In this document: one piece after another, positions 1 through 58,200 of the stretch
How positions within the stretch are numbered: position 1 is the first letter of the stretch
Layout of the letters: each line of letters starts with the position of its first letter
Origin: Candidatus Limnocylindrales bacterium
Lineage (GTDB): Bacteria > Chloroflexota > Limnocylindria > Limnocylindrales > CSP1-4
Direction: 5' to 3'
Length of the DNA: 58,200 nt
Assembly: GCA_052144055.1 (NCBI GenBank)
Contig: JBKQRF010000108.1
Coordinates: forward strand, 1 to 58,200
Position numbers and translations under genes: made by a program
Notes under the pieces: generated by a model
Database searches by the model: none
What the model saw: the letters and a program-made list of their open reading frames with translations, nothing else
What the model was told of the DNA's origin: nothing

Positions 1-284
1 GCTGAGCCGAAGCCGGCGCAGAAGCGCAGGCGGGCCTGCAGGTAGCCCGACGCGGCGAGCGCCGCGGGGAGGGCCACCAGGAGCCGCGCCAGTGGCGGCG
101 CACCGACGGCGAGGAGCCCACCCCACAGGCTGACCGTCGCCCCGAGTCCGACATGTCCCGCCCGGCGGCGCCGGGCGATCTCGGCGGGGCCGATGTTGCA
201 CACGCCGGGCTGGTATGCGCTGCCTCCGTCGCCGAGGATGCTGATCCCCGGCACAGAGGACTCACCAAACGATGCCTGGACCAT
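1..284 (-). CDS. Hypothetical membrane protein (3' end runs off the window)
   Basis: Not in the ORF track. Manual translation from ATG 284: MVQASFGESSVPGISILGDGGSAYQPGVCNIGPAEIARRRRAGHVGLGATVSLWGGLLAVGAPPLARLLVALPAALAASGYLQARLRFCAGFGS. It has hydrophobic helices and an AAGGAG RBS upstream. Confidence 0.7.
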   Translation of the reverse strand, partial: MVQASFGESSVPGISILGDGGSAYQPGVCNIGPAEIARRRRAGHVGLGATVSLWGGLLAVGAPPLARLLVALPAALAASGYLQARLRFCAGFGS

Positions 285-340
285 GGCGTGCTCCTTGGTG
301 CAGTTGCACGGACGGCCAAGCCCCGCGGCCGGTCTGCAGC

Positions 341-1261
341 TTACCCTACGATCTGCCGCAGTGCGAAGAGCACGTTGGCGGGGCGCTCTGCGAGACGGCG
401 CATGTACCACGGGTACCACGCCGAGCCGTAGGCGATGAGGTCGCGCACCGCGTAGCCCTCCGCTGCGAGTCGGCGCTGCTGTTCGAGGCGGATCCCGTAG
501 AGCATTTGGACCTCAAAGGCTGTGCGCGGGAGGCCGAGTGCGGCGGCATGCACGGCGATCTGTTCGATGAGCGCGACATCGTGCGTGCCGACGCCGATCC
601 GGATAGCGTGCCCGGCAGCCCGAGCCTCCAGCATGGCGACTGCCACGGCCGCGAAGTTGACGTCCACTTCGCGTCGGGTGCGGTAGGCGAGGGACGCGGG
701 CTCGTCGTACGCACCCTTGACGAGCCGGATGGCGGGCTCGAGCGGGAGTAGGCGCTGGATGTCGGCCGCGGTGCGGCGCAGATAGGCCTGCAGGCAAATT
801 CCGGTGTTGGCGTGCGCTGGCTTCAGCCTTTCGTACGACGCGACCGTGCGCTCGGTGTACGGGCTGCCCTCCATGTCGACCCAGACGACCCTGCCGTCCG
901 CTGCCGCGCGGTCGGCTAGGTGCCCCACGTGCGCGAGCGTGCGCGGTTCGTCAATGTCGAACCCGAGCTGGGTCAACTTCACCGAGAGCTCGCCCGGGAT
1001 CCCCCGCACAACGATCTGTTCGAGCATGTCGAGGTAGTGCTGCGCCGTTGCGTCGCCCTCCTCGATTCGCACCACGTTCTCGCCGAGGCGGGTGAAGAGG
1101 GTGCCGATGCCCTGGGCCCGAAAGGCCTCGGCCTGGGCCAGCGCCGCCTCGGGCTCCTCGCCAGGCATGAAGCGGCGGACCGCGCGCCGGGCAAACGGCA
1201 GCCGGGGAATTCGCTCGCGGAGCCAGGTGCTGCGGGCCATCCAGAGCAGCAGGGCGCGCAT
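341..1261 (-). CDS. putB: Monofunctional proline dehydrogenase
   Basis: Motifs RRFMPGE, SVKLTQLG, VDME, LQAYL, IRLVKGAY, FEVQMLYG and WYPWYMRRLAERPAN. Confidence 0.93.
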   Translation of the reverse strand: MRALLLWMARSTWLRERIPRLPFARRAVRRFMPGEEPEAALAQAEAFRAQGIGTLFTRLGENVVRIEEGDATAQHYLDMLEQIVVRGIPGELSVKLTQLGFDIDEPRTLAHVGHLADRAAADGRVVWVDMEGSPYTERTVASYERLKPAHANTGICLQAYLRRTAADIQRLLPLEPAIRLVKGAYDEPASLAYRTRREVDVNFAAVAVAMLEARAAGHAIRIGVGTHDVALIEQIAVHAAALGLPRTAFEVQMLYGIRLEQQRRLAAEGYAVRDLIAYGSAWYPWYMRRLAERPANVLFALRQIVG

Positions 1262-1368
1262 GGTTCCTCCACGGTCGCTGGGGGCGCGGTGAGTGTACGT
1301 TACGCCGGTTGCGGGTTGCCCCAGAATGGAGTGGTGAAGCTACGGAACACGCGCGATCGAGGCCGGTT

Positions 1369-2298
1369 GTGAGCGACACCGCCCACCCCGGCACGCGCCT
1401 ACACGGCACCTGGTACATCCTTCCCACGTCCTTCTCAGACGACGGCTCACTGGACACGCCAAGCCTGGGCCGTCTCGTCGAGGCCGCCATCGGGTGGGGT
1501 GTGGACGGTCTCACCACGATGGGCGTGATGGGCGAGGCCAGCGCCTTGACCGCCGACGAACGCGCGCAGGCGCTGGCAACGGTGGTGGACGCCGCGCACG
1601 GCCGCGTCCCCATCGCAGTCGGGTGCTCAGGACCGAGTCTCTCGATCGTGTGCGCCTTCATCGGGCAGGCGCGCGAGTTCGGTGCCGCGGCTGCGATGGT
1701 GGCGGCGCCGCCGCTGCTGCGCAACGTCGATCTGCTGCCTGGGTTCTACGCGGAGGCGGCGGGGTCCGGCCTGCCGTTGATCATTCAGGATGAACCGGCC
1801 GCGACCAAGGTGCTCATTCCTATGTCGACGCTGCTCGCCTGCGTTGACGCGAGCGGCGCCCGGGCGCTCAAGCTCGAGGATCCTCCGACGCCGCCCAAGA
1901 TCAGCCGGCTGCTGGCCGCGCGCCCGGGCCTTGCGGTGTTCGGCGGGCTTGGCGGCGTGGTTGCCCTGCAGGAGCTGCGGCGCGGCGCCTGCGGGACGAT
2001 GACGGGCTTCGCCTTCCCCGAGATCCTGCGCCGCGTCCGCCTGTGCGTGGAGGCCGGAGATGTCGCGGCTGCTGCACGGTGCTTTGACCGATACCTTCCG
2101 CTCATCCAGTTCGAGTCACAGCCCCTGGTCGGACTCGCCATCCGCAAGGAGGTCCTGCGGCGCCAGGGCGTGCTGGCGTCGAACCGTACCAGGAGCCTCT
2201 TGCCCGCGATCGACGCGGTCACTTCTGCGGAGTTGGACGACGTCCTGGAGCGTGTCGGCATCCGGCCGGGTCCGGCGCCGCTCGAACCATGGACCTAG
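1369..2298 (+). CDS. Dihydrodipicolinate synthase (DapA/NAL) family aldolase/lyase
   Basis: GVMGEA, LTADER, RVPIAVG and the Schiff-base Lys in LKLEDPP. GTG 1369 chosen as start. Confidence 0.85.
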   Translation: MSDTAHPGTRLHGTWYILPTSFSDDGSLDTPSLGRLVEAAIGWGVDGLTTMGVMGEASALTADERAQALATVVDAAHGRVPIAVGCSGPSLSIVCAFIGQAREFGAAAAMVAAPPLLRNVDLLPGFYAEAAGSGLPLIIQDEPAATKVLIPMSTLLACVDASGARALKLEDPPTPPKISRLLAARPGLAVFGGLGGVVALQELRRGACGTMTGFAFPEILRRVRLCVEAGDVAAAARCFDRYLPLIQFESQPLVGLAIRKEVLRRQGVLASNRTRSLLPAIDAVTSAELDDVLERVGIRPGPAPLEPWT

Positions 2299-2465
2299 GA
2301 CGCCCCGGGTCGCGCGGCTGCAGGCTTTGGCCTAATTTCGGCTCGGGGTGCGGCCACCCGGACGAGGTCGGCCGCGTGGCGGCGTTCCTGCCGTCGCCGG
2401 CTGCGCTGTACGTCGAGGCTGTGATCATGGTGGTCGACGGGTGCATGATCCGGTCGCTGCCCTGA
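2289..2465 (+). pseudogene. Internally deleted short-chain dehydrogenase (SDR) remnant
   Basis: 58-aa frame MDLGRPGSRG...GHPDEVGRVAAFLPSPAALYVEAVIMVVDGCMIRSLP. An SDR-like start is joined to a typical SDR C-terminus, with no Rossmann core or YxxxK motif. Confidence 0.65.
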
Positions 2466-2522
2466 TCGGTCGCGACGACGTGTCGTCGCCGGGTCATCGG
2501 ACGCCAGCCAGGAGGAGCGCAG

Positions 2523-3623
2523 GTGAGAGCCGCAAGTCCGCTCGTCGCGGTTGACGTCCACGCCGCAGGCGAACCCGGTCGAGTCGTCATCGGCGGCGTC
2601 CTCGACGTCCCCGGGCAGAGCATGTTCGAAAAGATGACCTACTTCGCGGAGCACCACGACGACATCAGGCTCCGCATGTTGCGCGAGCCGCGCGGCTACC
2701 CCGCGATGTGCTGCAACGTGATCCTGCCACCCACCGACTCCCGGGCCGCCGCCGGCTTCATCATCATGGAGCAGAGCGAGTACCCGCCCATGTCGGGCAG
2801 CAACACGATCTGCGTGGCCACCGTGCTCATCGAGACGGGCATGGTGGCGGTCAGCGAACCCGTCACCGAGTTCGTGCTCGAGGCGCCGGCCGGGCTGGTC
2901 GCGATCCGGGCCGAAGTCGAGGGGGGCAGGGCAAAGCGCATCACCTTCGAGAACGTTCCGGCGCTCGCGCTCGCGCTCGACGTTCAAGTCGAAGTCCCTC
3001 GGCTCGGCACGCTGACGGTGGACATCGCGTACGGCGGCATGACCTACGTGATGGCGGATGCGGCCGCGCTCGGGATGAACCTGGCCCCAGACGAGGCCCG
3101 CGACATCGTGCGGGTCGGCGAGATGATCAGGCAGGCGACCCGCGACCAGCACCCCAGCGCACATCCCGAGAACCCGGCGATCGTCGGTCCCACGATCTCG
3201 ATGTTGTCCCGGCCGCCGAGCGGTGCTCACGCTGACCTGAAAAGCGCGGTCGTCGTCTCTGCAGGCAGTTTCGATTGGGACCGCCCCGACACGTGGGCCG
3301 GCTCGATCGACCGTTCTCCGTGTGGGACAGGGACCTGCGCCAAGATGGCGACCCTGCATGCGCGGGGTCGACTGGGTCTCGGCGAGGACTTTCGCCACGA
3401 GGGCATCCTGGGCACGGTGTTTGTGGGACGGCTGCTGCACGAAACGAACGTCGGGGGCAGGCCGGCCGTGGTTCCCTCGATCAGCGGCACGGCCTGGATC
3501 ACAGGTTTCGCGCGATACGTCCTCGATCCGGACGATCCGTTCCCCGCTGGGTACACCGTCGGCGACTTGTGGGGCGCGGGGAGCGGCCCCGCAGAGCATG
3601 TCGCGCCGGGGCCGCGGGCGTGA
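2523..3623 (+). CDS. Proline racemase superfamily protein (Ser/Cys catalytic pair)
   Basis: DVHAAGEPGRV, LREPRG, YPPMSGSNTIC, DIAYGG and DRSPCGTGT. AGGAGG RBS. Confidence 0.9.
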   Translation: MRAASPLVAVDVHAAGEPGRVVIGGVLDVPGQSMFEKMTYFAEHHDDIRLRMLREPRGYPAMCCNVILPPTDSRAAAGFIIMEQSEYPPMSGSNTICVATVLIETGMVAVSEPVTEFVLEAPAGLVAIRAEVEGGRAKRITFENVPALALALDVQVEVPRLGTLTVDIAYGGMTYVMADAAALGMNLAPDEARDIVRVGEMIRQATRDQHPSAHPENPAIVGPTISMLSRPPSGAHADLKSAVVVSAGSFDWDRPDTWAGSIDRSPCGTGTCAKMATLHARGRLGLGEDFRHEGILGTVFVGRLLHETNVGGRPAVVPSISGTAWITGFARYVLDPDDPFPAGYTVGDLWGAGSGPAEHVAPGPRA

Positions 3624-3669
3624 CTCTCGGTTGCCGGGTCTGGATGGCGCCCCTCCCACGGATGCTGTT

Positions 3670-4599
3670 GTGACGCGGCGCGCGCTCCTGCTCTTCGGCC
3701 TGATGTCGCTGATCTGGGGTATCCCCTACCTGTTCATCCGGGTTGCCGTCGCGGAGATCTCGCCAGCCACGCTAGTGTTCGCCCGCACCGCGATCGCGGC
3801 CCTGGTCCTACTGCCGATCGCGCTCCTGCGCGTCGATCTCCGGCCGGTACTCGTGCGCTGGCGTTGGTTGGTCGCCTTCGCGGCGGTCGAGATCGGCCTG
3901 CCCTGGGTGCTTCTCGGGTCCGCCGAGCAGCGTCTCGCGAGTTCCCTATCTGGGCTGTTGGTGGCGGGCGTGCCGCTTGTCGGAACCGGTATCGCAGCGG
4001 CGACGCGCAGTCGGGAGCGCGTCGGTCGCACTGGTCTGTTCGGACTGCTATTCGGGTTGGCCGGCGTCGCGGCGATCGTCGGCGTCAGCGTCGATGCGTC
4101 GAACGCGACCGCGCTGCTCCAGATGGCAGTGGTGGTCGTCTGCTACGCCGTCGGGCCGGCCATCCTGGCTCGCCGGCTCGGCGGTCTGCCGTCAGTGGGA
4201 GTGATGGCGTTGTCGCTCTCGATCTGCGCCCTCGTGTACGCGCCGATCGCCATCGCTCAGCGACCGGCGGTCGTGCCCAGCGCCGGCGTGCTAGGAGCCA
4301 TCGCGATCCTGGCCGTGGTGTGCACGGCGGTGGCGTTCGTCGTATTCGCGGCGCTCATCGAGGAGGTCGGTCCGGTTCGAGCCACCGTGGTCACCTATGT
4401 CAACCCCGCTGTCGCGGCGGTGCTCGGTGTCGCCGTCCTGAAGGAACCGTTCACCATCCCGATGGGCGCCGGGTTCGGGTTCGTGATCCTGGGTTCGCTG
4501 CTTGCCACGCGGTCGTCGCCCGCCCCAGGGGCGCCTTTCCGAGCAGGTCTCGGGGACGGCCAGCTGGACGCAGCCGAGATGGATACGTCGGGCGGGTAG
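3670..4599 (+). CDS. EamA/DMT family transporter
   Basis: About 10 TM segments; IWGIPYLFIRVAV, FAR and VTYVNPAVAAVLG..E motifs. Confidence 0.88.
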   Translation: MTRRALLLFGLMSLIWGIPYLFIRVAVAEISPATLVFARTAIAALVLLPIALLRVDLRPVLVRWRWLVAFAAVEIGLPWVLLGSAEQRLASSLSGLLVAGVPLVGTGIAAATRSRERVGRTGLFGLLFGLAGVAAIVGVSVDASNATALLQMAVVVVCYAVGPAILARRLGGLPSVGVMALSLSICALVYAPIAIAQRPAVVPSAGVLGAIAILAVVCTAVAFVVFAALIEEVGPVRATVVTYVNPAVAAVLGVAVLKEPFTIPMGAGFGFVILGSLLATRSSPAPGAPFRAGLGDGQLDAAEMDTSGG

Positions 4600-4948
4600 C
4601 CAGCCACGGACGCGACCTGGCCGACGGTGAGCGGACCACGCTCGCGACGGGCTCGCACCTAGCGGCCTCACGCTCGCTGCAGGCCGATCTGCTGAGCGAC
4701 GCCGTGGCGGCCGCGAGCGCGAAGGCGACGATGAGGCGCACGAGCCGGATCAACGGCGTGCCGGACCCGGTGCCGATGGTGAGGCTCCGACTTACGGGGT
4801 GCGCCGGTCACGCTCGTCGCGTCCGGCGCCGGCCTTAGGTCAGTCCAGGGCGTGTGCGCGGTCGGCACCCTCGGGAACTCGCCGAGCCGCGCGTCCGCGT
4901 CCCTCGTACCATCTGCTGAACCGCGCCGGATGCAGGAGGTTCTGTCGC

Positions 4949-6007
4949 ATGGGTGACGAGACGCTCGCCGAGGATGTGTACGACGCGATTCCCAAGGTTG
5001 AGCTGCACTGCCACGTCGAGGGTTGTGTTCGAGCGCAGACGGTACTGGAGCTGGCTCGCAAGGCCGGCCGCGCCCTGTCCGTCGAGGATCCGAGCGAGCT
5101 CTATCGATACAGCTCTCTCGACTCCTTCCTCGCGATCTTCTGGCTGGTGCAGGAAACGCTCGTCGAACCCGCCGACTGGGAGCGTATCGCGTACGAGTCG
5201 CTCGTCGACGCCGTACCCCACGGCCTGCGATACCGCGAGATGTTCTTCACACCCGCGCGGCACCTCGCATCCGGTCAGACCCTCACCGGCATCATAGACG
5301 GCATCACGGCAGGTATCGAGGCAGCCGAGGCGGAGACCGGCGTGCGATGCATGCTCATTGCCGACATGGATCGCGCCTATGGGCCGGTTGCGGGACGCGA
5401 GCTGGTCGAGCAGCTGAGCGAGCTGGCGCACGCGAACCGCGCTGAGCGCGTCATCGGCGTGGGCATGGACTCGACGGAGCTTGGGGTGGATCTCGCCTCG
5501 TTCGCAGAGCCGTTCGCGCTGGCTCGCCGAAACGGGTTCCGCCTGACCGGTCACGCGGGCGAGGCGGTGGGCGTGGGCCCCAGGAACATCCGGGTCGGCC
5601 TCGACGTGCTCAAGCTAGAGCGGATCGACCACGGGATCGCCGTCGCGGAGGATCCGGCGCTCACCCGGCGAATGGCCGGCGACCGCGTCCCGCTGACGGT
5701 GTGCCCTAACAGCAACGTGGTGATCGCGAACCGCTATCGGAGTCTGCGGGACCACCCCTTCCGTGCCATGCGGGAGGCGGGGCTTCTCGCCACGCTCAAT
5801 ACCGACGACCCTGGGATGACCGACCTCGACCTAGGCAAGGAGTACCGCACCGTCGCGGAGGCGCTGGGCTTCGACTTCGACGGCCTTGCCGCCGTCGCCA
5901 CCGACGGCATCGAGGCGAGCTGGCTCGACGACAGCGACCGTCGCGCCCTCCGGCGCGAGTTCTCGGAGGCGCTGGAGCAATTGCGACAGCGGGCACCTAT
6001 GGCCTGA
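4949..6007 (+). CDS. add: Adenosine/adenine deaminase family protein
   Basis: PKVELHCHVEG, HAGE, RIDHG, VCPNSN and NTDDP. AGGAGG before ATG 4949. Confidence 0.88.
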   Translation: MGDETLAEDVYDAIPKVELHCHVEGCVRAQTVLELARKAGRALSVEDPSELYRYSSLDSFLAIFWLVQETLVEPADWERIAYESLVDAVPHGLRYREMFFTPARHLASGQTLTGIIDGITAGIEAAEAETGVRCMLIADMDRAYGPVAGRELVEQLSELAHANRAERVIGVGMDSTELGVDLASFAEPFALARRNGFRLTGHAGEAVGVGPRNIRVGLDVLKLERIDHGIAVAEDPALTRRMAGDRVPLTVCPNSNVVIANRYRSLRDHPFRAMREAGLLATLNTDDPGMTDLDLGKEYRTVAEALGFDFDGLAAVATDGIEASWLDDSDRRALRREFSEALEQLRQRAPMA

Positions 6008-6039
6008 ACCCACCACGGGGCGACACACGGGATTTCGGC

Positions 6040-6065
6040 GACCTGCCGGTCGCCGTCGGCAGGTC
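6040..6065 (+). terminator. Stem-loop downstream of add
   Basis: 9-bp inverted repeat GACCTGCCG/CGGCAGGTC; no strong U tract. Confidence 0.3.
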
Positions 6066-6096
6066 CTGTCGCCGTTCGTGGTCGCTGCCACGTGCC

Positions 6097-7710
6097 ATGA
6101 TGGCCGCCATGGGACGGCTCCCCCGCCTCGCGCTGCTCGCCGCTCTGGGCGGCGGCGTCTTCGTGGCGGGCCTCGAGCTGATGATCACCGCCACCGCGTT
6201 GCCCAGCATCGTCGTGGGCTTGGCCGATTGGACGAGGTTGCGCGAGGCATCGTGGATCGTCAACGGCTACCTAGTCGCGTACGTCGCGATGATGCCGTTG
6301 GCGGGGCGGTTGGCCGACCGGTTCGGCGTGGTCGGACCGTACATGGTCGCCTTGGTCGTCTTCGCCGCCGGCTCGGCGCTGAGCGGCTCAGCGCCGTCAC
6401 TGGAGTGTCTGATCGCGGCGCGGGTGCTTCAGGGGCTTGGGGGCGGCGCGCTCGTCCCGCTCGCGACCGCGGGCGCGAGCCACCTCTTCGACGGCAGGGC
6501 GCGCGCTCGTGCGCTCGGACTCATCGGCGCGCTCACGTTCCTGGGCATGGCGGCCGGTCCATTCGCGGGAGCGGCGATCCTCGGCATCGGCGACCTGCGT
6601 CCGGCGCTCCAGGCCGCGGGGATGCCGGCGTGGCTCGTCTCGGTCACCACGCCAGCGTGGCGATGGGTCTTCTACCTGGACGTCCCCGCGGCGCTGCTGG
6701 CGCTGCTCTATGTGTGGGCCGCCGCGCCCGCGTGGGACGCCCCGCGCACCCGGACGGCTCTGCACGCCACGGCTTTGTTGCTGTTCACAGCGGGCCTCGC
6801 CGGGTCGCTGCTGGCGCTGACCTGGGCAGGGGACGCCCAGGCCCCCGGCGGGCCGCTCGGGCAGGTCGCGCTCGCGATCGGGTCAGTCGTCTCGCTCGCC
6901 TCGGCGCTCGCCATGGGTGCCGCCGTGCGTGATTCTCTGCTGGACCCGCGCCGCTACCTCCAGCCCGTGCTGGGGGGGGCGGTCGCCGTGAGTGCGCTCA
7001 CCGGGTACGCCCTGGCCACCGCGCTGATCGGCGGCGCCGTCTTCGTGGATCGCGTCCTGTACGGAGGGCCGTCGGACCAGCGCGTGGCACTCGGCGCGCT
7101 GGCCGGTGCCATGGCCGTTGGCGCGCTCGTGTCCGGCCTGGCCCTCGGGCGCGTGGGCGTCGTGCGAACCAGCCTCATCGGGCTGGCCGTGTCCGCAGCC
7201 GGCATGGGCGCCCTCGGCCTGACGACCCGCTTCACGCCGCTGGACGAGCTCGCGGCACTCCTCGCCGTCTTCGGGCTGGGATTCGGGCTGACGGTGTCGC
7301 CCCGCTCGATGGTCGCGGTCGAGGCGGCAGGGAGTTCCGCCTTCGGGGTCGCATCGGGGGCGGTGACCGTCGCGCGAATGCTGGGCATGGCCGTAGGGCT
7401 CGCCGTACTAACCGCGTTCGGCTCGAGAAAGATCGAGGCCTTGAGTCGGGCCGTGCAGGACCAGGCCTACCGGAACAGCGTTCTGCCCGCAGCCCTGCGG
7501 GGCCGGCCCCTCGATGACGGGCTGGTGGTGGACGCGCTGGAGCGATGGGCGGCGAGCCAGGGGGCGGCCATCCTCGACGGGCTCTTCCTGGCAGCCGGCG
7601 TAATCACGCTGGCGGCGATCATCCCGGCGCTGGCGATGCGCGGACGGACGCCGTCCGCGCCCCAACCGCCGGATACGACCGCCGAGCGGACCGCGGGCGG
7701 GGTCTATTAG
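6097..7710 (+). CDS. MFS transporter (DHA2-like, ~14 TM)
   Basis: Motif A GRLADRFG, ARVLQGLGGG and WRWVFYL. The start may be ATG 6109. Confidence 0.85.
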   Translation: MMAAMGRLPRLALLAALGGGVFVAGLELMITATALPSIVVGLADWTRLREASWIVNGYLVAYVAMMPLAGRLADRFGVVGPYMVALVVFAAGSALSGSAPSLECLIAARVLQGLGGGALVPLATAGASHLFDGRARARALGLIGALTFLGMAAGPFAGAAILGIGDLRPALQAAGMPAWLVSVTTPAWRWVFYLDVPAALLALLYVWAAAPAWDAPRTRTALHATALLLFTAGLAGSLLALTWAGDAQAPGGPLGQVALAIGSVVSLASALAMGAAVRDSLLDPRRYLQPVLGGAVAVSALTGYALATALIGGAVFVDRVLYGGPSDQRVALGALAGAMAVGALVSGLALGRVGVVRTSLIGLAVSAAGMGALGLTTRFTPLDELAALLAVFGLGFGLTVSPRSMVAVEAAGSSAFGVASGAVTVARMLGMAVGLAVLTAFGSRKIEALSRAVQDQAYRNSVLPAALRGRPLDDGLVVDALERWAASQGAAILDGLFLAAGVITLAAIIPALAMRGRTPSAPQPPDTTAERTAGGVY

Positions 7711-8459
7711 GAGCAGACCTGAGGGTGCGGCGTCGGATGGGACTCAGCGAAAGTCGCGGGCTGCACCAGCGCGAGCGTCGCGACCACTCGGAGCTTGGAG
7801 GACGTGCTGTACGGCCCCTCGCTCGTCTGCAACACGAGTTGCTGCGTCGCGCCGTGTGCCATGGGCGGCGGCGTTACGTCGTTCCAGGGCAGCCCTCGGG
7901 TCACGGTAACGATGCTGTACCAGTAGACCCGGGAGTCGCTCGTGTATACCAGCACGCTGTACCCGATCATCCCGGCGCCGTTGTCGACCTGCGAGTTTGT
8001 CAGTAGCGGCAGGAACATCCCGGCGCGGGCGTGGGCAAAGAGGTATGTCGTGCCGTTGTCCCCCGGCTGCACGTACGTGGGGACCTTCTCAGGCCCGGGC
8101 CAGTACTCGGCGACGTTACATTGCGGGAATGTCTCGTTTGGTTTCGGCCCGATGATCGGCAGGTCGATCTTCAGGGCCGGGATCACCACGCGGGTAGCCA
8201 CCGCGCGCGCTGGCGACGGCGAGGGGGACGGCGAGGACGATGTGGACGGTGTCTGCGCGGACGGCGGGGCGCCCGCCGATAGAGGCGGCCCGCTCGGCCC
8301 AGCGGGCGTCGGGGCCGGCCCTCCGGTGGCCGCACCGAACGGCATGACGTAGGCGAAGAGTCCAGCCGCTAGCAGCGTCACGCCGGCGCCCGTCAGGATC
8401 GAGGAGACCAGGTGGCGTTCGACTTGGCGCAGGAAACGGGTGATTCGACGCTGCTCCAT
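7707..8459 (-). CDS. Sortase-like membrane-anchored protein with Ser at the catalytic Cys position
   Basis: N-terminal TM, Pro/Ser linker, RVVIPALKIDLPI, PGDNGTTYLFAHAR..MF..L and LVLQTS. Confidence 0.7.
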   Translation of the reverse strand: MEQRRITRFLRQVERHLVSSILTGAGVTLLAAGLFAYVMPFGAATGGPAPTPAGPSGPPLSAGAPPSAQTPSTSSSPSPSPSPARAVATRVVIPALKIDLPIIGPKPNETFPQCNVAEYWPGPEKVPTYVQPGDNGTTYLFAHARAGMFLPLLTNSQVDNGAGMIGYSVLVYTSDSRVYWYSIVTVTRGLPWNDVTPPPMAHGATQQLVLQTSEGPYSTSSKLRVVATLALVQPATFAESHPTPHPQVCS

Positions 8460-8524
8460 GGAGGCGGAATCGTAGCAGCAGGCATCCGGCCCGGCGTCCG
8501 GCCTCCCGCGTACACTCGCGAGCG

Positions 8525-9487
8525 ATGCATGTCCCCGCCGCTCCGGCCACCGACTCGACCGCCGCCGACGCGGCGGGAGCGGACGTAGCTGCTCCGGCCA
8601 CCCAAGCTCCGGCCCCGGACGGCGCGTTCTCGGCGCCCGCCCGACGGCTGCTTCTGCCCGGCCGGCAACTCCTCGCGTTGTGCGAACGTGACATGCACCT
8701 GCGGCCGCTGCTGATCGTCAGCGACTTCGACGGCACGCTCGCGCCGATCGTGATGGACCCGTGGGGTGCGACCATCATGCCGGGCGCGCGCCGGGCCCTG
8801 CGGCGCCTCGCAGCCACCCCCGGCGTCCTCGTGGCGGTGCTGTCGGGGAGAACCGCGGCGGACCTTGCCGCTCGCGTGCGGGTCGGGGGCGCGCTCTACC
8901 TCGGAAACCACGGCGTCGAGCGGGCGATGCTGCCGCGCCACGTCCGCGCCGAGATGCTGCGGGTTCCGGAAGATCCCTGGCTCGCGTCGTACATCGGGGA
9001 CGCGAAACGGATGGCCGTCGAGGTGGCGGCGGCAGTCCCGCAGGCTTGGCTGGTGATCGAGCCGAAGGGGCCCGCGGTCGCGTTTCACTTCCGTGCGGCG
9101 CCCGATGTCGCCGACGCACGCCGGCGGGTGATCGAGGCAGTTGACCGGGCGGATCCGGCCGCCCGGCTCTCCCGCCTGTTCGGGCGGCGGGTCGTGGAAC
9201 TGCGCCCTCCGGGCGCGACGTCGAAGCGCGATGCGCTGCGGGAGCTGGTCGAAGAGCGGCACCCCGCCATGACCGTCATGCTGGGCGACGACGACGCCGA
9301 CGCCGAGGCGTTCGTCGTGCTGCGGGAACTGCGCGAAGCGGGCCTGACCCGCGGGCTTGCCGTTGCCGTTCACGCCCATGCTGACATGCCCGATTCGGTG
9401 GTAGCCGCCGCCGACGTGGCGCTTGCCTCCCCCGGCGAAACCGCGCGGTTCCTGGCGGGATTCGCGCGCGCGGTGGCGGGTTCTTAG
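8525..9487 (+). CDS. otsB: Trehalose-6-phosphate phosphatase (HAD IIB)
   Basis: DFDGTLAPI, VLSGR, GNHGVE, VAFHFR, VVELRP..SK and GDD. Confidence 0.88.
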   Translation: MHVPAAPATDSTAADAAGADVAAPATQAPAPDGAFSAPARRLLLPGRQLLALCERDMHLRPLLIVSDFDGTLAPIVMDPWGATIMPGARRALRRLAATPGVLVAVLSGRTAADLAARVRVGGALYLGNHGVERAMLPRHVRAEMLRVPEDPWLASYIGDAKRMAVEVAAAVPQAWLVIEPKGPAVAFHFRAAPDVADARRRVIEAVDRADPAARLSRLFGRRVVELRPPGATSKRDALRELVEERHPAMTVMLGDDDADAEAFVVLRELREAGLTRGLAVAVHAHADMPDSVVAAADVALASPGETARFLAGFARAVAGS

Positions 9488-10965
9488 AGCAGCGCCTTGG
9501 CGGCCGCTTCGGCGATCGTGATCAGCCCGCTGGGGAAGACGCCGATGACGATCGTGGCCGTCGCCGCGATCACGAGTCCGGCCTGCAGCTCAAAGCTGCG
9601 CGCCAGCGGTGGAGCCGACTCGGGGGCGTCACGCATGTACATGTAGACCACGACCCGCAGGTAGTAAAAAGCGGCTGCCGCTGCGTTGAGCACCGCGAGC
9701 ACGGCGAGCCAGGATACGAACCCGCCGGTCTCGATCGCGGCGAGGATCACGTAGTACTTGGCAAAGAACCCGGCCGTGGGGGGGATGCCTGTGAGCGAGA
9801 TCAGGAACAGCGCCAAGAGCAGGCCCGCGAGCGGCGCTCGGCGGCCGAGGCCCGAGAAGGTCTCGATGTTGCTGGTCACGCCAGGGCGGCGCTGTAGGGC
9901 GGCCACGATAGCGAACGCGCCTAGGTTCATGAAGGTGTAGGCGACGCTGTAGACCAAGATCCCCTGCAACCCGCGGGCCTCCGCTTCCGACCCAGCCGCC
10001 GCACCTGCGTATGCCGCGAGGCCCACCAGGATGTATCCCGTGTGGGCGATGGAGCTGTACGCGAGCATGCGTTTGACGTTCGACTGCGTCAGCGCGACCA
10101 GGTTGCCCAGGGTCATGGTCAGCGCGGCTAGGATCACGATGGCGCCCACCCAGTCGGCCTTGACGGGGCCGAGCGCGCCCACGAAGAGCCGCAGGATCAG
10201 GGCGAATGCGGCCACCTTCGGTCCCACCGACAGGTACCCCGTAACCGGGGTCGGAGAGCCCTGATACGCGTCGGGCGTCCAGTAGTGGAACGGCACCGCT
10301 GCGATCTTGAACGCCACGCCCGTCAACAGGAAGGCCAGACCCATGGCCAGGCCAGGCGCCAGTGGCTTGCCGGCCGCCACCGATTGCAGCACCGCCGAGA
10401 CCCCCGCCACGCTCGTGGTCCCCGTGTAGCCCCACACGAAGACGAGGCCGAAGAGAAACACCGCGCTCGAGAACGAGCCGAGCAGGAAGTACTTGATGGC
10501 GCCCTCGGTGGCCAGGCCGTCCCGCTTGGCGAACCCGGCCAGCATGTAGCCCGGCAGAACCATCAGCTCGAGTCCGAGGAACAGCACCAGCAGGTCGCGC
10601 GCCCCGGACAGCAGCATCGCGCCGCTGATCGCGAACAGGAGCGTGGCCGAGAACTCGGCCAGCGGGAGACCACGCGGGCGCAGGTAGTCGGGCGCGAACA
10701 GCAGGGTCAGCACCGCGATCGACAGGAACAACAGATCGAGGAGCACTGTGAGCTGGTCGAGGATGTACGACCCGCCGAACGCCGTGCGCGGCGCCTGCGA
10801 GGCGACCGCCGCCGTGATGGCCATGACCGCTAGCGCGCCGATCGTGGCAATCCCCGAGGAGAGCCGGTCGCGGTCCGGCACGATGACGTCGACCAGGATC
10901 ACTAGGAAGGCGACCACCCAGATCGCCCCGACAGGGAGGATTGCTGTCACGTCAGCGCCGCTCAT
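9484..10965 (-). CDS. nuoN: NADH-quinone oxidoreductase subunit N
   Basis: EGAIKYFLLG, FKIAAVPFHYWTPDAYQGSPTP and KRMLAYSSIAH. ATG 10965 follows GAGGAGG. Confidence 0.95.
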   Translation of the reverse strand: MSGADVTAILPVGAIWVVAFLVILVDVIVPDRDRLSSGIATIGALAVMAITAAVASQAPRTAFGGSYILDQLTVLLDLLFLSIAVLTLLFAPDYLRPRGLPLAEFSATLLFAISGAMLLSGARDLLVLFLGLELMVLPGYMLAGFAKRDGLATEGAIKYFLLGSFSSAVFLFGLVFVWGYTGTTSVAGVSAVLQSVAAGKPLAPGLAMGLAFLLTGVAFKIAAVPFHYWTPDAYQGSPTPVTGYLSVGPKVAAFALILRLFVGALGPVKADWVGAIVILAALTMTLGNLVALTQSNVKRMLAYSSIAHTGYILVGLAAYAGAAAGSEAEARGLQGILVYSVAYTFMNLGAFAIVAALQRRPGVTSNIETFSGLGRRAPLAGLLLALFLISLTGIPPTAGFFAKYYVILAAIETGGFVSWLAVLAVLNAAAAAFYYLRVVVYMYMRDAPESAPPLARSFELQAGLVIAATATIVIGVFPSGLITIAEAAAKALL

Positions 10966-10975
10966 CGCAACCTCC

Positions 10976-12487
10976 TCACGGCAGGATCCCCAGCGCCACG
11001 CCGTGACTGACGTGGTCCAAGACGCCCGCGACCGGTCCTTGGATGAGGTTGAGCAGCGGAGCGGGGAAGACGCCGAAGACGACCACGAGTGCGGCCAGCG
11101 GCACGAGTGTCGCGATCTCGATCGGGACCATGTCGTGGAGATGGTCGCCGAGGCCCTGCAGGAAGTCGGAGAGGTCCCCGAACGCGACCTGCTGGAACAT
11201 GTACAAGAGGTACGTTGCGCCCAGGACCATGACGATGGCGGAGATCGCCGCCACGACAGGCGCCACGGCGAACGTCCCGAGGAAGACGAGGAACTCGCCA
11301 ACGAACCCGGAGAGCCCGGGCAGTCCGGCGCTGGCGAGCATGAAGAACCCGAGGGCCGTGGCGTAGAGCGGCATTCTGCCGGCCAGCCCGCCCATCACCG
11401 CGAAGCGGCGGTCGTGCGTCCGTTCGTAGATCACGCCCACGCAGAGGAAGAGAGCGCCAGTGATGAGGCCGTGGTTGACCATCTGGAGCACGGCGCCCTG
11501 CAGCGCCTGCGACTGGAAGGCGAAAATGCCCAGCGTCACGAACCCCATGTGGCTGACCGAGCTGTACGCCACCAGCTTCTTGAAGTCCGGCTGCACTACC
11601 GCCACCATCGCTCCGTAGATGATCGCGATCACCGAGAGCACGATGATCGCGGGGGCGAAGGTGTGCGCCGCGTCGGGGAAGAGCGGAAGGGAGTAGCGGA
11701 TGAAGCCGTATCCCCCCAGCTTCAGGAGGACACCGGCGAGGATCACCGAGCCCGCGGTCGGCGCCTCGACGTGCGCGTCGGGCAGCCAAGTGTGGAACGG
11801 GAACATCGGGATCTTGATGGCGAACGCCAGGAAGAACGTAACGAATGCGAAGGTCTGGATCTCGGGCGAAAAATGGAAGCCCGAAAGGTCGAGGTAGCTG
11901 AAGCTCCAGGTACCCGTGGCCGAGTGGTAGGCGTAGGCAGTGGCGAGGATGCCCACCAGCATCAGTAGCGAGCCGACGAGGGTGTACAGAACGAACTTGA
12001 TGGTGGCGTAGATGCGGTTCGGGCCGCCCCATATGCCGATGATCAGGTACATCGGCACGAGCACGACTTCCCAGAACACGTAGAAGAGGAACAGGTCGAG
12101 CGCGGCGAAGACGCCGATCATGCCGATCTCGAGGACAAGGAACGTGATCATGTATTCCTTCACGCGCTCCTGGATCGGGCGGAAGGAGGCCAGGACACTG
12201 ATCGCTGTCAGCAGCGTGGTGAGGACGATCAGGATGAGGCTGATGCCGTCGACGCCCACTTGGTAGTGGATCCCGAACAACGGGATCCAAGCCACGTCTT
12301 CCATGTACTGGAAGCCGCCGGCGCCGGTGGCGAAGCCGGCCAGCATGACCAGCGACCAGCCCAGGGTGACGAGCGTCGTGGCGAAGGCCAGCCAGCGCGC
12401 GACCTGGGGCCGGTCGCGCGGCACGAACGCGATCAGGATCGCTCCGACCAGCGGCGTGAAGATCGTGAGCGAGCAGAGGGGGAGCAT
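10976..12487 (-). CDS. nuoM: NADH-quinone oxidoreductase subunit M
   Basis: FYVFWE, IKIPMFPFHTWLPDAHVEAPT and KKLVAYSSVSHMG. Confidence 0.96.
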   Translation of the reverse strand: MLPLCSLTIFTPLVGAILIAFVPRDRPQVARWLAFATTLVTLGWSLVMLAGFATGAGGFQYMEDVAWIPLFGIHYQVGVDGISLILIVLTTLLTAISVLASFRPIQERVKEYMITFLVLEIGMIGVFAALDLFLFYVFWEVVLVPMYLIIGIWGGPNRIYATIKFVLYTLVGSLLMLVGILATAYAYHSATGTWSFSYLDLSGFHFSPEIQTFAFVTFFLAFAIKIPMFPFHTWLPDAHVEAPTAGSVILAGVLLKLGGYGFIRYSLPLFPDAAHTFAPAIIVLSVIAIIYGAMVAVVQPDFKKLVAYSSVSHMGFVTLGIFAFQSQALQGAVLQMVNHGLITGALFLCVGVIYERTHDRRFAVMGGLAGRMPLYATALGFFMLASAGLPGLSGFVGEFLVFLGTFAVAPVVAAISAIVMVLGATYLLYMFQQVAFGDLSDFLQGLGDHLHDMVPIEIATLVPLAALVVVFGVFPAPLLNLIQGPVAGVLDHVSHGVALGILP

Positions 12488-12493
12488 CTCTGT

Positions 12494-14452
12494 CTACCTT
12501 GCCGTGATCACGAGGAGGCCGGCAGCCATCGCGAGCAGGCCAATGGCAATGCCCAGGGCGTAGTTCTGGACGCGGCCGGTCTGGATGCGGCGCACCTCGC
12601 GCCCCGAGAACACGGTGAGCGTCCCCACGCCGTTGACGACGCCGTCGACCACGTGACCGTCGAACCACCAGGCGGCGCGAGCCACCACCCCGCCAATCAC
12701 GTAGAAGAGGCCGTGGTACAGGTCGTCGAACCACCACTTGTTGCGGGAGGCGATGTAGAGGGGGCGGAGGCGCGCGGTGGTCGCCTCGACAACCGCGGGC
12801 TTCGGTTCGACGTCGCGGCCCGGCAGCCGCAAGCCGAAGAGCCGGACGGCCGTGACCAGGCCGAGGGTCGCGAGGGCGACGCTCACCAGGAGCAGCGCGC
12901 CGTCGACACCGAAGACCTGGAACGCCTCCTGGTGTACGCCCAGCGTCTGGTCGGCCTGCGCGAAGACCGGATCGAGCCACTGGTGCACGAGGCCGGAGTC
13001 CGGCGGCCAGCCGATGGCGAGGCCGAGCAGCGCCGCGGGGACCGCCAGTAGGACCAGGGGCACCCACATGGCGGGCGGCGACTCGTGCGGGTGGACATCC
13101 GGGGCGACGTGGCTGGGCCCGTAGAAGGTCTTGCCCATCAGCCGGAACATGTAGAAGGCGGTCATGGCCGCCACCACCGCCCCGATCAGCCAGACGACGT
13201 AAAAGCCGTTCCGGAAGCTCGCCCCGAGGATCTCGTCCTTGCTGAAGAAACCCGCCAGGGGCGGAATCCCGGAGATCGCGATCGAGGCGATGAGCATCGT
13301 CGCGTGCGTGATGGGCATCTTGCGCCACAGGCCGCCCATCTTGTTCATGTCCTGCTCGTCGTGGACCCCGTGGATCACGGAACCGGAGTCGAGGAACAGC
13401 AGGCCCTTGAAGAAGCCGTGAGTCATGAGGTGGAAGATCGCCGCGGCGTAGGCACCCACGCCGAGCGAGGCGAACATGTAGCCCAGTTGGGACAGGGTCG
13501 AGTACGCCAGCACGCGCTTGATGTCCGTTTGGGTCAACGCGATCGTCGCGGCTAGGAGCGCGGTGAAGATCCCGACCGCGGCCACGATCACCATCGCCGC
13601 GGGCGCGTGGCTGAAGATCGGGTTGGCACGAGCGACCATGTAGACCCCGGCGTTCACCATCGTGGCGGCGTGGATGAGGGCCGATACGGGGGTGGGGCCC
13701 TCCATAGCGTCGGGCAGCCATACGTGGAGCGGGAACTGCGCGCTCTTGCCGACCGCGCCGCAGAAAAGCAGCAGCGCAATGCCGGTGATCTGCCAGGTCT
13801 GGATCTGACCGGAGGCCAGCATCTGCGGCAACTTTGTAAACACGTCGGAGAAGTTGAGCGAGCCCACGGTGGTCCAGATCGCCCAAATCCCGATGCTGAA
13901 CCCGACGTCGCCGACGCGGTTAACCAGGAACGCCTTCTTGGCGGCCAGCGCCGCGCTCCGGCGCCGGTACCAGAATCCGATCAGCAGGTAGCTCGACAGG
14001 CCCACCAGCTCCCATGCCATGAACAGCAGCAGGAAGTTGCCCGCCAGCACCAGCAGCAGCATGCTGAACATGAAGAAGTTCAGGTAGGCGAAGAAGCGCC
14101 ACTTGCCGGGGTCGTGCGCCATGTACCCGATCGAGTAGACGTGCACGAGCATGCCGATCGTCGTCACCACGATCAGCAGCGCCGCGGTCAGGTTGTCCAC
14201 CATGAAGTTGGCGTCGAGCTGGAAGGTCCCGGCCGGGATCCACGTGTAGACCGTAAAGTGCAGCCCGTCCGGTCCGAAGGCACCGGTCAGCTGGCCGAAG
14301 ACGACGAGCATGCCGGCCGCCCAGGTGAGGAGGATGGCCCCAACCGAGATCGCCCAGGAGTTGTCGCCGAGCCGCCTCCCGAATACGGCGGTCAGCGCGA
14401 ACCCTGCGATCGGCAGGACCAGGAGCGCGAGGACGAGCGCCTCGTTCGACAT
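12494..14452 (-). CDS. nuoL: NADH-quinone oxidoreductase subunit L
   Basis: [34 protein letters not shown] and QTGRVQNY. Confidence 0.96.
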
Positions 14453-14458
14453 CGCCGC

Positions 14459-14770
14459 CTAGTCCCGCATCGTGTCGTACTCGTCGACGAGTGGCGTGCG
14501 CCGGTTGCGGAAGATCGCGATCACGATCGCCAGCCCCACCGTCGCCTCTCCTGCCGCGACCGCGATGACCATTAGCGCGATGACAGACGCGTGAACCGTC
14601 AGCCGGGGCGTGAAGGCGCCGAATGCGACGATCGCCAGGTTGACGGCGTTCAGCATCAGCTCGATCGACATCAGCATCGCGATGGCGTTGCGTCGGGCGA
14701 GGAACCCGAACATCCCGGTGCAGAAGAGCAGCGCGGACAGCACAAGGTAGGCATCGAGAGAATGGCTCAC
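14459..14770 (-). CDS. nuoK: NADH-quinone oxidoreductase subunit K
   Basis: [20 protein letters not shown] and [11 protein letters not shown]. Confidence 0.95.
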
Positions 14771-14771
14771 C

Positions 14772-15326
14772 TCACCGCTCCCTCACCTGCGGTTCCTCGC
14801 GTTTGGCCAGGAACACGCCACCGATCACAGCGGCGAGGAGCAGCACGCTCACGACCTCGAGGGGGAGGACGTAGTCCTTGAAGAGCAAGTGAGCCAGCGC
14901 GTCCGTGGCCGTGTGGAGTGGGTGGCCCACCGTGTCGGGCCAGGCCGTCGACGTTACGACGCCGATCAGCATGGCGGCCAGCACGATCGCAGCCACGGCC
15001 CCCGCCCACGCCTGGTGGTGGAACACGAGCCTGGTGGGACCCGCCTTCGTCTGCGTCAGCATGATGGCGAACAGGACGAGGATGCTGATCGCGCCGATAT
15101 AGATGAGCACCTGGGCGGCGGCGACGAGCGGCGCATCCAGCATGACGTAGATCCCTGCCAGGGCCGCGAACGAGACGATCATCGCCAGCCCCGAGCGGAT
15201 GATGTCGCGCCCGAGGACCACGGTCAGGGCGGCCCCGAGCATCGTCCCAGCGAGGGCGAGGAACAGGAGATCGGCCCAGGACCACCCCAGCCCCGGGATC
15301 GTCGCGCCTGCCAGCGCGTTCGACAT
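14772..15326 (-). CDS. nuoJ: NADH-quinone oxidoreductase subunit J
   Basis: [19 protein letters not shown] and [22 protein letters not shown]. Confidence 0.93.
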
Positions 15327-15335
15327 CGACTCCCC

Positions 15336-17924
15336 TTACCTCGCGGGCCCGGACGGCAGCTGGTGCGCGACCGCGGTGTGCCCGTTGCCGTGGCCGTCCC
15401 CGGCGCCGTCCGCGTTGCCGCGCCCGGGACCGATGCGGGCTGGCAGCACGGGCAGCAGCCGGTCGGTCGACACCTCGCGGCCGGCGGCAAGCGCACGCGA
15501 CATCCAATCCCGTTCCCGGCGGACGTAGCTCATCTCGGTGTCGTGCTGTACAGCGGAGTACGAGAGCAGGTCGATGTGCGGGATCTCTCGGCTCTCGTGC
15601 GCGAGCTCGAAGTCCGGGCCGCAGCGCAGCGCGTCGTACGGACAGGCGTCCACGCAGATCCCGCAGAGGATGCAGCGGGACTCGTCCACGTCGTACTGCT
15701 CGAGTACGCGCGGCTTCGGCATCAGGGCTCCCGTCGGGCATGTCTCGGCGCACCGACCGCATGACACGCACGGCGTGTCGTTGAGGCTCATGTCGAGCGG
15801 CGTCGTCACCAGGGCGTCCATGCCGATCCGCATGAAGTCGTAGCATGCGGCCCCCACGACCTCGGCGCAGACGCGGGCGCAGCGGCCACAGTCGATGCAC
15901 CGGGACGGCTCGCGCAGGATGAAGGCGTGGCTGTCGTCGCGGGTGTAGTCGTGGTTGTACCCGGTGAAGCGGTTCTCCAGGACGCTGCGGTAGCTGAACC
16001 CGGTGCGTGACGGCTCGAGCGTCGCGAGCGTCGTGCCGTACTCGATGCCGAGTCGCCGCAGGTCGCAGTATCCGATGGCCTCGCACGTGCACTGCAGGCA
16101 GCGGCGAGCCTCGTCCATCGCCTCGGCCTGCGTGTAGGGGATCTCGTACTCGACGTAGCTCCTGTTGCGGACGTCGGCCGGCATCGAGCGCAGGCGGTGC
16201 CGAGCCTCCTTGAGCTCCCCGGTGAATGGGACAATCGAGAGGAACGCCGGCTGCGGCTCCGCGATGGTCTGTCGCGTCCGGACGGCCGCCAAGTCCATGC
16301 CCTCCAGGTACGCGTCAATGGCGTACGCGGCGCGGCGGCCCTCCGCGATGGCCTGGACCACCGTGGTCGCGCCGACCCGGACGTCACCCGTCCCGAAGAC
16401 GCCCGCGCGGCCCGTGGAGAAGGTCACAGCGTCGGCGGCGAGCCGGTTGCGGTTTGCCTTGACACCATCGGAGCCGTGGTCCAGCCAGCTTAGGTCCGGC
16501 CCCTGCCCGATGGCCAGCAGGACCCGGTCGCACTCGATCGTGAACTCGGTACCAGGGACCGGCTCCGGGCGGCGTCGTCCGGACGCATCGGGCGCGCCCA
16601 TTCGCATCCGCTGGAACTCGACGCCGGTCACCGCATCGCGCTCGTCGGTGATGACGCGCGTGGGCGCGGCCTGGAAGATGGCGCGGGCGCCCTCCTCAAT
16701 CGCCTCGTGGACCTCGCTCGAGGCCGACATCTCCTTCATGTCGCGGCGATAAACGAGCGTCACCTCGCTGGCGCCCTGGCGGAGCGAGGTCCGCGTGCAG
16801 TCCATGGACGTGAAGCCGCCGCCGATCACGACGACCCGGCTGCCCTGGTGCCCGGGGAACGGAAGTCCGAGGGTGGCGGTCCGCAAGTATTCGAGGCCGT
16901 CGAAGACGCCGTCTGCGTCCTCGCCCGGGACCCCCAGCTTGTTCGTGTTGTAGCAGCCGATCGCGACGCACACCGCGTCGTATCCCTGGTTCTGCAGGTC
17001 GTCGATCGTGAAATCCGTGCCAAGGGCCATGCCGCATTCGAAACGGCCGCCCAGGTCCAGGATCGACTGATACTCGCCGTCGACGACGCTGTCCTTCGGC
17101 AGCCGGTACTCGGGGATGCCGTATCTCAGCATGCCGCCGGGCTTCTCATCGCGCTCGTAGATGGTCACGTCGTGGCCGTCGATCAGCAGGTAGTAGGCCG
17201 CGGACGATCCGGCGGGGCCGCTCCCGATGACGGCCACCCTCTTGCCGCTCCTGGGCTGCAGTTCGAAGGGGAGGGGCGCCTTCTGGCCCTCGGCCTGGAG
17301 ACGGAGCACCTGGTCGCCGGCGTATCGGTGGCTGTCCCGGATGGCGATCGCCTCGTCCACCTCGTCGCGGCGGCAGTGTTCTTCGCAGGGTGCCGGGCAC
17401 ACGCGCCCTAAAACGCTCGGGAACGGGATGGTGCGCTTGAAGATGCGCGCCGACTCGACGAAGTCGCCCTCGGTGTTGGCCTTCAGGAAACCCGGGATGT
17501 CGATGTGGCTAGGGCACTTGTTCTGGCACGGCGGCAGGCAGTAGGCGTTGTGGTCGCTGAAGATCAGCTCGAGGTTGGTGTGCCGGATGGCCCGCACGCG
17601 CTCGGTCTGCGTGCGCACCACCATGCCCGCCTCCGCCGCGCGGGCACAACTGATTGGCGGGTGCTCCTCGCCTTCCACGTCGACCACGCACATCCGGCAG
17701 GCGCCGAACCCGGGCAGCTTCGGCTCGTAGCAGAGCGTGGGGATCTCGATGCCGTTGTCTCGGCAGACCTCCAAGATAGTCTGGCCCGCGCGACCCGTGA
17801 CCTGCCGCCCGTCGACCTCGATCGTGAAGGCCGGCGCGGACTGAGGCCGCTGCGGCGATTGCGTCTCGAAGAGACGCTCCGCAAGCGTCGGCGCAGTTGC
17901 CTGGATCTCGATCAGGTCGGCCAT
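15336..17924 (-). CDS. Chimeric Fe-S flavoprotein: NuoG/HydA-type [2Fe-2S] domain + GltD-like FAD/NADPH oxidoreductase + 2x[4Fe-4S] domain + C-terminal half of NuoI
   Basis: IPTLC..GACRMC..C; PPCQNKCP..GRVCPAPCEEHC; IGSGPAG; IGGGFTSMDC..YRR; EARRCLQC; CIDCGRCARVC and CVSCGRCAETCP; then YDVDESRCILCGICVDACPYDAL..FELA. Confidence 0.88.
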   Translation of the reverse strand: MADLIEIQATAPTLAERLFETQSPQRPQSAPAFTIEVDGRQVTGRAGQTILEVCRDNGIEIPTLCYEPKLPGFGACRMCVVDVEGEEHPPISCARAAEAGMVVRTQTERVRAIRHTNLELIFSDHNAYCLPPCQNKCPSHIDIPGFLKANTEGDFVESARIFKRTIPFPSVLGRVCPAPCEEHCRRDEVDEAIAIRDSHRYAGDQVLRLQAEGQKAPLPFELQPRSGKRVAVIGSGPAGSSAAYYLLIDGHDVTIYERDEKPGGMLRYGIPEYRLPKDSVVDGEYQSILDLGGRFECGMALGTDFTIDDLQNQGYDAVCVAIGCYNTNKLGVPGEDADGVFDGLEYLRTATLGLPFPGHQGSRVVVIGGGFTSMDCTRTSLRQGASEVTLVYRRDMKEMSASSEVHEAIEEGARAIFQAAPTRVITDERDAVTGVEFQRMRMGAPDASGRRRPEPVPGTEFTIECDRVLLAIGQGPDLSWLDHGSDGVKANRNRLAADAVTFSTGRAGVFGTGDVRVGATTVVQAIAEGRRAAYAIDAYLEGMDLAAVRTRQTIAEPQPAFLSIVPFTGELKEARHRLRSMPADVRNRSYVEYEIPYTQAEAMDEARRCLQCTCEAIGYCDLRRLGIEYGTTLATLEPSRTGFSYRSVLENRFTGYNHDYTRDDSHAFILREPSRCIDCGRCARVCAEVVGAACYDFMRIGMDALVTTPLDMSLNDTPCVSCGRCAETCPTGALMPKPRVLEQYDVDESRCILCGICVDACPYDALRCGPDFELAHESREIPHIDLLSYSAVQHDTEMSYVRRERDWMSRALAAGREVSTDRLLPVLPARIGPGRGNADGAGDGHGNGHTAVAHQLPSGPAR

Positions 17925-17937
17925 GCTGACATCCGGG

Positions 17938-19275
17938 TCACCGGGGAGCCGCCGCGACGGGCGTCACGCGCAGCAGATTGCACACTCCGGCGGGACACGT
18001 GCCGGCGTTGAAGTGGGCGTCGAACTCGTCTCTGAAGTATCGCATCCCGCTCGTGAGCGGGTTGGGCGCCAGGATCCCGTGTCCGCAAAGCGAGCCGTCC
18101 CGCACGTCGGCGGCGAGGTCCACTAAGAGCTGCGGATCAGTTGGGCGCGCGCGTCCAGAGGTCGCGCGGCCGGTGAGCTCGAAGAGTCTCCTCGTCCCGA
18201 TCCGGCACGGGATGCACTTCCCACAGGACTCGTCGGACATGAAGCGTTCCATGAGGCGCCCGAGTTCCACCACGCAGGCCCGCTGGTCCACGACCAGGAT
18301 CTGGCCGGACCCCAGGATCGCGCCGGCAGCCTCGAGCGCGGCTGGGTCGAGCGGTGTGTCTAGCCGGGACTCTGGAAGGAACCCTCCGGCAGGGCCCCCG
18401 ACGAGCACGGCTTTGAAGGCGCTCCCTTTCGCCATGCCGCCGCCGACGTGGTCAAGGATCTCGCGCAGCGGCGTACCCATGGGGACTTCGGCGACGCCCG
18501 TCAGCCGCGCGTTGCCCGAGACCTGCACCAGCTTGGTACCGGCGAGTCCGTTCCGCCCGGCCGCTGCGAACGCCTCTGCGGTGTGGCGCACGATCCAAGG
18601 AACCGACGCGAGCGTCTCGACGTTGTTGACAACGGTGGGGTGGCCGTCCAGCCCGCGCACCGACGGGAACGGCGGCCGCTGGTCGGGCATGCCCCGCTGT
18701 GACTGCAGCGCACGGATAAGCACCGTCTCTTCGCCCAAAACGAAGGCGCCCCGAAGCGGCCGCACCTCGATCTGCACGTCGCAGCCGCGACCGCTGGCGC
18801 TGGGCCCGAGGTACTTAGCATCTTCCGCCGCCGCGGCGGCCGCGCGGAGCCGCTCGACCGCCAGGCCGTACTCGGCATTCACCGCGACGTAGGCGCGGCG
18901 TGCGCCGATCGCGTAGGCCGCGAGGGCCGTCCCTTCGATCACGCCATGCGGGTCGAGCTCCATGAGGGTGCGGTCGACGAACGCGCCGGGGTCGGCCTCG
19001 ATCCCATTGGCGATCACCACCCGGTCCGGGTCATCCTGCGAGCGGGCCGACCGCCACTTGTTGGCGGTGGGGTAGCCGGCGCCGCCTCGGCCACGCAGCC
19101 CGGCGTGGCCGACGAGCGCGATGAGCATGTCCGGACTGGATGCGACCGCCTGCCGCCAGGCCGCCCACGCCCCGACGTGCTCCGCCGCCCCGAGCCCTTC
19201 GTCCGGATCGTACTGCCCTGCGGCGGCAAGGGCGATGCGTGGCCAGCCGTGGGGCGTGGCGAGGATAGCGGCCAT
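17938..19275 (-). CDS. nuoF: NuoF/HoxF/HydB-like FMN- and NADH-binding subunit
   Basis: GLRGRGGAGYPT..KW, EADPGAFVDR, GEET, PTVVNNVETL, ESCGKCIPCRIG..SLCG and C-terminal HF..GTCPAGVC. Confidence 0.88.
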   Translation of the reverse strand: MAAILATPHGWPRIALAAAGQYDPDEGLGAAEHVGAWAAWRQAVASSPDMLIALVGHAGLRGRGGAGYPTANKWRSARSQDDPDRVVIANGIEADPGAFVDRTLMELDPHGVIEGTALAAYAIGARRAYVAVNAEYGLAVERLRAAAAAAEDAKYLGPSASGRGCDVQIEVRPLRGAFVLGEETVLIRALQSQRGMPDQRPPFPSVRGLDGHPTVVNNVETLASVPWIVRHTAEAFAAAGRNGLAGTKLVQVSGNARLTGVAEVPMGTPLREILDHVGGGMAKGSAFKAVLVGGPAGGFLPESRLDTPLDPAALEAAGAILGSGQILVVDQRACVVELGRLMERFMSDESCGKCIPCRIGTRRLFELTGRATSGRARPTDPQLLVDLAADVRDGSLCGHGILAPNPLTSGMRYFRDEFDAHFNAGTCPAGVCNLLRVTPVAAAPR

Positions 19276-20105
19276 CAGGCGAGTCCGGGCCGTGCGTCGC
19301 CGGCCAGCGCTCGCGCCAGCTGCGCGGTGGCAGCGGCGGTCATGTCCTCTTGCCGCCGGCCGTCAAGCGTCACCCACGGCGTACCACCGTTCTCGCCGTG
19401 GCAGTCGTCGGACGCGAGTGCGACCGACCCGTCCGGCGTCGTTCCCCCGAGTGAAACCCCGAGGCCGTCCTCGAGCGCCGCGCGGACGGCGCCGGCGCCG
19501 AGTAGCGCGCAGGATGGGCAGCGGCAGATGCCGAGCCGGTGCATCGGGGGAGGCTCGAGACGCAGCTGTCCGTAGAAGGACGCCGTGCCGTAGACCTCGG
19601 CGTACCAGGCCCCGGTCGCGTTCGAGATGTGCTTGACGGCGGCCACGGGGATGTACCCGTAAATCTCCTGAGTCCCCTCAAGGATGCGCAGGAGGCGCCG
19701 AGGGTCGTGGTCTTCTTGCTCGAGGAGCGCGTCCAGCGCGGTCGTATCCGCGGGGTCGAACGACGCGAAGTTCGGGTCGGGAACCGGCCGGCCGGAGCGG
19801 CGCAGGGCCTGCTCCTCGCGGCGTTCGGCGTACTGCTCGGGCGGTCCCCAGTGCACGTGGAACCGGTCCTTTGTGTCAGTGCCGCCCATGTCGATGCACT
19901 CGATGGGGCAGGCCATCGCGCACTGGAAGCAGGTCTCGCACTTGAGCGTCCCAAGCTCGTCGTATAGCAGCTGCAGCCGGCCCCGGTGTCGCGGCGGGAT
20001 CTCCGGCGCCTGCTCTGGGTACTGGACGGTGACCTTCGGTTCGAAGAATCGGCGCAGGGTCAGGGCCATGCCCTTCACGATCCCGATGCCGGGGACGAAG
20101 CTCAT
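19275..20105 (-). CDS. Fusion of NuoI N-terminal half and NuoE-like domain
   Basis: ATG 20105 overlaps the nuoH stop. NuoI part: KGMALTLRRFFEPKVTVQYPE..RHRG..CETCFQCAMACP. NuoE part: LLRILEGTQEIYGYIP..EVYGTASFY..CRCPSC..TTPDG..C. Confidence 0.88.
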   Translation of the reverse strand: MSFVPGIGIVKGMALTLRRFFEPKVTVQYPEQAPEIPPRHRGRLQLLYDELGTLKCETCFQCAMACPIECIDMGGTDTKDRFHVHWGPPEQYAERREEQALRRSGRPVPDPNFASFDPADTTALDALLEQEDHDPRRLLRILEGTQEIYGYIPVAAVKHISNATGAWYAEVYGTASFYGQLRLEPPPMHRLGICRCPSCALLGAGAVRAALEDGLGVSLGGTTPDGSVALASDDCHGENGGTPWVTLDGRRQEDMTAAATAQLARALAGDARPGLA

Positions 20106-21457
20106 GGATGGACCACCAGGATGGCGAGCGCTGTGAGGAACAGGTTGACGAGCGCGGCTGGCAGGAGCCACTTCCACGCCAGCCCCATCAGCTGGTCGAT
20201 GCGGACGCGCGGCAGCGTGGCCCGCATCCACACGAAGGTGAATACGAAGACGTAGGCCTTGGCGAAGAACCAGACGATGCCCAGCAGCGCGTCGAGGTTG
20301 ATCAGCAGGTAGATCCCGAGCGCGCCGAGGGCAAGCAGCAAGAACAGCACGAGCCCGAGGATCCACGCGCGCCAGAACGGCCACTCCGATCGCAGCATCC
20401 AGACGGGGAGCGCGAACAGCACGGAACCCACCACGGGCACGAGGACGATAAGGGCAAGGAGCGCCAGCCCAAGCTCGCTGGACGTGAAGAGGATGTGCAC
20501 CGGCCACGGCCACGGAACCGGCGCGGTCCAGCCGCCGAAGAAGAGCACGACGGCGAGACCGGAGAGCAGGAAGACGTTGACGTATTCCGCAAAGAAGAAG
20601 AAGCCGAAACGCATGCCGCTGTACTCGGTGGCGAAGCCGGCCACGATTTCACTGTCGGCCTCGGTCAGATCGAACGGCGTGCGGTTCGCCTCGGCAGTGG
20701 CGGCGATGAAGAAGACCAGGAACGCGAGCGGCTGGCGCACGACGAACCAGTCGAGGAAGCTCCCCGATTGGGCCTGCACAATCCCGTTCAGGCTCATCGT
20801 GCCGGCCAGCATGATCACGCCTGCCACGGATAGTGTCAGCGGGATCTCATAACTGACCATCTGCGCGGCGCTCCGCAGGCCGCCCAGCAGCGAGTACTTA
20901 TTGAAGCTCGACCAGCCGGCCATCAGGAGCCCGACCACGCCGAGGCCGCCGACGCCGAAGAAGTAGAGCAGGCCCACGTTGAAGTCGACGCCGAAGAGGC
21001 CGGGGCCGAACGGCAGCACCATGAAGGCCATGACGCTCCCGACGAAGGTGACCACGGGGGCGAGCGTGAAGACGGTGACGTCGGCTCCGGTGGGCGTGAA
21101 GTCTTCCTTGGAGAGCACCTTGAGGCCGTGGACAACCGACGCGAGGGTGCCCCACGGGCCGACGCGGTTGGGACCGATCCGCAGGTTCATGAACGCGATC
21201 ACCTTCAGCTCCAAGAAGATGATCACGAAGGCGGTGGGGATGGTGAACAGCAGCACTGCGGTCGCCGCGACGACGAACCGGACGATCGCAACGTTTGCAA
21301 TCAGGACCCCGCCGATCCAGATGACGATCGCCGGGATGAGCCCGGTGCCGACGCCGGCCAGGAGTACCACGAGGAGCAGAACGAGCGCGCCGAGCAACGG
21401 CACGACGACTTTGCCCGAGGGGGAGAGCCGGCCGGCGGACCGGGCCACGACGCTCAC
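20102..21457 (-). CDS. nuoH: NADH-quinone oxidoreductase subunit H (extended, 451 aa)
   Basis: ELKVIAFMNLRIGPNRVG, LRSAAQMVSYE, EANRTPFDLTEADSE..TEYSG and RATLPRVRIDQL. The GTG start overlaps the nuoD stop. Confidence 0.93.
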   Translation of the reverse strand: MSVVARSAGRLSPSGKVVVPLLGALVLLLVVLLAGVGTGLIPAIVIWIGGVLIANVAIVRFVVAATAVLLFTIPTAFVIIFLELKVIAFMNLRIGPNRVGPWGTLASVVHGLKVLSKEDFTPTGADVTVFTLAPVVTFVGSVMAFMVLPFGPGLFGVDFNVGLLYFFGVGGLGVVGLLMAGWSSFNKYSLLGGLRSAAQMVSYEIPLTLSVAGVIMLAGTMSLNGIVQAQSGSFLDWFVVRQPLAFLVFFIAATAEANRTPFDLTEADSEIVAGFATEYSGMRFGFFFFAEYVNVFLLSGLAVVLFFGGWTAPVPWPWPVHILFTSSELGLALLALIVLVPVVGSVLFALPVWMLRSEWPFWRAWILGLVLFLLLALGALGIYLLINLDALLGIVWFFAKAYVFVFTFVWMRATLPRVRIDQLMGLAWKWLLPAALVNLFLTALAILVVHP

Positions 21458-22668
21458 TTGTCGATCCCGCCCATCACTGGGTCGAGGCTGGCCATGACCG
21501 CCATCGTGTCCGCCAGCAGATTGCCGGGCATCAGTGGCACCACGGCCTGCAGGTTGACGAACGACGGGTCGTGGATGCGGAAGCGGAACGGCTGGTCTGT
21601 CCCGTCGCTGATCGCGAAGCAGCCGTACTGGCCGCGCGGACTCTCCACAGCTGCCCACGCGCGGCCGGGTCGCGGGGTGATGCGACGCGGCAGCTGGGCC
21701 ATGACCGGGCCGTCCGGCATCTGGTGCATGACTTGGTCAATGATGTGGATGCTCTGCTTAATCTCGTCGATCCGCAGCATGTACCGCGCGTACGAGTCCC
21801 CCTCCTCACGCGTGGGGATCTCGAACTCCAGCTCTGGGTACACGGAGTACGGATGCGCGCGCCGGACGTCGTACGGGACGCCGCAGGCGCGGACGTTGGG
21901 CCCGCTCATTCCGAGCCCGAGCGCAGTCCGCCGGTCCACTCGGCCGAGTCCTCGCGTCCGCCGTACGAAGATCTCGTTCTGGTTCAGCAGCGCGGTGTCG
22001 GCCTCCACTTGGGCGAGTGCGTGACCCATCCAGTCCCCCAGGCGGCTGAAGAACTCGTGGTTCAGGTCTCCGTTGACGCCGCCGATCCGCATGTAATTGA
22101 ACAGCATCCGCTGGCCGGTCAGCGCTGCCAGCATCTCCACGATCTCATCGCGCTCGATGAAGCTGTACAGGATCGGCGTGATCCCGCCCAGGTCCAGCGC
22201 CATCCAGCCCATGAACAGGGCGTGGCTGGCGATCCGGTTGAGCTCGCAAGACAGGACGCGGATGTACTCGGCGCGTCGCGGGACCCGCAGGTCGAGGAGG
22301 TGCTCGAACGCCATCACGGGCGCTAGCTCGTTGAAGAGCGAGCTCACGTACTCCAGCGGGTCCGTGTAGCAGATCGCGTGGTGATAGTCGGCGTTCTCAC
22401 TGAGTTTCTCGATCCCGCGGTGGAGATAGCCCAGAACCGGGTCGAGGTCTACCACCCGCTCCCCCTCGATCTTGACGACCAGCCGGAGAACGCCGTGCGT
22501 CGAGGGGTGCTGCGGCCCCATGTTCACCAGCATCTCGCCGTCCCGGAGCGTGTAGAACTCCGCCTCGCGCTCCGTGCGCGGCGCGTACGGGGGGATCGCG
22601 TCATAGATGGTGGCGGGGGTCTCGACGAGGACCCGCGGATCGTCGAGTGACGGGATCCGGGTGACCAT
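21454..22668 (-). CDS. nuoD: NADH-quinone oxidoreductase subunit D
   Basis: NMGPQHPSTHGVLRL, GYLHRGIEK, ELNRIASH and VESPRG. No NiFe-binding CxxC motifs. Confidence 0.95.
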   Translation of the reverse strand: MVTRIPSLDDPRVLVETPATIYDAIPPYAPRTEREAEFYTLRDGEMLVNMGPQHPSTHGVLRLVVKIEGERVVDLDPVLGYLHRGIEKLSENADYHHAICYTDPLEYVSSLFNELAPVMAFEHLLDLRVPRRAEYIRVLSCELNRIASHALFMGWMALDLGGITPILYSFIERDEIVEMLAALTGQRMLFNYMRIGGVNGDLNHEFFSRLGDWMGHALAQVEADTALLNQNEIFVRRTRGLGRVDRRTALGLGMSGPNVRACGVPYDVRRAHPYSVYPELEFEIPTREEGDSYARYMLRIDEIKQSIHIIDQVMHQMPDGPVMAQLPRRITPRPGRAWAAVESPRGQYGCFAISDGTDQPFRFRIHDPSFVNLQAVVPLMPGNLLADTMAVMASLDPVMGGIDK

Positions 22669-22679
22669 CGGCTTCCCGG

Positions 22680-23180
22680 TCAGCGCGCCCGGCTGCGCCG
22701 GATAGGCGCGGCCGATGCGACGGGCGGATGGACCTGCTCCATGTGCCTGACGCCGAGCCCGGGCGATCGCGAGGAATCGTCAGCGATGTAGAAGTCCTTG
22801 CGAAGCGGGAAGCTCGTGTAGTCGGGGGGCATGAAGATGCGGCGCAGGTCCCGGTTGCCCTCGAAGACGATCCCGAACATGTCATAGGCCTCGCGCTCCA
22901 TCCACTCGGCGCCTTTCCAGAGGAACGTGGCGGACGCGAGGCGGGGATCGTCGCGGGCCAGGTCGGCGACGATCACCCGGAGCCAGTCCGGCGTGGTCTC
23001 GGACCAGAGGTGGTAGACGACCTGCATCGAATCGCCGGTGTCCACGCCGGCGAGGTCGGCGAGGACCTCAAACCGGAAGGCTGCGTCGTCGTGCAGCGTC
23101 CGAAGCACGTCGATGACGGACCCGGGGGCGATGCGGATCTCCGTCTGGTCGTGGCGCTGCCGGACGGGTCCCACGAGCAT
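22680..23180 (-). CDS. nuoC: NADH-quinone oxidoreductase subunit C
   Basis: WMEREAYDMFGIVFEG..LRRI..FPLRKDF. The start may instead be ACG at 23225 (see findings). Confidence 0.92.
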   Translation of the reverse strand: MLVGPVRQRHDQTEIRIAPGSVIDVLRTLHDDAAFRFEVLADLAGVDTGDSMQVVYHLWSETTPDWLRVIVADLARDDPRLASATFLWKGAEWMEREAYDMFGIVFEGNRDLRRIFMPPDYTSFPLRKDFYIADDSSRSPGLGVRHMEQVHPPVASAAPIRRSRAR

Positions 23181-23238
23181 CGGGCCGAGGCGTGTCTCTA
23201 GGCGCCGCCTAAGCGCGGTATCCGTGTTGCCCCTCCCG

Positions 23239-23973
23239 TCAGTGCCCGGCCGGAACGGTCGGACCGACCGCGCGCTCCGCCCAGTGGCCGCGCCGCTCCA
23301 TGATGAGCTGCTGCAGCTTCATCATCCCGTAGATGAGCCCCTCCGGACGGGGCGGACAGCCCGGCACGTAGACATCGACGGGCATGATGCGATCGATGCC
23401 CTGGACCACCGAGTAGGATCGCTTAAAGCGCCCGCCGGAACACGTGCAGTCGCCCATCGCCACGCACCACTTGGGCTCGGGCATCTGCTCCCACAGGCGC
23501 AGCAGCGGCCCCGCCATCTTGGTGGTGAGCGTCCCTGCCACGATCAGTACGTCGGCCTGTCTCGGGCTTGCCCGGAACGGGAACATGCTGAAGCGGTCGA
23601 CGTCGTTGCGACTCGTCGCGGTCGACATCATCTCGATCGCGCAACAGGAGAGTCCGGAAAGGAGCGGCCAGAGGCTGTTGGCTCGCAGCAGGTCGAGCAG
23701 GTAGTCGGCCTGGGCCGGAACCACCTGGAGCGCACCCCAACGGCCGTTGTCACCCGTCTCGGAACCTTCGGCTACTTGCTCCAAGTGCGTGATGGCGACC
23801 GGCCGTCCGCCCCCGTACGCCGCCGGATTTGAGGACGACCAAAAGTCGTTGGCGACCACGATGGGCTCACCGATTGCCTGATCGGGCGGAACGATCAGGC
23901 CCCGATCAGCATCACTCGCGGCGACCTCGGAAGTGGCGCCTTCGGGCGGCAGGCGGTCGGGACTCAGCGCCAT
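23239..23973 (-). CDS. nuoB: NADH-quinone oxidoreductase subunit B
   Basis: [28 protein letters not shown] and [13 protein letters not shown]. Confidence 0.95.
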
Positions 23974-24320
23974 CGCAGCACTCCCTTGCGCCAGGCGTAG
24001 GCCAGACCCAGGGTTAGGATGGCGACGAAGATCGCCATGTCCACAAAGCCGCCGAGCAGGAGGTCACGGAACACGATCGCCCAGAGATAGATGAACACGA
24101 CCTCGATGTCGAAGGCGACAAAGAGCAGGGCGTAGATGTAGAACGAGAGGCCGAACCGACCCCACGTGTCGCCGAACGTGTCGATCCCCGACTCGTACGG
24201 CAGTCCCTTGTGGCGATCCCCTCGGTTCCGGTGACTGATGAGCCAGGCGAGCCCGATCGTCATGAACACGAACGAGACGCCCGCGAACAGGAAGCCGAGG
24301 ACATACCAGAGTCCGGTCAC
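23964..24320 (-). CDS. nuoA: NADH-quinone oxidoreductase subunit A
   Basis: [20 protein letters not shown] and [10 protein letters not shown]. Confidence 0.95.
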
Positions 24321-24382
24321 ATCTCCTCGTCATGAGCCGGCAGGCGCCCTAGCGAGCGTTCGGGGGCGCCTGCACGTCCGGC

Positions 24383-24388
24383 ATTCTA
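24383..24388 (-). promoter_or_regulatory. Probable -10 element (TAGAAT) of the nuo operon
   Basis: TAGAAT lies ~60 nt upstream of the nuoA start, which has a GAGGAG RBS. Confidence 0.45.
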
Positions 24389-24470
24389 TCGCAGTGCGCT
24401 GGAGCGCCCGGGGGGCCTCAGGACGCCCGAGGGGCCAAGAGGATGCCGGCGCTCGACCTGCCTGTTCGGT

Positions 24471-25754
24471 CTACCGGATGCCGTGAAGCAACAGAGTGAT
24501 CCCCGGACCCACGAGGGTGTGGCCGCCGAGCAGGATGGGCGTAGGCGACGCCGCGGACGTGGCGGTCAACTCGCGCAACCACGGGTCACCCACGCGATCC
24601 GCCAGCAGCAGGTCCGAAGCGAAGCGATCCTCGGCGCCCGGCCAGGAGCTCTCGTCGGCGCCCAGCCGATCGGCGAGGAGCACGCGCGTGTCCACCACCG
24701 CCGCATCGGCCAGATCGGCCACGATGCGGCCCAGAGCCGCCGGGCCCTCGCGGTCGAGCAGGCGACCGAGCGTGGCTCGGGGTGGCCGCGCCGTGCCAGC
24801 CGACGGCGACTTCGTGGCCGGGTGCGGCATGCCGCCGCTGGACCGGACTTCCCCGACGGCGAGGGGCGAGGACGCGCGCATCCCGCGCTCCTCGGCGAGG
24901 AACCGCACGCGACAGCGCACGTGACGCTCGAGCCAGGCGAGCGTCCCTGACGAGCTTCGCCCGAAGACGAGCAGCTCCCGGCGAGGGTCGGCGCCGACCG
25001 CGCGCACCTCATCGGCGCGTGGGATGTCGAGGCCAGCCACGGTCACCAGACGTCGCAGCGACGCTGGGCAGTCGGGCGCCAGTGCCAGCAGGGCGAGGTC
25101 GATCGGCGTGTCGAGGTCCAGCGCGAGCCGGTCCCGACCGGGCAGCTCACGAACGTCGAACCCGGCCAGCTCCTCGAGCCAGCGGGGGAGGGCGTTGTCG
25201 GACGGGAGCGGCGGGAGGTCGCGAAGGACCGCTGCGTCCGCCACCGAGCAGACGTCGGACGAATAGCGGTTGTTGGTGACCGCCCGGGCTCCGCCACCAC
25301 GTGCCAGCTCGACGAGGCGCCGGGCATCGGTGAAGCGGAGGCGCGGCACGGCGCCGTCGCCGAGCACAACGCAGGCCTCGATCTGCTCGTCGCGGACGAG
25401 ACCGGCGAGCGCGTCGCCGAAGGTGGCACCGGCAGTCGGCCGAAGGGGCGGAAGGTAGCGCGCGGGCGCGGCGCGGGGCCCGCCGCCGGCGCCCGTGGCT
25501 TGCACCGCATCAGCCCGGGAGTCTGGGACCCTCCCGTCCTTAGGCCCCGCGCCGGTGACAACGGAGGCCGTGTCCTCTCGGCCGAGCACGGCACCCCGCC
25601 CCGCGGCGAGCACCACGCGATCGACGCCGGCGCGCCGGAACAGCGCCACTTGGCGCTCGGCGAGCGCCTCCCGGCCGATACCGAGCAGCGCGGTCAGCGG
25701 CTGGGCGCCGGCTCGCCGCGCTGTGTGGAATAGGATGAGCGTGACTTTTGGCAC
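24471..25754 (-). CDS. Hypothetical protein with a CofC/nucleotide-diphospho-sugar-transferase-like N-domain
   Basis: GDGAVP, TNNRYSSD, DNALPRWL and LDLDTPIDL (DxDTPxDL as in CofC/MobA-type folds). Confidence 0.5.
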   Translation of the reverse strand: MPKVTLILFHTARRAGAQPLTALLGIGREALAERQVALFRRAGVDRVVLAAGRGAVLGREDTASVVTGAGPKDGRVPDSRADAVQATGAGGGPRAAPARYLPPLRPTAGATFGDALAGLVRDEQIEACVVLGDGAVPRLRFTDARRLVELARGGGARAVTNNRYSSDVCSVADAAVLRDLPPLPSDNALPRWLEELAGFDVRELPGRDRLALDLDTPIDLALLALAPDCPASLRRLVTVAGLDIPRADEVRAVGADPRRELLVFGRSSSGTLAWLERHVRCRVRFLAEERGMRASSPLAVGEVRSSGGMPHPATKSPSAGTARPPRATLGRLLDREGPAALGRIVADLADAAVVDTRVLLADRLGADESSWPGAEDRFASDLLLADRVGDPWLRELTATSAASPTPILLGGHTLVGPGITLLLHGIR

Positions 25755-25857
25755 GTCGGCGCAAGTCTACGGGCATGGCGCCGCCAGGTCCCGTCTCAAC
25801 GGCCCGGAGTCCCACCTTCGGACTCCGGCGTACGCTGCCCGGAGTAGCGGCGGGGGA

Positions 25858-26595
25858 ATGCACATGTTGGATCGTCGGCGGGCCGTCGTGGTGTCGGTCG
25901 TTGTCTCCGCGGCGGGCGTGGTCGCGGTGGCTGCCGCGAGGAGGTCGGCGTCGGTGCGCGAGCGCGTGCTCGGACGTCCAGAACCCAGCGGCCGGCTGCT
26001 CGCCGATGCCGGCGCTTACGATCTGTGGTCGCGGTTGTTCTTCGGGCCGATCTTCCGGAGGATCGCCGCCGATGTTGCGTCGGTCGCACCACCGCGCTCG
26101 GAGGTGCTCGAAGTCGGGTGTGGGCCGGGGCACTTGGCGATCCGGATGGCGCGCGACCATGGGCTGCGCGTGACGGCGTCGGACCTCGACTCGGCCATGG
26201 TGGTGCGCGCCCAGGCCAACATCGAGCGTGTGTTCGGGGCGGACGATTTGGGCCGGCCCGGATGTACCGAGGCGGACGTTGCCGCGCTGCCGTTCCCGTC
26301 CGAGTCCTTCGACGTGGTGGTGAGTACGTTTTCAATGCACCACTGGGCCGACGCCTCGGCCGGCCTTGCGGAGATCCACCGCGTACTTCGGCCCGGCGGT
26401 CGAGCGCTCGTGTGGGACTTCTCGAGGCTGGCCCGCCGGCTGGAGGGACGCACTTCCGATCCGGCCGTCGCGGTGGCGGCCTCTCCATTCCGAACCACGA
26501 CCATGCAGGCGTGGCAATGGCCCGGGACCCTTCGCGTGTGCGAGCGCGTCGAGCTGCGCCGTGCCGGCACGACGGCGCCGGGAACGAGTGCCTGA
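25858..26595 (+). CDS. Class I SAM-dependent methyltransferase with a hydrophobic N-terminus
   Basis: VLEVGCGPG, ADVAALPFPSESFDVVVS..HHW and EIHRVLRPGG. Confidence 0.88.
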   Translation: MHMLDRRRAVVVSVVVSAAGVVAVAAARRSASVRERVLGRPEPSGRLLADAGAYDLWSRLFFGPIFRRIAADVASVAPPRSEVLEVGCGPGHLAIRMARDHGLRVTASDLDSAMVVRAQANIERVFGADDLGRPGCTEADVAALPFPSESFDVVVSTFSMHHWADASAGLAEIHRVLRPGGRALVWDFSRLARRLEGRTSDPAVAVAASPFRTTTMQAWQWPGTLRVCERVELRRAGTTAPGTSA

Positions 26596-27217
26596 CGTCG
26601 GCGACCCCGGTCGGCGTGCCCGCGTACGGGCCTACGTTGGGCTTGGTGCCAACGTCGGCGACGCCGCGGCCAGCCTCGTCGCCGCTGTTCACGCGCTCGG
26701 GGCCCTGCCTGGTGCGTCGCTTGCCGGCGTCTCGCCTCTGTATGTCACGCGGCCCGTCGGCGTCGCGGCGCAGCGGGACTTCCACAACGCGGTTGTCGCC
26801 CTCGACGTGCCATCGGGACCCGACGTGGAGAGGGGCGCCGTGGCGCTGTTGGTCGCCCTGAAGAGCATCGAGCGCGCGTTCGGCCGGCAGGCCCGCGGGC
26901 GCTGGGGACCGCGCGAGCTTGACCTTGACCTACTGCTGTTTGGCGTCGCGCAGTTGAGCGTGCTGCGCCCCTCGCCGGGCGTCTCGACGGATCCAGGCCA
27001 CCGCGAGCGGCTGCTGGTCGTGCCGCATCCCGAGGCGGCCGACCGGCTCTTCGTGCTGGCGCCGCTGGCCGACCTGGCGCCAGATCTGGTGCCGCCCGGA
27101 TGGCCAGAATCCATCCGGGCGGCCCGCGACCGGCGGAGGGCTGCGGAAGGGCCGGACGCGGTTCTCTGGATCGGCCCGTGGGACGGCGAGGCTTGGAGGG
27201 GCGCTCCCTCGCGCTAG
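26588..27217 (+). CDS. folK: 2-amino-4-hydroxy-6-hydroxymethyldihydropteridine diphosphokinase
   Basis: AYVGLGANVG, SPLY.T, FHNAV, RWGPRELDLDLL and VPHP..RLFVLAPL. Confidence 0.92.
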   Translation: MPDVGDPGRRARVRAYVGLGANVGDAAASLVAAVHALGALPGASLAGVSPLYVTRPVGVAAQRDFHNAVVALDVPSGPDVERGAVALLVALKSIERAFGRQARGRWGPRELDLDLLLFGVAQLSVLRPSPGVSTDPGHRERLLVVPHPEAADRLFVLAPLADLAPDLVPPGWPESIRAARDRRRAAEGPDAVLWIGPWDGEAWRGAPSR

Positions 27218-28761
27218 TGGCGGAAATGGCGCCGGCCGGTGAAGACCATCGCCATGTGATGCCGGTCGGCCACCTCGACCGACATCTCGTCGCGGCTGGA
27301 TCCGCCGGGCTGGATGATCGCGGTCACCCCTCGTTCCGCCGCCAGCTGGATCGCGTCGGCGAACGGGAAATAGGCGTCGCTCCCCATGCAGCTGAGCTTT
27401 GCGCGGTCCGAAGCCTTGTGCAGGGCGATCTCCACCGCGGCGAGGCGGCTCGTCTGTCCGGCACCCACGCCGACGGTGGCCATGTTCCGAGCCAGGACGA
27501 CCGCGTTGCTCGGCACGTGTTTCACCGCGCGCCACGCAAACAGCAGGTCCGTCAGCTCCTCGAGCGTCGGCCGTCGCTGCGTGACAACCCGCATCTGTTG
27601 GCGGTCGGGGTCCAGCCGGTCGATGGTCTCGACCAGGACGCCACCTCCGATGCGGCGAAAGTCGAGGTTGGCCATCCCGTAGTCGGAGATGCCATAAGCG
27701 GGGCTAGGAGGCACTCGGAGGATGCGAAGGTCGTCCTTCTCCATCAGCACGGCGAGCGCGTTTTCCTCGAAACCGGGCGCTACCACCGCCTCGTACTGGT
27801 TCCCCAGGATTTCGCTGGCCGTGGGCGCATCGATCGGGCGGTTGGCTGCGACCACAGAGCCGCCGGCGGCGACGGGATCGCCCTCCAGGGCTTTCCGGTA
27901 CGCGTCGCAAAGGTCGTCGCGCGAGGCGATCCCGACCGGCGTAACACCCTTCGCCATACACACGGCAGGCGCGGCGAAGTCGGACACGATGCGGTAGGCG
28001 GCGTCCATCGAGAGCAGATCATTGAAGGACGGCGGTGGACCGTGGAGCTGCGTCGCATCGGCGAGCGAGCCCTGTCGGTGTGACGTCTCGCGGTAGAACG
28101 CCGCGTGCTGGTGCGGGTTCTCGCCGTAGGCGAGGTCGGTCTTCTTGTCAAGGACCAACGTGAGATGGTCGGGGAACCGGACCCCGCTCACGTGGTTCAG
28201 GTAGGCGGCGACCTCGGCGTTGTACGCGGATACCGCGGCAAAGGCGTCGGCGGCAAGCCGCTCCCTGAGCTCGGCCGAGACCACGCCGCGTGTCAGGATG
28301 TCCTCCAGGACCTCGGGATAGCGGGCGGGGTTGGACACGGCGGCGACGCCCGCGAAGTTGCGGGCGGCGGCTGAAAGGAGGGCTACCCCGCCGACGTCGA
28401 TCATGTCGACCGCCTCATTGAGCGGAATGAGGTGCACACTCACCTGTGGGGCGAAGGGACGGACGTTGACGACGACCAGGTCGAGCAGCCCAATTTGCTG
28501 GTCGGCAAGCTCGGCCAACTCGTCGGGGCGATCGCGCCGGGCGAGAATGCCGGCGTAGATCGCGGGGTGGAACGTCTTGACTTGTCCCCCCAGCAGCGAA
28601 GGGAGCGACGTCAGCTCACCGACCGAGGCGACCTCTACGCCCTCGCCGACGAGGTGCTCGCGGGTCCCGTCGGTCGCGTAGACCGCTACGTGCAGTGCCA
28701 GCAGCTCGCGGGCAAACGACGCGATCCCGTCGCGATCCGCGACCGACAGCAAGGCTCGCAC
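27214..28761 (-). CDS. purH: PurH-family AICAR transformylase/IMP cyclohydrolase, diverged
   Basis: VRALLSV, VKTFHP, IDVGG, YGENPHQ, SDAYFPF.D, IIQPGGS.RD and MVFTGRRHFRH. Several catalytic positions are altered. Confidence 0.88.
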   Translation of the reverse strand: MRALLSVADRDGIASFARELLALHVAVYATDGTREHLVGEGVEVASVGELTSLPSLLGGQVKTFHPAIYAGILARRDRPDELAELADQQIGLLDLVVVNVRPFAPQVSVHLIPLNEAVDMIDVGGVALLSAAARNFAGVAAVSNPARYPEVLEDILTRGVVSAELRERLAADAFAAVSAYNAEVAAYLNHVSGVRFPDHLTLVLDKKTDLAYGENPHQHAAFYRETSHRQGSLADATQLHGPPPSFNDLLSMDAAYRIVSDFAAPAVCMAKGVTPVGIASRDDLCDAYRKALEGDPVAAGGSVVAANRPIDAPTASEILGNQYEAVVAPGFEENALAVLMEKDDLRILRVPPSPAYGISDYGMANLDFRRIGGGVLVETIDRLDPDRQQMRVVTQRRPTLEELTDLLFAWRAVKHVPSNAVVLARNMATVGVGAGQTSRLAAVEIALHKASDRAKLSCMGSDAYFPFADAIQLAAERGVTAIIQPGGSSRDEMSVEVADRHHMAMVFTGRRHFRH

Positions 28762-28836
28762 CCGGTTCCTCCAGCTGCGATCAGGCGAGCGGCGGCGCGG
28801 ATCCATGCCGAGCGCGTGCCGTCCTGGGGCGAGGTG

Positions 28837-28845
28837 AGTATAGCA
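28837..28845 (-). promoter_or_regulatory. Extended -10 promoter (TGcTATACT) upstream of purH
   Basis: Matches TGnTAnnnT ~75 nt upstream of the start. Confidence 0.5.
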
Positions 28846-29039
28846 ACGGCTTTCCGACGTCCGACACGCGGGCACCGACCCGGTGCTCCCGACCCGTGCG
28901 CCCGCAACTCGCCCTGCCCGACGATGAGTAGCTCGCGCCCGGCGCCCGCACGCTTGCTGCCGACCCGGTATCCTCCGCGGCAGACTCATCGCCATCGAGG
29001 CCCCGTGGTCGACCGATCGGAGACGCTCCGTTGACGCAC

Positions 29040-29459
29040 ATGCCCTGGTACTACTTCTTCCAGCCGTTCAACTCGATCGAGTTTCCGGACCTGTTGAACC
29101 CGCTGTGGATCCTGGCGCTGCTACTGCTCGTCGCGCAGGTGGTCCTCTACAACGTGCGTGCGCGCCAGCTCCGCAGGCACGAGCCGCTGGTGTCCCTGCA
29201 GGAGTGGCTGCTGTGGACCGGCGTGATCTCGTTCTCACTGATCCTGATCGAGGCCGTGTTCGCCTGGTACTTCCTGTTCGTCCTCGTGACGGTCATCGTG
29301 GGGCTTGGGGTGTACGTGTGGGTGCGGTTCCTGCGGTTCCCTCCACTGATCGCCCAGTACAACGAGTACCTACGGCGCACGCGCTTCTTCAGCCAGGCGA
29401 AGTACAAGCATCCCGAGGCGACCATCCGGCCGAGCCGGCGGAGACGCCGCGCTCGTTGA
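29040..29459 (+). CDS. Hypothetical membrane protein (3 TM, basic tail)
   Basis: Three hydrophobic helices and GC3-biased codons. Confidence 0.75.
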   Translation: MPWYYFFQPFNSIEFPDLLNPLWILALLLLVAQVVLYNVRARQLRRHEPLVSLQEWLLWTGVISFSLILIEAVFAWYFLFVLVTVIVGLGVYVWVRFLRFPPLIAQYNEYLRRTRFFSQAKYKHPEATIRPSRRRRRAR

Positions 29460-29516
29460 CCCATGGCCGCCCGACGCGCGACCCGCGGCCGGCGGCGCCG
29501 CAGCTGGGAGTTGCGT

Positions 29517-30008
29517 ATGGAGATTCGCCGCTTCGGTCCCGGGCACCGTCGGCCCGACGGGCCGCCCGGAACCCAGGGGGTGACCGGGCAGGTCATACAT
29601 CAGGACGGCCGAGGGACCGTCGCCGAACTGGCGTTCGCGGCCAGGGCGATGATGGCGCCGCACACGAACCCCAATACCACGTACTTCGTTGTGGTGAGTG
29701 GCGGCGGGTTCGTGCAGGTCGCGGACGAGCGAGCCCGCGTCGGGCATGGCGAGGCGGTCGTCTGGCCGGCTGGCCAGCTCCACGGCGCGTGGACGGACGG
29801 CACCGAGATGCGCGCGCTCGTGGTCGAGTTCAGCGGCAGCGACGACGACGCGCTCGAGCTGGCGGGCCGCGTGCGCGAAGGCCTGTCTCACTCGCCCGTG
29901 GGTGTGTCCGAGCGCTCCGACCCGGTCGAGCGCGGGCGCGGATCGTTGGCCGAACCGCCGCCGCCGGCGCCCGCGGACCGGGACGAGTCCAGCGGGGAGC
30001 CCTGGTAG
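29517..30008 (+). CDS. Cupin domain protein
   Basis: PHTNPN..FVVVSGGG.V and GEAVVWPAGQLHGAW. Confidence 0.75.
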   Translation: MEIRRFGPGHRRPDGPPGTQGVTGQVIHQDGRGTVAELAFAARAMMAPHTNPNTTYFVVVSGGGFVQVADERARVGHGEAVVWPAGQLHGAWTDGTEMRALVVEFSGSDDDALELAGRVREGLSHSPVGVSERSDPVERGRGSLAEPPPPAPADRDESSGEPW

Positions 30009-30640
30009 TCGGCGGGCCCCAGCAGCGCCGCGAGCTGTCCCAGGACGCGCGCGGTGGCTCCCCAGATCCGGTAGCCGGCAACGGGGTAGGCACCGTACCG
30101 CAGCCTCCATCCAGACCGTTCTTCCTCGACTGTCACCATCGGCGCGCCGGCCATGAAGGCGCGAAGCGGGACCTCGAGGACGGCTGAGACTTCGCGCTCG
30201 TCGCCCTCTAAGAACGGCCTGCGGGCTGCTGCCGCCATCACCGGATGCAGGCGAAAGCCGGAGGCCCGCACCTCCACCGAGCCGAGCTGTCCGAGCAGGC
30301 GCAGACCGCACTGCGCCGGGTCGAGCCCGACCTCCTCATGCGCCTCGCGGATGGCGGTCTCCGCCATGGAGGCGTCCTCGGGCTCCACCGCGCCTCCAGG
30401 AAAGCTCACCTCGCCGGCGTGCCTCAGCTGCCCGGCCGGCCGCTCGGTCAGGACCGTCCACGGTTCGCCGTCAGGGCCGGGGTACAACAGGACGAGGACC
30501 GCCGCGTCGCGGATTTCGCGACCAGCGTCCCGCGCGACCGGCTCGGTCTCTCGGACCGCGACGGGTCGCAACGCCTCGGGCGGCTCCGGCAGCGGATCCG
30601 GGAGGCGCTCGAGCTGCACGACGGCATCTTCGAAGCGCAT
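29888..30640 (-). CDS. Nudix hydrolase, CoA pyrophosphatase type
   Basis: AAVLVLL, LTER..LRHAGEVSFPGG..E..TAIREAHEEVGL and IWGATA. Confidence 0.9.
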   Translation of the reverse strand: MRFEDAVVQLERLPDPLPEPPEALRPVAVRETEPVARDAGREIRDAAVLVLLYPGPDGEPWTVLTERPAGQLRHAGEVSFPGGAVEPEDASMAETAIREAHEEVGLDPAQCGLRLLGQLGSVEVRASGFRLHPVMAAAARRPFLEGDEREVSAVLEVPLRAFMAGAPMVTVEEERSGWRLRYGAYPVAGYRIWGATARVLGQLAALLGPADYQGSPLDSSRSAGAGGGGSANDPRPRSTGSERSDTPTGE

Positions 30641-30759
30641 CGTCGGATCGTACGCGAAAGGCCGGCTGGCACCCATGGTCCATGGCGAGAGTGCGCGGGA
30701 CACTGAGTTCCGCGCCGCGGGCCGCGTCGCCGGTGGCTCGCGCCGAAGGTCCCGCCTTC

Positions 30760-33486
30760 CTACTGGATAATCGGGCCGCTGGTGCGTCGGGGCCGGCCGG
30801 CGGCAGCGATCGTCTCCTCGATGATGTCGCGCGGTCGCGTCGGCTGATCCGCCGAGCGGGCGTCGCGCCGCCCGGTGGCCGCCACCACCTGGTCGCCCGA
30901 CCGGAAGAGGACCGTGCCAGTGGCTTGGTCCGCCTCCACGGTGAGCCTCGACCCGGGCTGGAACCGGCCCTCGAGGAGGGCGCGGGCCAGCGGGTTCTCG
31001 ATCGCCCGCTGCACCGCTCGCTTGAGCGGCCGGGCTCCGAACGCGGGATCGTGGCCCTCGGCCGCGAGCAGTAGACGCACCGAGGGCGCCAGCTCGATCG
31101 TCAAGTCCACGTCCGCCAGCCGCCGCTGCAGGTCGGCCACCAACAAGTCGACAATGGCCGCCAGGTCGGCGTCCGTCAGCGAGTGGAAAACGATGACCTC
31201 GTCGACCCGGTTCAGGAACTCCGGCCGGAACTGCAGTCGCAGCGCCTCCATGACCTGTCGGCGCATCTGCTCGTGCTCCTGGTCGTCTCCCTGCCCGGAG
31301 GGGGGCGCGATGAACTGGCTCCCGACGTTGCTGGTCATGATCACGACGGTGTCCTTGAAGTTCACCGTGCGACCTTGGCCGTCGGTCAGGCGGCCGTCGT
31401 CGAGCACCTGCAGGAGGACGTTGAACACGTCCGGGTGTGCCTTCTCGATCTCGTCGAGCAGGATCACCTGGTACGGGCGACGTCGCACGGACTCGGTGAG
31501 CTGGCCGCCCTCCTCGTACCCCACATATCCGGGCGGAGCCCCGATCAGCCGGCTGACGGCGAACTTCTCCATGTACTCGCTCATGTCGAGACGCGTCATG
31601 GCCTGGTCGTCGTCGAACAGGAACTGCGCCAAGGCGCGGGCCAGTTCGGTCTTCCCCACCCCAGTGGGGCCAAGGAAGATGAACGACCCGATCGGCCGAC
31701 GAGGGTCCTTCAGGCCGGCGCGAGCGCGGCGGACGGCGTCGCTGACAGCCTCGATCGCCTCGTCCTGTCCGATGACTCGCTCGTGCAGCCGCTCCTCCAT
31801 GTGGATGAGCTTGGCCTGCTCTCCCTCCATCAGGCGCGTCACAGGGATGCCGGTCCACTGGCTCACGATCTTGGCGATGTCGTCGGGGTCGACCTCCTCC
31901 TTGAGGAGACGGCTCGACCCGTCGAACGCGGCGAGGGCGCCCTCCTGCTGCTCCAGCTGGCCCTGCAGTTCGACCCGCCGGCCGTAGCGGAGCTCAGCGG
32001 CCCGCCCGTAGTCGGCGGCACGCTCGGCCGCCTCGATGTCGTGCTGGAGCCCCTCGAGTGCGGCCTTGGTGTGCCGAAGGCCGGCGATGGCGGACTTCTC
32101 GGTGTGCCACCGCTGCTTGAGGGCGCCCGCCTGCTCGCCGATCTCGGCCAGTTCGCGCTCGAGTGCCTCCAGGCGCGCCTTCGAGGCATCGTCCTGCTCC
32201 TTGCGCAGGGCCTCGCGCTCGATCTCGAGCTGGATCCGCCGCCGCTCCAGCTCGTCGAGCTCGGCTGGCATCGAATCGATCTCCATGCGCAGCCGGCTTG
32301 CCGCCTCGTCCACGAGGTCGATCGCCTTGTCGGGCATGAACCGGCCGCTGATGTAGCGGTGTGAGAGCACTGCGGCCGCGACCAGCGCTGAGTCCTTGAT
32401 GCGCACACCATGGTGCACTTCATACCGCTCGCGCAAGCCGCGCAGGATCGAAACGGTCTCCTCAACCGTTGGCTCGTCCACGTACACCGGCTGGAAGCGC
32501 CGCTCGAGCGCGGCGTCCTTCTCGATGTGCTTGTGATACTCGACGAGCGTGGTGGCCCCGATGGCGTGCAGCTCGCCGCGGGCCAGCATCGGCTTGAGCA
32601 GGTTCGACGCGTCCATAGCGCCCTCCGCTGCGCCCGCGCCGACTACCGTGTGGAGCTCGTCGATGAACAGGATCACCTGGCCCGCACTCTCCGTGATTTC
32701 CTTGAGCACGGCCTTCAGCCGTTCCTCGAACTCGCCGCGGTACTTCGCGCCGGCGATCAGCCCCCCCATGTCGAGACCGATCACGCGCTTGTCGCGGAGC
32801 GTTTCCGGGACGTCGCCGCGCACGATCCGCTGCGCAAGGCCCTCGACGATCGCGGTCTTGCCCACTCCGGGCTCGCCGATCAGGACCGGGTTGTTCTTGG
32901 TACGGCGGCTCAGGACTTGGATGACGCGGCGGATCTCTTCGTCGCGCCCCACGACCGGATCGAGCTTGCCGTCGCGCGCCGCGCCCGTCAGGTCGATCCC
33001 GTACTTCTCAAGCGCCTGGTACGTCGACTCGGGGTGCTGCGAGGTCACTCGCTGGTTGCCCCGCACGCTGGCAAGCGCTTGGAGGATGCGTTCGTGGGTC
33101 GCGCCGTGTTGCTCGAGGATGCGCTGCGCGTCGCCGCCGGCCTTCGAGACTCCGAGCAGGAGGTGTTCTGTGGAGACGTACTCGTCCTTGAGCCGCTTCG
33201 CCTCGTCCTCCGCTCGCTCCAGCGACTCCCGTGCCCTCGGCGCGAGCGAGAGCGACCCGCCCTCGATGTGCGCGCGCCGAGACAGCGCCGCCGCCAGCTC
33301 CGCACGGATCCCCCCTGGGTCGCCGTTGAGTCGCCGAAGCGTGGTGGCGGGGATGCCGGCCTCGTCTTCGACCAGCGCGGCAAGCAGGTGCTCGGCGTCG
33401 AGGACCGGGCTCTGCATGTCCGTGGCCAGCCGCTGAGAATCCACAATCGCCTGCTGGGCCTTCTCCGTGTACCTGTCGAGTTTCAT
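30760..33486 (-). CDS. clpB: ATP-dependent disaggregase ClpB
   Basis: Two AAA+ domains ([16 protein letters not shown]), a coiled-coil M domain and GARPLKR. Confidence 0.96.
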
Positions 33487-34622
33487 CGTCTGTCGGCGGT
33501 CCTTGTCGCGTGATCGCTGGTGCGTGCTGTCGTTGCATCTGCCTTCGTGGGGCCGGCCTGGTCGGCCGCGTCCAGGAAACGAGTCGCGAGCTCGCGGGCG
33601 TGCTCGTCGAGGTTCGTGGGCAGGACCACGCGCACGCGGCAGTACAGGTCGCCCCGGGCGTCGACCCGGAATCGCGGGAGGCCCTGGCCGGCCAGACGGA
33701 AGATGCGGCCGCTCTGGGTCCCGGCAGGGATCCGCAGAAGCAGTCGGCCTCCCGCCAGCGTCTCCACGGGGACTTCTCCTCCTAGGAGGGCGTCGCGCAG
33801 GGAGATGTTCACGTCGCGCGTGAGGTCTGCGGCGTTCCGTTCGAACGTCGGGTGAGGGAGCACCCTGATGCGCACGTAGAGGTCGCCTGCCGCAGGCCCG
33901 CTCCCGGCCTTCCCACTCAGCCGGATCCGCTGACGGTCCGCTGCTCCAGGCGGGATCGTGACCTCGTAGCGCCGGTCGCTCACCTGGAGCAACCGCGTGG
34001 TGCCGTGGAACACTTCCTCGAGGGTGACTTCGGCCTCTGCCTCCACGTCCTGTTTCGGAGCGCCTGACGTGGTCGCGCGTCCACGGCGGCCGCGCGCCCG
34101 CGCGGGCGTGCCCTCGAAGCCGAGGCCGCCGAGGAGGTCGTCGTAGTCTATGGACATCCCAGCGCCGGCGCCTCGCATCGGGTTCTGCCCGCCTCCGGCC
34201 CCGGTCGCAGAGCCGCCGGTGCCCGGCGCCCCGCCACCGAAGAACGTCCGGAAGAAATCGCTGAAACCGGAGAGATCCTCCGCGCTGCCGCGGTACTCGA
34301 AGCGGATGCCTCCCGGGCCCGTCCCTCCCGCACCGCTTGCGTACGAGCGGTGAACCAAGTCGGCGAACGGGTTATCCGCCGCGCCACCCTGCTGGTACGA
34401 GGCCCAGTTCGCGCCTAGCGTGTCGTAGGCCTTGCGCTTCTCTGGATCGTTGAGGACCGCATGGGCCTCGTTGACCTCCTTGAACCGCCGCTCTGCCTCC
34501 GGATTCCCCTTGTTCACGTCCGGGTGATGCTGGCGCGCGAGCTTGCGGAAGGCCTTCTTGATCTCGGCCTGGCTCGCCGTGCGTGGTACGCCCAGGATCG
34601 CGTAGTAGTCCTTGTATTCCAT
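33483..34622 (-). CDS. dnaJ: Class B J-domain protein (DnaJ/CbpA-like, no zinc finger)
   Basis: MEYKDYY..HPD, a G/F-rich region and a C-terminal DnaJ domain, without CxxCxGxG repeats. Confidence 0.9.
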
Positions 34623-34673
34623 CTGGCCCGCCAAGCAGTGTCCGGCTCCTCGACGTTGCCGGACACCCGGTGC

Positions 34674-37166
34674 TCACTGCTCGATGCTGACTACCATGGC
34701 CGGTGTCGGCGGAAACGCATTCCGTCCGGCGGCGGCCTCCGGCACCCCGGGCTCTCGCTCGGGCTGCGACTCGGGGGACTGCGCCGTCAGCGCCGCGGGC
34801 CGCCGCCGGAGCGCCGACTCCAGCACCTGGTCCATCGTTTCGACGAGGACCAGCTTCATCTGACGCCGGATCTCCTCTGGGATATCCCGCAGGTCCTTCT
34901 CGTTGCGTTTCGGCAGGATCACTGTGGAGGCGCCGGCGAGGTGAGCGGCGAGGATCTTGCTCTTCAACCCGCCGATCGGCAGGACACGTCCGCGCAGCGT
35001 GATCTCACCGGTCATTGCCACGTCCTTCCGGACGGGGATTCCCGTGAGCGCGCTCACGATCGCGGTGGCCATCGTGATCCCAGCGGACGGCCCGTCCTTA
35101 GGGATCGCGCCGGCCGGCACGTGGATGTGCAGCGTGTTCTTCTCGAACACCTCGCGGGTGATCCCCAGCTCTCGGGCGTGGGCCCGTGTCCAGGAGAGTC
35201 CGGCCCGTGCCGACTCCCGCATAACCTCGCCCAGCTGGCCCGTGAGGATAAAGTCCTCCTTGCCCTCCATGCGGGTGACTTCGACGGCGACGATGTCGCC
35301 GCCGGTCTCGGTCACCACGAGGCCCGTAGCCGCGCCGACTTGGTCCTCGGGTTCCAGCTCGCCGTACTCGAAACGAGGCGCGCCCAGGAACTCGTCGAGT
35401 TTCTTGACGTCGATCACCGTCTTGCGCTTGCGGCCCTCGGCCACGGTCTTGGCGACCTTGCGCATGCTGTTCGCGATCTCGCGCTCGAGGTTCCGGACGC
35501 CGGCCTCGTGCGTGTACGCCTGCACCAGCTCGGTCAGCGCCTCGTCGGTAATCTCGATGTGCTTCGCCGTTAGCCCGTGGTTGGTCATCTGCTTTGGGAT
35601 AAGGAACCGCCGGCCGATCTCGGTCTTCTCCAGCTGCGTGTAGCCGGGCAACTGGATGACTTCCATGCGGTCCCGGAGCGCCGCAGGGATCGGATCGAGC
35701 AGGTTGGCCGTCGTGATGAACAGCACCTTGGACAGGTCGAACGGCACCTCGAGGTAGTTGTCCTGGAAGGTGTTGTTCTGCTCCGGGTCGAGCACTTCGA
35801 GCAGTGCGGAGCTGGGGTCGCCGCGGAAGTCCATGCCGATCTTGTCGACCTCGTCGAGCATGAACACCGGGTTGTTCGACCCGCCTTGCTTGATGCTCTG
35901 GACGATGCGGCCGGGAAGGGCCCCGATGTACGTGCGCCGATGGCCGCGGATCTCCGCCTCGTCGTGGATGCCGCCCAGGCTCATCCGCACGAACTTGCGG
36001 CCCATTGCCCGCGCGATGCTCTTGCCCAGGGATGTCTTGCCCACGCCGGGCGGGCCGACGAAGGCCAGGATCGGGCTGCGGATGGTGCTCGCCAGGGTGC
36101 GCACCGCGAGGTACTCGAGGATCCGCTCCTTCACCTTCTCCAGGCCGTAGTGGTCCTCGTCGAGGATCTTGGCGGCCTGCTTGATGTCGAGGTTGTCCTC
36201 GGTCGAGACGTTCCAGGGCAGGCCGACCAGCCAGTCGACGTAGGTGCGGATCACACCAACCTCGGGGGAGGCGGACGGGATCCGGCTCATGCGGTCGATC
36301 TCCTTGATCGCCCGGGTCTTCACTTCGTCCGGCATGCCGGCTGCTTCGACCTTGTCGCGCAGCTCGTTGATCTCGGCCTGTTGCGGGTCGTCCTCGCCCA
36401 GCTCGCGTTGGATCGCCTTTAGTTGCTCGCGCAGGATGTACTCGCGCTGCGTCTTGTCCATCTCGGACTTGACTTCGGACTGGATCTTGCCCTTCAGCTC
36501 GAGGATCTCGATCTGCCGTGCCAGAAACTCCGAGACAAGGCGGAGCCGCTCGACGACGTCGGTGGTCTCGAGCATCTGCTGCCGCTGTTCGGTGCTCATG
36601 TCGGGGCTGTACGCCACCATGTCGGCGAGGAGCCCAGGCTCGGTGATGTTGCGAGCGGCGACAGCCGCTTCCGGTGGTACGGGCGCGCCGGACTGGACGT
36701 ACTGCTCGATCTGCGACTGCACGCTTCGCATCAGCGCCTGCACCTCGAGACCCGAGGGCTTCTGATCCTCGAGCATCTCGACGATGGCCACGACGTACGG
36801 GTCCGTCTGCTGGAACGACACGACCCGCAAACGCTGCTGACCCTGCACGATGGCGCGGACCGTGCCGTCCTGCAGCTGCACGACCTGCGCCACCTTGGCG
36901 AGGGTGCCGACCTGATACAACTCCCCTGGATCGTCGATCTCCTCGCGGTCGGCCACGCGCTGTGTCACCAACGCAATGGGTGACGAGTCGGCGACGGCCG
37001 CGTTCAGCGCCTTCACCGACTTGTCCCGGCCCACTTGAAGCGGGACGATCATCTCAGGGAAGATCACCGTCTCGCGCAGGGCGAGCAGCGGCAACTCCCG
37101 GCGGGATAGACCGGGGTTCACAGGTGTCGGCTGCGTCTCATCCGGGCTCGACGGTCGATCGGTCAT
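34674..37166 (-). CDS. lon: Lon protease
   Basis: LON N-domain, [20 protein letters not shown] and catalytic PKDGPSAG..K. Confidence 0.96.
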
Positions 37167-37180
37167 GATTGCGTCATCTC

Positions 37181-37540
37181 CTACTTTGCGGGCGACCGGT
37201 GCGCGACAGGAGCTTCCTCCGGCGATTCGTCCCCGTCCCCGTCCAGGGTTGGTTCGGTGTAGAGAGCCTCGAGGATGGGCGTCCCCAGCTTTTCTTCGAG
37301 CTCGAAGAGGATCCGGATCCCGGCCAAGTTGACGCCCAGGTTCTGGGTGAGGTGTCGAATCCAGAGGACCCGGCGAAGGTCGCGTTCCGAATAGAGGCGG
37401 ATATTGGTCGGCGTGCGCGCCGGGCAGAGGAGACCCTCGTCCTCGTAGATGCGCAGTGTGCGCGGGTGGACTCGGACAATGCTGGCGGCCACGCTGATCA
37501 CGTAGACCGGCTGACCCGGATCTCGTACGCGGTCCCGCAC
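37181..37540 (-). CDS. hspR: MerR-family heat-shock repressor HspR
   Basis: [35 protein letters not shown]. It lies within a chaperone operon. Start uncertain. Confidence 0.85.
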
Positions 37541-37556
37541 GACCCGACCGTCCTGT

Positions 37557-38054
37557 TCAGCGGCCGTCGGACGGCCGGCGGTCCGAACCGGCGGCGTTCG
37601 TCGCATCGTCGGTCACGGGCGTGATGCGGATTTGCCGCGGCCGCGCCTCGTCGCGCTTGGGGAGCGTGAGCGTGAGCATGCCGTGCTCGTAGTGGGCCTG
37701 GGCCTGGTCGGCACTCACGTCGCCCGGCAGCTGGATCGTCCGGCTGAACCGGCCGCGTCGCAGCTCGCGGAACAGGTAGCCTCGCTCGTCCTCCGAGCGT
37801 TCCTCCCGGAACTCGCCGCTGACCGTGAGGGCGTCTCCCTCGACCGTGATATCAACGTCTTCGGGCTTTACCCCGGGGAGCGCCGCCTTCACGACGAGGG
37901 CGTCGCTGCTTCGGTAGATATCGAGGGGCAAGAACGCCGAGTCGGCGTCGCCCGCCCACCGCGGCCGGACGTACGAATCCTCGAACAGGCGGTCCATGGC
38001 CTGGCGCAGCGACACGAGATCGCTGAACGGGCCCGTTCTCCGCACGATGGTCAT
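37557..38054 (-). CDS. Small heat-shock protein Hsp20
   Basis: LRQAMDRLFE, LPGVKPEDVDI, GRFSRTIQLP and YEHGMLTLTLPK..RQI. Confidence 0.93.
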   Translation of the reverse strand: MTIVRRTGPFSDLVSLRQAMDRLFEDSYVRPRWAGDADSAFLPLDIYRSSDALVVKAALPGVKPEDVDITVEGDALTVSGEFREERSEDERGYLFRELRRGRFSRTIQLPGDVSADQAQAHYEHGMLTLTLPKRDEARPRQIRITPVTDDATNAAGSDRRPSDGR

Positions 38055-38168
38055 GATGTCGCTTCTCCTGTGGCCGTTTGCCACCGGACTCTTCGATGCG
38101 GCCCCGCCACATGAGGCCGGAGGGGCGCTGGGTCCACTCCCCCGCGCACCGCGAGCCACATGGTCAAC

Positions 38169-38189
38169 CCTGACAATCTTGTTGTCAAG
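38169..38189. promoter_or_regulatory. HAIR-like inverted repeat (candidate HspR operator) overlapping a TTGACA -35
   Basis: CCTGACA-N7-TGTCAAG in an AT-richer patch upstream of hsp20; same 7-7-7 geometry as HAIR (CTTGAGT-N7-ACTCAAG). Confidence 0.6.
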
Positions 38190-38516
38190 AGTATTGCCGT
38201 TTCTTCATATAGAGAGCTGTCACCGTCAGACGCAACAAAGGGGTATACGAGGGTGACGCTTCCGTCGGCAGGCTCGTCTGTTAGGCCGGGGTCCACGGGG
38301 GTCGGATCCGCCGGCTCCGCCCTGCCGGGCGGCGGGTCCGCTGGTGAGGGATGGGCACCGCCGGCCCAACGGCCGGGCTCCGGCCCACGCTCCGCGACAA
38401 CGAACCGGGCGCCGGGCCCTGCGTCAGGCCCCTTCATTGCCTGTGCGAGCATCAGGGGCGTCCCGGATGCGCGCGGGCGGCTGACGAAGCGAACGCGTGA
38501 ACGCCCGGACGCGCGA

Positions 38517-39197
38517 TCAGGCGTTCGCGACCGGCTCGGGGTCGCCGATCAGCAGCCGGCGCACCTCGTCCTGACAGTCTGTGCGACTGAGGGCGACGAG
38601 CTTGTCGCCGGGCTCCAGCGTGGTGTCCGAGCGGATCGCCTGCGCCACGTTGCGACGGATCACGACGAACAGCAAGCATCCCTCGGGCAGCGCGAGGTCG
38701 CGTGCGAGGCGGCCCGCGGCGGGCGACTTGGCTTCGATCTGCGCCTCGACGAGTTCGAGGCCTCCAGTCGAGAGCTGTGCCAGGTGCAGCAGGTCGTGCA
38801 CCGGGATGTCCTGCTCGATCGCACCCAGTGCGATGCGCGTCGGGTTGATGACCTCGTCCACGCCGAGCTTCCGGAAAAGCGCCTCGTTCTTGGTGCTGTT
38901 AACGCGCGCGATTGTGCGCGGAACGTCAAAGTGGTGCTTGGCCATCTGGCACACCACGAGGTTGTCCTCGTCGTCGCCCGTCAGCGCAGCAACGATCGAG
39001 GCCCGGTTCGCGCCCGCAGCCGCCAGATGCTTCCCCTCGCACCCGTCCCGGTTAAGCACCACGCTGCCGATCTCGTGGGTGATCTCAGCTGCACGCCGTG
39101 GATCTTTCTCGAGCAGCACGACTTCGTGGCCGGAGCTCAGTAGCTCCCGCGTCAGGTAATAGCCAACCTTGCCGCCGCCGACGATGATGATGAACAT
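38517..39197 (-). CDS. trkA: TrkA-family RCK protein (TrkA_N + TrkA_C)
   Basis: IIVGGGKVG, TGDDEDN and TIARVN, followed by a C-terminal RCK_C domain. Confidence 0.9.
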   Translation of the reverse strand: MFIIIVGGGKVGYYLTRELLSSGHEVVLLEKDPRRAAEITHEIGSVVLNRDGCEGKHLAAAGANRASIVAALTGDDEDNLVVCQMAKHHFDVPRTIARVNSTKNEALFRKLGVDEVINPTRIALGAIEQDIPVHDLLHLAQLSTGGLELVEAQIEAKSPAAGRLARDLALPEGCLLFVVIRRNVAQAIRSDTTLEPGDKLVALSRTDCQDEVRRLLIGDPEPVANA

Positions 39198-39667
39198 CAG
39201 GGGGCCTCCACCTCGTCCGACAGCTTCACGACCACTTCGGCGACGAGGTCGCCGGCGCTGGGATCGGCGGGCAGGCCCATGAACCTGGACAACGTATCGA
39301 CCATGATCGTGGTCCGGCAGATGACGGCCAGGCCCATCGCGCGATAGGCGGCGGCCCGAACCGGGTCGTTGATCTTGGCGATGACGTGCGGGACGCGGAG
39401 TGCGTCCTGGGCGATCTGCGCTGCGAGCGTGTTCCGGTTGTCGCCTTCGGTCAGCGCGAAGAAGTAGTCGGCCTGCTCCGCGCCTAGGCGGCGGAGGACG
39501 TCCTCGTCCGTTCCATCCCCGCGGACCGCCTGTCCCGGGAAGTCAGTGTTGAGCCTGTTGAATGCCTGCGTGGACACGTCGATGACCGTCACCTCGTGAC
39601 CCGAGCGCGACAACGCGTCGGCAAGACCGGCGCCAACCCGTCCGCATCCCACGATGATCGTGCGCAC
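39197..39667 (-). CDS. trkA: TrkA_N-only RCK protein
   Basis: IIVGCGRVG, GDGTDEDVL and TEGDNRN. Confidence 0.88.
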   Translation of the reverse strand: MRTIIVGCGRVGAGLADALSRSGHEVTVIDVSTQAFNRLNTDFPGQAVRGDGTDEDVLRRLGAEQADYFFALTEGDNRNTLAAQIAQDALRVPHVIAKINDPVRAAAYRAMGLAVICRTTIMVDTLSRFMGLPADPSAGDLVAEVVVKLSDEVEAP

Positions 39668-39677
39668 CAATGCTCCT

Positions 39678-40172
39678 TCAACCGCGGGCAACGGCCCGCC
39701 GCTCCACGCTGCTGCCGGCATCCGCCGGGATGGGGCTCCTCAGGACGAGCACGGCCATCGGGGCGTTCTGCAGGACATACGGGACCACTCGGCCTATCGC
39801 GAAGTCCCCCCCGAACCTCGTGCGGTACGGCAGGCCCAGGACAATTAGGTCCGCACCGACGGCGGCCGCCTCGTCGACGATCGCGGCGCCCACGTCACGT
39901 GCCTGTAGTAGCGTCGTCTTCAGGGCGACGCCGGCGCGCTCGGCCTGCGCCTCGGCTCGATCAAGCACCTCCGACGCCCGCTGCTGGCTCCCCGGCACCG
40001 TGTCTGCGAGGTCGTGCGTCCAGTCCACTTCGATCACGTGGACGCCGGTGATTTCCGCCCGGGCTTGCTTGCCCAGCCGAATCGCTGTGCCCACGACGAG
40101 CGGGTCCGTGACTCCCCCGTTGAGTCCCAGCACGGCGCGGACAAACTGGCCTGGTGGCTTGGTCTCTGTCAT
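39678..40172 (-). CDS. Universal stress protein
   Basis: ARDVGAAIVDEA..ADLIVLG..G..VPYVLQNAP..V. Confidence 0.85.
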   Translation of the reverse strand: MTETKPPGQFVRAVLGLNGGVTDPLVVGTAIRLGKQARAEITGVHVIEVDWTHDLADTVPGSQQRASEVLDRAEAQAERAGVALKTTLLQARDVGAAIVDEAAAVGADLIVLGLPYRTRFGGDFAIGRVVPYVLQNAPMAVLVLRSPIPADAGSSVERRAVARG

Positions 40173-40341
40173 CGGCGCGTAGGGTAGCACCCGCGATCGA
40201 CGCCGCGAGCGCCCGGCGGCAGGGCGCAAGCCGAAGGCCCGACGCTTGGTCCGTGTGCCTTTCGTTACGCGACGAGCGCGATCACTGGGTCTGGGCGTCC
40301 GATCAGAGCATGCCGGAGTTGTGCCGCCGTGCGGTCTCGCA

Positions 40342-40422
40342 CGACTCGCTCAGAACAAAGCGCTCGCGATGTTGAGATCAGACGCGATCTCGTCGAGCGC
40401 CCACGCCTTCGACGAGATCTTC
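40342..40422 (+). pseudogene. Short remnant resembling the N-terminal motif of YdaO/KimA-like APC permeases
   Basis: Frame reads RLAQNKALAMLRSDAISSSAHAFDEIF, compared with the family pattern ERL.K..ALA..SSDA.SS.AY..E.I. Confidence 0.45.
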
Positions 40423-40537
40423 ACCATCCCCGCCCTCTTGTCCCACACACGCCCGTTCCCGAGCTTGCGGGCGCGCACAGAACCGCATGGTCGGCCATGT
40501 TGGCGCCGTCCCGCTTCCGGTCGGCTCGGGCTGCCCC

Positions 40538-41260
40538 TCACAGACCCTGCTGCAGCCGATCGACCAGCCGCTGGGGCAGGCCCGCCGTCCGCATCGCCTG
40601 CTGGGTGACTCCCACGGCGTACGGCGTGCGCCGCCACGTCACCGTGCCAGCCGTTGTGTCGAGCAGCGCCCCGGAGGCGCGAGGATCGCCGTCCCGAGGC
40701 TGCCCGACGCCACCCGGGTTCAGAATCGCGCGCCGCCCATCCAGCTCCATCACGGTTCCGTCGCTCGGCACGATCACCTCCATCCCGCCCTCGGACTCGC
40801 GGAAAACGAGCGGCACGTGCGTGTGCCCGACGAGGCAGTAGGGGGTCGAAAACGCGGCAAGGTTCGCCCGTGCCAGCGTCGTCGAGAACAGGTACTCCCA
40901 GAGCGGGTCGCGGGGAGAGCCGTGGGCCAGAGTGAACGGCCCCTCGACCCGTGTGTGCGGGTTGGCGGCCAGCCAGTTGCGCGTAACGGGCGTGAGCTGC
41001 TGCGCAGACCACTCGACGGCCCGACGGGCCGCGTCGTTGAACCAGTCGGTGCTGATTTCGCCAATGGCCGCCGCGTCGTGGTTGCCGCGCACGCCCAGGG
41101 CACCCTCGTGCTGGAGCCGCTGCACCACGGCCACCGGCTCGGGACCGTACCCCACCACGTCGCCCAGGTGCCAGACGGCGTCGAACGGCGACAGCACGTC
41201 GAGGATGGACTCGAGGGCTGCCAGATTGCCGTGGACATCCGAGAGCAGCGCGACGCGCAC
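40538..41260 (-). CDS. Metallophosphoesterase (calcineurin-like)
   Basis: SDVHGN, GDVVGYG, GNHD, HGSP, GHTH and NPGGVGQPRDG. Confidence 0.92.
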   Translation of the reverse strand: MRVALLSDVHGNLAALESILDVLSPFDAVWHLGDVVGYGPEPVAVVQRLQHEGALGVRGNHDAAAIGEISTDWFNDAARRAVEWSAQQLTPVTRNWLAANPHTRVEGPFTLAHGSPRDPLWEYLFSTTLARANLAAFSTPYCLVGHTHVPLVFRESEGGMEVIVPSDGTVMELDGRRAILNPGGVGQPRDGDPRASGALLDTTAGTVTWRRTPYAVGVTQQAMRTAGLPQRLVDRLQQGL

Positions 41261-41264
41261 GGGC

Positions 41265-42098
41265 TCAGGGTAGCAGGCGAGGTGGTCGACCAGACCGCCG
41301 GTCCCGGCGGTCCGGCACGACGCGCCGCTTGGTCACGAACACGAGCCGGTGGTCTCGAAGGCCCTCCAAGACCACCGGCTGAACTTCGGGGCGCGGGTCA
41401 GCACCGAGCACCTCGAGTAGGGGCAGCGCGGACGCCATCTCGGCGTCGAACGCGCCGTCGCCCGAGTCGCGTTTCCAGGCCACGAAGACGCCGCCAGGGC
41501 GGACCAGCGGCAGCGTGAGGTCGAGCAGCGCCGGCAGGCGGGCTACCGCCCGGGCGGTTACGACGTCCCACCGATCCCGATGGTCGGGACGGAGCGCCAG
41601 CTCCTCGGCCCGCGCGGTCACGACGCGCACTCGAACCCGCTCCTCGCCGTGCGTCTCGAAGGCGCGTTCGGCGGCGCCCGCCGCCACTTCGAGGAATGCT
41701 GCCTTGCGCATCACGGACTCGACGAGCGTCGCCGTGGCGACGGGGACCGCGACCGCGACCGGCAAGCCCGGATACCCCGCGCCGCTGCCGAGGTCGAGGA
41801 GTCCAATCGCGCGGCGCCGCCTCCGCCCGCTCGCTAACCGGTCGAGGAGCGTGGGAACCGCTGCGAGGCTGTCGGCCACGTGCTCGAGCGCGATGGCCGC
41901 GGGACCGTGGATGCCGCTGAGGTTCACGATCGTGCCCCAGGCGACCAGGAGGCGAGCCTGGGCGTCGATCGCCTCGCGCATGCCCGGCGTCAGCTCAAGG
42001 CCGAGCTGAACGAGCGCGTGGTCGACGACCTCGCGGAATTCCGGCCCGATCGGCGAAAGGTCCGTCGTGTCGCGCGGCAGCGGCTCGCGAACGGGCAC
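41265..42098 (-). CDS. rsmG: 16S rRNA m7G527 methyltransferase RsmG
   Basis: VNLSG, HVADSL, DLGSGAGYPGLP, RAEE and DVVTARAVA. Start uncertain. Confidence 0.88.
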   Translation of the reverse strand: MPVREPLPRDTTDLSPIGPEFREVVDHALVQLGLELTPGMREAIDAQARLLVAWGTIVNLSGIHGPAAIALEHVADSLAAVPTLLDRLASGRRRRRAIGLLDLGSGAGYPGLPVAVAVPVATATLVESVMRKAAFLEVAAGAAERAFETHGEERVRVRVVTARAEELALRPDHRDRWDVVTARAVARLPALLDLTLPLVRPGGVFVAWKRDSGDGAFDAEMASALPLLEVLGADPRPEVQPVVLEGLRDHRLVFVTKRRVVPDRRDRRSGRPPRLLP

Positions 42099-42403
42099 GC
42101 CCGGCGGCTCGGCTCGACCACCGATGCTCGGGGATCCGGGCTGGATCTGTCGGCGCACCGAAGGCCACGGCGCCGGGAGGGAGCGCGTGGCGCCCGCTGC
42201 ATGCCCTCTCGGAGGCAGGTCCCGGGCTCCCGTCGGCTCGACCTTCCGGCGTCGCGAGTTCAAACGCACCTTTCAGCCTTTCAGTCTTCCGCCGCTCGTC
42301 CGGACCTCCAGCCGGTCTCCCGGCCCCTCGCGAGCAGCGTTACCGTACTCAGCCTGCGGTGCAGCCGAGAGTGTCCGGCCGCCCGCCGCGGGAATCAAGC
42401 GGC

Positions 42404-42484
42404 TTATCCACCAACCGCCCGCCCGCCCCGAGTTTGTGGACAAACAGGGGCCCTGGAGGCAACGATCGAGATCTCTGTGGAGAG
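42404..42484. promoter_or_regulatory. Cluster of three DnaA-box-like 9-mers
   Basis: TTATCCACC (42404, +), TTGTCCACA (42435-42443, -) and CTCTCCACA (42476-42484, -). Confidence 0.45.
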
Positions 42485-42490
42485 CTGGCG

Positions 42491-43819
42491 TCAGGCTGTG
42501 GCGACGACCTGACGCTCCGCGTCGAGCGCGCGTCCGAGCGCGGCGAGGACGGCGGCTGGGTCGGCGTCCTTCGTCGCGGGCAGCGCCACCACGAAAATCG
42601 ACCCATATCCGGGCGCCGACACCACCTCGAGATCGCCATTCATCCGGCGGGCGAGGTCCCTCGCGATCGGCAGACCGAGGCCTGTCCCCACTACGCGCTC
42701 CGCGCCCGAGGCCCGGTGGAACGGCTTGAAGATCATGGCGCGCTCGTCGGGCGCCACACCAGGACCATCGTCGCGGACGGTGTACAGGGCCGCCGGGCCG
42801 TCGAAGCGCAGCGAGATCCGGACCCTGCTCGATGGAGGCGAGAACTTGATCGCGTTGCCCAGCAGGTTCACGAGCACCTGCTGGAGGCGGCGGCGATCGG
42901 CATGCACGGTGCGCAGGCGCGGAGGCAGCGCGGTATCGAGGAGGATCCCGCGTTCCATGGCGAGCGGCGTGACGTCGCGCACGGCCGCCTGGGCTGCCTC
43001 CGCGCCCGAAAACGGCGCCGGCGTGAGGTGGAGCTGGCCGGCCTCGAGGCGGCTGAGCTCGAGCAGATCAGCGACGAGCGTGGCCATCCCCGACACGAGG
43101 TCGCGCGACCGGTCGAGGAACTCACTGCTGCCGTCCGCCTCGAGCAGGTCTAGGTACCCGGCGAGTGAGGCCAGCGGCGTGCGCAGCTCGTGTGCCACGA
43201 CGGTCACAAACCGCCGACGCTCCGCGTCCGCGTGACGGAGTTGTGCCAGGTCGCGGGCCTCCTCGAGGCGCTGCACCAGCAATGCCACGAGGTCCGCCGT
43301 AGAGCGGGCCAGTGGTGCCGGGAAACGGAGCCCGAACGAACTCTCTGCCCGAGCGGAGCGGAACGTGAACGCCATGGCGGCCCGTGGCCTGCCGGGCACG
43401 ACGATGGAGCGGCGCCAGGTGGCGCCCGCAAAGTCTGTGCTCGCCGTCTCCAGCTCGGCTGCCGCACCATCCTCCTCTGCCGTCCCGATCTCCAGGAACA
43501 ACGTGGGAGTCCGGTTCTGGCCGCGGCGCGGGGGCAGATTCCGGTCGAGCCACTCGGCCAGCGCGCGGCCGCCGTGCGGACCGTCTTGGGTGTTCCTCCA
43601 AACCAGAACGCGGTGCTGCTCTTGTTCGCTCGCGACCGCCACGTCGTCGGCGGCCGCAGTCTTGGCGATGTGCGCCAGCAGCCGCTCGATCCGGGCATCC
43701 GGACCCCTGTCTTCGGCTGTGATCCGCAGGGCGTGGGCCAGGTACCGGGCGCCGTCCAGCGCGCGCACGCGCGGCTGGTGGGCCGGCGGATCCCCAGGAC
43801 GTCCGCCCCGATCGCTCAT
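42491..43819 (-). CDS. Cytoplasmic sensor histidine kinase
   Basis: HELRTPL H-box, NLLGNAIKF, DDGPG, F..F and GTGLGL. No TM segment. Confidence 0.9.
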   Translation of the reverse strand: MSDRGGRPGDPPAHQPRVRALDGARYLAHALRITAEDRGPDARIERLLAHIAKTAAADDVAVASEQEQHRVLVWRNTQDGPHGGRALAEWLDRNLPPRRGQNRTPTLFLEIGTAEEDGAAAELETASTDFAGATWRRSIVVPGRPRAAMAFTFRSARAESSFGLRFPAPLARSTADLVALLVQRLEEARDLAQLRHADAERRRFVTVVAHELRTPLASLAGYLDLLEADGSSEFLDRSRDLVSGMATLVADLLELSRLEAGQLHLTPAPFSGAEAAQAAVRDVTPLAMERGILLDTALPPRLRTVHADRRRLQQVLVNLLGNAIKFSPPSSRVRISLRFDGPAALYTVRDDGPGVAPDERAMIFKPFHRASGAERVVGTGLGLPIARDLARRMNGDLEVVSAPGYGSIFVVALPATKDADPAAVLAALGRALDAERQVVATA

Positions 43820-44226
43820 CGCTCAGCCTGCTCCGGGACGGTGCGCGCCGTCCGAACGGGCCGGCCGAGGGTCCTCCGTACGACGTCCATGACCTCCTCG
43901 GTATACGCGGTTGCGTCGCCGGTCGCGACGGCGGTCCGCAGGCATCCCGCGACGTGATCCTCGAGGACGAGGAGTGACACGGCGTCCACGGCGGCACGGA
44001 GCGCGGCGGTTTGCTGCAGGATGTCGATGCAGTACTCATCGCGCTCGATCATGCGGGCGATCCCGCGTACCTGGCCCTCGATGCGCGAGAGGCGCCGCAG
44101 CAGCAGCTGACGATCTTTGTCGTAGCTGTGGCGGAAGTGTGGGTTCGCCGCCGGCTCAGGCTCGCCGGCGGTGCCGGTGGCGGCCCTGCTCGTGGTCGCG
44201 TCCGTCTCGTCGCGTCGATCGGTCAC
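43816..44226 (-). CDS. csoR: CsoR/RcnR family metal-sensing repressor
   Basis: RLSRIEGQVRGI..YCIDILQQ..HVAGC (Cys-His-Cys ligand set). Confidence 0.9.
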   Translation of the reverse strand: MTDRRDETDATTSRAATGTAGEPEPAANPHFRHSYDKDRQLLLRRLSRIEGQVRGIARMIERDEYCIDILQQTAALRAAVDAVSLLVLEDHVAGCLRTAVATGDATAYTEEVMDVVRRTLGRPVRTARTVPEQAER

Positions 44227-44276
44227 GTGTCCTCCGTCCGGGCCGCCGGTCCGGACCCCTGTCCCATCATGGACGG

Positions 44277-44293
44277 ATACTCCCCCGGAGTGT
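44277..44293. promoter_or_regulatory. CsoR-type operator
   Basis: ATACTCC-CCC-GGAGTGT pseudo-palindrome with a C/G tract, 50 nt upstream of csoR. Confidence 0.55.
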
Positions 44294-44362
44294 AGCAGCC
44301 CGAACTGGCGGCGAGATGCAACAGTGACCCGGTGCAGCGCTCGACCCGGTAGACTGGGCTCG

Positions 44363-44950
44363 ATGCACGTCGATCACGGGTCCCAGGCGGTCCCGTTTGC
44401 ACACGCCAGCGAAGCGGAGTTGGCGCGGATCCTCGACTACTACGGGATCGCGTGGGAGTACGAATCCCGCGTGTTCCCCATCCGGTGGAACCTCGACGGC
44501 GCCGTCGTCGAGAGCTTTGCGCCCGACTTCTACCTGCCCGACTTGGACCTCTACGTGGAGCTGACGACGCTCCGCCAGAGCCTCGTCCGGAAGAAGAACA
44601 GGAAGCTGCGGCGCCTGCGGGAGCTCTACCCGGACGTGCAGATCAAGCTCTTCTACGCGCGGGACTTCCGGGCGCTCATGCTGAAGTACGGACGCATCGG
44701 GCTGCTCGACTCCCTGGCTGGTGCGGGGGGACAGGCAACGCCTCCGCGACGGGTGAGTCCGGATGCGGATGCAGCAGCGCGTGGGCGTGGCCCCGAGGGC
44801 CCCGATGAACGGCTCGTGGCCGACGGCTGTCCTCCTGGTTCAGCACCGGAAACGGCCCCGATCGCGACCGTCGCTCCGCCCCGTGCCGGCGAGGAGCGAC
44901 GGCGACGCTCAAGCCGCCGCCCCCGGCCGGCGCAGTCGGCGCACGTATGA
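44363..44950 (+). CDS. Hypothetical protein, PD-(D/E)XK nuclease-like
   Basis: SEAELARILD..I.WEYE..FAPDFYLP..DLYVELTT..K.RK, followed by a disordered tail. Confidence 0.65.
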   Translation: MHVDHGSQAVPFAHASEAELARILDYYGIAWEYESRVFPIRWNLDGAVVESFAPDFYLPDLDLYVELTTLRQSLVRKKNRKLRRLRELYPDVQIKLFYARDFRALMLKYGRIGLLDSLAGAGGQATPPRRVSPDADAAARGRGPEGPDERLVADGCPPGSAPETAPIATVAPPRAGEERRRRSSRRPRPAQSAHV

Positions 44951-45042
44951 ATCTGCGATCCGTGACATCCAGCCGGTCGCTCGCTGCAGGGTACGCGCCC
45001 CACCCCTCGTCTCGTCGCACTCTGAGGAGGACCTGACGCCCC

Positions 45043-45603
45043 ATGCGCATGCCGGACCTGGTCGGGGACGTCGCGGGTGTCCTCGTGACCGAGGAGCAGA
45101 TCCGCAAGCGGGTGGGCGAGCTCGGCGCCCAGATCAGCGCCGACTACGCCGGCCGGGAACTGACGCTGGTGAGCGTTCTGAAGGGCTCGCTGCCGTTTAT
45201 GGGCGATCTGATGCGGGCGATCTCCATTCCCGTATCCATCGATCTCATGGAGGTCAGCTCGTACGGCGGCACGGCCACCGAGTCATCCGGCCTCGTGCGG
45301 ATCCTGAAGGACCTCAGCTCGCCGATCGAGGGCCTCGATGTCCTGATCGTCGAGGACATCATCGACACGGGTCTCACACTGAACTACCTGATCCGCTATC
45401 TGGGCGGCAAGAAGCCGCGCTCGCTGCACATCTGCACCCTGCTTGACAAGCCGGCCCGCCGGCTCGTTGACATCCCCATCGATTACCTTGGCTTCACGAT
45501 CCCCGACCAGTTCGTGGTCGGCTACGGACTCGACTACGGCCAGCATTATCGCAACCTCCCCTTCGTCGGCGTCCTCAAGCCGGAGGTGTACGCCGCGTCG
45601 TGA
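45043..45603 (+). CDS. hpt: Hypoxanthine phosphoribosyltransferase
   Basis: VLKGS, VSSYG, LIVEDIIDTGLT, LLDK and FVVGYGLD..YRNLP. Confidence 0.96.
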   Translation: MRMPDLVGDVAGVLVTEEQIRKRVGELGAQISADYAGRELTLVSVLKGSLPFMGDLMRAISIPVSIDLMEVSSYGGTATESSGLVRILKDLSSPIEGLDVLIVEDIIDTGLTLNYLIRYLGGKKPRSLHICTLLDKPARRLVDIPIDYLGFTIPDQFVVGYGLDYGQHYRNLPFVGVLKPEVYAAS

Positions 45604-46016
45604 ACCGTCGAACGCTCGGCCGCGGGCGCTTAATCGTCGGCCTCGGATGCCTGGCGACGCTGGTCGGCTGCCTGTTCCCGTGGGGCCAGACGGCGGGCAT
45701 CGGGCTTCCGCCCGAGCGCACGGGCGCCTTTGACGGGTTCGGGATCCTGGTGTTCATCGCCGCCATCGCCCTGCTGGCCCTGATCGCGCTGCCGTACGCC
45801 GCGGGAGATCAGCCCATCGCGCTCGACCGCCCGCTGTCCTTCGCCGTCGTGGGCGCTGTGGGCGTCATCGGGTTCGCACTGAAGCTGTGGCAGATCCAGG
45901 CCGACGGGCTCCTGGCGCTACCGGATCACGCGCTAGGCATGTGGGTCGCCGGGATCGGGCTGGCAGTCGTCGCGTGGGGTCTGGCTGAGATGCTCGCGGA
46001 GCGCCCGCGGGCCTGA
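45600..46016 (+). CDS. Hypothetical membrane protein (4 TM)
   Basis: Four hydrophobic helices; GTGA overlap with the hpt stop. Confidence 0.75.
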   Translation: MNRRTLGRGRLIVGLGCLATLVGCLFPWGQTAGIGLPPERTGAFDGFGILVFIAAIALLALIALPYAAGDQPIALDRPLSFAVVGAVGVIGFALKLWQIQADGLLALPDHALGMWVAGIGLAVVAWGLAEMLAERPRA

Positions 46017-46045
46017 GGCGATCCGGGCGCCGGCCTGCTGAACGA

Positions 46046-47308
46046 TCAGCGGGCCCGGCTGATCCACGCCGCTGCAAGGGCGTTGTCGGGCAACCCGAGC
46101 GTCCCCACCGCGACGAATGACGCCCCGCCAACCGCGACGGCCGCCATCTCGCCGCCCCCGAAGCTCGGATCATCGGGCACGCGGCGCCACGTGATGCCGT
46201 CCGATGAGACCCACACGGTCGGGGACCCGTTGCCCGCGTCGTCTCGCGACCCCACTGCCACCAGGTCATGTGGCCCCGCCGCGACCGAGGCTATCGCGAT
46301 GCGCAGACCGCCCCCGCCGAACCCCGTGCCGTCGGGGACGCGTGTCCAGCGCTCCCCGTCGGTCGACGTCCACACCGCCGCGCTGCCGCCGTCGTCCGCC
46401 GAGCCCACGGCCACGAAACCCGGGCCGCCCACGGTCACGCCATTCATCCGCGCGTCCGCGAACGAGGCGTCCGGGGAGGTCGCCGTCCAGGCGCGCCCGT
46501 CGGTCGACCACCAGGCTGCCGCGCGCGTCGAGCCCGATGGATCCAGGACGGATCCGACCGCGACCAGCCGGGATGGGCCGGCGGCGAGAGAGGCCACCGA
46601 CCCGCCGTCGAATGCCGCCTCGTCGGGAAGTGGGGTCCAGGTCGTGCCGTCCAGCGACGTCCACAGGACCGCGTGGTGCTCGCTGGGCGTCGGCTCGACG
46701 TCGCCGCCCGCCACGTAGCCGCCCCGCCAGGCGACCACGGCCGCCATCCGGGCCTGGCCGGTGATGGGCGGGGGCGTCACCGTCGCGCTCGACCAGGCAT
46801 GGCCGCTGGCGCTTGTCCACGCTGCGGCGAGCGCGGCGATCCCGCCGACGGCCACGATGCGCCCCGGCGAGACGGCCACCGCGGTCATGAGCGACTCCTC
46901 GGGCGCGTCGAGCCCGGGTGCTTGGCTCCAGATGACGCCGTCTGACGAGAGCCACGCGGCCGCATACGCCGGCGGGAACGACATGCCGACCGCCACCAGC
47001 GACGCGCCGTTTGCGGCCACGCCCAGCATGCTCGTGGCAATCCCCGCATGGCAGGGTGAGCAGAACGCCGGGATCGAGGCGCTTGCCCAGGGGGCCACCA
47101 GGCTCGCCGGCTGGGCAACGCTGGCCTCGGCCCAGCTCTCGCCGGGAGCTGGGGAAGCTGGCGCGCTCGGTGCCGCGCCCGAGCAGGCGATCAGCAATCC
47201 AGCCGAGACCAGCACGCAGAGGACGAGTGGCGGTCGCCTGTCTACGTCGGCCTCCAGGCACGCCCAACTCGGCGCTGGCTGGTTGATCGCGCTAGGACGA
47301 TGTCGCAT
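46046..47308 (-). CDS. Putative lipoprotein with Asp-box (WxSxDGxxW) repeats, probable beta-propeller
   Basis: Lipobox-like LLIAC, six WxSx(D/S)GxxW repeats and one CSPCH. Start uncertain. Confidence 0.72.
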   Translation of the reverse strand: MRHRPSAINQPAPSWACLEADVDRRPPLVLCVLVSAGLLIACSGAAPSAPASPAPGESWAEASVAQPASLVAPWASASIPAFCSPCHAGIATSMLGVAANGASLVAVGMSFPPAYAAAWLSSDGVIWSQAPGLDAPEESLMTAVAVSPGRIVAVGGIAALAAAWTSASGHAWSSATVTPPPITGQARMAAVVAWRGGYVAGGDVEPTPSEHHAVLWTSLDGTTWTPLPDEAAFDGGSVASLAAGPSRLVAVGSVLDPSGSTRAAAWWSTDGRAWTATSPDASFADARMNGVTVGGPGFVAVGSADDGGSAAVWTSTDGERWTRVPDGTGFGGGGLRIAIASVAAGPHDLVAVGSRDDAGNGSPTVWVSSDGITWRRVPDDPSFGGGEMAAVAVGGASFVAVGTLGLPDNALAAAWISRAR

Positions 47309-47457
47309 GCGCTCACGTCCGTGCGGGAGGCAGCTTCGTGACCCATGGTTGCGCTGGTGCTACGGCCGATGCGACCCTGGCCGGCGCCTCGTAGGTCGCG
47401 ATCCCGCCGGGACGGCAGGGCGCGTGCACGGGTCTCCGCCCGGCCTGTTCGCCAGAG

Positions 47458-48210
47458 CTAAATCTCTCCGAGGTACGCCCGTCTGACATCGGGGTTTGCA
47501 GCGAGGCCGGCGGCCGTGTCCGCGAGCAAAACCTTGCCGGTCTGGAGGACGTACCCGCGATCGGCGACCGAGAGCGCCTGCAGCGCGTTCTGCTCCACGA
47601 GCAGGATGGTCGTTCCCTGCGAGTTGATTTCCCGAATGATGCTGAATATCTGTTGCACGAGGATCGGAGACAGGCCAAGCGATGGCTCGTCCAGGAGCAG
47701 GATCTTCGGCTCCGACATCAATGCCCGCCCGATCGCCAGCATCTGCTGTTCGCCACCGGACAGGGTGCCGCCCGTCTGCTTCGCACGTTCCTGCAGCCGC
47801 GGAAACAGTGTCCAGACGCGCTCCAGATGCTGTGCGAAGTGCGCGCGGGTCGTTGTGAACGCCCCCATCTGGAGGTTCTCCAGCACGGACATTCGGCTGA
47901 AGATGCGCCGGCCTTCGGGGGCTTGGCTAATGCCCTGTCGCACAAGCTGGTGGGCCGGAACGTGGGTGATGTCGCGACCGTCGAACCAGACTCGTCCCTC
48001 TTGAGGATGCAGGAGGCCGCTGATTGTCTTCAGCGTCGTGCTCTTGCCGGCCCCGTTGGCGCCGATGAGGGTGACGATCTCGCCCTGCTGAACGTCGAGG
48101 TCGATGCCCTTCAGCGCCTGGATCTTCCCGTAGAAGGTCTTGACGCCCTCGAGTTTGAGGAGAGTGGTCGCGGTGTCGGGAGCGGGGCGGGCCACAGCCA
48201 CCGCGGTCAT
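47458..48210 (-). CDS. livF: Branched-chain amino acid ABC transporter ATPase
   Basis: GANGAGKST, PEGRRIF, LSGGEQQML, LLLDEPSLGL and VEQN. Confidence 0.94.
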   Translation of the reverse strand: MTAVAVARPAPDTATTLLKLEGVKTFYGKIQALKGIDLDVQQGEIVTLIGANGAGKSTTLKTISGLLHPQEGRVWFDGRDITHVPAHQLVRQGISQAPEGRRIFSRMSVLENLQMGAFTTTRAHFAQHLERVWTLFPRLQERAKQTGGTLSGGEQQMLAIGRALMSEPKILLLDEPSLGLSPILVQQIFSIIREINSQGTTILLVEQNALQALSVADRGYVLQTGKVLLADTAAGLAANPDVRRAYLGEI

Positions 48211-49235
48211 GCGACCGCCGCCGTTCCAAGGTACGCCTCGATGACTTTGGGATCGCTTCGCACCTCCGCTGGCGTCCCCTCCGAGATCTTCTCGCCGTGG
48301 TCGAGGACGGTCACCCGATCGCTGATCCCCATGACTACACGCATGTCGTGCTCGATCAGGAGGATGGTCAGGCCCAGGTCCGATCGCAGGCGCCCGATGA
48401 GGGCGGTCATTTCGGCCGTCTCGACGGGATTCATGCCCGCCGTGGGCTCGTCGAGGAGGAGGAGCTTCGGCTTGGTGGCGAGGGCGCGCGCTACCTCCAA
48501 CCGGCGCTGGTCACCGTATGGCAGGTTCCGCGCCAACTCACCGTCGCGGCCAATCAGCCCCACGAATCGCAGCAGGCGGCCTGCTTCGCGGACGGCCTCG
48601 GCCTCCTCGAGCTGCTGCCGGCGCAGGCGCAAGACCGCGTCCACGGGACTGGAATGCAAGCGAGTATGCATGCCCACCTGCACGTTCTCGACCGCGGTCA
48701 TGTTGGCGAACAGACGGATGTTCTGGAACGTGCGCGCAATTCCTGCGATGACCATGTCGTTGGGCCGGGCGCTCTTGAACACGCGGATCCGCCCCAGGAG
48801 CCGGTCGTACCAGGCGGGCCGGATGACGGCCGTCAGCAGCATCGCGACCAGGGCCAGCAACGCGATCACTGCGAGCACCGCGAACTCGTTGTCGCTGATC
48901 CCGGCGGCGCGCGCGAGCAGCGCGATGACGCCGACGACGAGCGCCGGAAGGACCCACAGAAAAGGTTCAAGCCAGGCCCGTTCCGCTGGCGCGATCCGGC
49001 GTCGTCCCAGGAACTCCACGCTGCCGGAAGTGGGATCGCTCAGTCCGGCAACGACGTTGAAGAACGTCGTCTTGCCCGCGCCGTTAGGGCCAATGAGGCT
49101 GACGATCGCACCCTCGGGGATGTCGAAATCGACGTCCCGGACGGCGACCAAGCCGCCGAACTGCTTGGTGACGCGTCTGGCCCGAAGGACGTACGAGCGC
49201 GTCTCCTGCGGCGATGTGTCAGGCAGGCCGCTCAT
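48207..49235 (-). CDS. livG: Branched-chain amino acid ABC transporter ATPase with an internal hydrophobic insertion
   Basis: GPNGAGKTT, ARTFQNIRLF, LPYGDQRRLE, DEPTAG and IEHDM. About 75 aa are inserted after the Walker A region. Confidence 0.92.
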   Translation of the reverse strand: MSGLPDTSPQETRSYVLRARRVTKQFGGLVAVRDVDFDIPEGAIVSLIGPNGAGKTTFFNVVAGLSDPTSGSVEFLGRRRIAPAERAWLEPFLWVLPALVVGVIALLARAAGISDNEFAVLAVIALLALVAMLLTAVIRPAWYDRLLGRIRVFKSARPNDMVIAGIARTFQNIRLFANMTAVENVQVGMHTRLHSSPVDAVLRLRRQQLEEAEAVREAGRLLRFVGLIGRDGELARNLPYGDQRRLEVARALATKPKLLLLDEPTAGMNPVETAEMTALIGRLRSDLGLTILLIEHDMRVVMGISDRVTVLDHGEKISEGTPAEVRSDPKVIEAYLGTAAVA

Positions 49236-50356
49236 TCGGGAGCCACGTCCGGGACGGCCGCCTCCACGCCGGCCTCGTGGAGCTCAGCGCGCCGCCGGCG
49301 GCTCGGGAAGAGACCTTCCGGCCGGCTCAGCATCATCAGGACCAGCACCAGACCGTAGATGAGGAACTGGTAGTTCAGGAAGTTGATGCTCGATAGGACC
49401 GGAATATTGAGTGGCCCCAGAAACGAGTTCAACTGTTTCAGGCCCTGTGTTTGCAGTTCGAAGACCAGGAACGCGCCGACGGCCACGCCCCAGATGTTTC
49501 CCATGCCCCCCAGGACCACCATGGCGAGAATCGTGAACGAGGTGTCGAAGTGGAAGGAATCGGTGCTGACGAGTGTGACCTTCGAGGCCAGAAACACGCC
49601 TGCGAACCCGGAGGTCGACGCGCCGATCGCGAAGGCGAGCAGCTTCGTCGTGACCGTGTTGATCCCCATGCTGGCCGCGGCCAGTTCGTCCTCACGGATC
49701 GCCATCCAGGCCCGGCCCAGCCGCGAGTCCTGCAGGCGATACACGAAGATCATCACCAGGGCGAGGATCACCGCCATGGTGAGGTAGTACGGCCAGGGGT
49801 CGCCGATGGGGTAGGTGTAGTTGAGCAGCGACGGTGTGTAGACGCCGCCGATCCCGTTTACGCCCTCCGTGTACTTGCTCGACTGCAGGAAGACGACCGG
49901 CACGATCTCCCCGAACCCGAGCGTCACGATAGCCAGGTAGTCGCCGCGCAGGCGCAGCGTGGGAGCCCCGAGCAGGAGTCCGAACGTCCCCGCGACGAGG
50001 GCGCCGACGAGCAGCATCGGCCAGAACGGCAGATGCAGTCCCGAGAAGGGCGAGTCGGCCAAGGCGTAGGTGTAGGCGCCGATGGCGAAGAACGCCGCGT
50101 AGCCGAGGTCGAGCAGTCCAGACAGGCCGACGACGACATTCAGGCCGATTGCTAGCAGCACGAACACGCCCGCGTTGGCGAACCCGTCGACCCAGTCTAG
50201 CTGAGTGCCGAACCCGCTGAACGGCGGGAGCAGGATGAGGTACGGCAGCACTACGCCGGCGAGCGCGACCCCCGCGATGATCGACAAAGACTGGTGGCGG
50301 CCGAACCAGCCGCGCACCGGCGCCAGTCGCGAGCTCGCCCGCGCCCTCGCGTTCAT
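49232..50356 (-). CDS. livM: Branched-chain amino acid ABC transporter permease
   Basis: GLNVVVG..GLLDLGYAAF, LRLRGDYLAIVTLGFGEI and AIREDELAA. Confidence 0.93.
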   Translation of the reverse strand: MNARARASSRLAPVRGWFGRHQSLSIIAGVALAGVVLPYLILLPPFSGFGTQLDWVDGFANAGVFVLLAIGLNVVVGLSGLLDLGYAAFFAIGAYTYALADSPFSGLHLPFWPMLLVGALVAGTFGLLLGAPTLRLRGDYLAIVTLGFGEIVPVVFLQSSKYTEGVNGIGGVYTPSLLNYTYPIGDPWPYYLTMAVILALVMIFVYRLQDSRLGRAWMAIREDELAAASMGINTVTTKLLAFAIGASTSGFAGVFLASKVTLVSTDSFHFDTSFTILAMVVLGGMGNIWGVAVGAFLVFELQTQGLKQLNSFLGPLNIPVLSSINFLNYQFLIYGLVLVLMMLSRPEGLFPSRRRRAELHEAGVEAAVPDVAPE

Positions 50357-51276
50357 GCTCGCTCCGGGGTCTGCTGACCGAGGAGGCCCGTCGGTCGGAA
50401 CACGAGGACGAGGATCAGGATGCCGAAGACGATCGCCTCGCTCCAGTTGCTGTATCCGGCTTGCGTGGCGAAGACTTCGATGAACCCGATCACGAAGCCT
50501 CCGAGCGCCGCACCGGTCGTGTTCCCGATCCCGCCGATGACGGCGGCCGTGAACGCCTTGAGGCCCGCCTCGAACCCCACGTTGAACACGGTGTTCCCGA
50601 AATAGAGGCCCTGCACGACGCCGGCGGCTCCGGCGAGTGCGGACCCGATGAAGAACGTGAGGGCGATGGTGGTATTGATGTCCACGCCCATCAGCTGGGC
50701 CGCCTCGCGATCCTGCGCCGTGGAGCGCATGGCACGCCCGAGGTTCGTGCGCGTGACGAAGAACTGCAGGGCGCCCATCAGCGCCAACGTCAGGGCCAGG
50801 ATGAACATGCTGGTGTACTTCACCGACACGCCGCCGACCACGACCGCCGACTGGATGTTGATCAGCTGTGGCACGCCCACGGGTGCCGAGCCGAAGAGGA
50901 TCTGGGCGATGTTCTCCAGGATGAACGAGACGCCGATCGCGGTGATGAGCGGTGCCAGCCGTGGGGCGTGCCGCAGCGGGCGGTAGGCGAACCGTTCGAT
51001 GACTACTCCAAGGGAGCCCATGACCAGCATCGACACAAGGAAGGTCGCCAGCAGCACGAGCGCAAACTCGATGGGATTGCTGATGGCGCCGGTGATGCCG
51101 AGCGTCGTCAGCATGTAGTAGGACACGAACGAGCCCATCATGAAAACGTCGCCGTGGGCGAAGTTGATCAGCTCGATGATCCCGTAGACCATCGTGTAGC
51201 CGAGGGCGATCAGCGCGTAAATCGCGCCCAGTGTCAACGCGTTGACCGTCTGTTGCGCGAGGAGGGTCAGATCCAA
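50353..51276 (-). CDS. livH: Branched-chain amino acid ABC transporter permease
   Basis: YALIALGYTMVYG..INFAHG, GLKAFTAAVIGGIG and RPTGLLG. Confidence 0.94.
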   Translation of the reverse strand: MDLTLLAQQTVNALTLGAIYALIALGYTMVYGIIELINFAHGDVFMMGSFVSYYMLTTLGITGAISNPIEFALVLLATFLVSMLVMGSLGVVIERFAYRPLRHAPRLAPLITAIGVSFILENIAQILFGSAPVGVPQLINIQSAVVVGGVSVKYTSMFILALTLALMGALQFFVTRTNLGRAMRSTAQDREAAQLMGVDINTTIALTFFIGSALAGAAGVVQGLYFGNTVFNVGFEAGLKAFTAAVIGGIGNTTGAALGGFVIGFIEVFATQAGYSNWSEAIVFGILILVLVFRPTGLLGQQTPERA

Positions 51277-51317
51277 GCCGAGCTCCGTCCTGGCGTGTCA
51301 GGGCTCCCGGGATGGAG

Positions 51318-51350
51318 GCAACCGGGGGACGGATCCCGCCCCCCGGTTGC
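51318..51350. terminator. Strong stem-loop between livK and livH (partial terminator or mRNA stabiliser)
   Basis: Perfect 11-bp stem GCAACCGGGGG/CCCCCGGTTGC. Confidence 0.55.
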
Positions 51351-51377
51351 GCTCACTCATTGGGCCTCGGAGTGCTG

Positions 51378-52685
51378 CTAGCTGCCGCTCGGCGCGGGGC
51401 TGGACGTGCCACCCGCCGACTGGCCGAAATCGACCTGCTTGACGAACAGCCAGTCCCCGCCGTTGAGGGTCGGGTCGAACTTGTACTCGCTGATGATCTT
51501 CTGGCTGGTGTCGCCGTTCGCGTCGAAGTGCAGCGTGCCAAGGACCGTGGTGAACGTGGCGCCGCTCGTGATGTACTCGCGGATGCCGGCGCGGTCAGGT
51601 TTGCCGACGCTCTTGAAGGCGTCGAGGATGATCTGCGTGCAGGCGTAGGCGGCGGCGCTGTAGGCGCCCGGGCTCTTCGTGCCGTACGCGGCGTCGTACT
51701 TCGCGGCGAACGCGCCCGCGTTCGGAATGTTATGCGCAGCCGCAACCGTGCTCCAGGTGTTCGCGTCGCCCTGGGGGCCGGCCAGATTGAGGAACGAGCT
51801 CGCCGTCGCGGCCGAGCCGTCGTTGATGCCGTCGCCGCCGACGAAGGGGATGTTGGCCATGCCCTGCGCGACCATCTGCTTGCGGAACAGTCCGCCGCCC
51901 CCCGTCGTGACGCCACCGTAGTAGACGAGGTCGGGGTTGAGCGCCTTGGCGGCGGTCAGGAGGCCGGTGTAGTCGGTGGTGCTGGAGCTGGTTTCGTCAT
52001 GCTTGACGACGGTGCCGCCCATCGCAGTGAAGTCGGTGACGAAGACGCCGGCGAGGCCGGCGCCGTAGGTCGTGGTGTCGTCCACGACGTAGGCGCGACG
52101 CGCGCCGATGTCCTGATACGCGATCTGCGCGCCGGCCAGGCCCTGGTAGTCGTCGGTCGAGGCGACGCGCACATAGGCGATCTGGTTGGGATGGGTGGGC
52201 CGAAGCGTCGTCGGGCTGATGCCGCCCCATTCCTTCGTCAGGCCCGGGTTCGTGTTCGCCGGGCTGCACTGCAGCAGGCCCGCGGCGTTGCTGATCGGGA
52301 TCTCCGCCTTGGCCACGGCGGAGTTAAAGGGGCCGACCACGGCGACGACCGAGGAGTCGTCGACGAGCGTGGTGATGTTCTTGGCGCCCTGCTGCGGGTT
52401 GTTGACGCCGTTGACGGCGTCGTCCTGCGAGTTGACACCGAACTTGTAGCCGTCGATACCGCCGGCCGCGTTGATGTCGGCGACGGCGAGCTTCACGCCG
52501 TTGAGGGTCGGCACGCCGTTCGGCGCCTCTCCCCCGGACATCGGCAGCTCGACTCCGATGTTCACGATCTGGCCATTACCGCCGGCCGCCTTGCTGGCTG
52601 CCGGCGCCGATGTCGCCGACGAACTGCACGCCGCGGCGACGAGCAGTGTCGTGACGGCGAGCGCGCCGATTCGTCTAGTCTGCAT
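51378..52685 (-). CDS. livK: Branched-chain amino acid ABC transporter substrate-binding lipoprotein
   Basis: Lipobox VAAC, IG..PMSG, INAAGGI.G, GPFNS and YG.GLA. Confidence 0.9.
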   Translation of the reverse strand: MQTRRIGALAVTTLLVAAACSSSATSAPAASKAAGGNGQIVNIGVELPMSGGEAPNGVPTLNGVKLAVADINAAGGIDGYKFGVNSQDDAVNGVNNPQQGAKNITTLVDDSSVVAVVGPFNSAVAKAEIPISNAAGLLQCSPANTNPGLTKEWGGISPTTLRPTHPNQIAYVRVASTDDYQGLAGAQIAYQDIGARRAYVVDDTTTYGAGLAGVFVTDFTAMGGTVVKHDETSSSTTDYTGLLTAAKALNPDLVYYGGVTTGGGGLFRKQMVAQGMANIPFVGGDGINDGSAATASSFLNLAGPQGDANTWSTVAAAHNIPNAGAFAAKYDAAYGTKSPGAYSAAAYACTQIILDAFKSVGKPDRAGIREYITSGATFTTVLGTLHFDANGDTSQKIISEYKFDPTLNGGDWLFVKQVDFGQSAGGTSSPAPSGS

Positions 52686-53088
52686 AGAAGTGCAGTCTCC
52701 TCCTCCAAAGCTGCCGCTTCCGAACGGTCAACCAACGGTGGGTGGCTGCGGGACCTCAATGGCGGGATCGTCGCGGCGATGCGTAGGACCCGGAGCCATC
52801 GGCCCTGCCGGCCACCCCTCGTGGTCGATGGGCGTGGAGTGCTCCCGTGAAGACCGCGCGTGACGACTGGCCCGCCAAGGCATCGCTGCCATTCGCCGGT
52901 GGGTTAGCGTATGATAGTGAATGGCGCCTCAAATGCAAGCTCGAGCGCCCCGGGCGTGTGCGGCCGGCCGACAGGCACGACCCCACCCGGTGCGGCGCGC
53001 TCGTGCACAGGATCGACTCTGCAACGGCCGATGACCCGGTCATCGTCGCGAGGCGCCGTCGGCTCGACTCGAGGTATCGCTCGCCATC

Positions 53089-53550
53089 GTGCAGTACCAG
53101 GTCCGCACAGCCCGGATCACGGACGTTGACCGCATCGTCTCGATGCTCGACGCCGTGGCCCGGCGGCCAGACGGCGACCGCGCGTCGCTCGGGTCGGCCG
53201 ATCTGCTCCGGCAGCTCGTCAACCTGCCGCATGCGGTTGTGGTCGTCGCGGAATCGGGGCGTCGGCTCGTCGGCGCCGGCGTGCTCGCACTGCACCCCAG
53301 CGTATCTCTTGGAGGGTTCGTAGGCACCGTCGACGTGTTGATCGTCGATCCGGCCTCGCCGTCGCTCGCCGTCCGGCAGGTACTCCTCGAGGAGCTGCTC
53401 AAGTCTGGACGGAACAAGGGCTGCGTCGCCGTCGAGGCGGCACCACCGAACGATCCGGCGGAGCGGGAACGCTGGACCGAGACCGGCTTCGTCGAAGCCG
53501 GACCCCGCATGGTCCGGAGCCTCGCGCCTGTTGGCGCGCCCCCGGAATGA
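53089..53550 (+). CDS. GNAT-fold protein
   Basis: VRTARITD, VVVAESGRRLVG, VDVLIVDP and W...GF. The acetyl-CoA R/QxxGxG motif is degenerate. Confidence 0.6.
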   Translation: MQYQVRTARITDVDRIVSMLDAVARRPDGDRASLGSADLLRQLVNLPHAVVVVAESGRRLVGAGVLALHPSVSLGGFVGTVDVLIVDPASPSLAVRQVLLEELLKSGRNKGCVAVEAAPPNDPAERERWTETGFVEAGPRMVRSLAPVGAPPE

Positions 53551-53623
53551 CCCATCCACCGGTGCCCGCGGGCACCGGCACCCGGCCCGCGGGAGCGGGA
53601 CCGGAACCGAACAGGAGACTTGC

Positions 53624-55669
53624 GTGAGCAAGAACGTCGCCGTTTTCGTCGACGTGGCGAACATCTTCTACGCGGCCAAGGCGGCCGGCGTGGATATCGA
53701 CTACGTCACGCTGCTCAAGACGGCTAGCGCCGGACGGGATCTCGTCCGCGCGTACGCGTACACGGGGCTCGACCCCGAGAACGAGAACCAGCGCCAGTTC
53801 CACGCCTTCCTGGCGCGGAACGGCTACAAGGTCGTCAGCAAGGACATCCGCAAGTACGGCGACGGCAAGGTCAAGGCCAACCTCGACATCGAGCTCGTGG
53901 TCGACCTCATGCGAACGTCCCGCAACCTGGACATCGCCGTGGTGGTGTCGGGGGACGGTGACTTCGCGCCCGCCATCCGGGCAGTCCAGCAGACCGGGAC
54001 CCGCGTCGAGGTAATCAGCTTCCGCGGCAACACGAGCTCGGACCTCATCGACGTGGCCGACGTCTTCACCGATATCACGCAGATCGCGCGCGTCGAGCGG
54101 TCCTCGCGGAGCGGCAGGCGGGTCGCGGCGGAGGAAGAGGACCTCTCGATGACGGAGGTGCCGGACAAGGAGACCGAAGGAGCGTCCCGCCGCCGGCGCG
54201 GCCGGCATGGCGAGGGGCGCGAGGAGGTTCGCCGCGACGATCGCCATGGCGAACGGCGAGAGCGCGCGGTTCCGGCGCTGCCGGTTGCACAGGCCGTCCC
54301 CGCCGGGATACCGATAGTGGTCCTCCCCGGCGAGAAGCTCAGCAAGGTGGCGGCGATTGTTCGGCCGCCGATCGAGGAGGAGGTTGCGGGAGCAGCGCTT
54401 GCCGAAGAGCCCGAGGTCGTCGAGGGGATCGTGATCGAGGCGTCCGACGCGGAGGGCCTGGAAGCCGGTCACCGGCGCCGGCGTCGGCGCGGAGGCCGTG
54501 GGCGAGGTCGCGGTCGCGGCCACGAGGCCGAGGTGGTGGAGACCGGGTCGGTCGCTGACGAGGCCGAGGCGGAGGCTGAGGAAGAGCTCGAGGTCGAGGC
54601 GCCGCGCGTGCCGCAGCACTCGACGTTCGGGTCTGTTTGGGATAGCCAGCTCGGCATGCCGACGGCTCCGGTCGGGTCGGCGCAGGATGTGGACGAGGAA
54701 GAACTGGAAGAGCCGGAGATCCCGGAATACCTGCTGGCAGAACGGCGGCAGCGCGGAGCGCCGCGCGGTGGCCGTCCGGTGAGCGTCGGTCGAAGTGGTC
54801 GCGGTCGCGGCTCGTACCAGCAGGCAGTGGAGCGAGAACGGTACGGCCGTGGTGCTCCGGCCGGTGGTCGGGGGCCGCGTGTCCCCGAGCGTGGACCGCG
54901 CCCGCAGTTCGATAGACCGGCGCGCAACAACCGGCCGGCGCGCGAGCCGCAGGCCGAGGAGCGTCAAGCCAGCACAGCGGAGCCGTGGAGCGAGGTGCCG
55001 GCTGATGTCGCCGAACTGCTTCGCGCCGAGATGGCGCGCCGCGGTGGTGCACGACCCGAACAGCCGGGCCGTCAGGGCCCATCCACCCAGCCGCAGCAGA
55101 CGCTTGGCGCCGAGGCTGAGCGCGCCTCGAGCGTATCGGATGGCGAGACTGGCGAGGGTCCGACCCCGGGCGCTCAAGCATCGGGCGCTTCGGCGCGCAG
55201 CACGCGGGCTCGGGGCGGAGGCGGCCACGCCCGAGCCGAGTCTGAGCCCGTCTCGGAAGCCGGCGCCGCTGACGAGGCAGACGCGGCCCCACGTCCCAGG
55301 ACGCGGCGGACTCGACCCACAATCCCTGTGCGTGAGACGGCAGCCGCCGAAGAGGCCGCCACCAACGTCGCGCCGGCACGTGGCCGGGCTCGGGCCGGTG
55401 CCGGCCCGGCCAAAGCGGTTACCGCTGGCGAGGAGCCGGTGGTAACACCGGCTCGTACGCGGGCCCGTCGATCCCCTGCGACGGCTGGGACGTCCACAAG
55501 CGCGCCGGAAATCGTCTCGGCGGCCGCCGGCGACGAGTCGGCCGCGCCGCGGAAGCGGACGCGCCGTGTCGGACCCGCCAGCGGAGGGGAGGGGCAGGCC
55601 AGCGTCGCTGACGCGTCGTCGCCCGCGCCTCGTCGGGCCCGCCGCACCCCGGCGGCGCCAGAAGCCTGA
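53624..55669 (+). CDS. NYN (LabA/DUF88, PIN-like) nuclease domain with a ~500-aa low-complexity tail
   Basis: VFVDVANI, KANLDIELVVD, SGDGDF.P and S.DLIDVAD.F. AGGAG RBS. Confidence 0.88.
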   Translation: MSKNVAVFVDVANIFYAAKAAGVDIDYVTLLKTASAGRDLVRAYAYTGLDPENENQRQFHAFLARNGYKVVSKDIRKYGDGKVKANLDIELVVDLMRTSRNLDIAVVVSGDGDFAPAIRAVQQTGTRVEVISFRGNTSSDLIDVADVFTDITQIARVERSSRSGRRVAAEEEDLSMTEVPDKETEGASRRRRGRHGEGREEVRRDDRHGERRERAVPALPVAQAVPAGIPIVVLPGEKLSKVAAIVRPPIEEEVAGAALAEEPEVVEGIVIEASDAEGLEAGHRRRRRRGGRGRGRGRGHEAEVVETGSVADEAEAEAEEELEVEAPRVPQHSTFGSVWDSQLGMPTAPVGSAQDVDEEELEEPEIPEYLLAERRQRGAPRGGRPVSVGRSGRGRGSYQQAVERERYGRGAPAGGRGPRVPERGPRPQFDRPARNNRPAREPQAEERQASTAEPWSEVPADVAELLRAEMARRGGARPEQPGRQGPSTQPQQTLGAEAERASSVSDGETGEGPTPGAQASGASARSTRARGGGGHARAESEPVSEAGAADEADAAPRPRTRRTRPTIPVRETAAAEEAATNVAPARGRARAGAGPAKAVTAGEEPVVTPARTRARRSPATAGTSTSAPEIVSAAAGDESAAPRKRTRRVGPASGGEGQASVADASSPAPRRARRTPAAPEA

Positions 55670-55677
55670 TTCTCGCC

Positions 55678-56886
55678 GTGGGTGCCTGGCGCACGCGCGG
55701 CCAGCCCGTCCCCCTGGCGGCCGTCGCGAGGATGGCATCCACGGACGATGTCCCGGGCGCCCTCCTGCTCTCCGGCCCCCCGGGGAGTGGCAAGACCACG
55801 CTCGCGCTCGACCTGGCGGCGGCGCTGCTCTGCGCCGCCGCCGATCCCGCCGACCGTCCATGCCGGTCATGTGCGTCATGCCGGCGAGTCGAACATGGCA
55901 GCCATCCCGACCTGCACCGTGTGTCGCCGTCCGGCGCGGGCCGGCAGATCCGCATCGGCGAACGCGCTGCACCGGAGCCGGGCACCGTCCGTGCGCTGGT
56001 CCGCGAGATGGCGCTCTCCCCTATGGAAGGCGCGTGGCGCGTCGCGATCGTGGAGGACGCCGAGCGCATGAACGAGGATGCCCAGAACGCGCTCCTCAAA
56101 CTCCTCGAGGAGCCGCCGCCGCGCACGGTGCTTGTGCTCTGCGCGAGCGACGACGAGGCGCTTCTTCCCACGATCCGATCGCGCTGCGCTCGGCTCCGTC
56201 TCGCCGCAGTACCCGTCGCGGAGATCGCCGCGCTGCTCGAGGACGAAGGAGGTCTCGACCCTGTGCGTGCCGGAGCGCTCGCCCGGCTGTCCCGGGGTCG
56301 ACCGGGACTCGCCCGCGCGTTTGCCCGATCGCCCGAGGCGGTGATCCTGCACGACCGGCTGCTCCGCGAGCTGCTCGACCTCGTGGGTCGGGGGAGAGCG
56401 GAGCGGCTGGCAGCGGCGTCCGAGCTGCTCGCCTCGGCCGACCGGCTCGAAGCACTGCTCGCCGCGGACGCACCCGCAAACGCGGGCACGATGGCGGAAG
56501 ACGGAGGTGCCGTGGTCGACCAGGGGGCGCCGGGGCGGAGCCGGCGGCCACCGGCGCAACCGGACGCGTCCGACGAGACAGGCGGCGAACCTCGCGGTGA
56601 CCGGCAGTCGCCCAGTGCCCGCCGCCGCGCCCTGCTCGCGCTCGGCACGCTGTGGCGCAGTCTGGCGCGGGACCTCGTCCTCGCACGGCACGGCGGCAGG
56701 GCGGAGCTCCGTCACGTGGACTTGCTGGAGGAACTCATCGCTGCCTCCGCCTCACTTCCCGGCGGGTCCGTGGAGCGGTTCCTGCTCCGCCTCGACGTCG
56801 TGCTCGGAGCGGCCGAGCAGAATGCCAACCCGGAGCTCGCGCTCGACGTCCTGCTTATTGCGTGGCCGTCCCTGGAGGCGGCCTGA
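55678..56886 (+). CDS. holB: DNA polymerase III delta' subunit
   Basis: GPPGSGKT, Zn module C..CRSCASC, HPDL, AQNALLKLLEEPP and LPTIRSRC. Confidence 0.88.
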   Translation: MGAWRTRGQPVPLAAVARMASTDDVPGALLLSGPPGSGKTTLALDLAAALLCAAADPADRPCRSCASCRRVEHGSHPDLHRVSPSGAGRQIRIGERAAPEPGTVRALVREMALSPMEGAWRVAIVEDAERMNEDAQNALLKLLEEPPPRTVLVLCASDDEALLPTIRSRCARLRLAAVPVAEIAALLEDEGGLDPVRAGALARLSRGRPGLARAFARSPEAVILHDRLLRELLDLVGRGRAERLAAASELLASADRLEALLAADAPANAGTMAEDGGAVVDQGAPGRSRRPPAQPDASDETGGEPRGDRQSPSARRRALLALGTLWRSLARDLVLARHGGRAELRHVDLLEELIAASASLPGGSVERFLLRLDVVLGAAEQNANPELALDVLLIAWPSLEAA

Positions 56887-57221
56887 TGGCGATCGGACGG
56901 ACCGAAGACCAGGCTGACGGCCCTGCGCCAACGCGGGCCGTCGAGGCCACAGTGCGAGGCGTCGTCCAGGGCGTCGGGTTCCGATGGTTTGCGTCCCGGG
57001 AGGCCAACCGGGCAGGCGTCGCCGGATGGGTCGCCAACCAGGCAGACGGGTCAGTGTTCGTCGTCGCCGAGGGCGAAGCGGCAGCCGTCGAAGCCTTCCT
57101 CGCCGCGCTGCGTGAGGGGCCGCCGGGAGCCTCTGTCTCGTCGGTCGAGGTCAGCGAGCGGATGGCCACCGGAGCCTCCGGCGGATTCGGGATCCGCTCT
57201 GGCGCCCATCGCGGCGACTAG
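56886..57221 (+). CDS. acyP: Acylphosphatase
   Basis: VRGVVQGVGFR and GWVANQADGSV..AEG. TGATG overlap with holB. Confidence 0.92.
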   Translation: MAIGRTEDQADGPAPTRAVEATVRGVVQGVGFRWFASREANRAGVAGWVANQADGSVFVVAEGEAAAVEAFLAALREGPPGASVSSVEVSERMATGASGGFGIRSGAHRGD

Positions 57222-57394
57222 CAGCAAAGGGTGACGGCCGCAACCGATTGGCTGTGGGGAGGGGCGGACTCGACGGACCGGCCGACCTCCGCTGCCACCG
57301 CGACATGGCCGCGCGGGGCCCGCCCCGGGTGCCGGTCCCTTCGAAGACGCACCACGCGCTAGGCTGGGCGCGGCACGCATGACGGAGGTGCACC

Positions 57395-57949
57395 ACGCGT
57401 CTATTCGCACATAGCTGGTGGTTGCTGGCGCTGCGGGGCATCCTGGCGATCGCCTTCGGAGTCGCTGCCTTGGCGTGGCCCGGCCTGACGCTGGTCGTGC
57501 TCGTCGCGCTCTTTGGCGCTTACGCCATCGTGGACGGCGTGATCGCGATCCTGGCGGTCATGCGCCACAAGGAGCGTGGACGTTGGTGGGTCGTGCTGGT
57601 CGAGGGCATTCTCGGCGTGGCCGCCGGGCTGGTGGCGCTGGCCGTGCCCGGGATCACTGCCGTCACTCTCGTTCTGATCATCGGCGCCTGGGCGATCCTA
57701 ACCGGCATCATGGAGATCGCGGCCGCCGTCCGCCTTCGCCGGGAGATGGAAGACGAGTGGCTGCTCGGACTGGCCGGAATCCTTTCCGTGGTGTTCGGGG
57801 CGGCCATTGTGGTCTTCCCCGGGGCCGGAGCAATTGCGCTGGTCACCGTGATCGGCGCGTTCTCGATCGTGTTCGGCCTTGCAATGCTGTCTCTCGGGCT
57901 CCGTCTGCGCAACGCTCGAGTGGCGGGTGGGCTGGTTAGGTACGTCTGA
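57395..57949 (+). CDS. hdeD: HdeD family (DUF308) membrane protein
   Basis: WWLLALRGILAIAFG..WPG.T and FGAYAIVDG in duplicated DUF308 units. Start is ACG 57395 or TTG 57422. Confidence 0.85.
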   Translation, partial: TRLFAHSWWLLALRGILAIAFGVAALAWPGLTLVVLVALFGAYAIVDGVIAILAVMRHKERGRWWVVLVEGILGVAAGLVALAVPGITAVTLVLIIGAWAILTGIMEIAAAVRLRREMEDEWLLGLAGILSVVFGAAIVVFPGAGAIALVTVIGAFSIVFGLAMLSLGLRLRNARVAGGLVRYV

Positions 57950-58200
57950 GGCGGTGCAGCCCGGCTCTAGGTGAGTCGCGTGCAGCTGTACCCTTGGTGG
58001 ATCTCGCCGCCACTTGGCACCCCGTCGATCGGCACCAAGCTGATCGACCCATCATCCTTTGAGGGCCGTCAGGCTCACGTCCTTGATGTGGGCGAGGCGG
58101 TGCTCATGCAACTCCGTCTCAATGTCGTGTCATCGAGCCCTTCTCGCTTAACCCCGATCCACCGATCGCGGCGGACTGACGGGCTGCTGAAACGAGGAAT

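What the first reader, a model, noticed from the sequence alone, without database searches (positions are those of the whole stretch)
15336..20105. Complex I with a split nuoI: a three-gene diaphorase module inserted in-frame inside NuoI
Seen: the order is nuoABCDH-[X]-JKLMN with no intact nuoI. The first gene of X (20105-19275) begins with the NuoI N-half (KVTVQYPE..RHRG..CETCFQCAMACP, one Cys motif) and continues as NuoE. The last gene (17924-15336) ends with the NuoI C-half (YDVDESRCILCGICVDACPYDAL..DFELA..R, ~15722-15540). A nuoF-like gene lies between them. Established: ABCDHIJKLMN is the order of 11-subunit complex I-like enzymes that lack an input module. In 2x[4Fe-4S] ferredoxin folds such as NuoI, each cluster takes 3 Cys from one motif and 1 from the other. 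Inference: an E-F-G/GltD module (~15723-19880) entered the inter-motif loop of nuoI. Clusters N6a/N6b would then form only across two polypeptides, tying the new input module to the quinone module. I know of no described complex I with this architecture.
Basis: partly seen in the sequence, partly recalled or inferred. Interest (0 to 1): 0.92.

Follow-up and report, generated by a model that had tools for sequence, protein, structure and literature searches.

The report
Complex I with a split NuoI
In this soil bacterium the respiratory complex I gene cluster has its NuoI iron-sulfur subunit cut in two, with each half fused to a protein of an NADH/NADPH-oxidising module that sits between them, an arrangement that recurs in many related genomes and that I could not find described in print.

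Summary
On the minus strand the order is nuoA-B-C-D-H, a NuoI N-half fused to NuoE, a NuoF-like gene, a [2Fe-2S]-GltD-ferredoxin protein fused to the NuoI C-half, then nuoJ-K-L-M-N. The halves match NuoI profile positions 1-67 and 71-112 of 121. They abut on solved NuoI chains. No intact nuoI was found in the 93%-complete genome.

It is not an assembly artefact. Contigs from three other studies bridge both junctions. All 80 related loci from genome assemblies carry the N-half::NuoE fusion. Every family sampled in the class has the split. A second clade, about 33% identical, has the same operon and the same C-half junction. Related fusion families carry Thermoleophilia labels.

New here: the inserted module comes from the StnABC/Nfn-Bfu transhydrogenase family, not from canonical NuoEFG. 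Its inactive FdhF-like domain is replaced by the NuoI C-half, and the extra Fe-S domains of the bifurcating subunit are missing.

Assembly of clusters N6a/N6b across two polypeptides, and dual NADH/NADPH input, are inferred. My literature searches found no description.

The parts
23964..24320 (-). nuoA
   Evidence: ORF. It is the only copy in the genome.
23239..23973 (-). nuoB (carries cluster N2 in canonical complex I)
   Evidence: ORF. tblastn finds it, plus a 74%-identical paralog on contig C41.
22680..23180 (-). nuoC
   Evidence: ORF. It is the only copy in the genome.
21454..22668 (-). nuoD
   Evidence: TIGR01962 match, E 5e-105. ORF.
20102..21301 (-). nuoH. The start is uncertain: the open frame runs up to 21658.
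   Evidence: ORF. It is the only copy in the genome. Its stop overlaps the start of the next gene as ATGA.
19797..20105 (-). NuoI N-half (P0001, about aa 1-103). It contains the N-terminal segment, the first CxxCxxCxxxCP motif (CETCFQCAMACP) and the inter-motif strand.
   Evidence: TIGR01971 positions 1-67 of 121. It aligns to 7ar7_I residues 23-94. It covers positions 8-95 of my intact-NuoI profile. The four cysteines are invariant in 41 aligned sequences.
19278..19748 (-). NuoE-like thioredoxin-fold [2Fe-2S] domain of P0001 (about aa 120-276), fused behind the NuoI N-half through a conserved linker.
   Evidence: PF01257, E 2.7e-25. The Cys pattern is C194-x-C196-x2-C199 ... C235, where the canonical second pair has only one Cys.
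17938..19275 (-). NuoF-like flavoprotein (P0002; FMN/NADH site and N3-type [4Fe-4S]).
   Evidence: PF01512 and PF10589. The best solved relatives are the B subunits of Stn/Nfn-Bfu (9bov_B, 9n5u_B, 8oh5_B; E 3e-120 to 3e-117), aligned only to their residues about 103-526. Canonical NuoF chains score E 1e-81 or weaker.
17604..17828 (-). N-terminal [2Fe-2S] domain of P0003 (aa 33-107; NuoG N1b / StnC C4 type).
   Evidence: PF13510, E 2.4e-20. It lies within the single alignment to StnC-type chains.
16302..17540 (-). GltD/NfnB-like FAD and NAD(P)H domain with two [4Fe-4S] sites (P0003 aa 129-541).
   Evidence: PF14691 and PF07992. PRK12814, E 5.8e-167. The GSGPAG, GGGF..MD and YRR stretches are invariant in 50 orthologs and match 9bov_A.
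15723..15920 (-). HydA/HoxU/NuoG-type 2x[4Fe-4S] ferredoxin domain of P0003 (aa 669-734; motifs CIDCGRCARVC and CVSCGRCAETCP).
   Evidence: PF22117 and PF12838. It aligns to StnC-type chains. All 8 Cys are invariant in 31 sequences from two clades.
15441..15719 (-). NuoI C-half (P0003, about aa 736-828). It contains the strand PRVLEQYDVDESR, the second motif CILCGICVDACP, DFELA, and a C-terminal ..RLLPVLP.
   Evidence: TIGR01971 positions 71-112. It aligns to 7ar7_I residues 99-139. It covers positions 86-130 of my intact-NuoI profile. The 4 Cys are invariant in 31 sequences. The match of the C-terminal LLP stretch comes from the MAFFT alignment only.
15336..15440 (-). Low-complexity Gly/His/Asn-rich tail of P0003, plus the stop codon.
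   Evidence: Translation. Its length and sequence vary among orthologs.
14772..15326 (-). nuoJ
   Evidence: ORF. In 59 of 59 clade-1 loci that reach it, it lies within 500 nt downstream of the NuoI C-half.
14459..14770 (-). nuoK
   Evidence: ORF and tblastn.
12494..14452 (-). nuoL
   Evidence: ORF and tblastn.
10976..12487 (-). nuoM
   Evidence: ORF and tblastn.
9484..10962 (-). nuoN (start approximate)
   Evidence: ORF and tblastn.

Best explanation
This is the organism's only complete complex I that I found. It is a lineage-wide variant in which the electron-input module is not NuoEFG. Instead it is a three-protein module descended from the soluble StnABC/Nfn-Bfu transhydrogenase family:
- a NuoE-like protein
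- a NuoF-like FMN protein
- a StnC-like protein with a [2Fe-2S] domain, a GltD-type FAD/NADPH domain and a ferredoxin domain

The module is encoded inside the nuoI position of an A-B-C-D-H-I-J-K-L-M-N operon and is covalently tied to the complex. The NuoI N-half (first Cys motif) is the N-terminus of the NuoE-like protein. The NuoI C-half (second Cys motif) replaces the inactive FdhF-like domain at the C-terminus of the StnC-like protein.

Shown here: the anatomy, its conservation, the ancestry of the module, and the failure to find any intact NuoI.

Inferred:
1. The two halves re-form one 2x[4Fe-4S] NuoI fold. Each cluster (N6a, N6b) would then take three Cys from one polypeptide and one from the other, which docks the module onto NuoB/D/H.
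2. Electrons from NADH (FMN site) and from NADPH (FAD site) merge on the StnC-like Fe-S wire. They leave through the ferredoxin-domain branch, which is a dead end in Stn, to N6a, N6b, N2 and quinone.
3. The enzyme does not bifurcate, because the F-like subunit lacks the extra Fe-S domains of StnB/BfuB.
4. Origin: an Stn-like operon was recruited to an 11-subunit-type operon, probably through a stage with duplicated nuoI sequence, since both halves keep the same roughly 10-position strand. This probably happened once, with later spread between Chloroflexota and Actinomycetota-labelled lineages.
For: Anatomy:
- The halves match NuoI profile positions 1-67 and 71-112 of 121.
- They abut on solved NuoI chains.
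- They cover positions 8-95 and 86-130 of a profile of 10 intact Chloroflexota NuoI.

A single operon:
- The nuoH stop and the P0001 start overlap as ATGA. The P0001 stop and the P0002 start overlap as TGATG.
- Gaps of 13 and 9 nt lie around P0003.

No alternative subunit found:
- No intact NuoI in the own genome.
- No canonical NuoG.
- Only an orphan second NuoF-like gene.
- Only one set of nuoA, C, H, J, K, L, M and N.

Motif parity: P0003 has three ferredoxin-type motifs. Two of them align with the paired motifs of StnC-type chains, which leaves one orphan. P0001 has exactly one.

Selection: the 4 Cys of the N-half are invariant in 41 sequences down to 27% identity. The 12 Cys of motifs A, B and C are invariant in 31 sequences from two clades.

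Conservation:
- Clade 1, 80 loci: I_N and E in one ORF in 80 of 80. GltD through I_C in one ORF in 53 of the 60 loci that reach it. nuoJ follows in 59 of 59.
- Class sample: families f1 29/29, f2 4/4 and f3 33/33 match P0001 at E <= 1e-45. Family f4 (0/33) and f83 (0/1) do not at that threshold. All 5 genomes I then checked from f4 and f83 have the two halves about 4.1 kb apart on one strand.
- Clade 2 (32-38% identity in I_N and E; 43-49% in F and 45-50% in GltD): 79 of 79 and 25 of 25 loci, with the same gene order. The junction CPTG..P.R.L..Y.[VL]DESRC is shared.

Ancestry:
- P0003 aa 35-761 align in one stretch to 9bov_A residues 6-699 (E 5e-157) and to S. ovata StnC 8oh5_C residues 5-700 (E 4.5e-145).
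- P0002 is closest to StnB/NfnB chains.
- Kumar 2023 (PMC10482914; abstract and passages read) describes StnC as [2Fe-2S] + GltD + NuoG-like + an inactive FdhF-like domain (aa 683-1172), with clusters C1/C2 as a non-functional branch.

Not an artefact.
Against: - No structure or complex prediction could be run. That the halves form one fold, and where the module docks, is untested.
- No RNA, protein or enzyme data exist for this locus.
- In canonical complex I the exit to N6a is from the His-ligated cluster N5 (recalled, not tested here), not from the ferredoxin-domain branch. The proposed exit route would therefore be a different geometry, and it is conjecture.
- In 7 of 60 clade-1 loci, GltD and I_C are not in one uninterrupted frame. 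I did not examine whether these are sequencing frameshifts or real splits.
- The genome has PntB, so a second NADH/NADPH link is not obviously needed.
- The NuoE-like domain has lost one canonical Cys, so its cluster may be altered or absent.
- The genome is a 93%-complete MAG with 4.9% contamination. An intact nuoI on unassembled DNA cannot be strictly excluded for this one genome, although it was also not found in 10 other class genomes.
- The profile E-values are for a database of two sequences.
Confidence: 0.72

Rival explanations
1. There are two separate enzymes. The three inner genes encode a soluble Stn-like NADH/NADPH oxidoreductase that merely landed in the nuo operon and destroyed nuoI. 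The NuoI-derived ends are vestiges, and the membrane complex is inactive or takes electrons from something else.
For: The module's closest solved relatives are soluble enzymes. P0001 and P0003 would look like complete soluble subunits apart from their NuoI-derived ends.
Against: Vestiges would decay. Instead all 8 NuoI cysteines and the flanking signature residues are invariant across clades that are only about 30% identical elsewhere in P0001. The FdhF-like domain, which mediates tetramer formation in Stn (PMC10482914), is gone and is replaced precisely by the NuoI C-half. The ten other nuo genes are intact and single-copy except nuoB and nuoD, and they are conserved in order in 78 of 80 and 75 of 80 loci. 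They would have no link from the input module to N2 without NuoI. No substitute NuoI was found.
Confidence: 0.08
2. The architecture is the same, but the enzyme couples three redox partners instead of simply oxidising NAD(P)H. It might act as a quinone-linked transhydrogenase, or run in reverse, using proton motive force and quinol to make NADPH. It might also confurcate NADH and NADPH.
For: There are two flavin sites on one Fe-S wire. The ancestry is from a reversible transhydrogenase (PMC7483475, search listing only; PMC10482914, passages). Schut 2022 (PMC9304861; passages) proposes membrane-bound Bfu-type complex I variants.
Against: P0002 aligns only to residues about 103-526 of StnB-type chains. 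Pfam finds no additional Fe-S domain in it. The parts that Schut 2022 treats as defining for true bifurcating BfuB (clusters B2-B5) are therefore missing. The genome already has PntB. This is the only complete complex I found in the genome, so ordinary NADH oxidation is the more economical role.
Confidence: 0.15
3. The split is an assembly or binning artefact, a chimeric contig, or a frameshifted gene.
For: The window comes from a fragmented MAG (345 contigs, 4.9% contamination).
Against: A contig from another study spans the whole 4.9 kb without gaps, and two more studies bridge both junctions. 80 of 80 genome loci carry the fusion, including contigs of up to 2.9 Mb and one record titled as a chromosome. 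79 metagenome loci of a second clade also carry it.
Confidence: 0.01

Closest known systems
StnABC / Nfn-Bfu transhydrogenase (Sporomusa ovata Stn, PDB 8oh5; also 9bov and 9n5u)
   Same: It has three subunits of the same types and in the same gene order (E-like, F-like, G-like). P0003 aa 35-761 align in one stretch with StnC residues 5-700: [2Fe-2S], the GltD-type FAD/NADPH domain with two [4Fe-4S], and the NuoG-like ferredoxin domain. P0002 is closest to StnB/NfnB.
   Different: The FdhF-like C-terminal domain of StnC (aa 683-1172) is absent and replaced by the NuoI C-half. The F-like subunit lacks the N- and C-terminal Fe-S domains of StnB. The E-like subunit carries the NuoI N-half. The genes sit inside a nuo operon. 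The presumed acceptor is quinone through N2, not ferredoxin/NAD+.
Canonical 14-subunit complex I (NuoA-N; NuoI = Nqo9/TYKY with clusters N6a/N6b)
   Same: It has the same ten other Q-module and membrane subunits, in the same order. The NuoI sequence is fully accounted for by the two halves. The input module belongs to the same superfamily as NuoEFG.
   Different: NuoI is not one polypeptide. The EFG-type genes lie within nuoI rather than between nuoD and nuoH. The G-type subunit lacks the molybdopterin-like domain and carries a GltD flavin domain. A second nucleotide site is present.
11-subunit complex I-like enzymes (nuoABCDHIJKLMN) with other input modules: cyanobacterial NDH-1/ferredoxin, Fpo/FpoF, Campylobacter Nuo with flavodoxin (the last three recalled)
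   Same: The flanking gene order A-B-C-D-H ... J-K-L-M-N is that of the 11-subunit type (Moparthi and Hagerhall 2011, PMC3144371; search listing and abstract only). Lineage-specific input modules are a known theme.
   Different: In those enzymes NuoI stays intact, and the input module is a separate protein or genes elsewhere. Here the module is fused into NuoI.
Nuo-Bfu and Mbh-Bfu (Schut et al. 2022, PMC9304861; passages read)
   Same: These are predicted membrane-bound complexes in which Bfu-type ABC genes lie in the middle of a nuo or mbh cluster and replace NuoEFG. One Mbh-Bfu subunit carries an extra flavin site.
   Different: Those keep the bifurcating BfuB with its extra clusters. The passages I read do not say that they split NuoI ('nuoi' occurs 0 times in the main text). 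Supplementary files could not be read.
mbx-like operons with a GltD-type flavoprotein at the NuoI position (Degli Esposti 2015, PMC4758237; passages read)
   Same: A GltD-related NAD(P)-binding flavoprotein is encoded at the place of nuoI in a complex I-related operon.
   Different: There NuoI is described as substituted, with no NuoE or NuoF genes, and the proposed direction is NAD(P)+ reduction. Here both NuoI halves are kept and fused.

Membership tests
Respiratory complex I (Nuo/NDH-1) | Q-module and membrane-arm genes nuoA, B, C, D, H, J, K, L, M and N together in one operon | tested here: met
   ORFs. tblastn. NuoD TIGR01962, E 5e-105 (the match is in two pieces and below the curated cut-off).
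Respiratory complex I (Nuo/NDH-1) | NuoI as one polypeptide with two CxxCxxCxxxCP motifs | tested here: not met
   the best matches are the two halves (54 and 42.9 bits against a cut-off of 113.05), in two different ORFs 4.1 kb apart.
Respiratory complex I (Nuo/NDH-1) | Canonical NuoE, NuoF and NuoG input module | tested here: not met
   NuoG TIGR01973 matches only positions 1-98 and 117-205 of 606, both inside P0003. The NuoF and NuoE matches are below the curated cut-offs. P0002 is closer to StnB than to NuoF.
Respiratory complex I (Nuo/NDH-1) | NAD(P)H:quinone oxidoreductase activity coupled to proton translocation | not testable with these tools
   This needs membranes or purified enzyme.
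NuoI (TIGR01971) | Eight cluster-ligating cysteines and coverage of the full-length profile | tested here: met
   Met only jointly by two proteins. Positions 1-67 lie in P0001 and 71-112 in P0003. 4 + 4 Cys are invariant. Neither protein passes the whole-protein cut-off alone.
StnABC / Nfn-Bfu | C/A subunit with [2Fe-2S], a GltD-type FAD/NADPH domain and NuoG-like Fe-S domains in one chain | tested here: met
   a single alignment of P0003 aa 35-761 to 9bov_A 6-699 and 8oh5_C 5-700.
StnABC / Nfn-Bfu | FdhF-like C-terminal domain of StnC (aa 683-1172), which mediates the tetramer | tested here: not met
   The alignment ends at StnC residue about 700. P0003 continues as the NuoI C-half.
StnABC / Nfn-Bfu | BfuB/StnB with additional Fe-S clusters (B2-B5), held to define the bifurcating core (PMC9304861, passages) | tested here: not met
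   P0002 (445 aa) aligns to residues about 103-526 of the 584-aa chains. Pfam finds only Complex1_51K, SLBB and NADH_4Fe-4S.
NuoE / HoxE thioredoxin-like [2Fe-2S] proteins | C-x4-C ... C-x3-C ligand pattern | tested here: inconclusive
   C194-x4-C199 is kept. Of the second pair only C235 is kept. An extra, near-invariant C196 might substitute. The distant fusions P0187 and P0252 keep the canonical pattern.
GltD / NfnB-type NAD(P)H flavoproteins | Fer4_20 plus a two-Rossmann Pyr_redox_2 domain with FAD and NADPH glycine motifs | tested here: met
   PF14691, E 5e-18, and PF07992, E 8.5e-27. GSGPAG, GGGF..MD and YRR are invariant in 50 orthologs. That YRR marks NADPH specificity is recalled, not tested.

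The most novel reading that the evidence does not exclude
A widespread soil and freshwater lineage respires with a complex I that built its own input module a second time, independently of NuoEFG. It did so by capturing an electron-bifurcating-type transhydrogenase and welding it into NuoI. Clusters N6a/N6b would be shared between two polypeptides. NADH and NADPH would both feed quinone through two flavins. Electrons would leave the module through the branch that is a dead end in Stn, giving a docking geometry unlike that of any solved complex I.
Probability: 0.45. Interest if true: 0.88.

Novelty: new variant of a known kind. Interest (0 to 1): 0.8.

Why it matters
Complex I is usually presented as three modules that were joined once, with NuoI as an invariant connector. 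Four points follow from this locus.

1. The connector itself can be split and used as a covalent docking device for a foreign input module. This would be a second, independent way of acquiring an NADH module. It bears directly on how the N-module joined the 11-subunit ancestor.

2. It predicts a natural 2x[4Fe-4S] ferredoxin fold reconstituted from two chains, with ligands swapped between chains. That is of interest for Fe-S assembly and for protein engineering.

3. It predicts direct respiratory oxidation of NADPH. That would change how redox balance is modelled in Limnocylindria, and in the Thermoleophilia-labelled lineages whose related fusion proteins I saw without their gene context. Runs labelled soil and peat metagenomes hold this stretch, and peat runs were laid on it.

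4. Automatic annotation names P0001-type proteins only 'NADH-quinone oxidoreductase subunit E' or 'NAD(P)H-dependent oxidoreductase subunit E'. Pipelines that require nuoI, or 14 subunits, may therefore score these organisms as lacking complex I.

Tried and rejected
Structure tests:
- Complex prediction on the two halves with four 4Fe-4S ligands was not available.
- Structure prediction was first deferred. Two jobs were then accepted, polled unfinished and both failed.
- No fold evidence exists in this report.

Tools that gave nothing:
- The protein-atlas search could not read P0187 or P0206.
- The first listing of cluster members timed out. The second returned no taxon names.

Expression: no RNA holder was listed for the stretch, so nothing can be said about expression.

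A slip of mine: my NuoH query was cut out of frame, so the NuoH columns there are meaningless. This was corrected.

A measure that fails for a technical reason: in clade 2 the test 'NuoH ends within 150 nt of I_N' is met in only 12 of 77 loci. I attribute this to tblastn alignments that stop short of the gene end; I did not check it.

Readings considered and dropped:
- A recent horizontal insertion visible in base composition. GC is 0.68-0.72 across the module against 0.65-0.70 in the flanks, which is no clear signal.
- A canonical NuoEFG elsewhere. Only an orphan NuoF-like gene on C90 was found.
- A second complex I. Contig C41 has only nuoB and nuoD paralogs.
- The idea that the GltD domain is needed as the only NADH/NADPH link. 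PntB is present.

Taxon of clade 2 and of the P0206, P0257 and P0252 families:
- Only source labels are available: Thermoleophilia once, Thermoleophilia three times and Actinomycetia once.

Literature:
- Searches found no description of a split NuoI.
The supplementary gene-cluster figures of PMC4758237 and PMC9304861 could bear on novelty and were not seen.

Full report
WHAT IS THERE

The window is G+C-rich, 0.65-0.74 over the stretch examined. On its minus strand lies a tight gene row:
- nuoA 24320-23964
- nuoB 23973-23239
- nuoC 23180-22680
- nuoD 22668-21454
- nuoH about 21301-20102
- three inner genes
- nuoJ 15326-14772
- nuoK 14770-14459
- nuoL 14452-12494
- nuoM 12487-10976
- nuoN about 10962-9484

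The inner genes are P0001 (20105-19275, 276 aa), P0002 (19275-17938, 445 aa) and P0003 (17924-15336, 862 aa). The nuoH stop and the P0001 start overlap as ATGA. The P0001 stop and the P0002 start overlap as TGATG. The remaining gaps are 13 and 9 nt. The row therefore reads as one operon.

THE TWO HALVES

P0001 aa 12-79 match the NuoI family TIGR01971 at profile positions 1-67 of 121. Residues 126-266 match the NuoE-type thioredoxin-like [2Fe-2S] domain.

P0003 aa 739-780 match TIGR01971 positions 71-112. These residues follow a [2Fe-2S] domain (aa 33-107), a GltD-type Fe-S flavoprotein region (aa 129-541) and a NuoG/HoxU-type ferredoxin domain (aa 669-734).

On solved NuoI chains the two pieces abut:
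- 7ar7_I: residues 23-94 and 99-139
- E. coli 7awt_I: residues 23-85 and 91-128
- P. denitrificans 8qby_I: residues 17-83 and 93-135

I built a profile from 10 intact NuoI of other Chloroflexota. Against it, P0001 aa 8-97 cover positions 8-95 and P0003 aa 736-780 cover positions 86-130 (E-values there are for two target sequences only). The whole of NuoI is accounted for. Both halves keep the strand that precedes the second Cys motif: 'PPEQYAERRE' in P0001 and 'PKPRVLEQYD' in P0003. In the MAFFT alignment the C-terminal NuoI stretch 'YTKE.LL.P' also lines up with P0003 '..RLLPVLP' near aa 828. This last match rests on the alignment only.

IS THERE ANOTHER NuoI OR ANOTHER COMPLEX I?

The assembly has 3.84 Mb in 345 contigs, is 93% complete and has 4.9% contamination. 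In it:
- The two halves are the best NuoI matches and nothing reaches the family cut-off.
- NuoG matches occur only inside P0003.
- The only other NuoF-like gene is an orphan on contig C90, beside unrelated genes.
- nuoA, C, H, J, K, L, M and N are single-copy.
- Contig C41 carries a nuoB-nuoD paralog pair, 74% and 77% identical, without nuoA, C or H.

This is therefore the only complete complex I that I could find.

NOT AN ARTEFACT

Twenty public runs from 13 studies hold part of the stretch. I laid contigs from four studies, leaving out the likely source. One 8862-base contig (X6) spans 15300-20200 with 80 substitutions and no gap. Contigs of X4 and X5 bridge both fusion junctions.

HOW WIDESPREAD

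Clade 1:
- P0001 has more than 120 full-length relatives at 60-98% identity. Their source labels include Candidatus Limnocylindrales and Chloroflexi.
- A scan of species genomes gave 539 relatives. The best 80 loci are MAGs labelled Chloroflexota/Limnocylindria, apart from three titled otherwise (L045, L071, and the top-listed hit P0086). They include contigs of up to 2.9 Mb and one record titled as a chromosome.
- In these 80 loci, I_N and NuoE share one ORF in 80 of 80.
- The C-half is reached in 60 loci. GltD through I_C form one uninterrupted frame in 53 of those 60. I did not examine the other 7.
- All detected genes are colinear in 78 of 80.
- nuoJ follows within 500 nt in 59 of 59 (an earlier, looser count gave 54 of 59).

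The class:
- In a sample of 101 genomes of the class, families f1 (29/29), f2 (4/4) and f3 (33/33) match P0001 at E <= 1e-45. Families f4 (0/33) and f83 (0/1) do not.
- I then checked five f4/f83 genomes with the NuoI profile. All five have positions 1-67 in an ORF of 238-303 aa and positions 69-112 in an ORF of 803-873 aa. In four of the five the two lie about 4.1 kb apart on one strand; in G403 they are on different contigs. None has an intact NuoI.
- In a phylum sample, 51 of 55 genomes outside the class have an intact-type NuoI match at E <= 1e-20, against 0 of 6 inside it.
- These tallies include a few genomes flagged unpublished (G038, G145, G272, G344, G442, G451).

Clade 2 and other families:
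- The 50%-clustered library holds I_N::NuoE fusions at about 30% identity: P0187, P0206, P0252 and P0257. All have the NuoI N-part plus NuoE.
- The P0187 family has at least 120 members, one labelled Thermoleophilia. It was traced to 80 metagenome loci.
- All 12 long loci that I listed show A-B-C-D-(H)-[I_N::E]-F-[2Fe2S-GltD-ferredoxin-I_C]-J-K-L-M(-N), as far as each locus reaches. Identity to the window proteins is 32-38% for I_N and E, 43-49% for F, 45-50% for GltD and 56-66% for the ferredoxin domain and I_C.
- Counts over all 80 loci: I_N and E in one ORF in 79 of 79, GltD through I_C in one ORF in 25 of 25, nuoJ following in 22 of 22.
- P0187 finds full-length matches only inside the window's own class among 401 Chloroflexota genomes. 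Clade 2 therefore lies outside the sampled rest of that phylum.
- The P0252 family has at least 120 members, labelled Thermoleophilia three times and Actinomycetia once. Its gene context could not be fetched.
- The C-half junction 'CPTG..P.R.L..Y.[VL]DESRC' and all 12 cysteines of the three P0003 motifs are invariant across 31 sequences of both clades.
- The four cysteines of the N-half motif are invariant across 41 sequences down to 27% identity.
- The shared junction argues for one origin of the fusion.

WHERE THE MODULE CAME FROM

P0003 aa 35-761 align in a single stretch with:
- 9bov_A residues 6-699 of 1178 (E 5e-157)
- 8oh5_C residues 5-700 of 1172 (E 4.5e-145)
- 9n5u_A 'NfnA'

I take 8oh5_C to be StnC of Sporomusa ovata. 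The paper holds the code '8oh5' once and describes StnC as 1172 amino acids, but the passage with the code was not among those I read.

P0002 is closest to the matching B subunits (9bov_B, 9n5u_B 'NfnB', 8oh5_B; E 3e-120 to 3e-117). Bifurcating hydrogenase HydB chains come next. Canonical NuoF chains score E 1e-81 or weaker.

From the passages of Kumar et al. 2023 that I read (PMC10482914), StnC consists of:
- a [2Fe-2S] part (aa 1-101)
- a GltD-like FAD/NADPH domain (aa 102-565)
- NuoG-like Fe-S domains
- a catalytically inactive FdhF-like domain (aa 683-1172), whose clusters C1/C2 are a non-functional branch and which mediates tetramer formation

P0003 is thus an StnC cut at about residue 690, with the FdhF-like domain replaced by the NuoI C-half.

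P0002 aligns only to residues about 103-526 of the 584-aa StnB-type chains, and it has no further Pfam Fe-S domain. Schut et al. 2022 (PMC9304861; passages) treat the extra clusters B2-B5 as the mark of truly bifurcating BfuB, and note that non-bifurcating homologues lack them. By that criterion this module is of the non-bifurcating kind.

HOW IT MOST LIKELY WORKS (inference)

In a 2x[4Fe-4S] ferredoxin fold each cluster takes three Cys from one motif and the fourth from the other. This is established knowledge, recalled here.

P0003 has three such motifs. Two of them correspond to the paired motifs of StnC-type chains. The third is an orphan. P0001 has exactly one. Pairing the two orphans re-creates NuoI and ties both proteins to the place where NuoI sits, between the input module and N2 in NuoB.

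The FMN site of P0002 and the FAD site of P0003 both look intact. GRGGAGYP, GEET and the N3 cysteines are present in P0002 (the motif names are recalled). GSGPAG, GGGF..MD and YRR are invariant in P0003 and are shared with 9bov_A. The simplest reading is a complex I that oxidises NADH and NADPH.

The C-half follows the ferredoxin domain after about 20 residues, at the place where StnC continues into the domain holding C1. I therefore propose that electrons leave through that branch to N6a. This would differ from the canonical N5-to-N6a route (recalled). It is the least secure step.

The rivals are set out in their own section: two separate enzymes with vestigial NuoI ends, a three-partner or reverse-running enzyme, and an artefact.

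COMPARISON AND NOVELTY

The enzyme works like complex I with a lineage-specific input module, which is a known theme. Its module is a member of the Stn/Nfn-Bfu superfamily by sequence, but it fails two of that family's defining features: the FdhF-like domain and the BfuB extra clusters. It also fails the complex I criteria of an intact NuoI and a canonical NuoEFG.

The nearest published parallels that I read are:
- Nuo-Bfu and Mbh-Bfu (PMC9304861)
- mbx-like operons in which a GltD-type flavoprotein is said to substitute NuoI (PMC4758237; passages)

Neither describes a split NuoI in the text I could read.

Searches that found nothing relevant:
- 'split NuoI', 'NuoI fusion' and similar phrases: 0 papers
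- Limnocylindr* with nuo: 0 papers
- Limnocylindria with complex I
- Ellin6529 with NADH dehydrogenase
- combinations of NuoI, NuoE, GltD, NADPH and fusion

Spero et al. 2015 (PMC4453560; passages) does not mention it. Subscription journals and supplements were not searchable.

VERDICT

I file it as a new variant of a known kind. The open points are physical reassembly of the halves, nucleotide specificity and direction of operation.

Noticed in passing
G000 contig C41 (L089 4325-6315, and 6329-7549 on the other strand): A second nuoB-nuoD pair, 74% and 77% identical to the window's, without nuoA, nuoC or nuoH. It lies after a fused 2-oxoglutarate dehydrogenase E2/E1 gene. Next to it, on the other strand, is a Methyltransf_28 (PF02636) gene, the Pfam family that a preprint read gives for the complex I assembly factor NDUFAF7. 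The contig ends at 7645, and contamination is 4.9%, so the origin of the contig is uncertain.
   Followed up: partly
window 19797-19880 and 15680-15719 (P0001 aa about 76-103; P0003 aa 736-748): Both NuoI halves keep a copy of the strand that precedes the second Cys motif (positions 86-95 of my profile). This hints at an ancestor with duplicated nuoI sequence flanking the module, not a clean insertion. In clade 2 I did not see the N-half copy by eye.
   Followed up: partly
window 19400-19530 (P0001 aa 192-240): The NuoE-like domain of clade 1 keeps C-x4-C, but it has only one Cys of the canonical C-x3-C pair. It has gained a near-invariant Cys (C196) between the first two. The distant fusions P0187 and P0252 keep the canonical pattern.
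   Followed up: partly
window 17325-17330 (P0003 H199): By my count along the 9bov_A alignment, an invariant His in P0003 sits where that chain has K170. Lys170 is reported as an unusual ligand of cluster C7 in S. ovata StnC. The equivalence of numbering between 9bov and 8oh5 was not checked.
   Followed up: no
window 15339-15440: P0003 ends in a Gly/His/Asn-rich low-complexity tail (..GNADGAGDGHGNGH..). Its length varies widely among clade-1 orthologs. In clade 2 it is replaced by an acidic tail.
   Followed up: no
window 18830-18923 (minus strand): ARAGORN calls a 94-base 'tRNA-Val (tac)' inside the NuoF-like coding sequence. Rfam finds no RNA family anywhere in the window. It is most likely a false positive.
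   Followed up: partly
window 24471-25754 (minus strand): A 427-aa open frame directly upstream of nuoA has no Pfam match at E <= 0.01. In DNA this G+C-rich it may or may not be a real gene.
   Followed up: no
G000 contig C90 (L090 2776-3987, minus strand) and contig C76 (10422-11804): On C90 there is an orphan NuoF-like gene (403 aa) with no NuoE-like or NuoG-like neighbour. On C76 there is a PntB transhydrogenase gene.
   Followed up: partly
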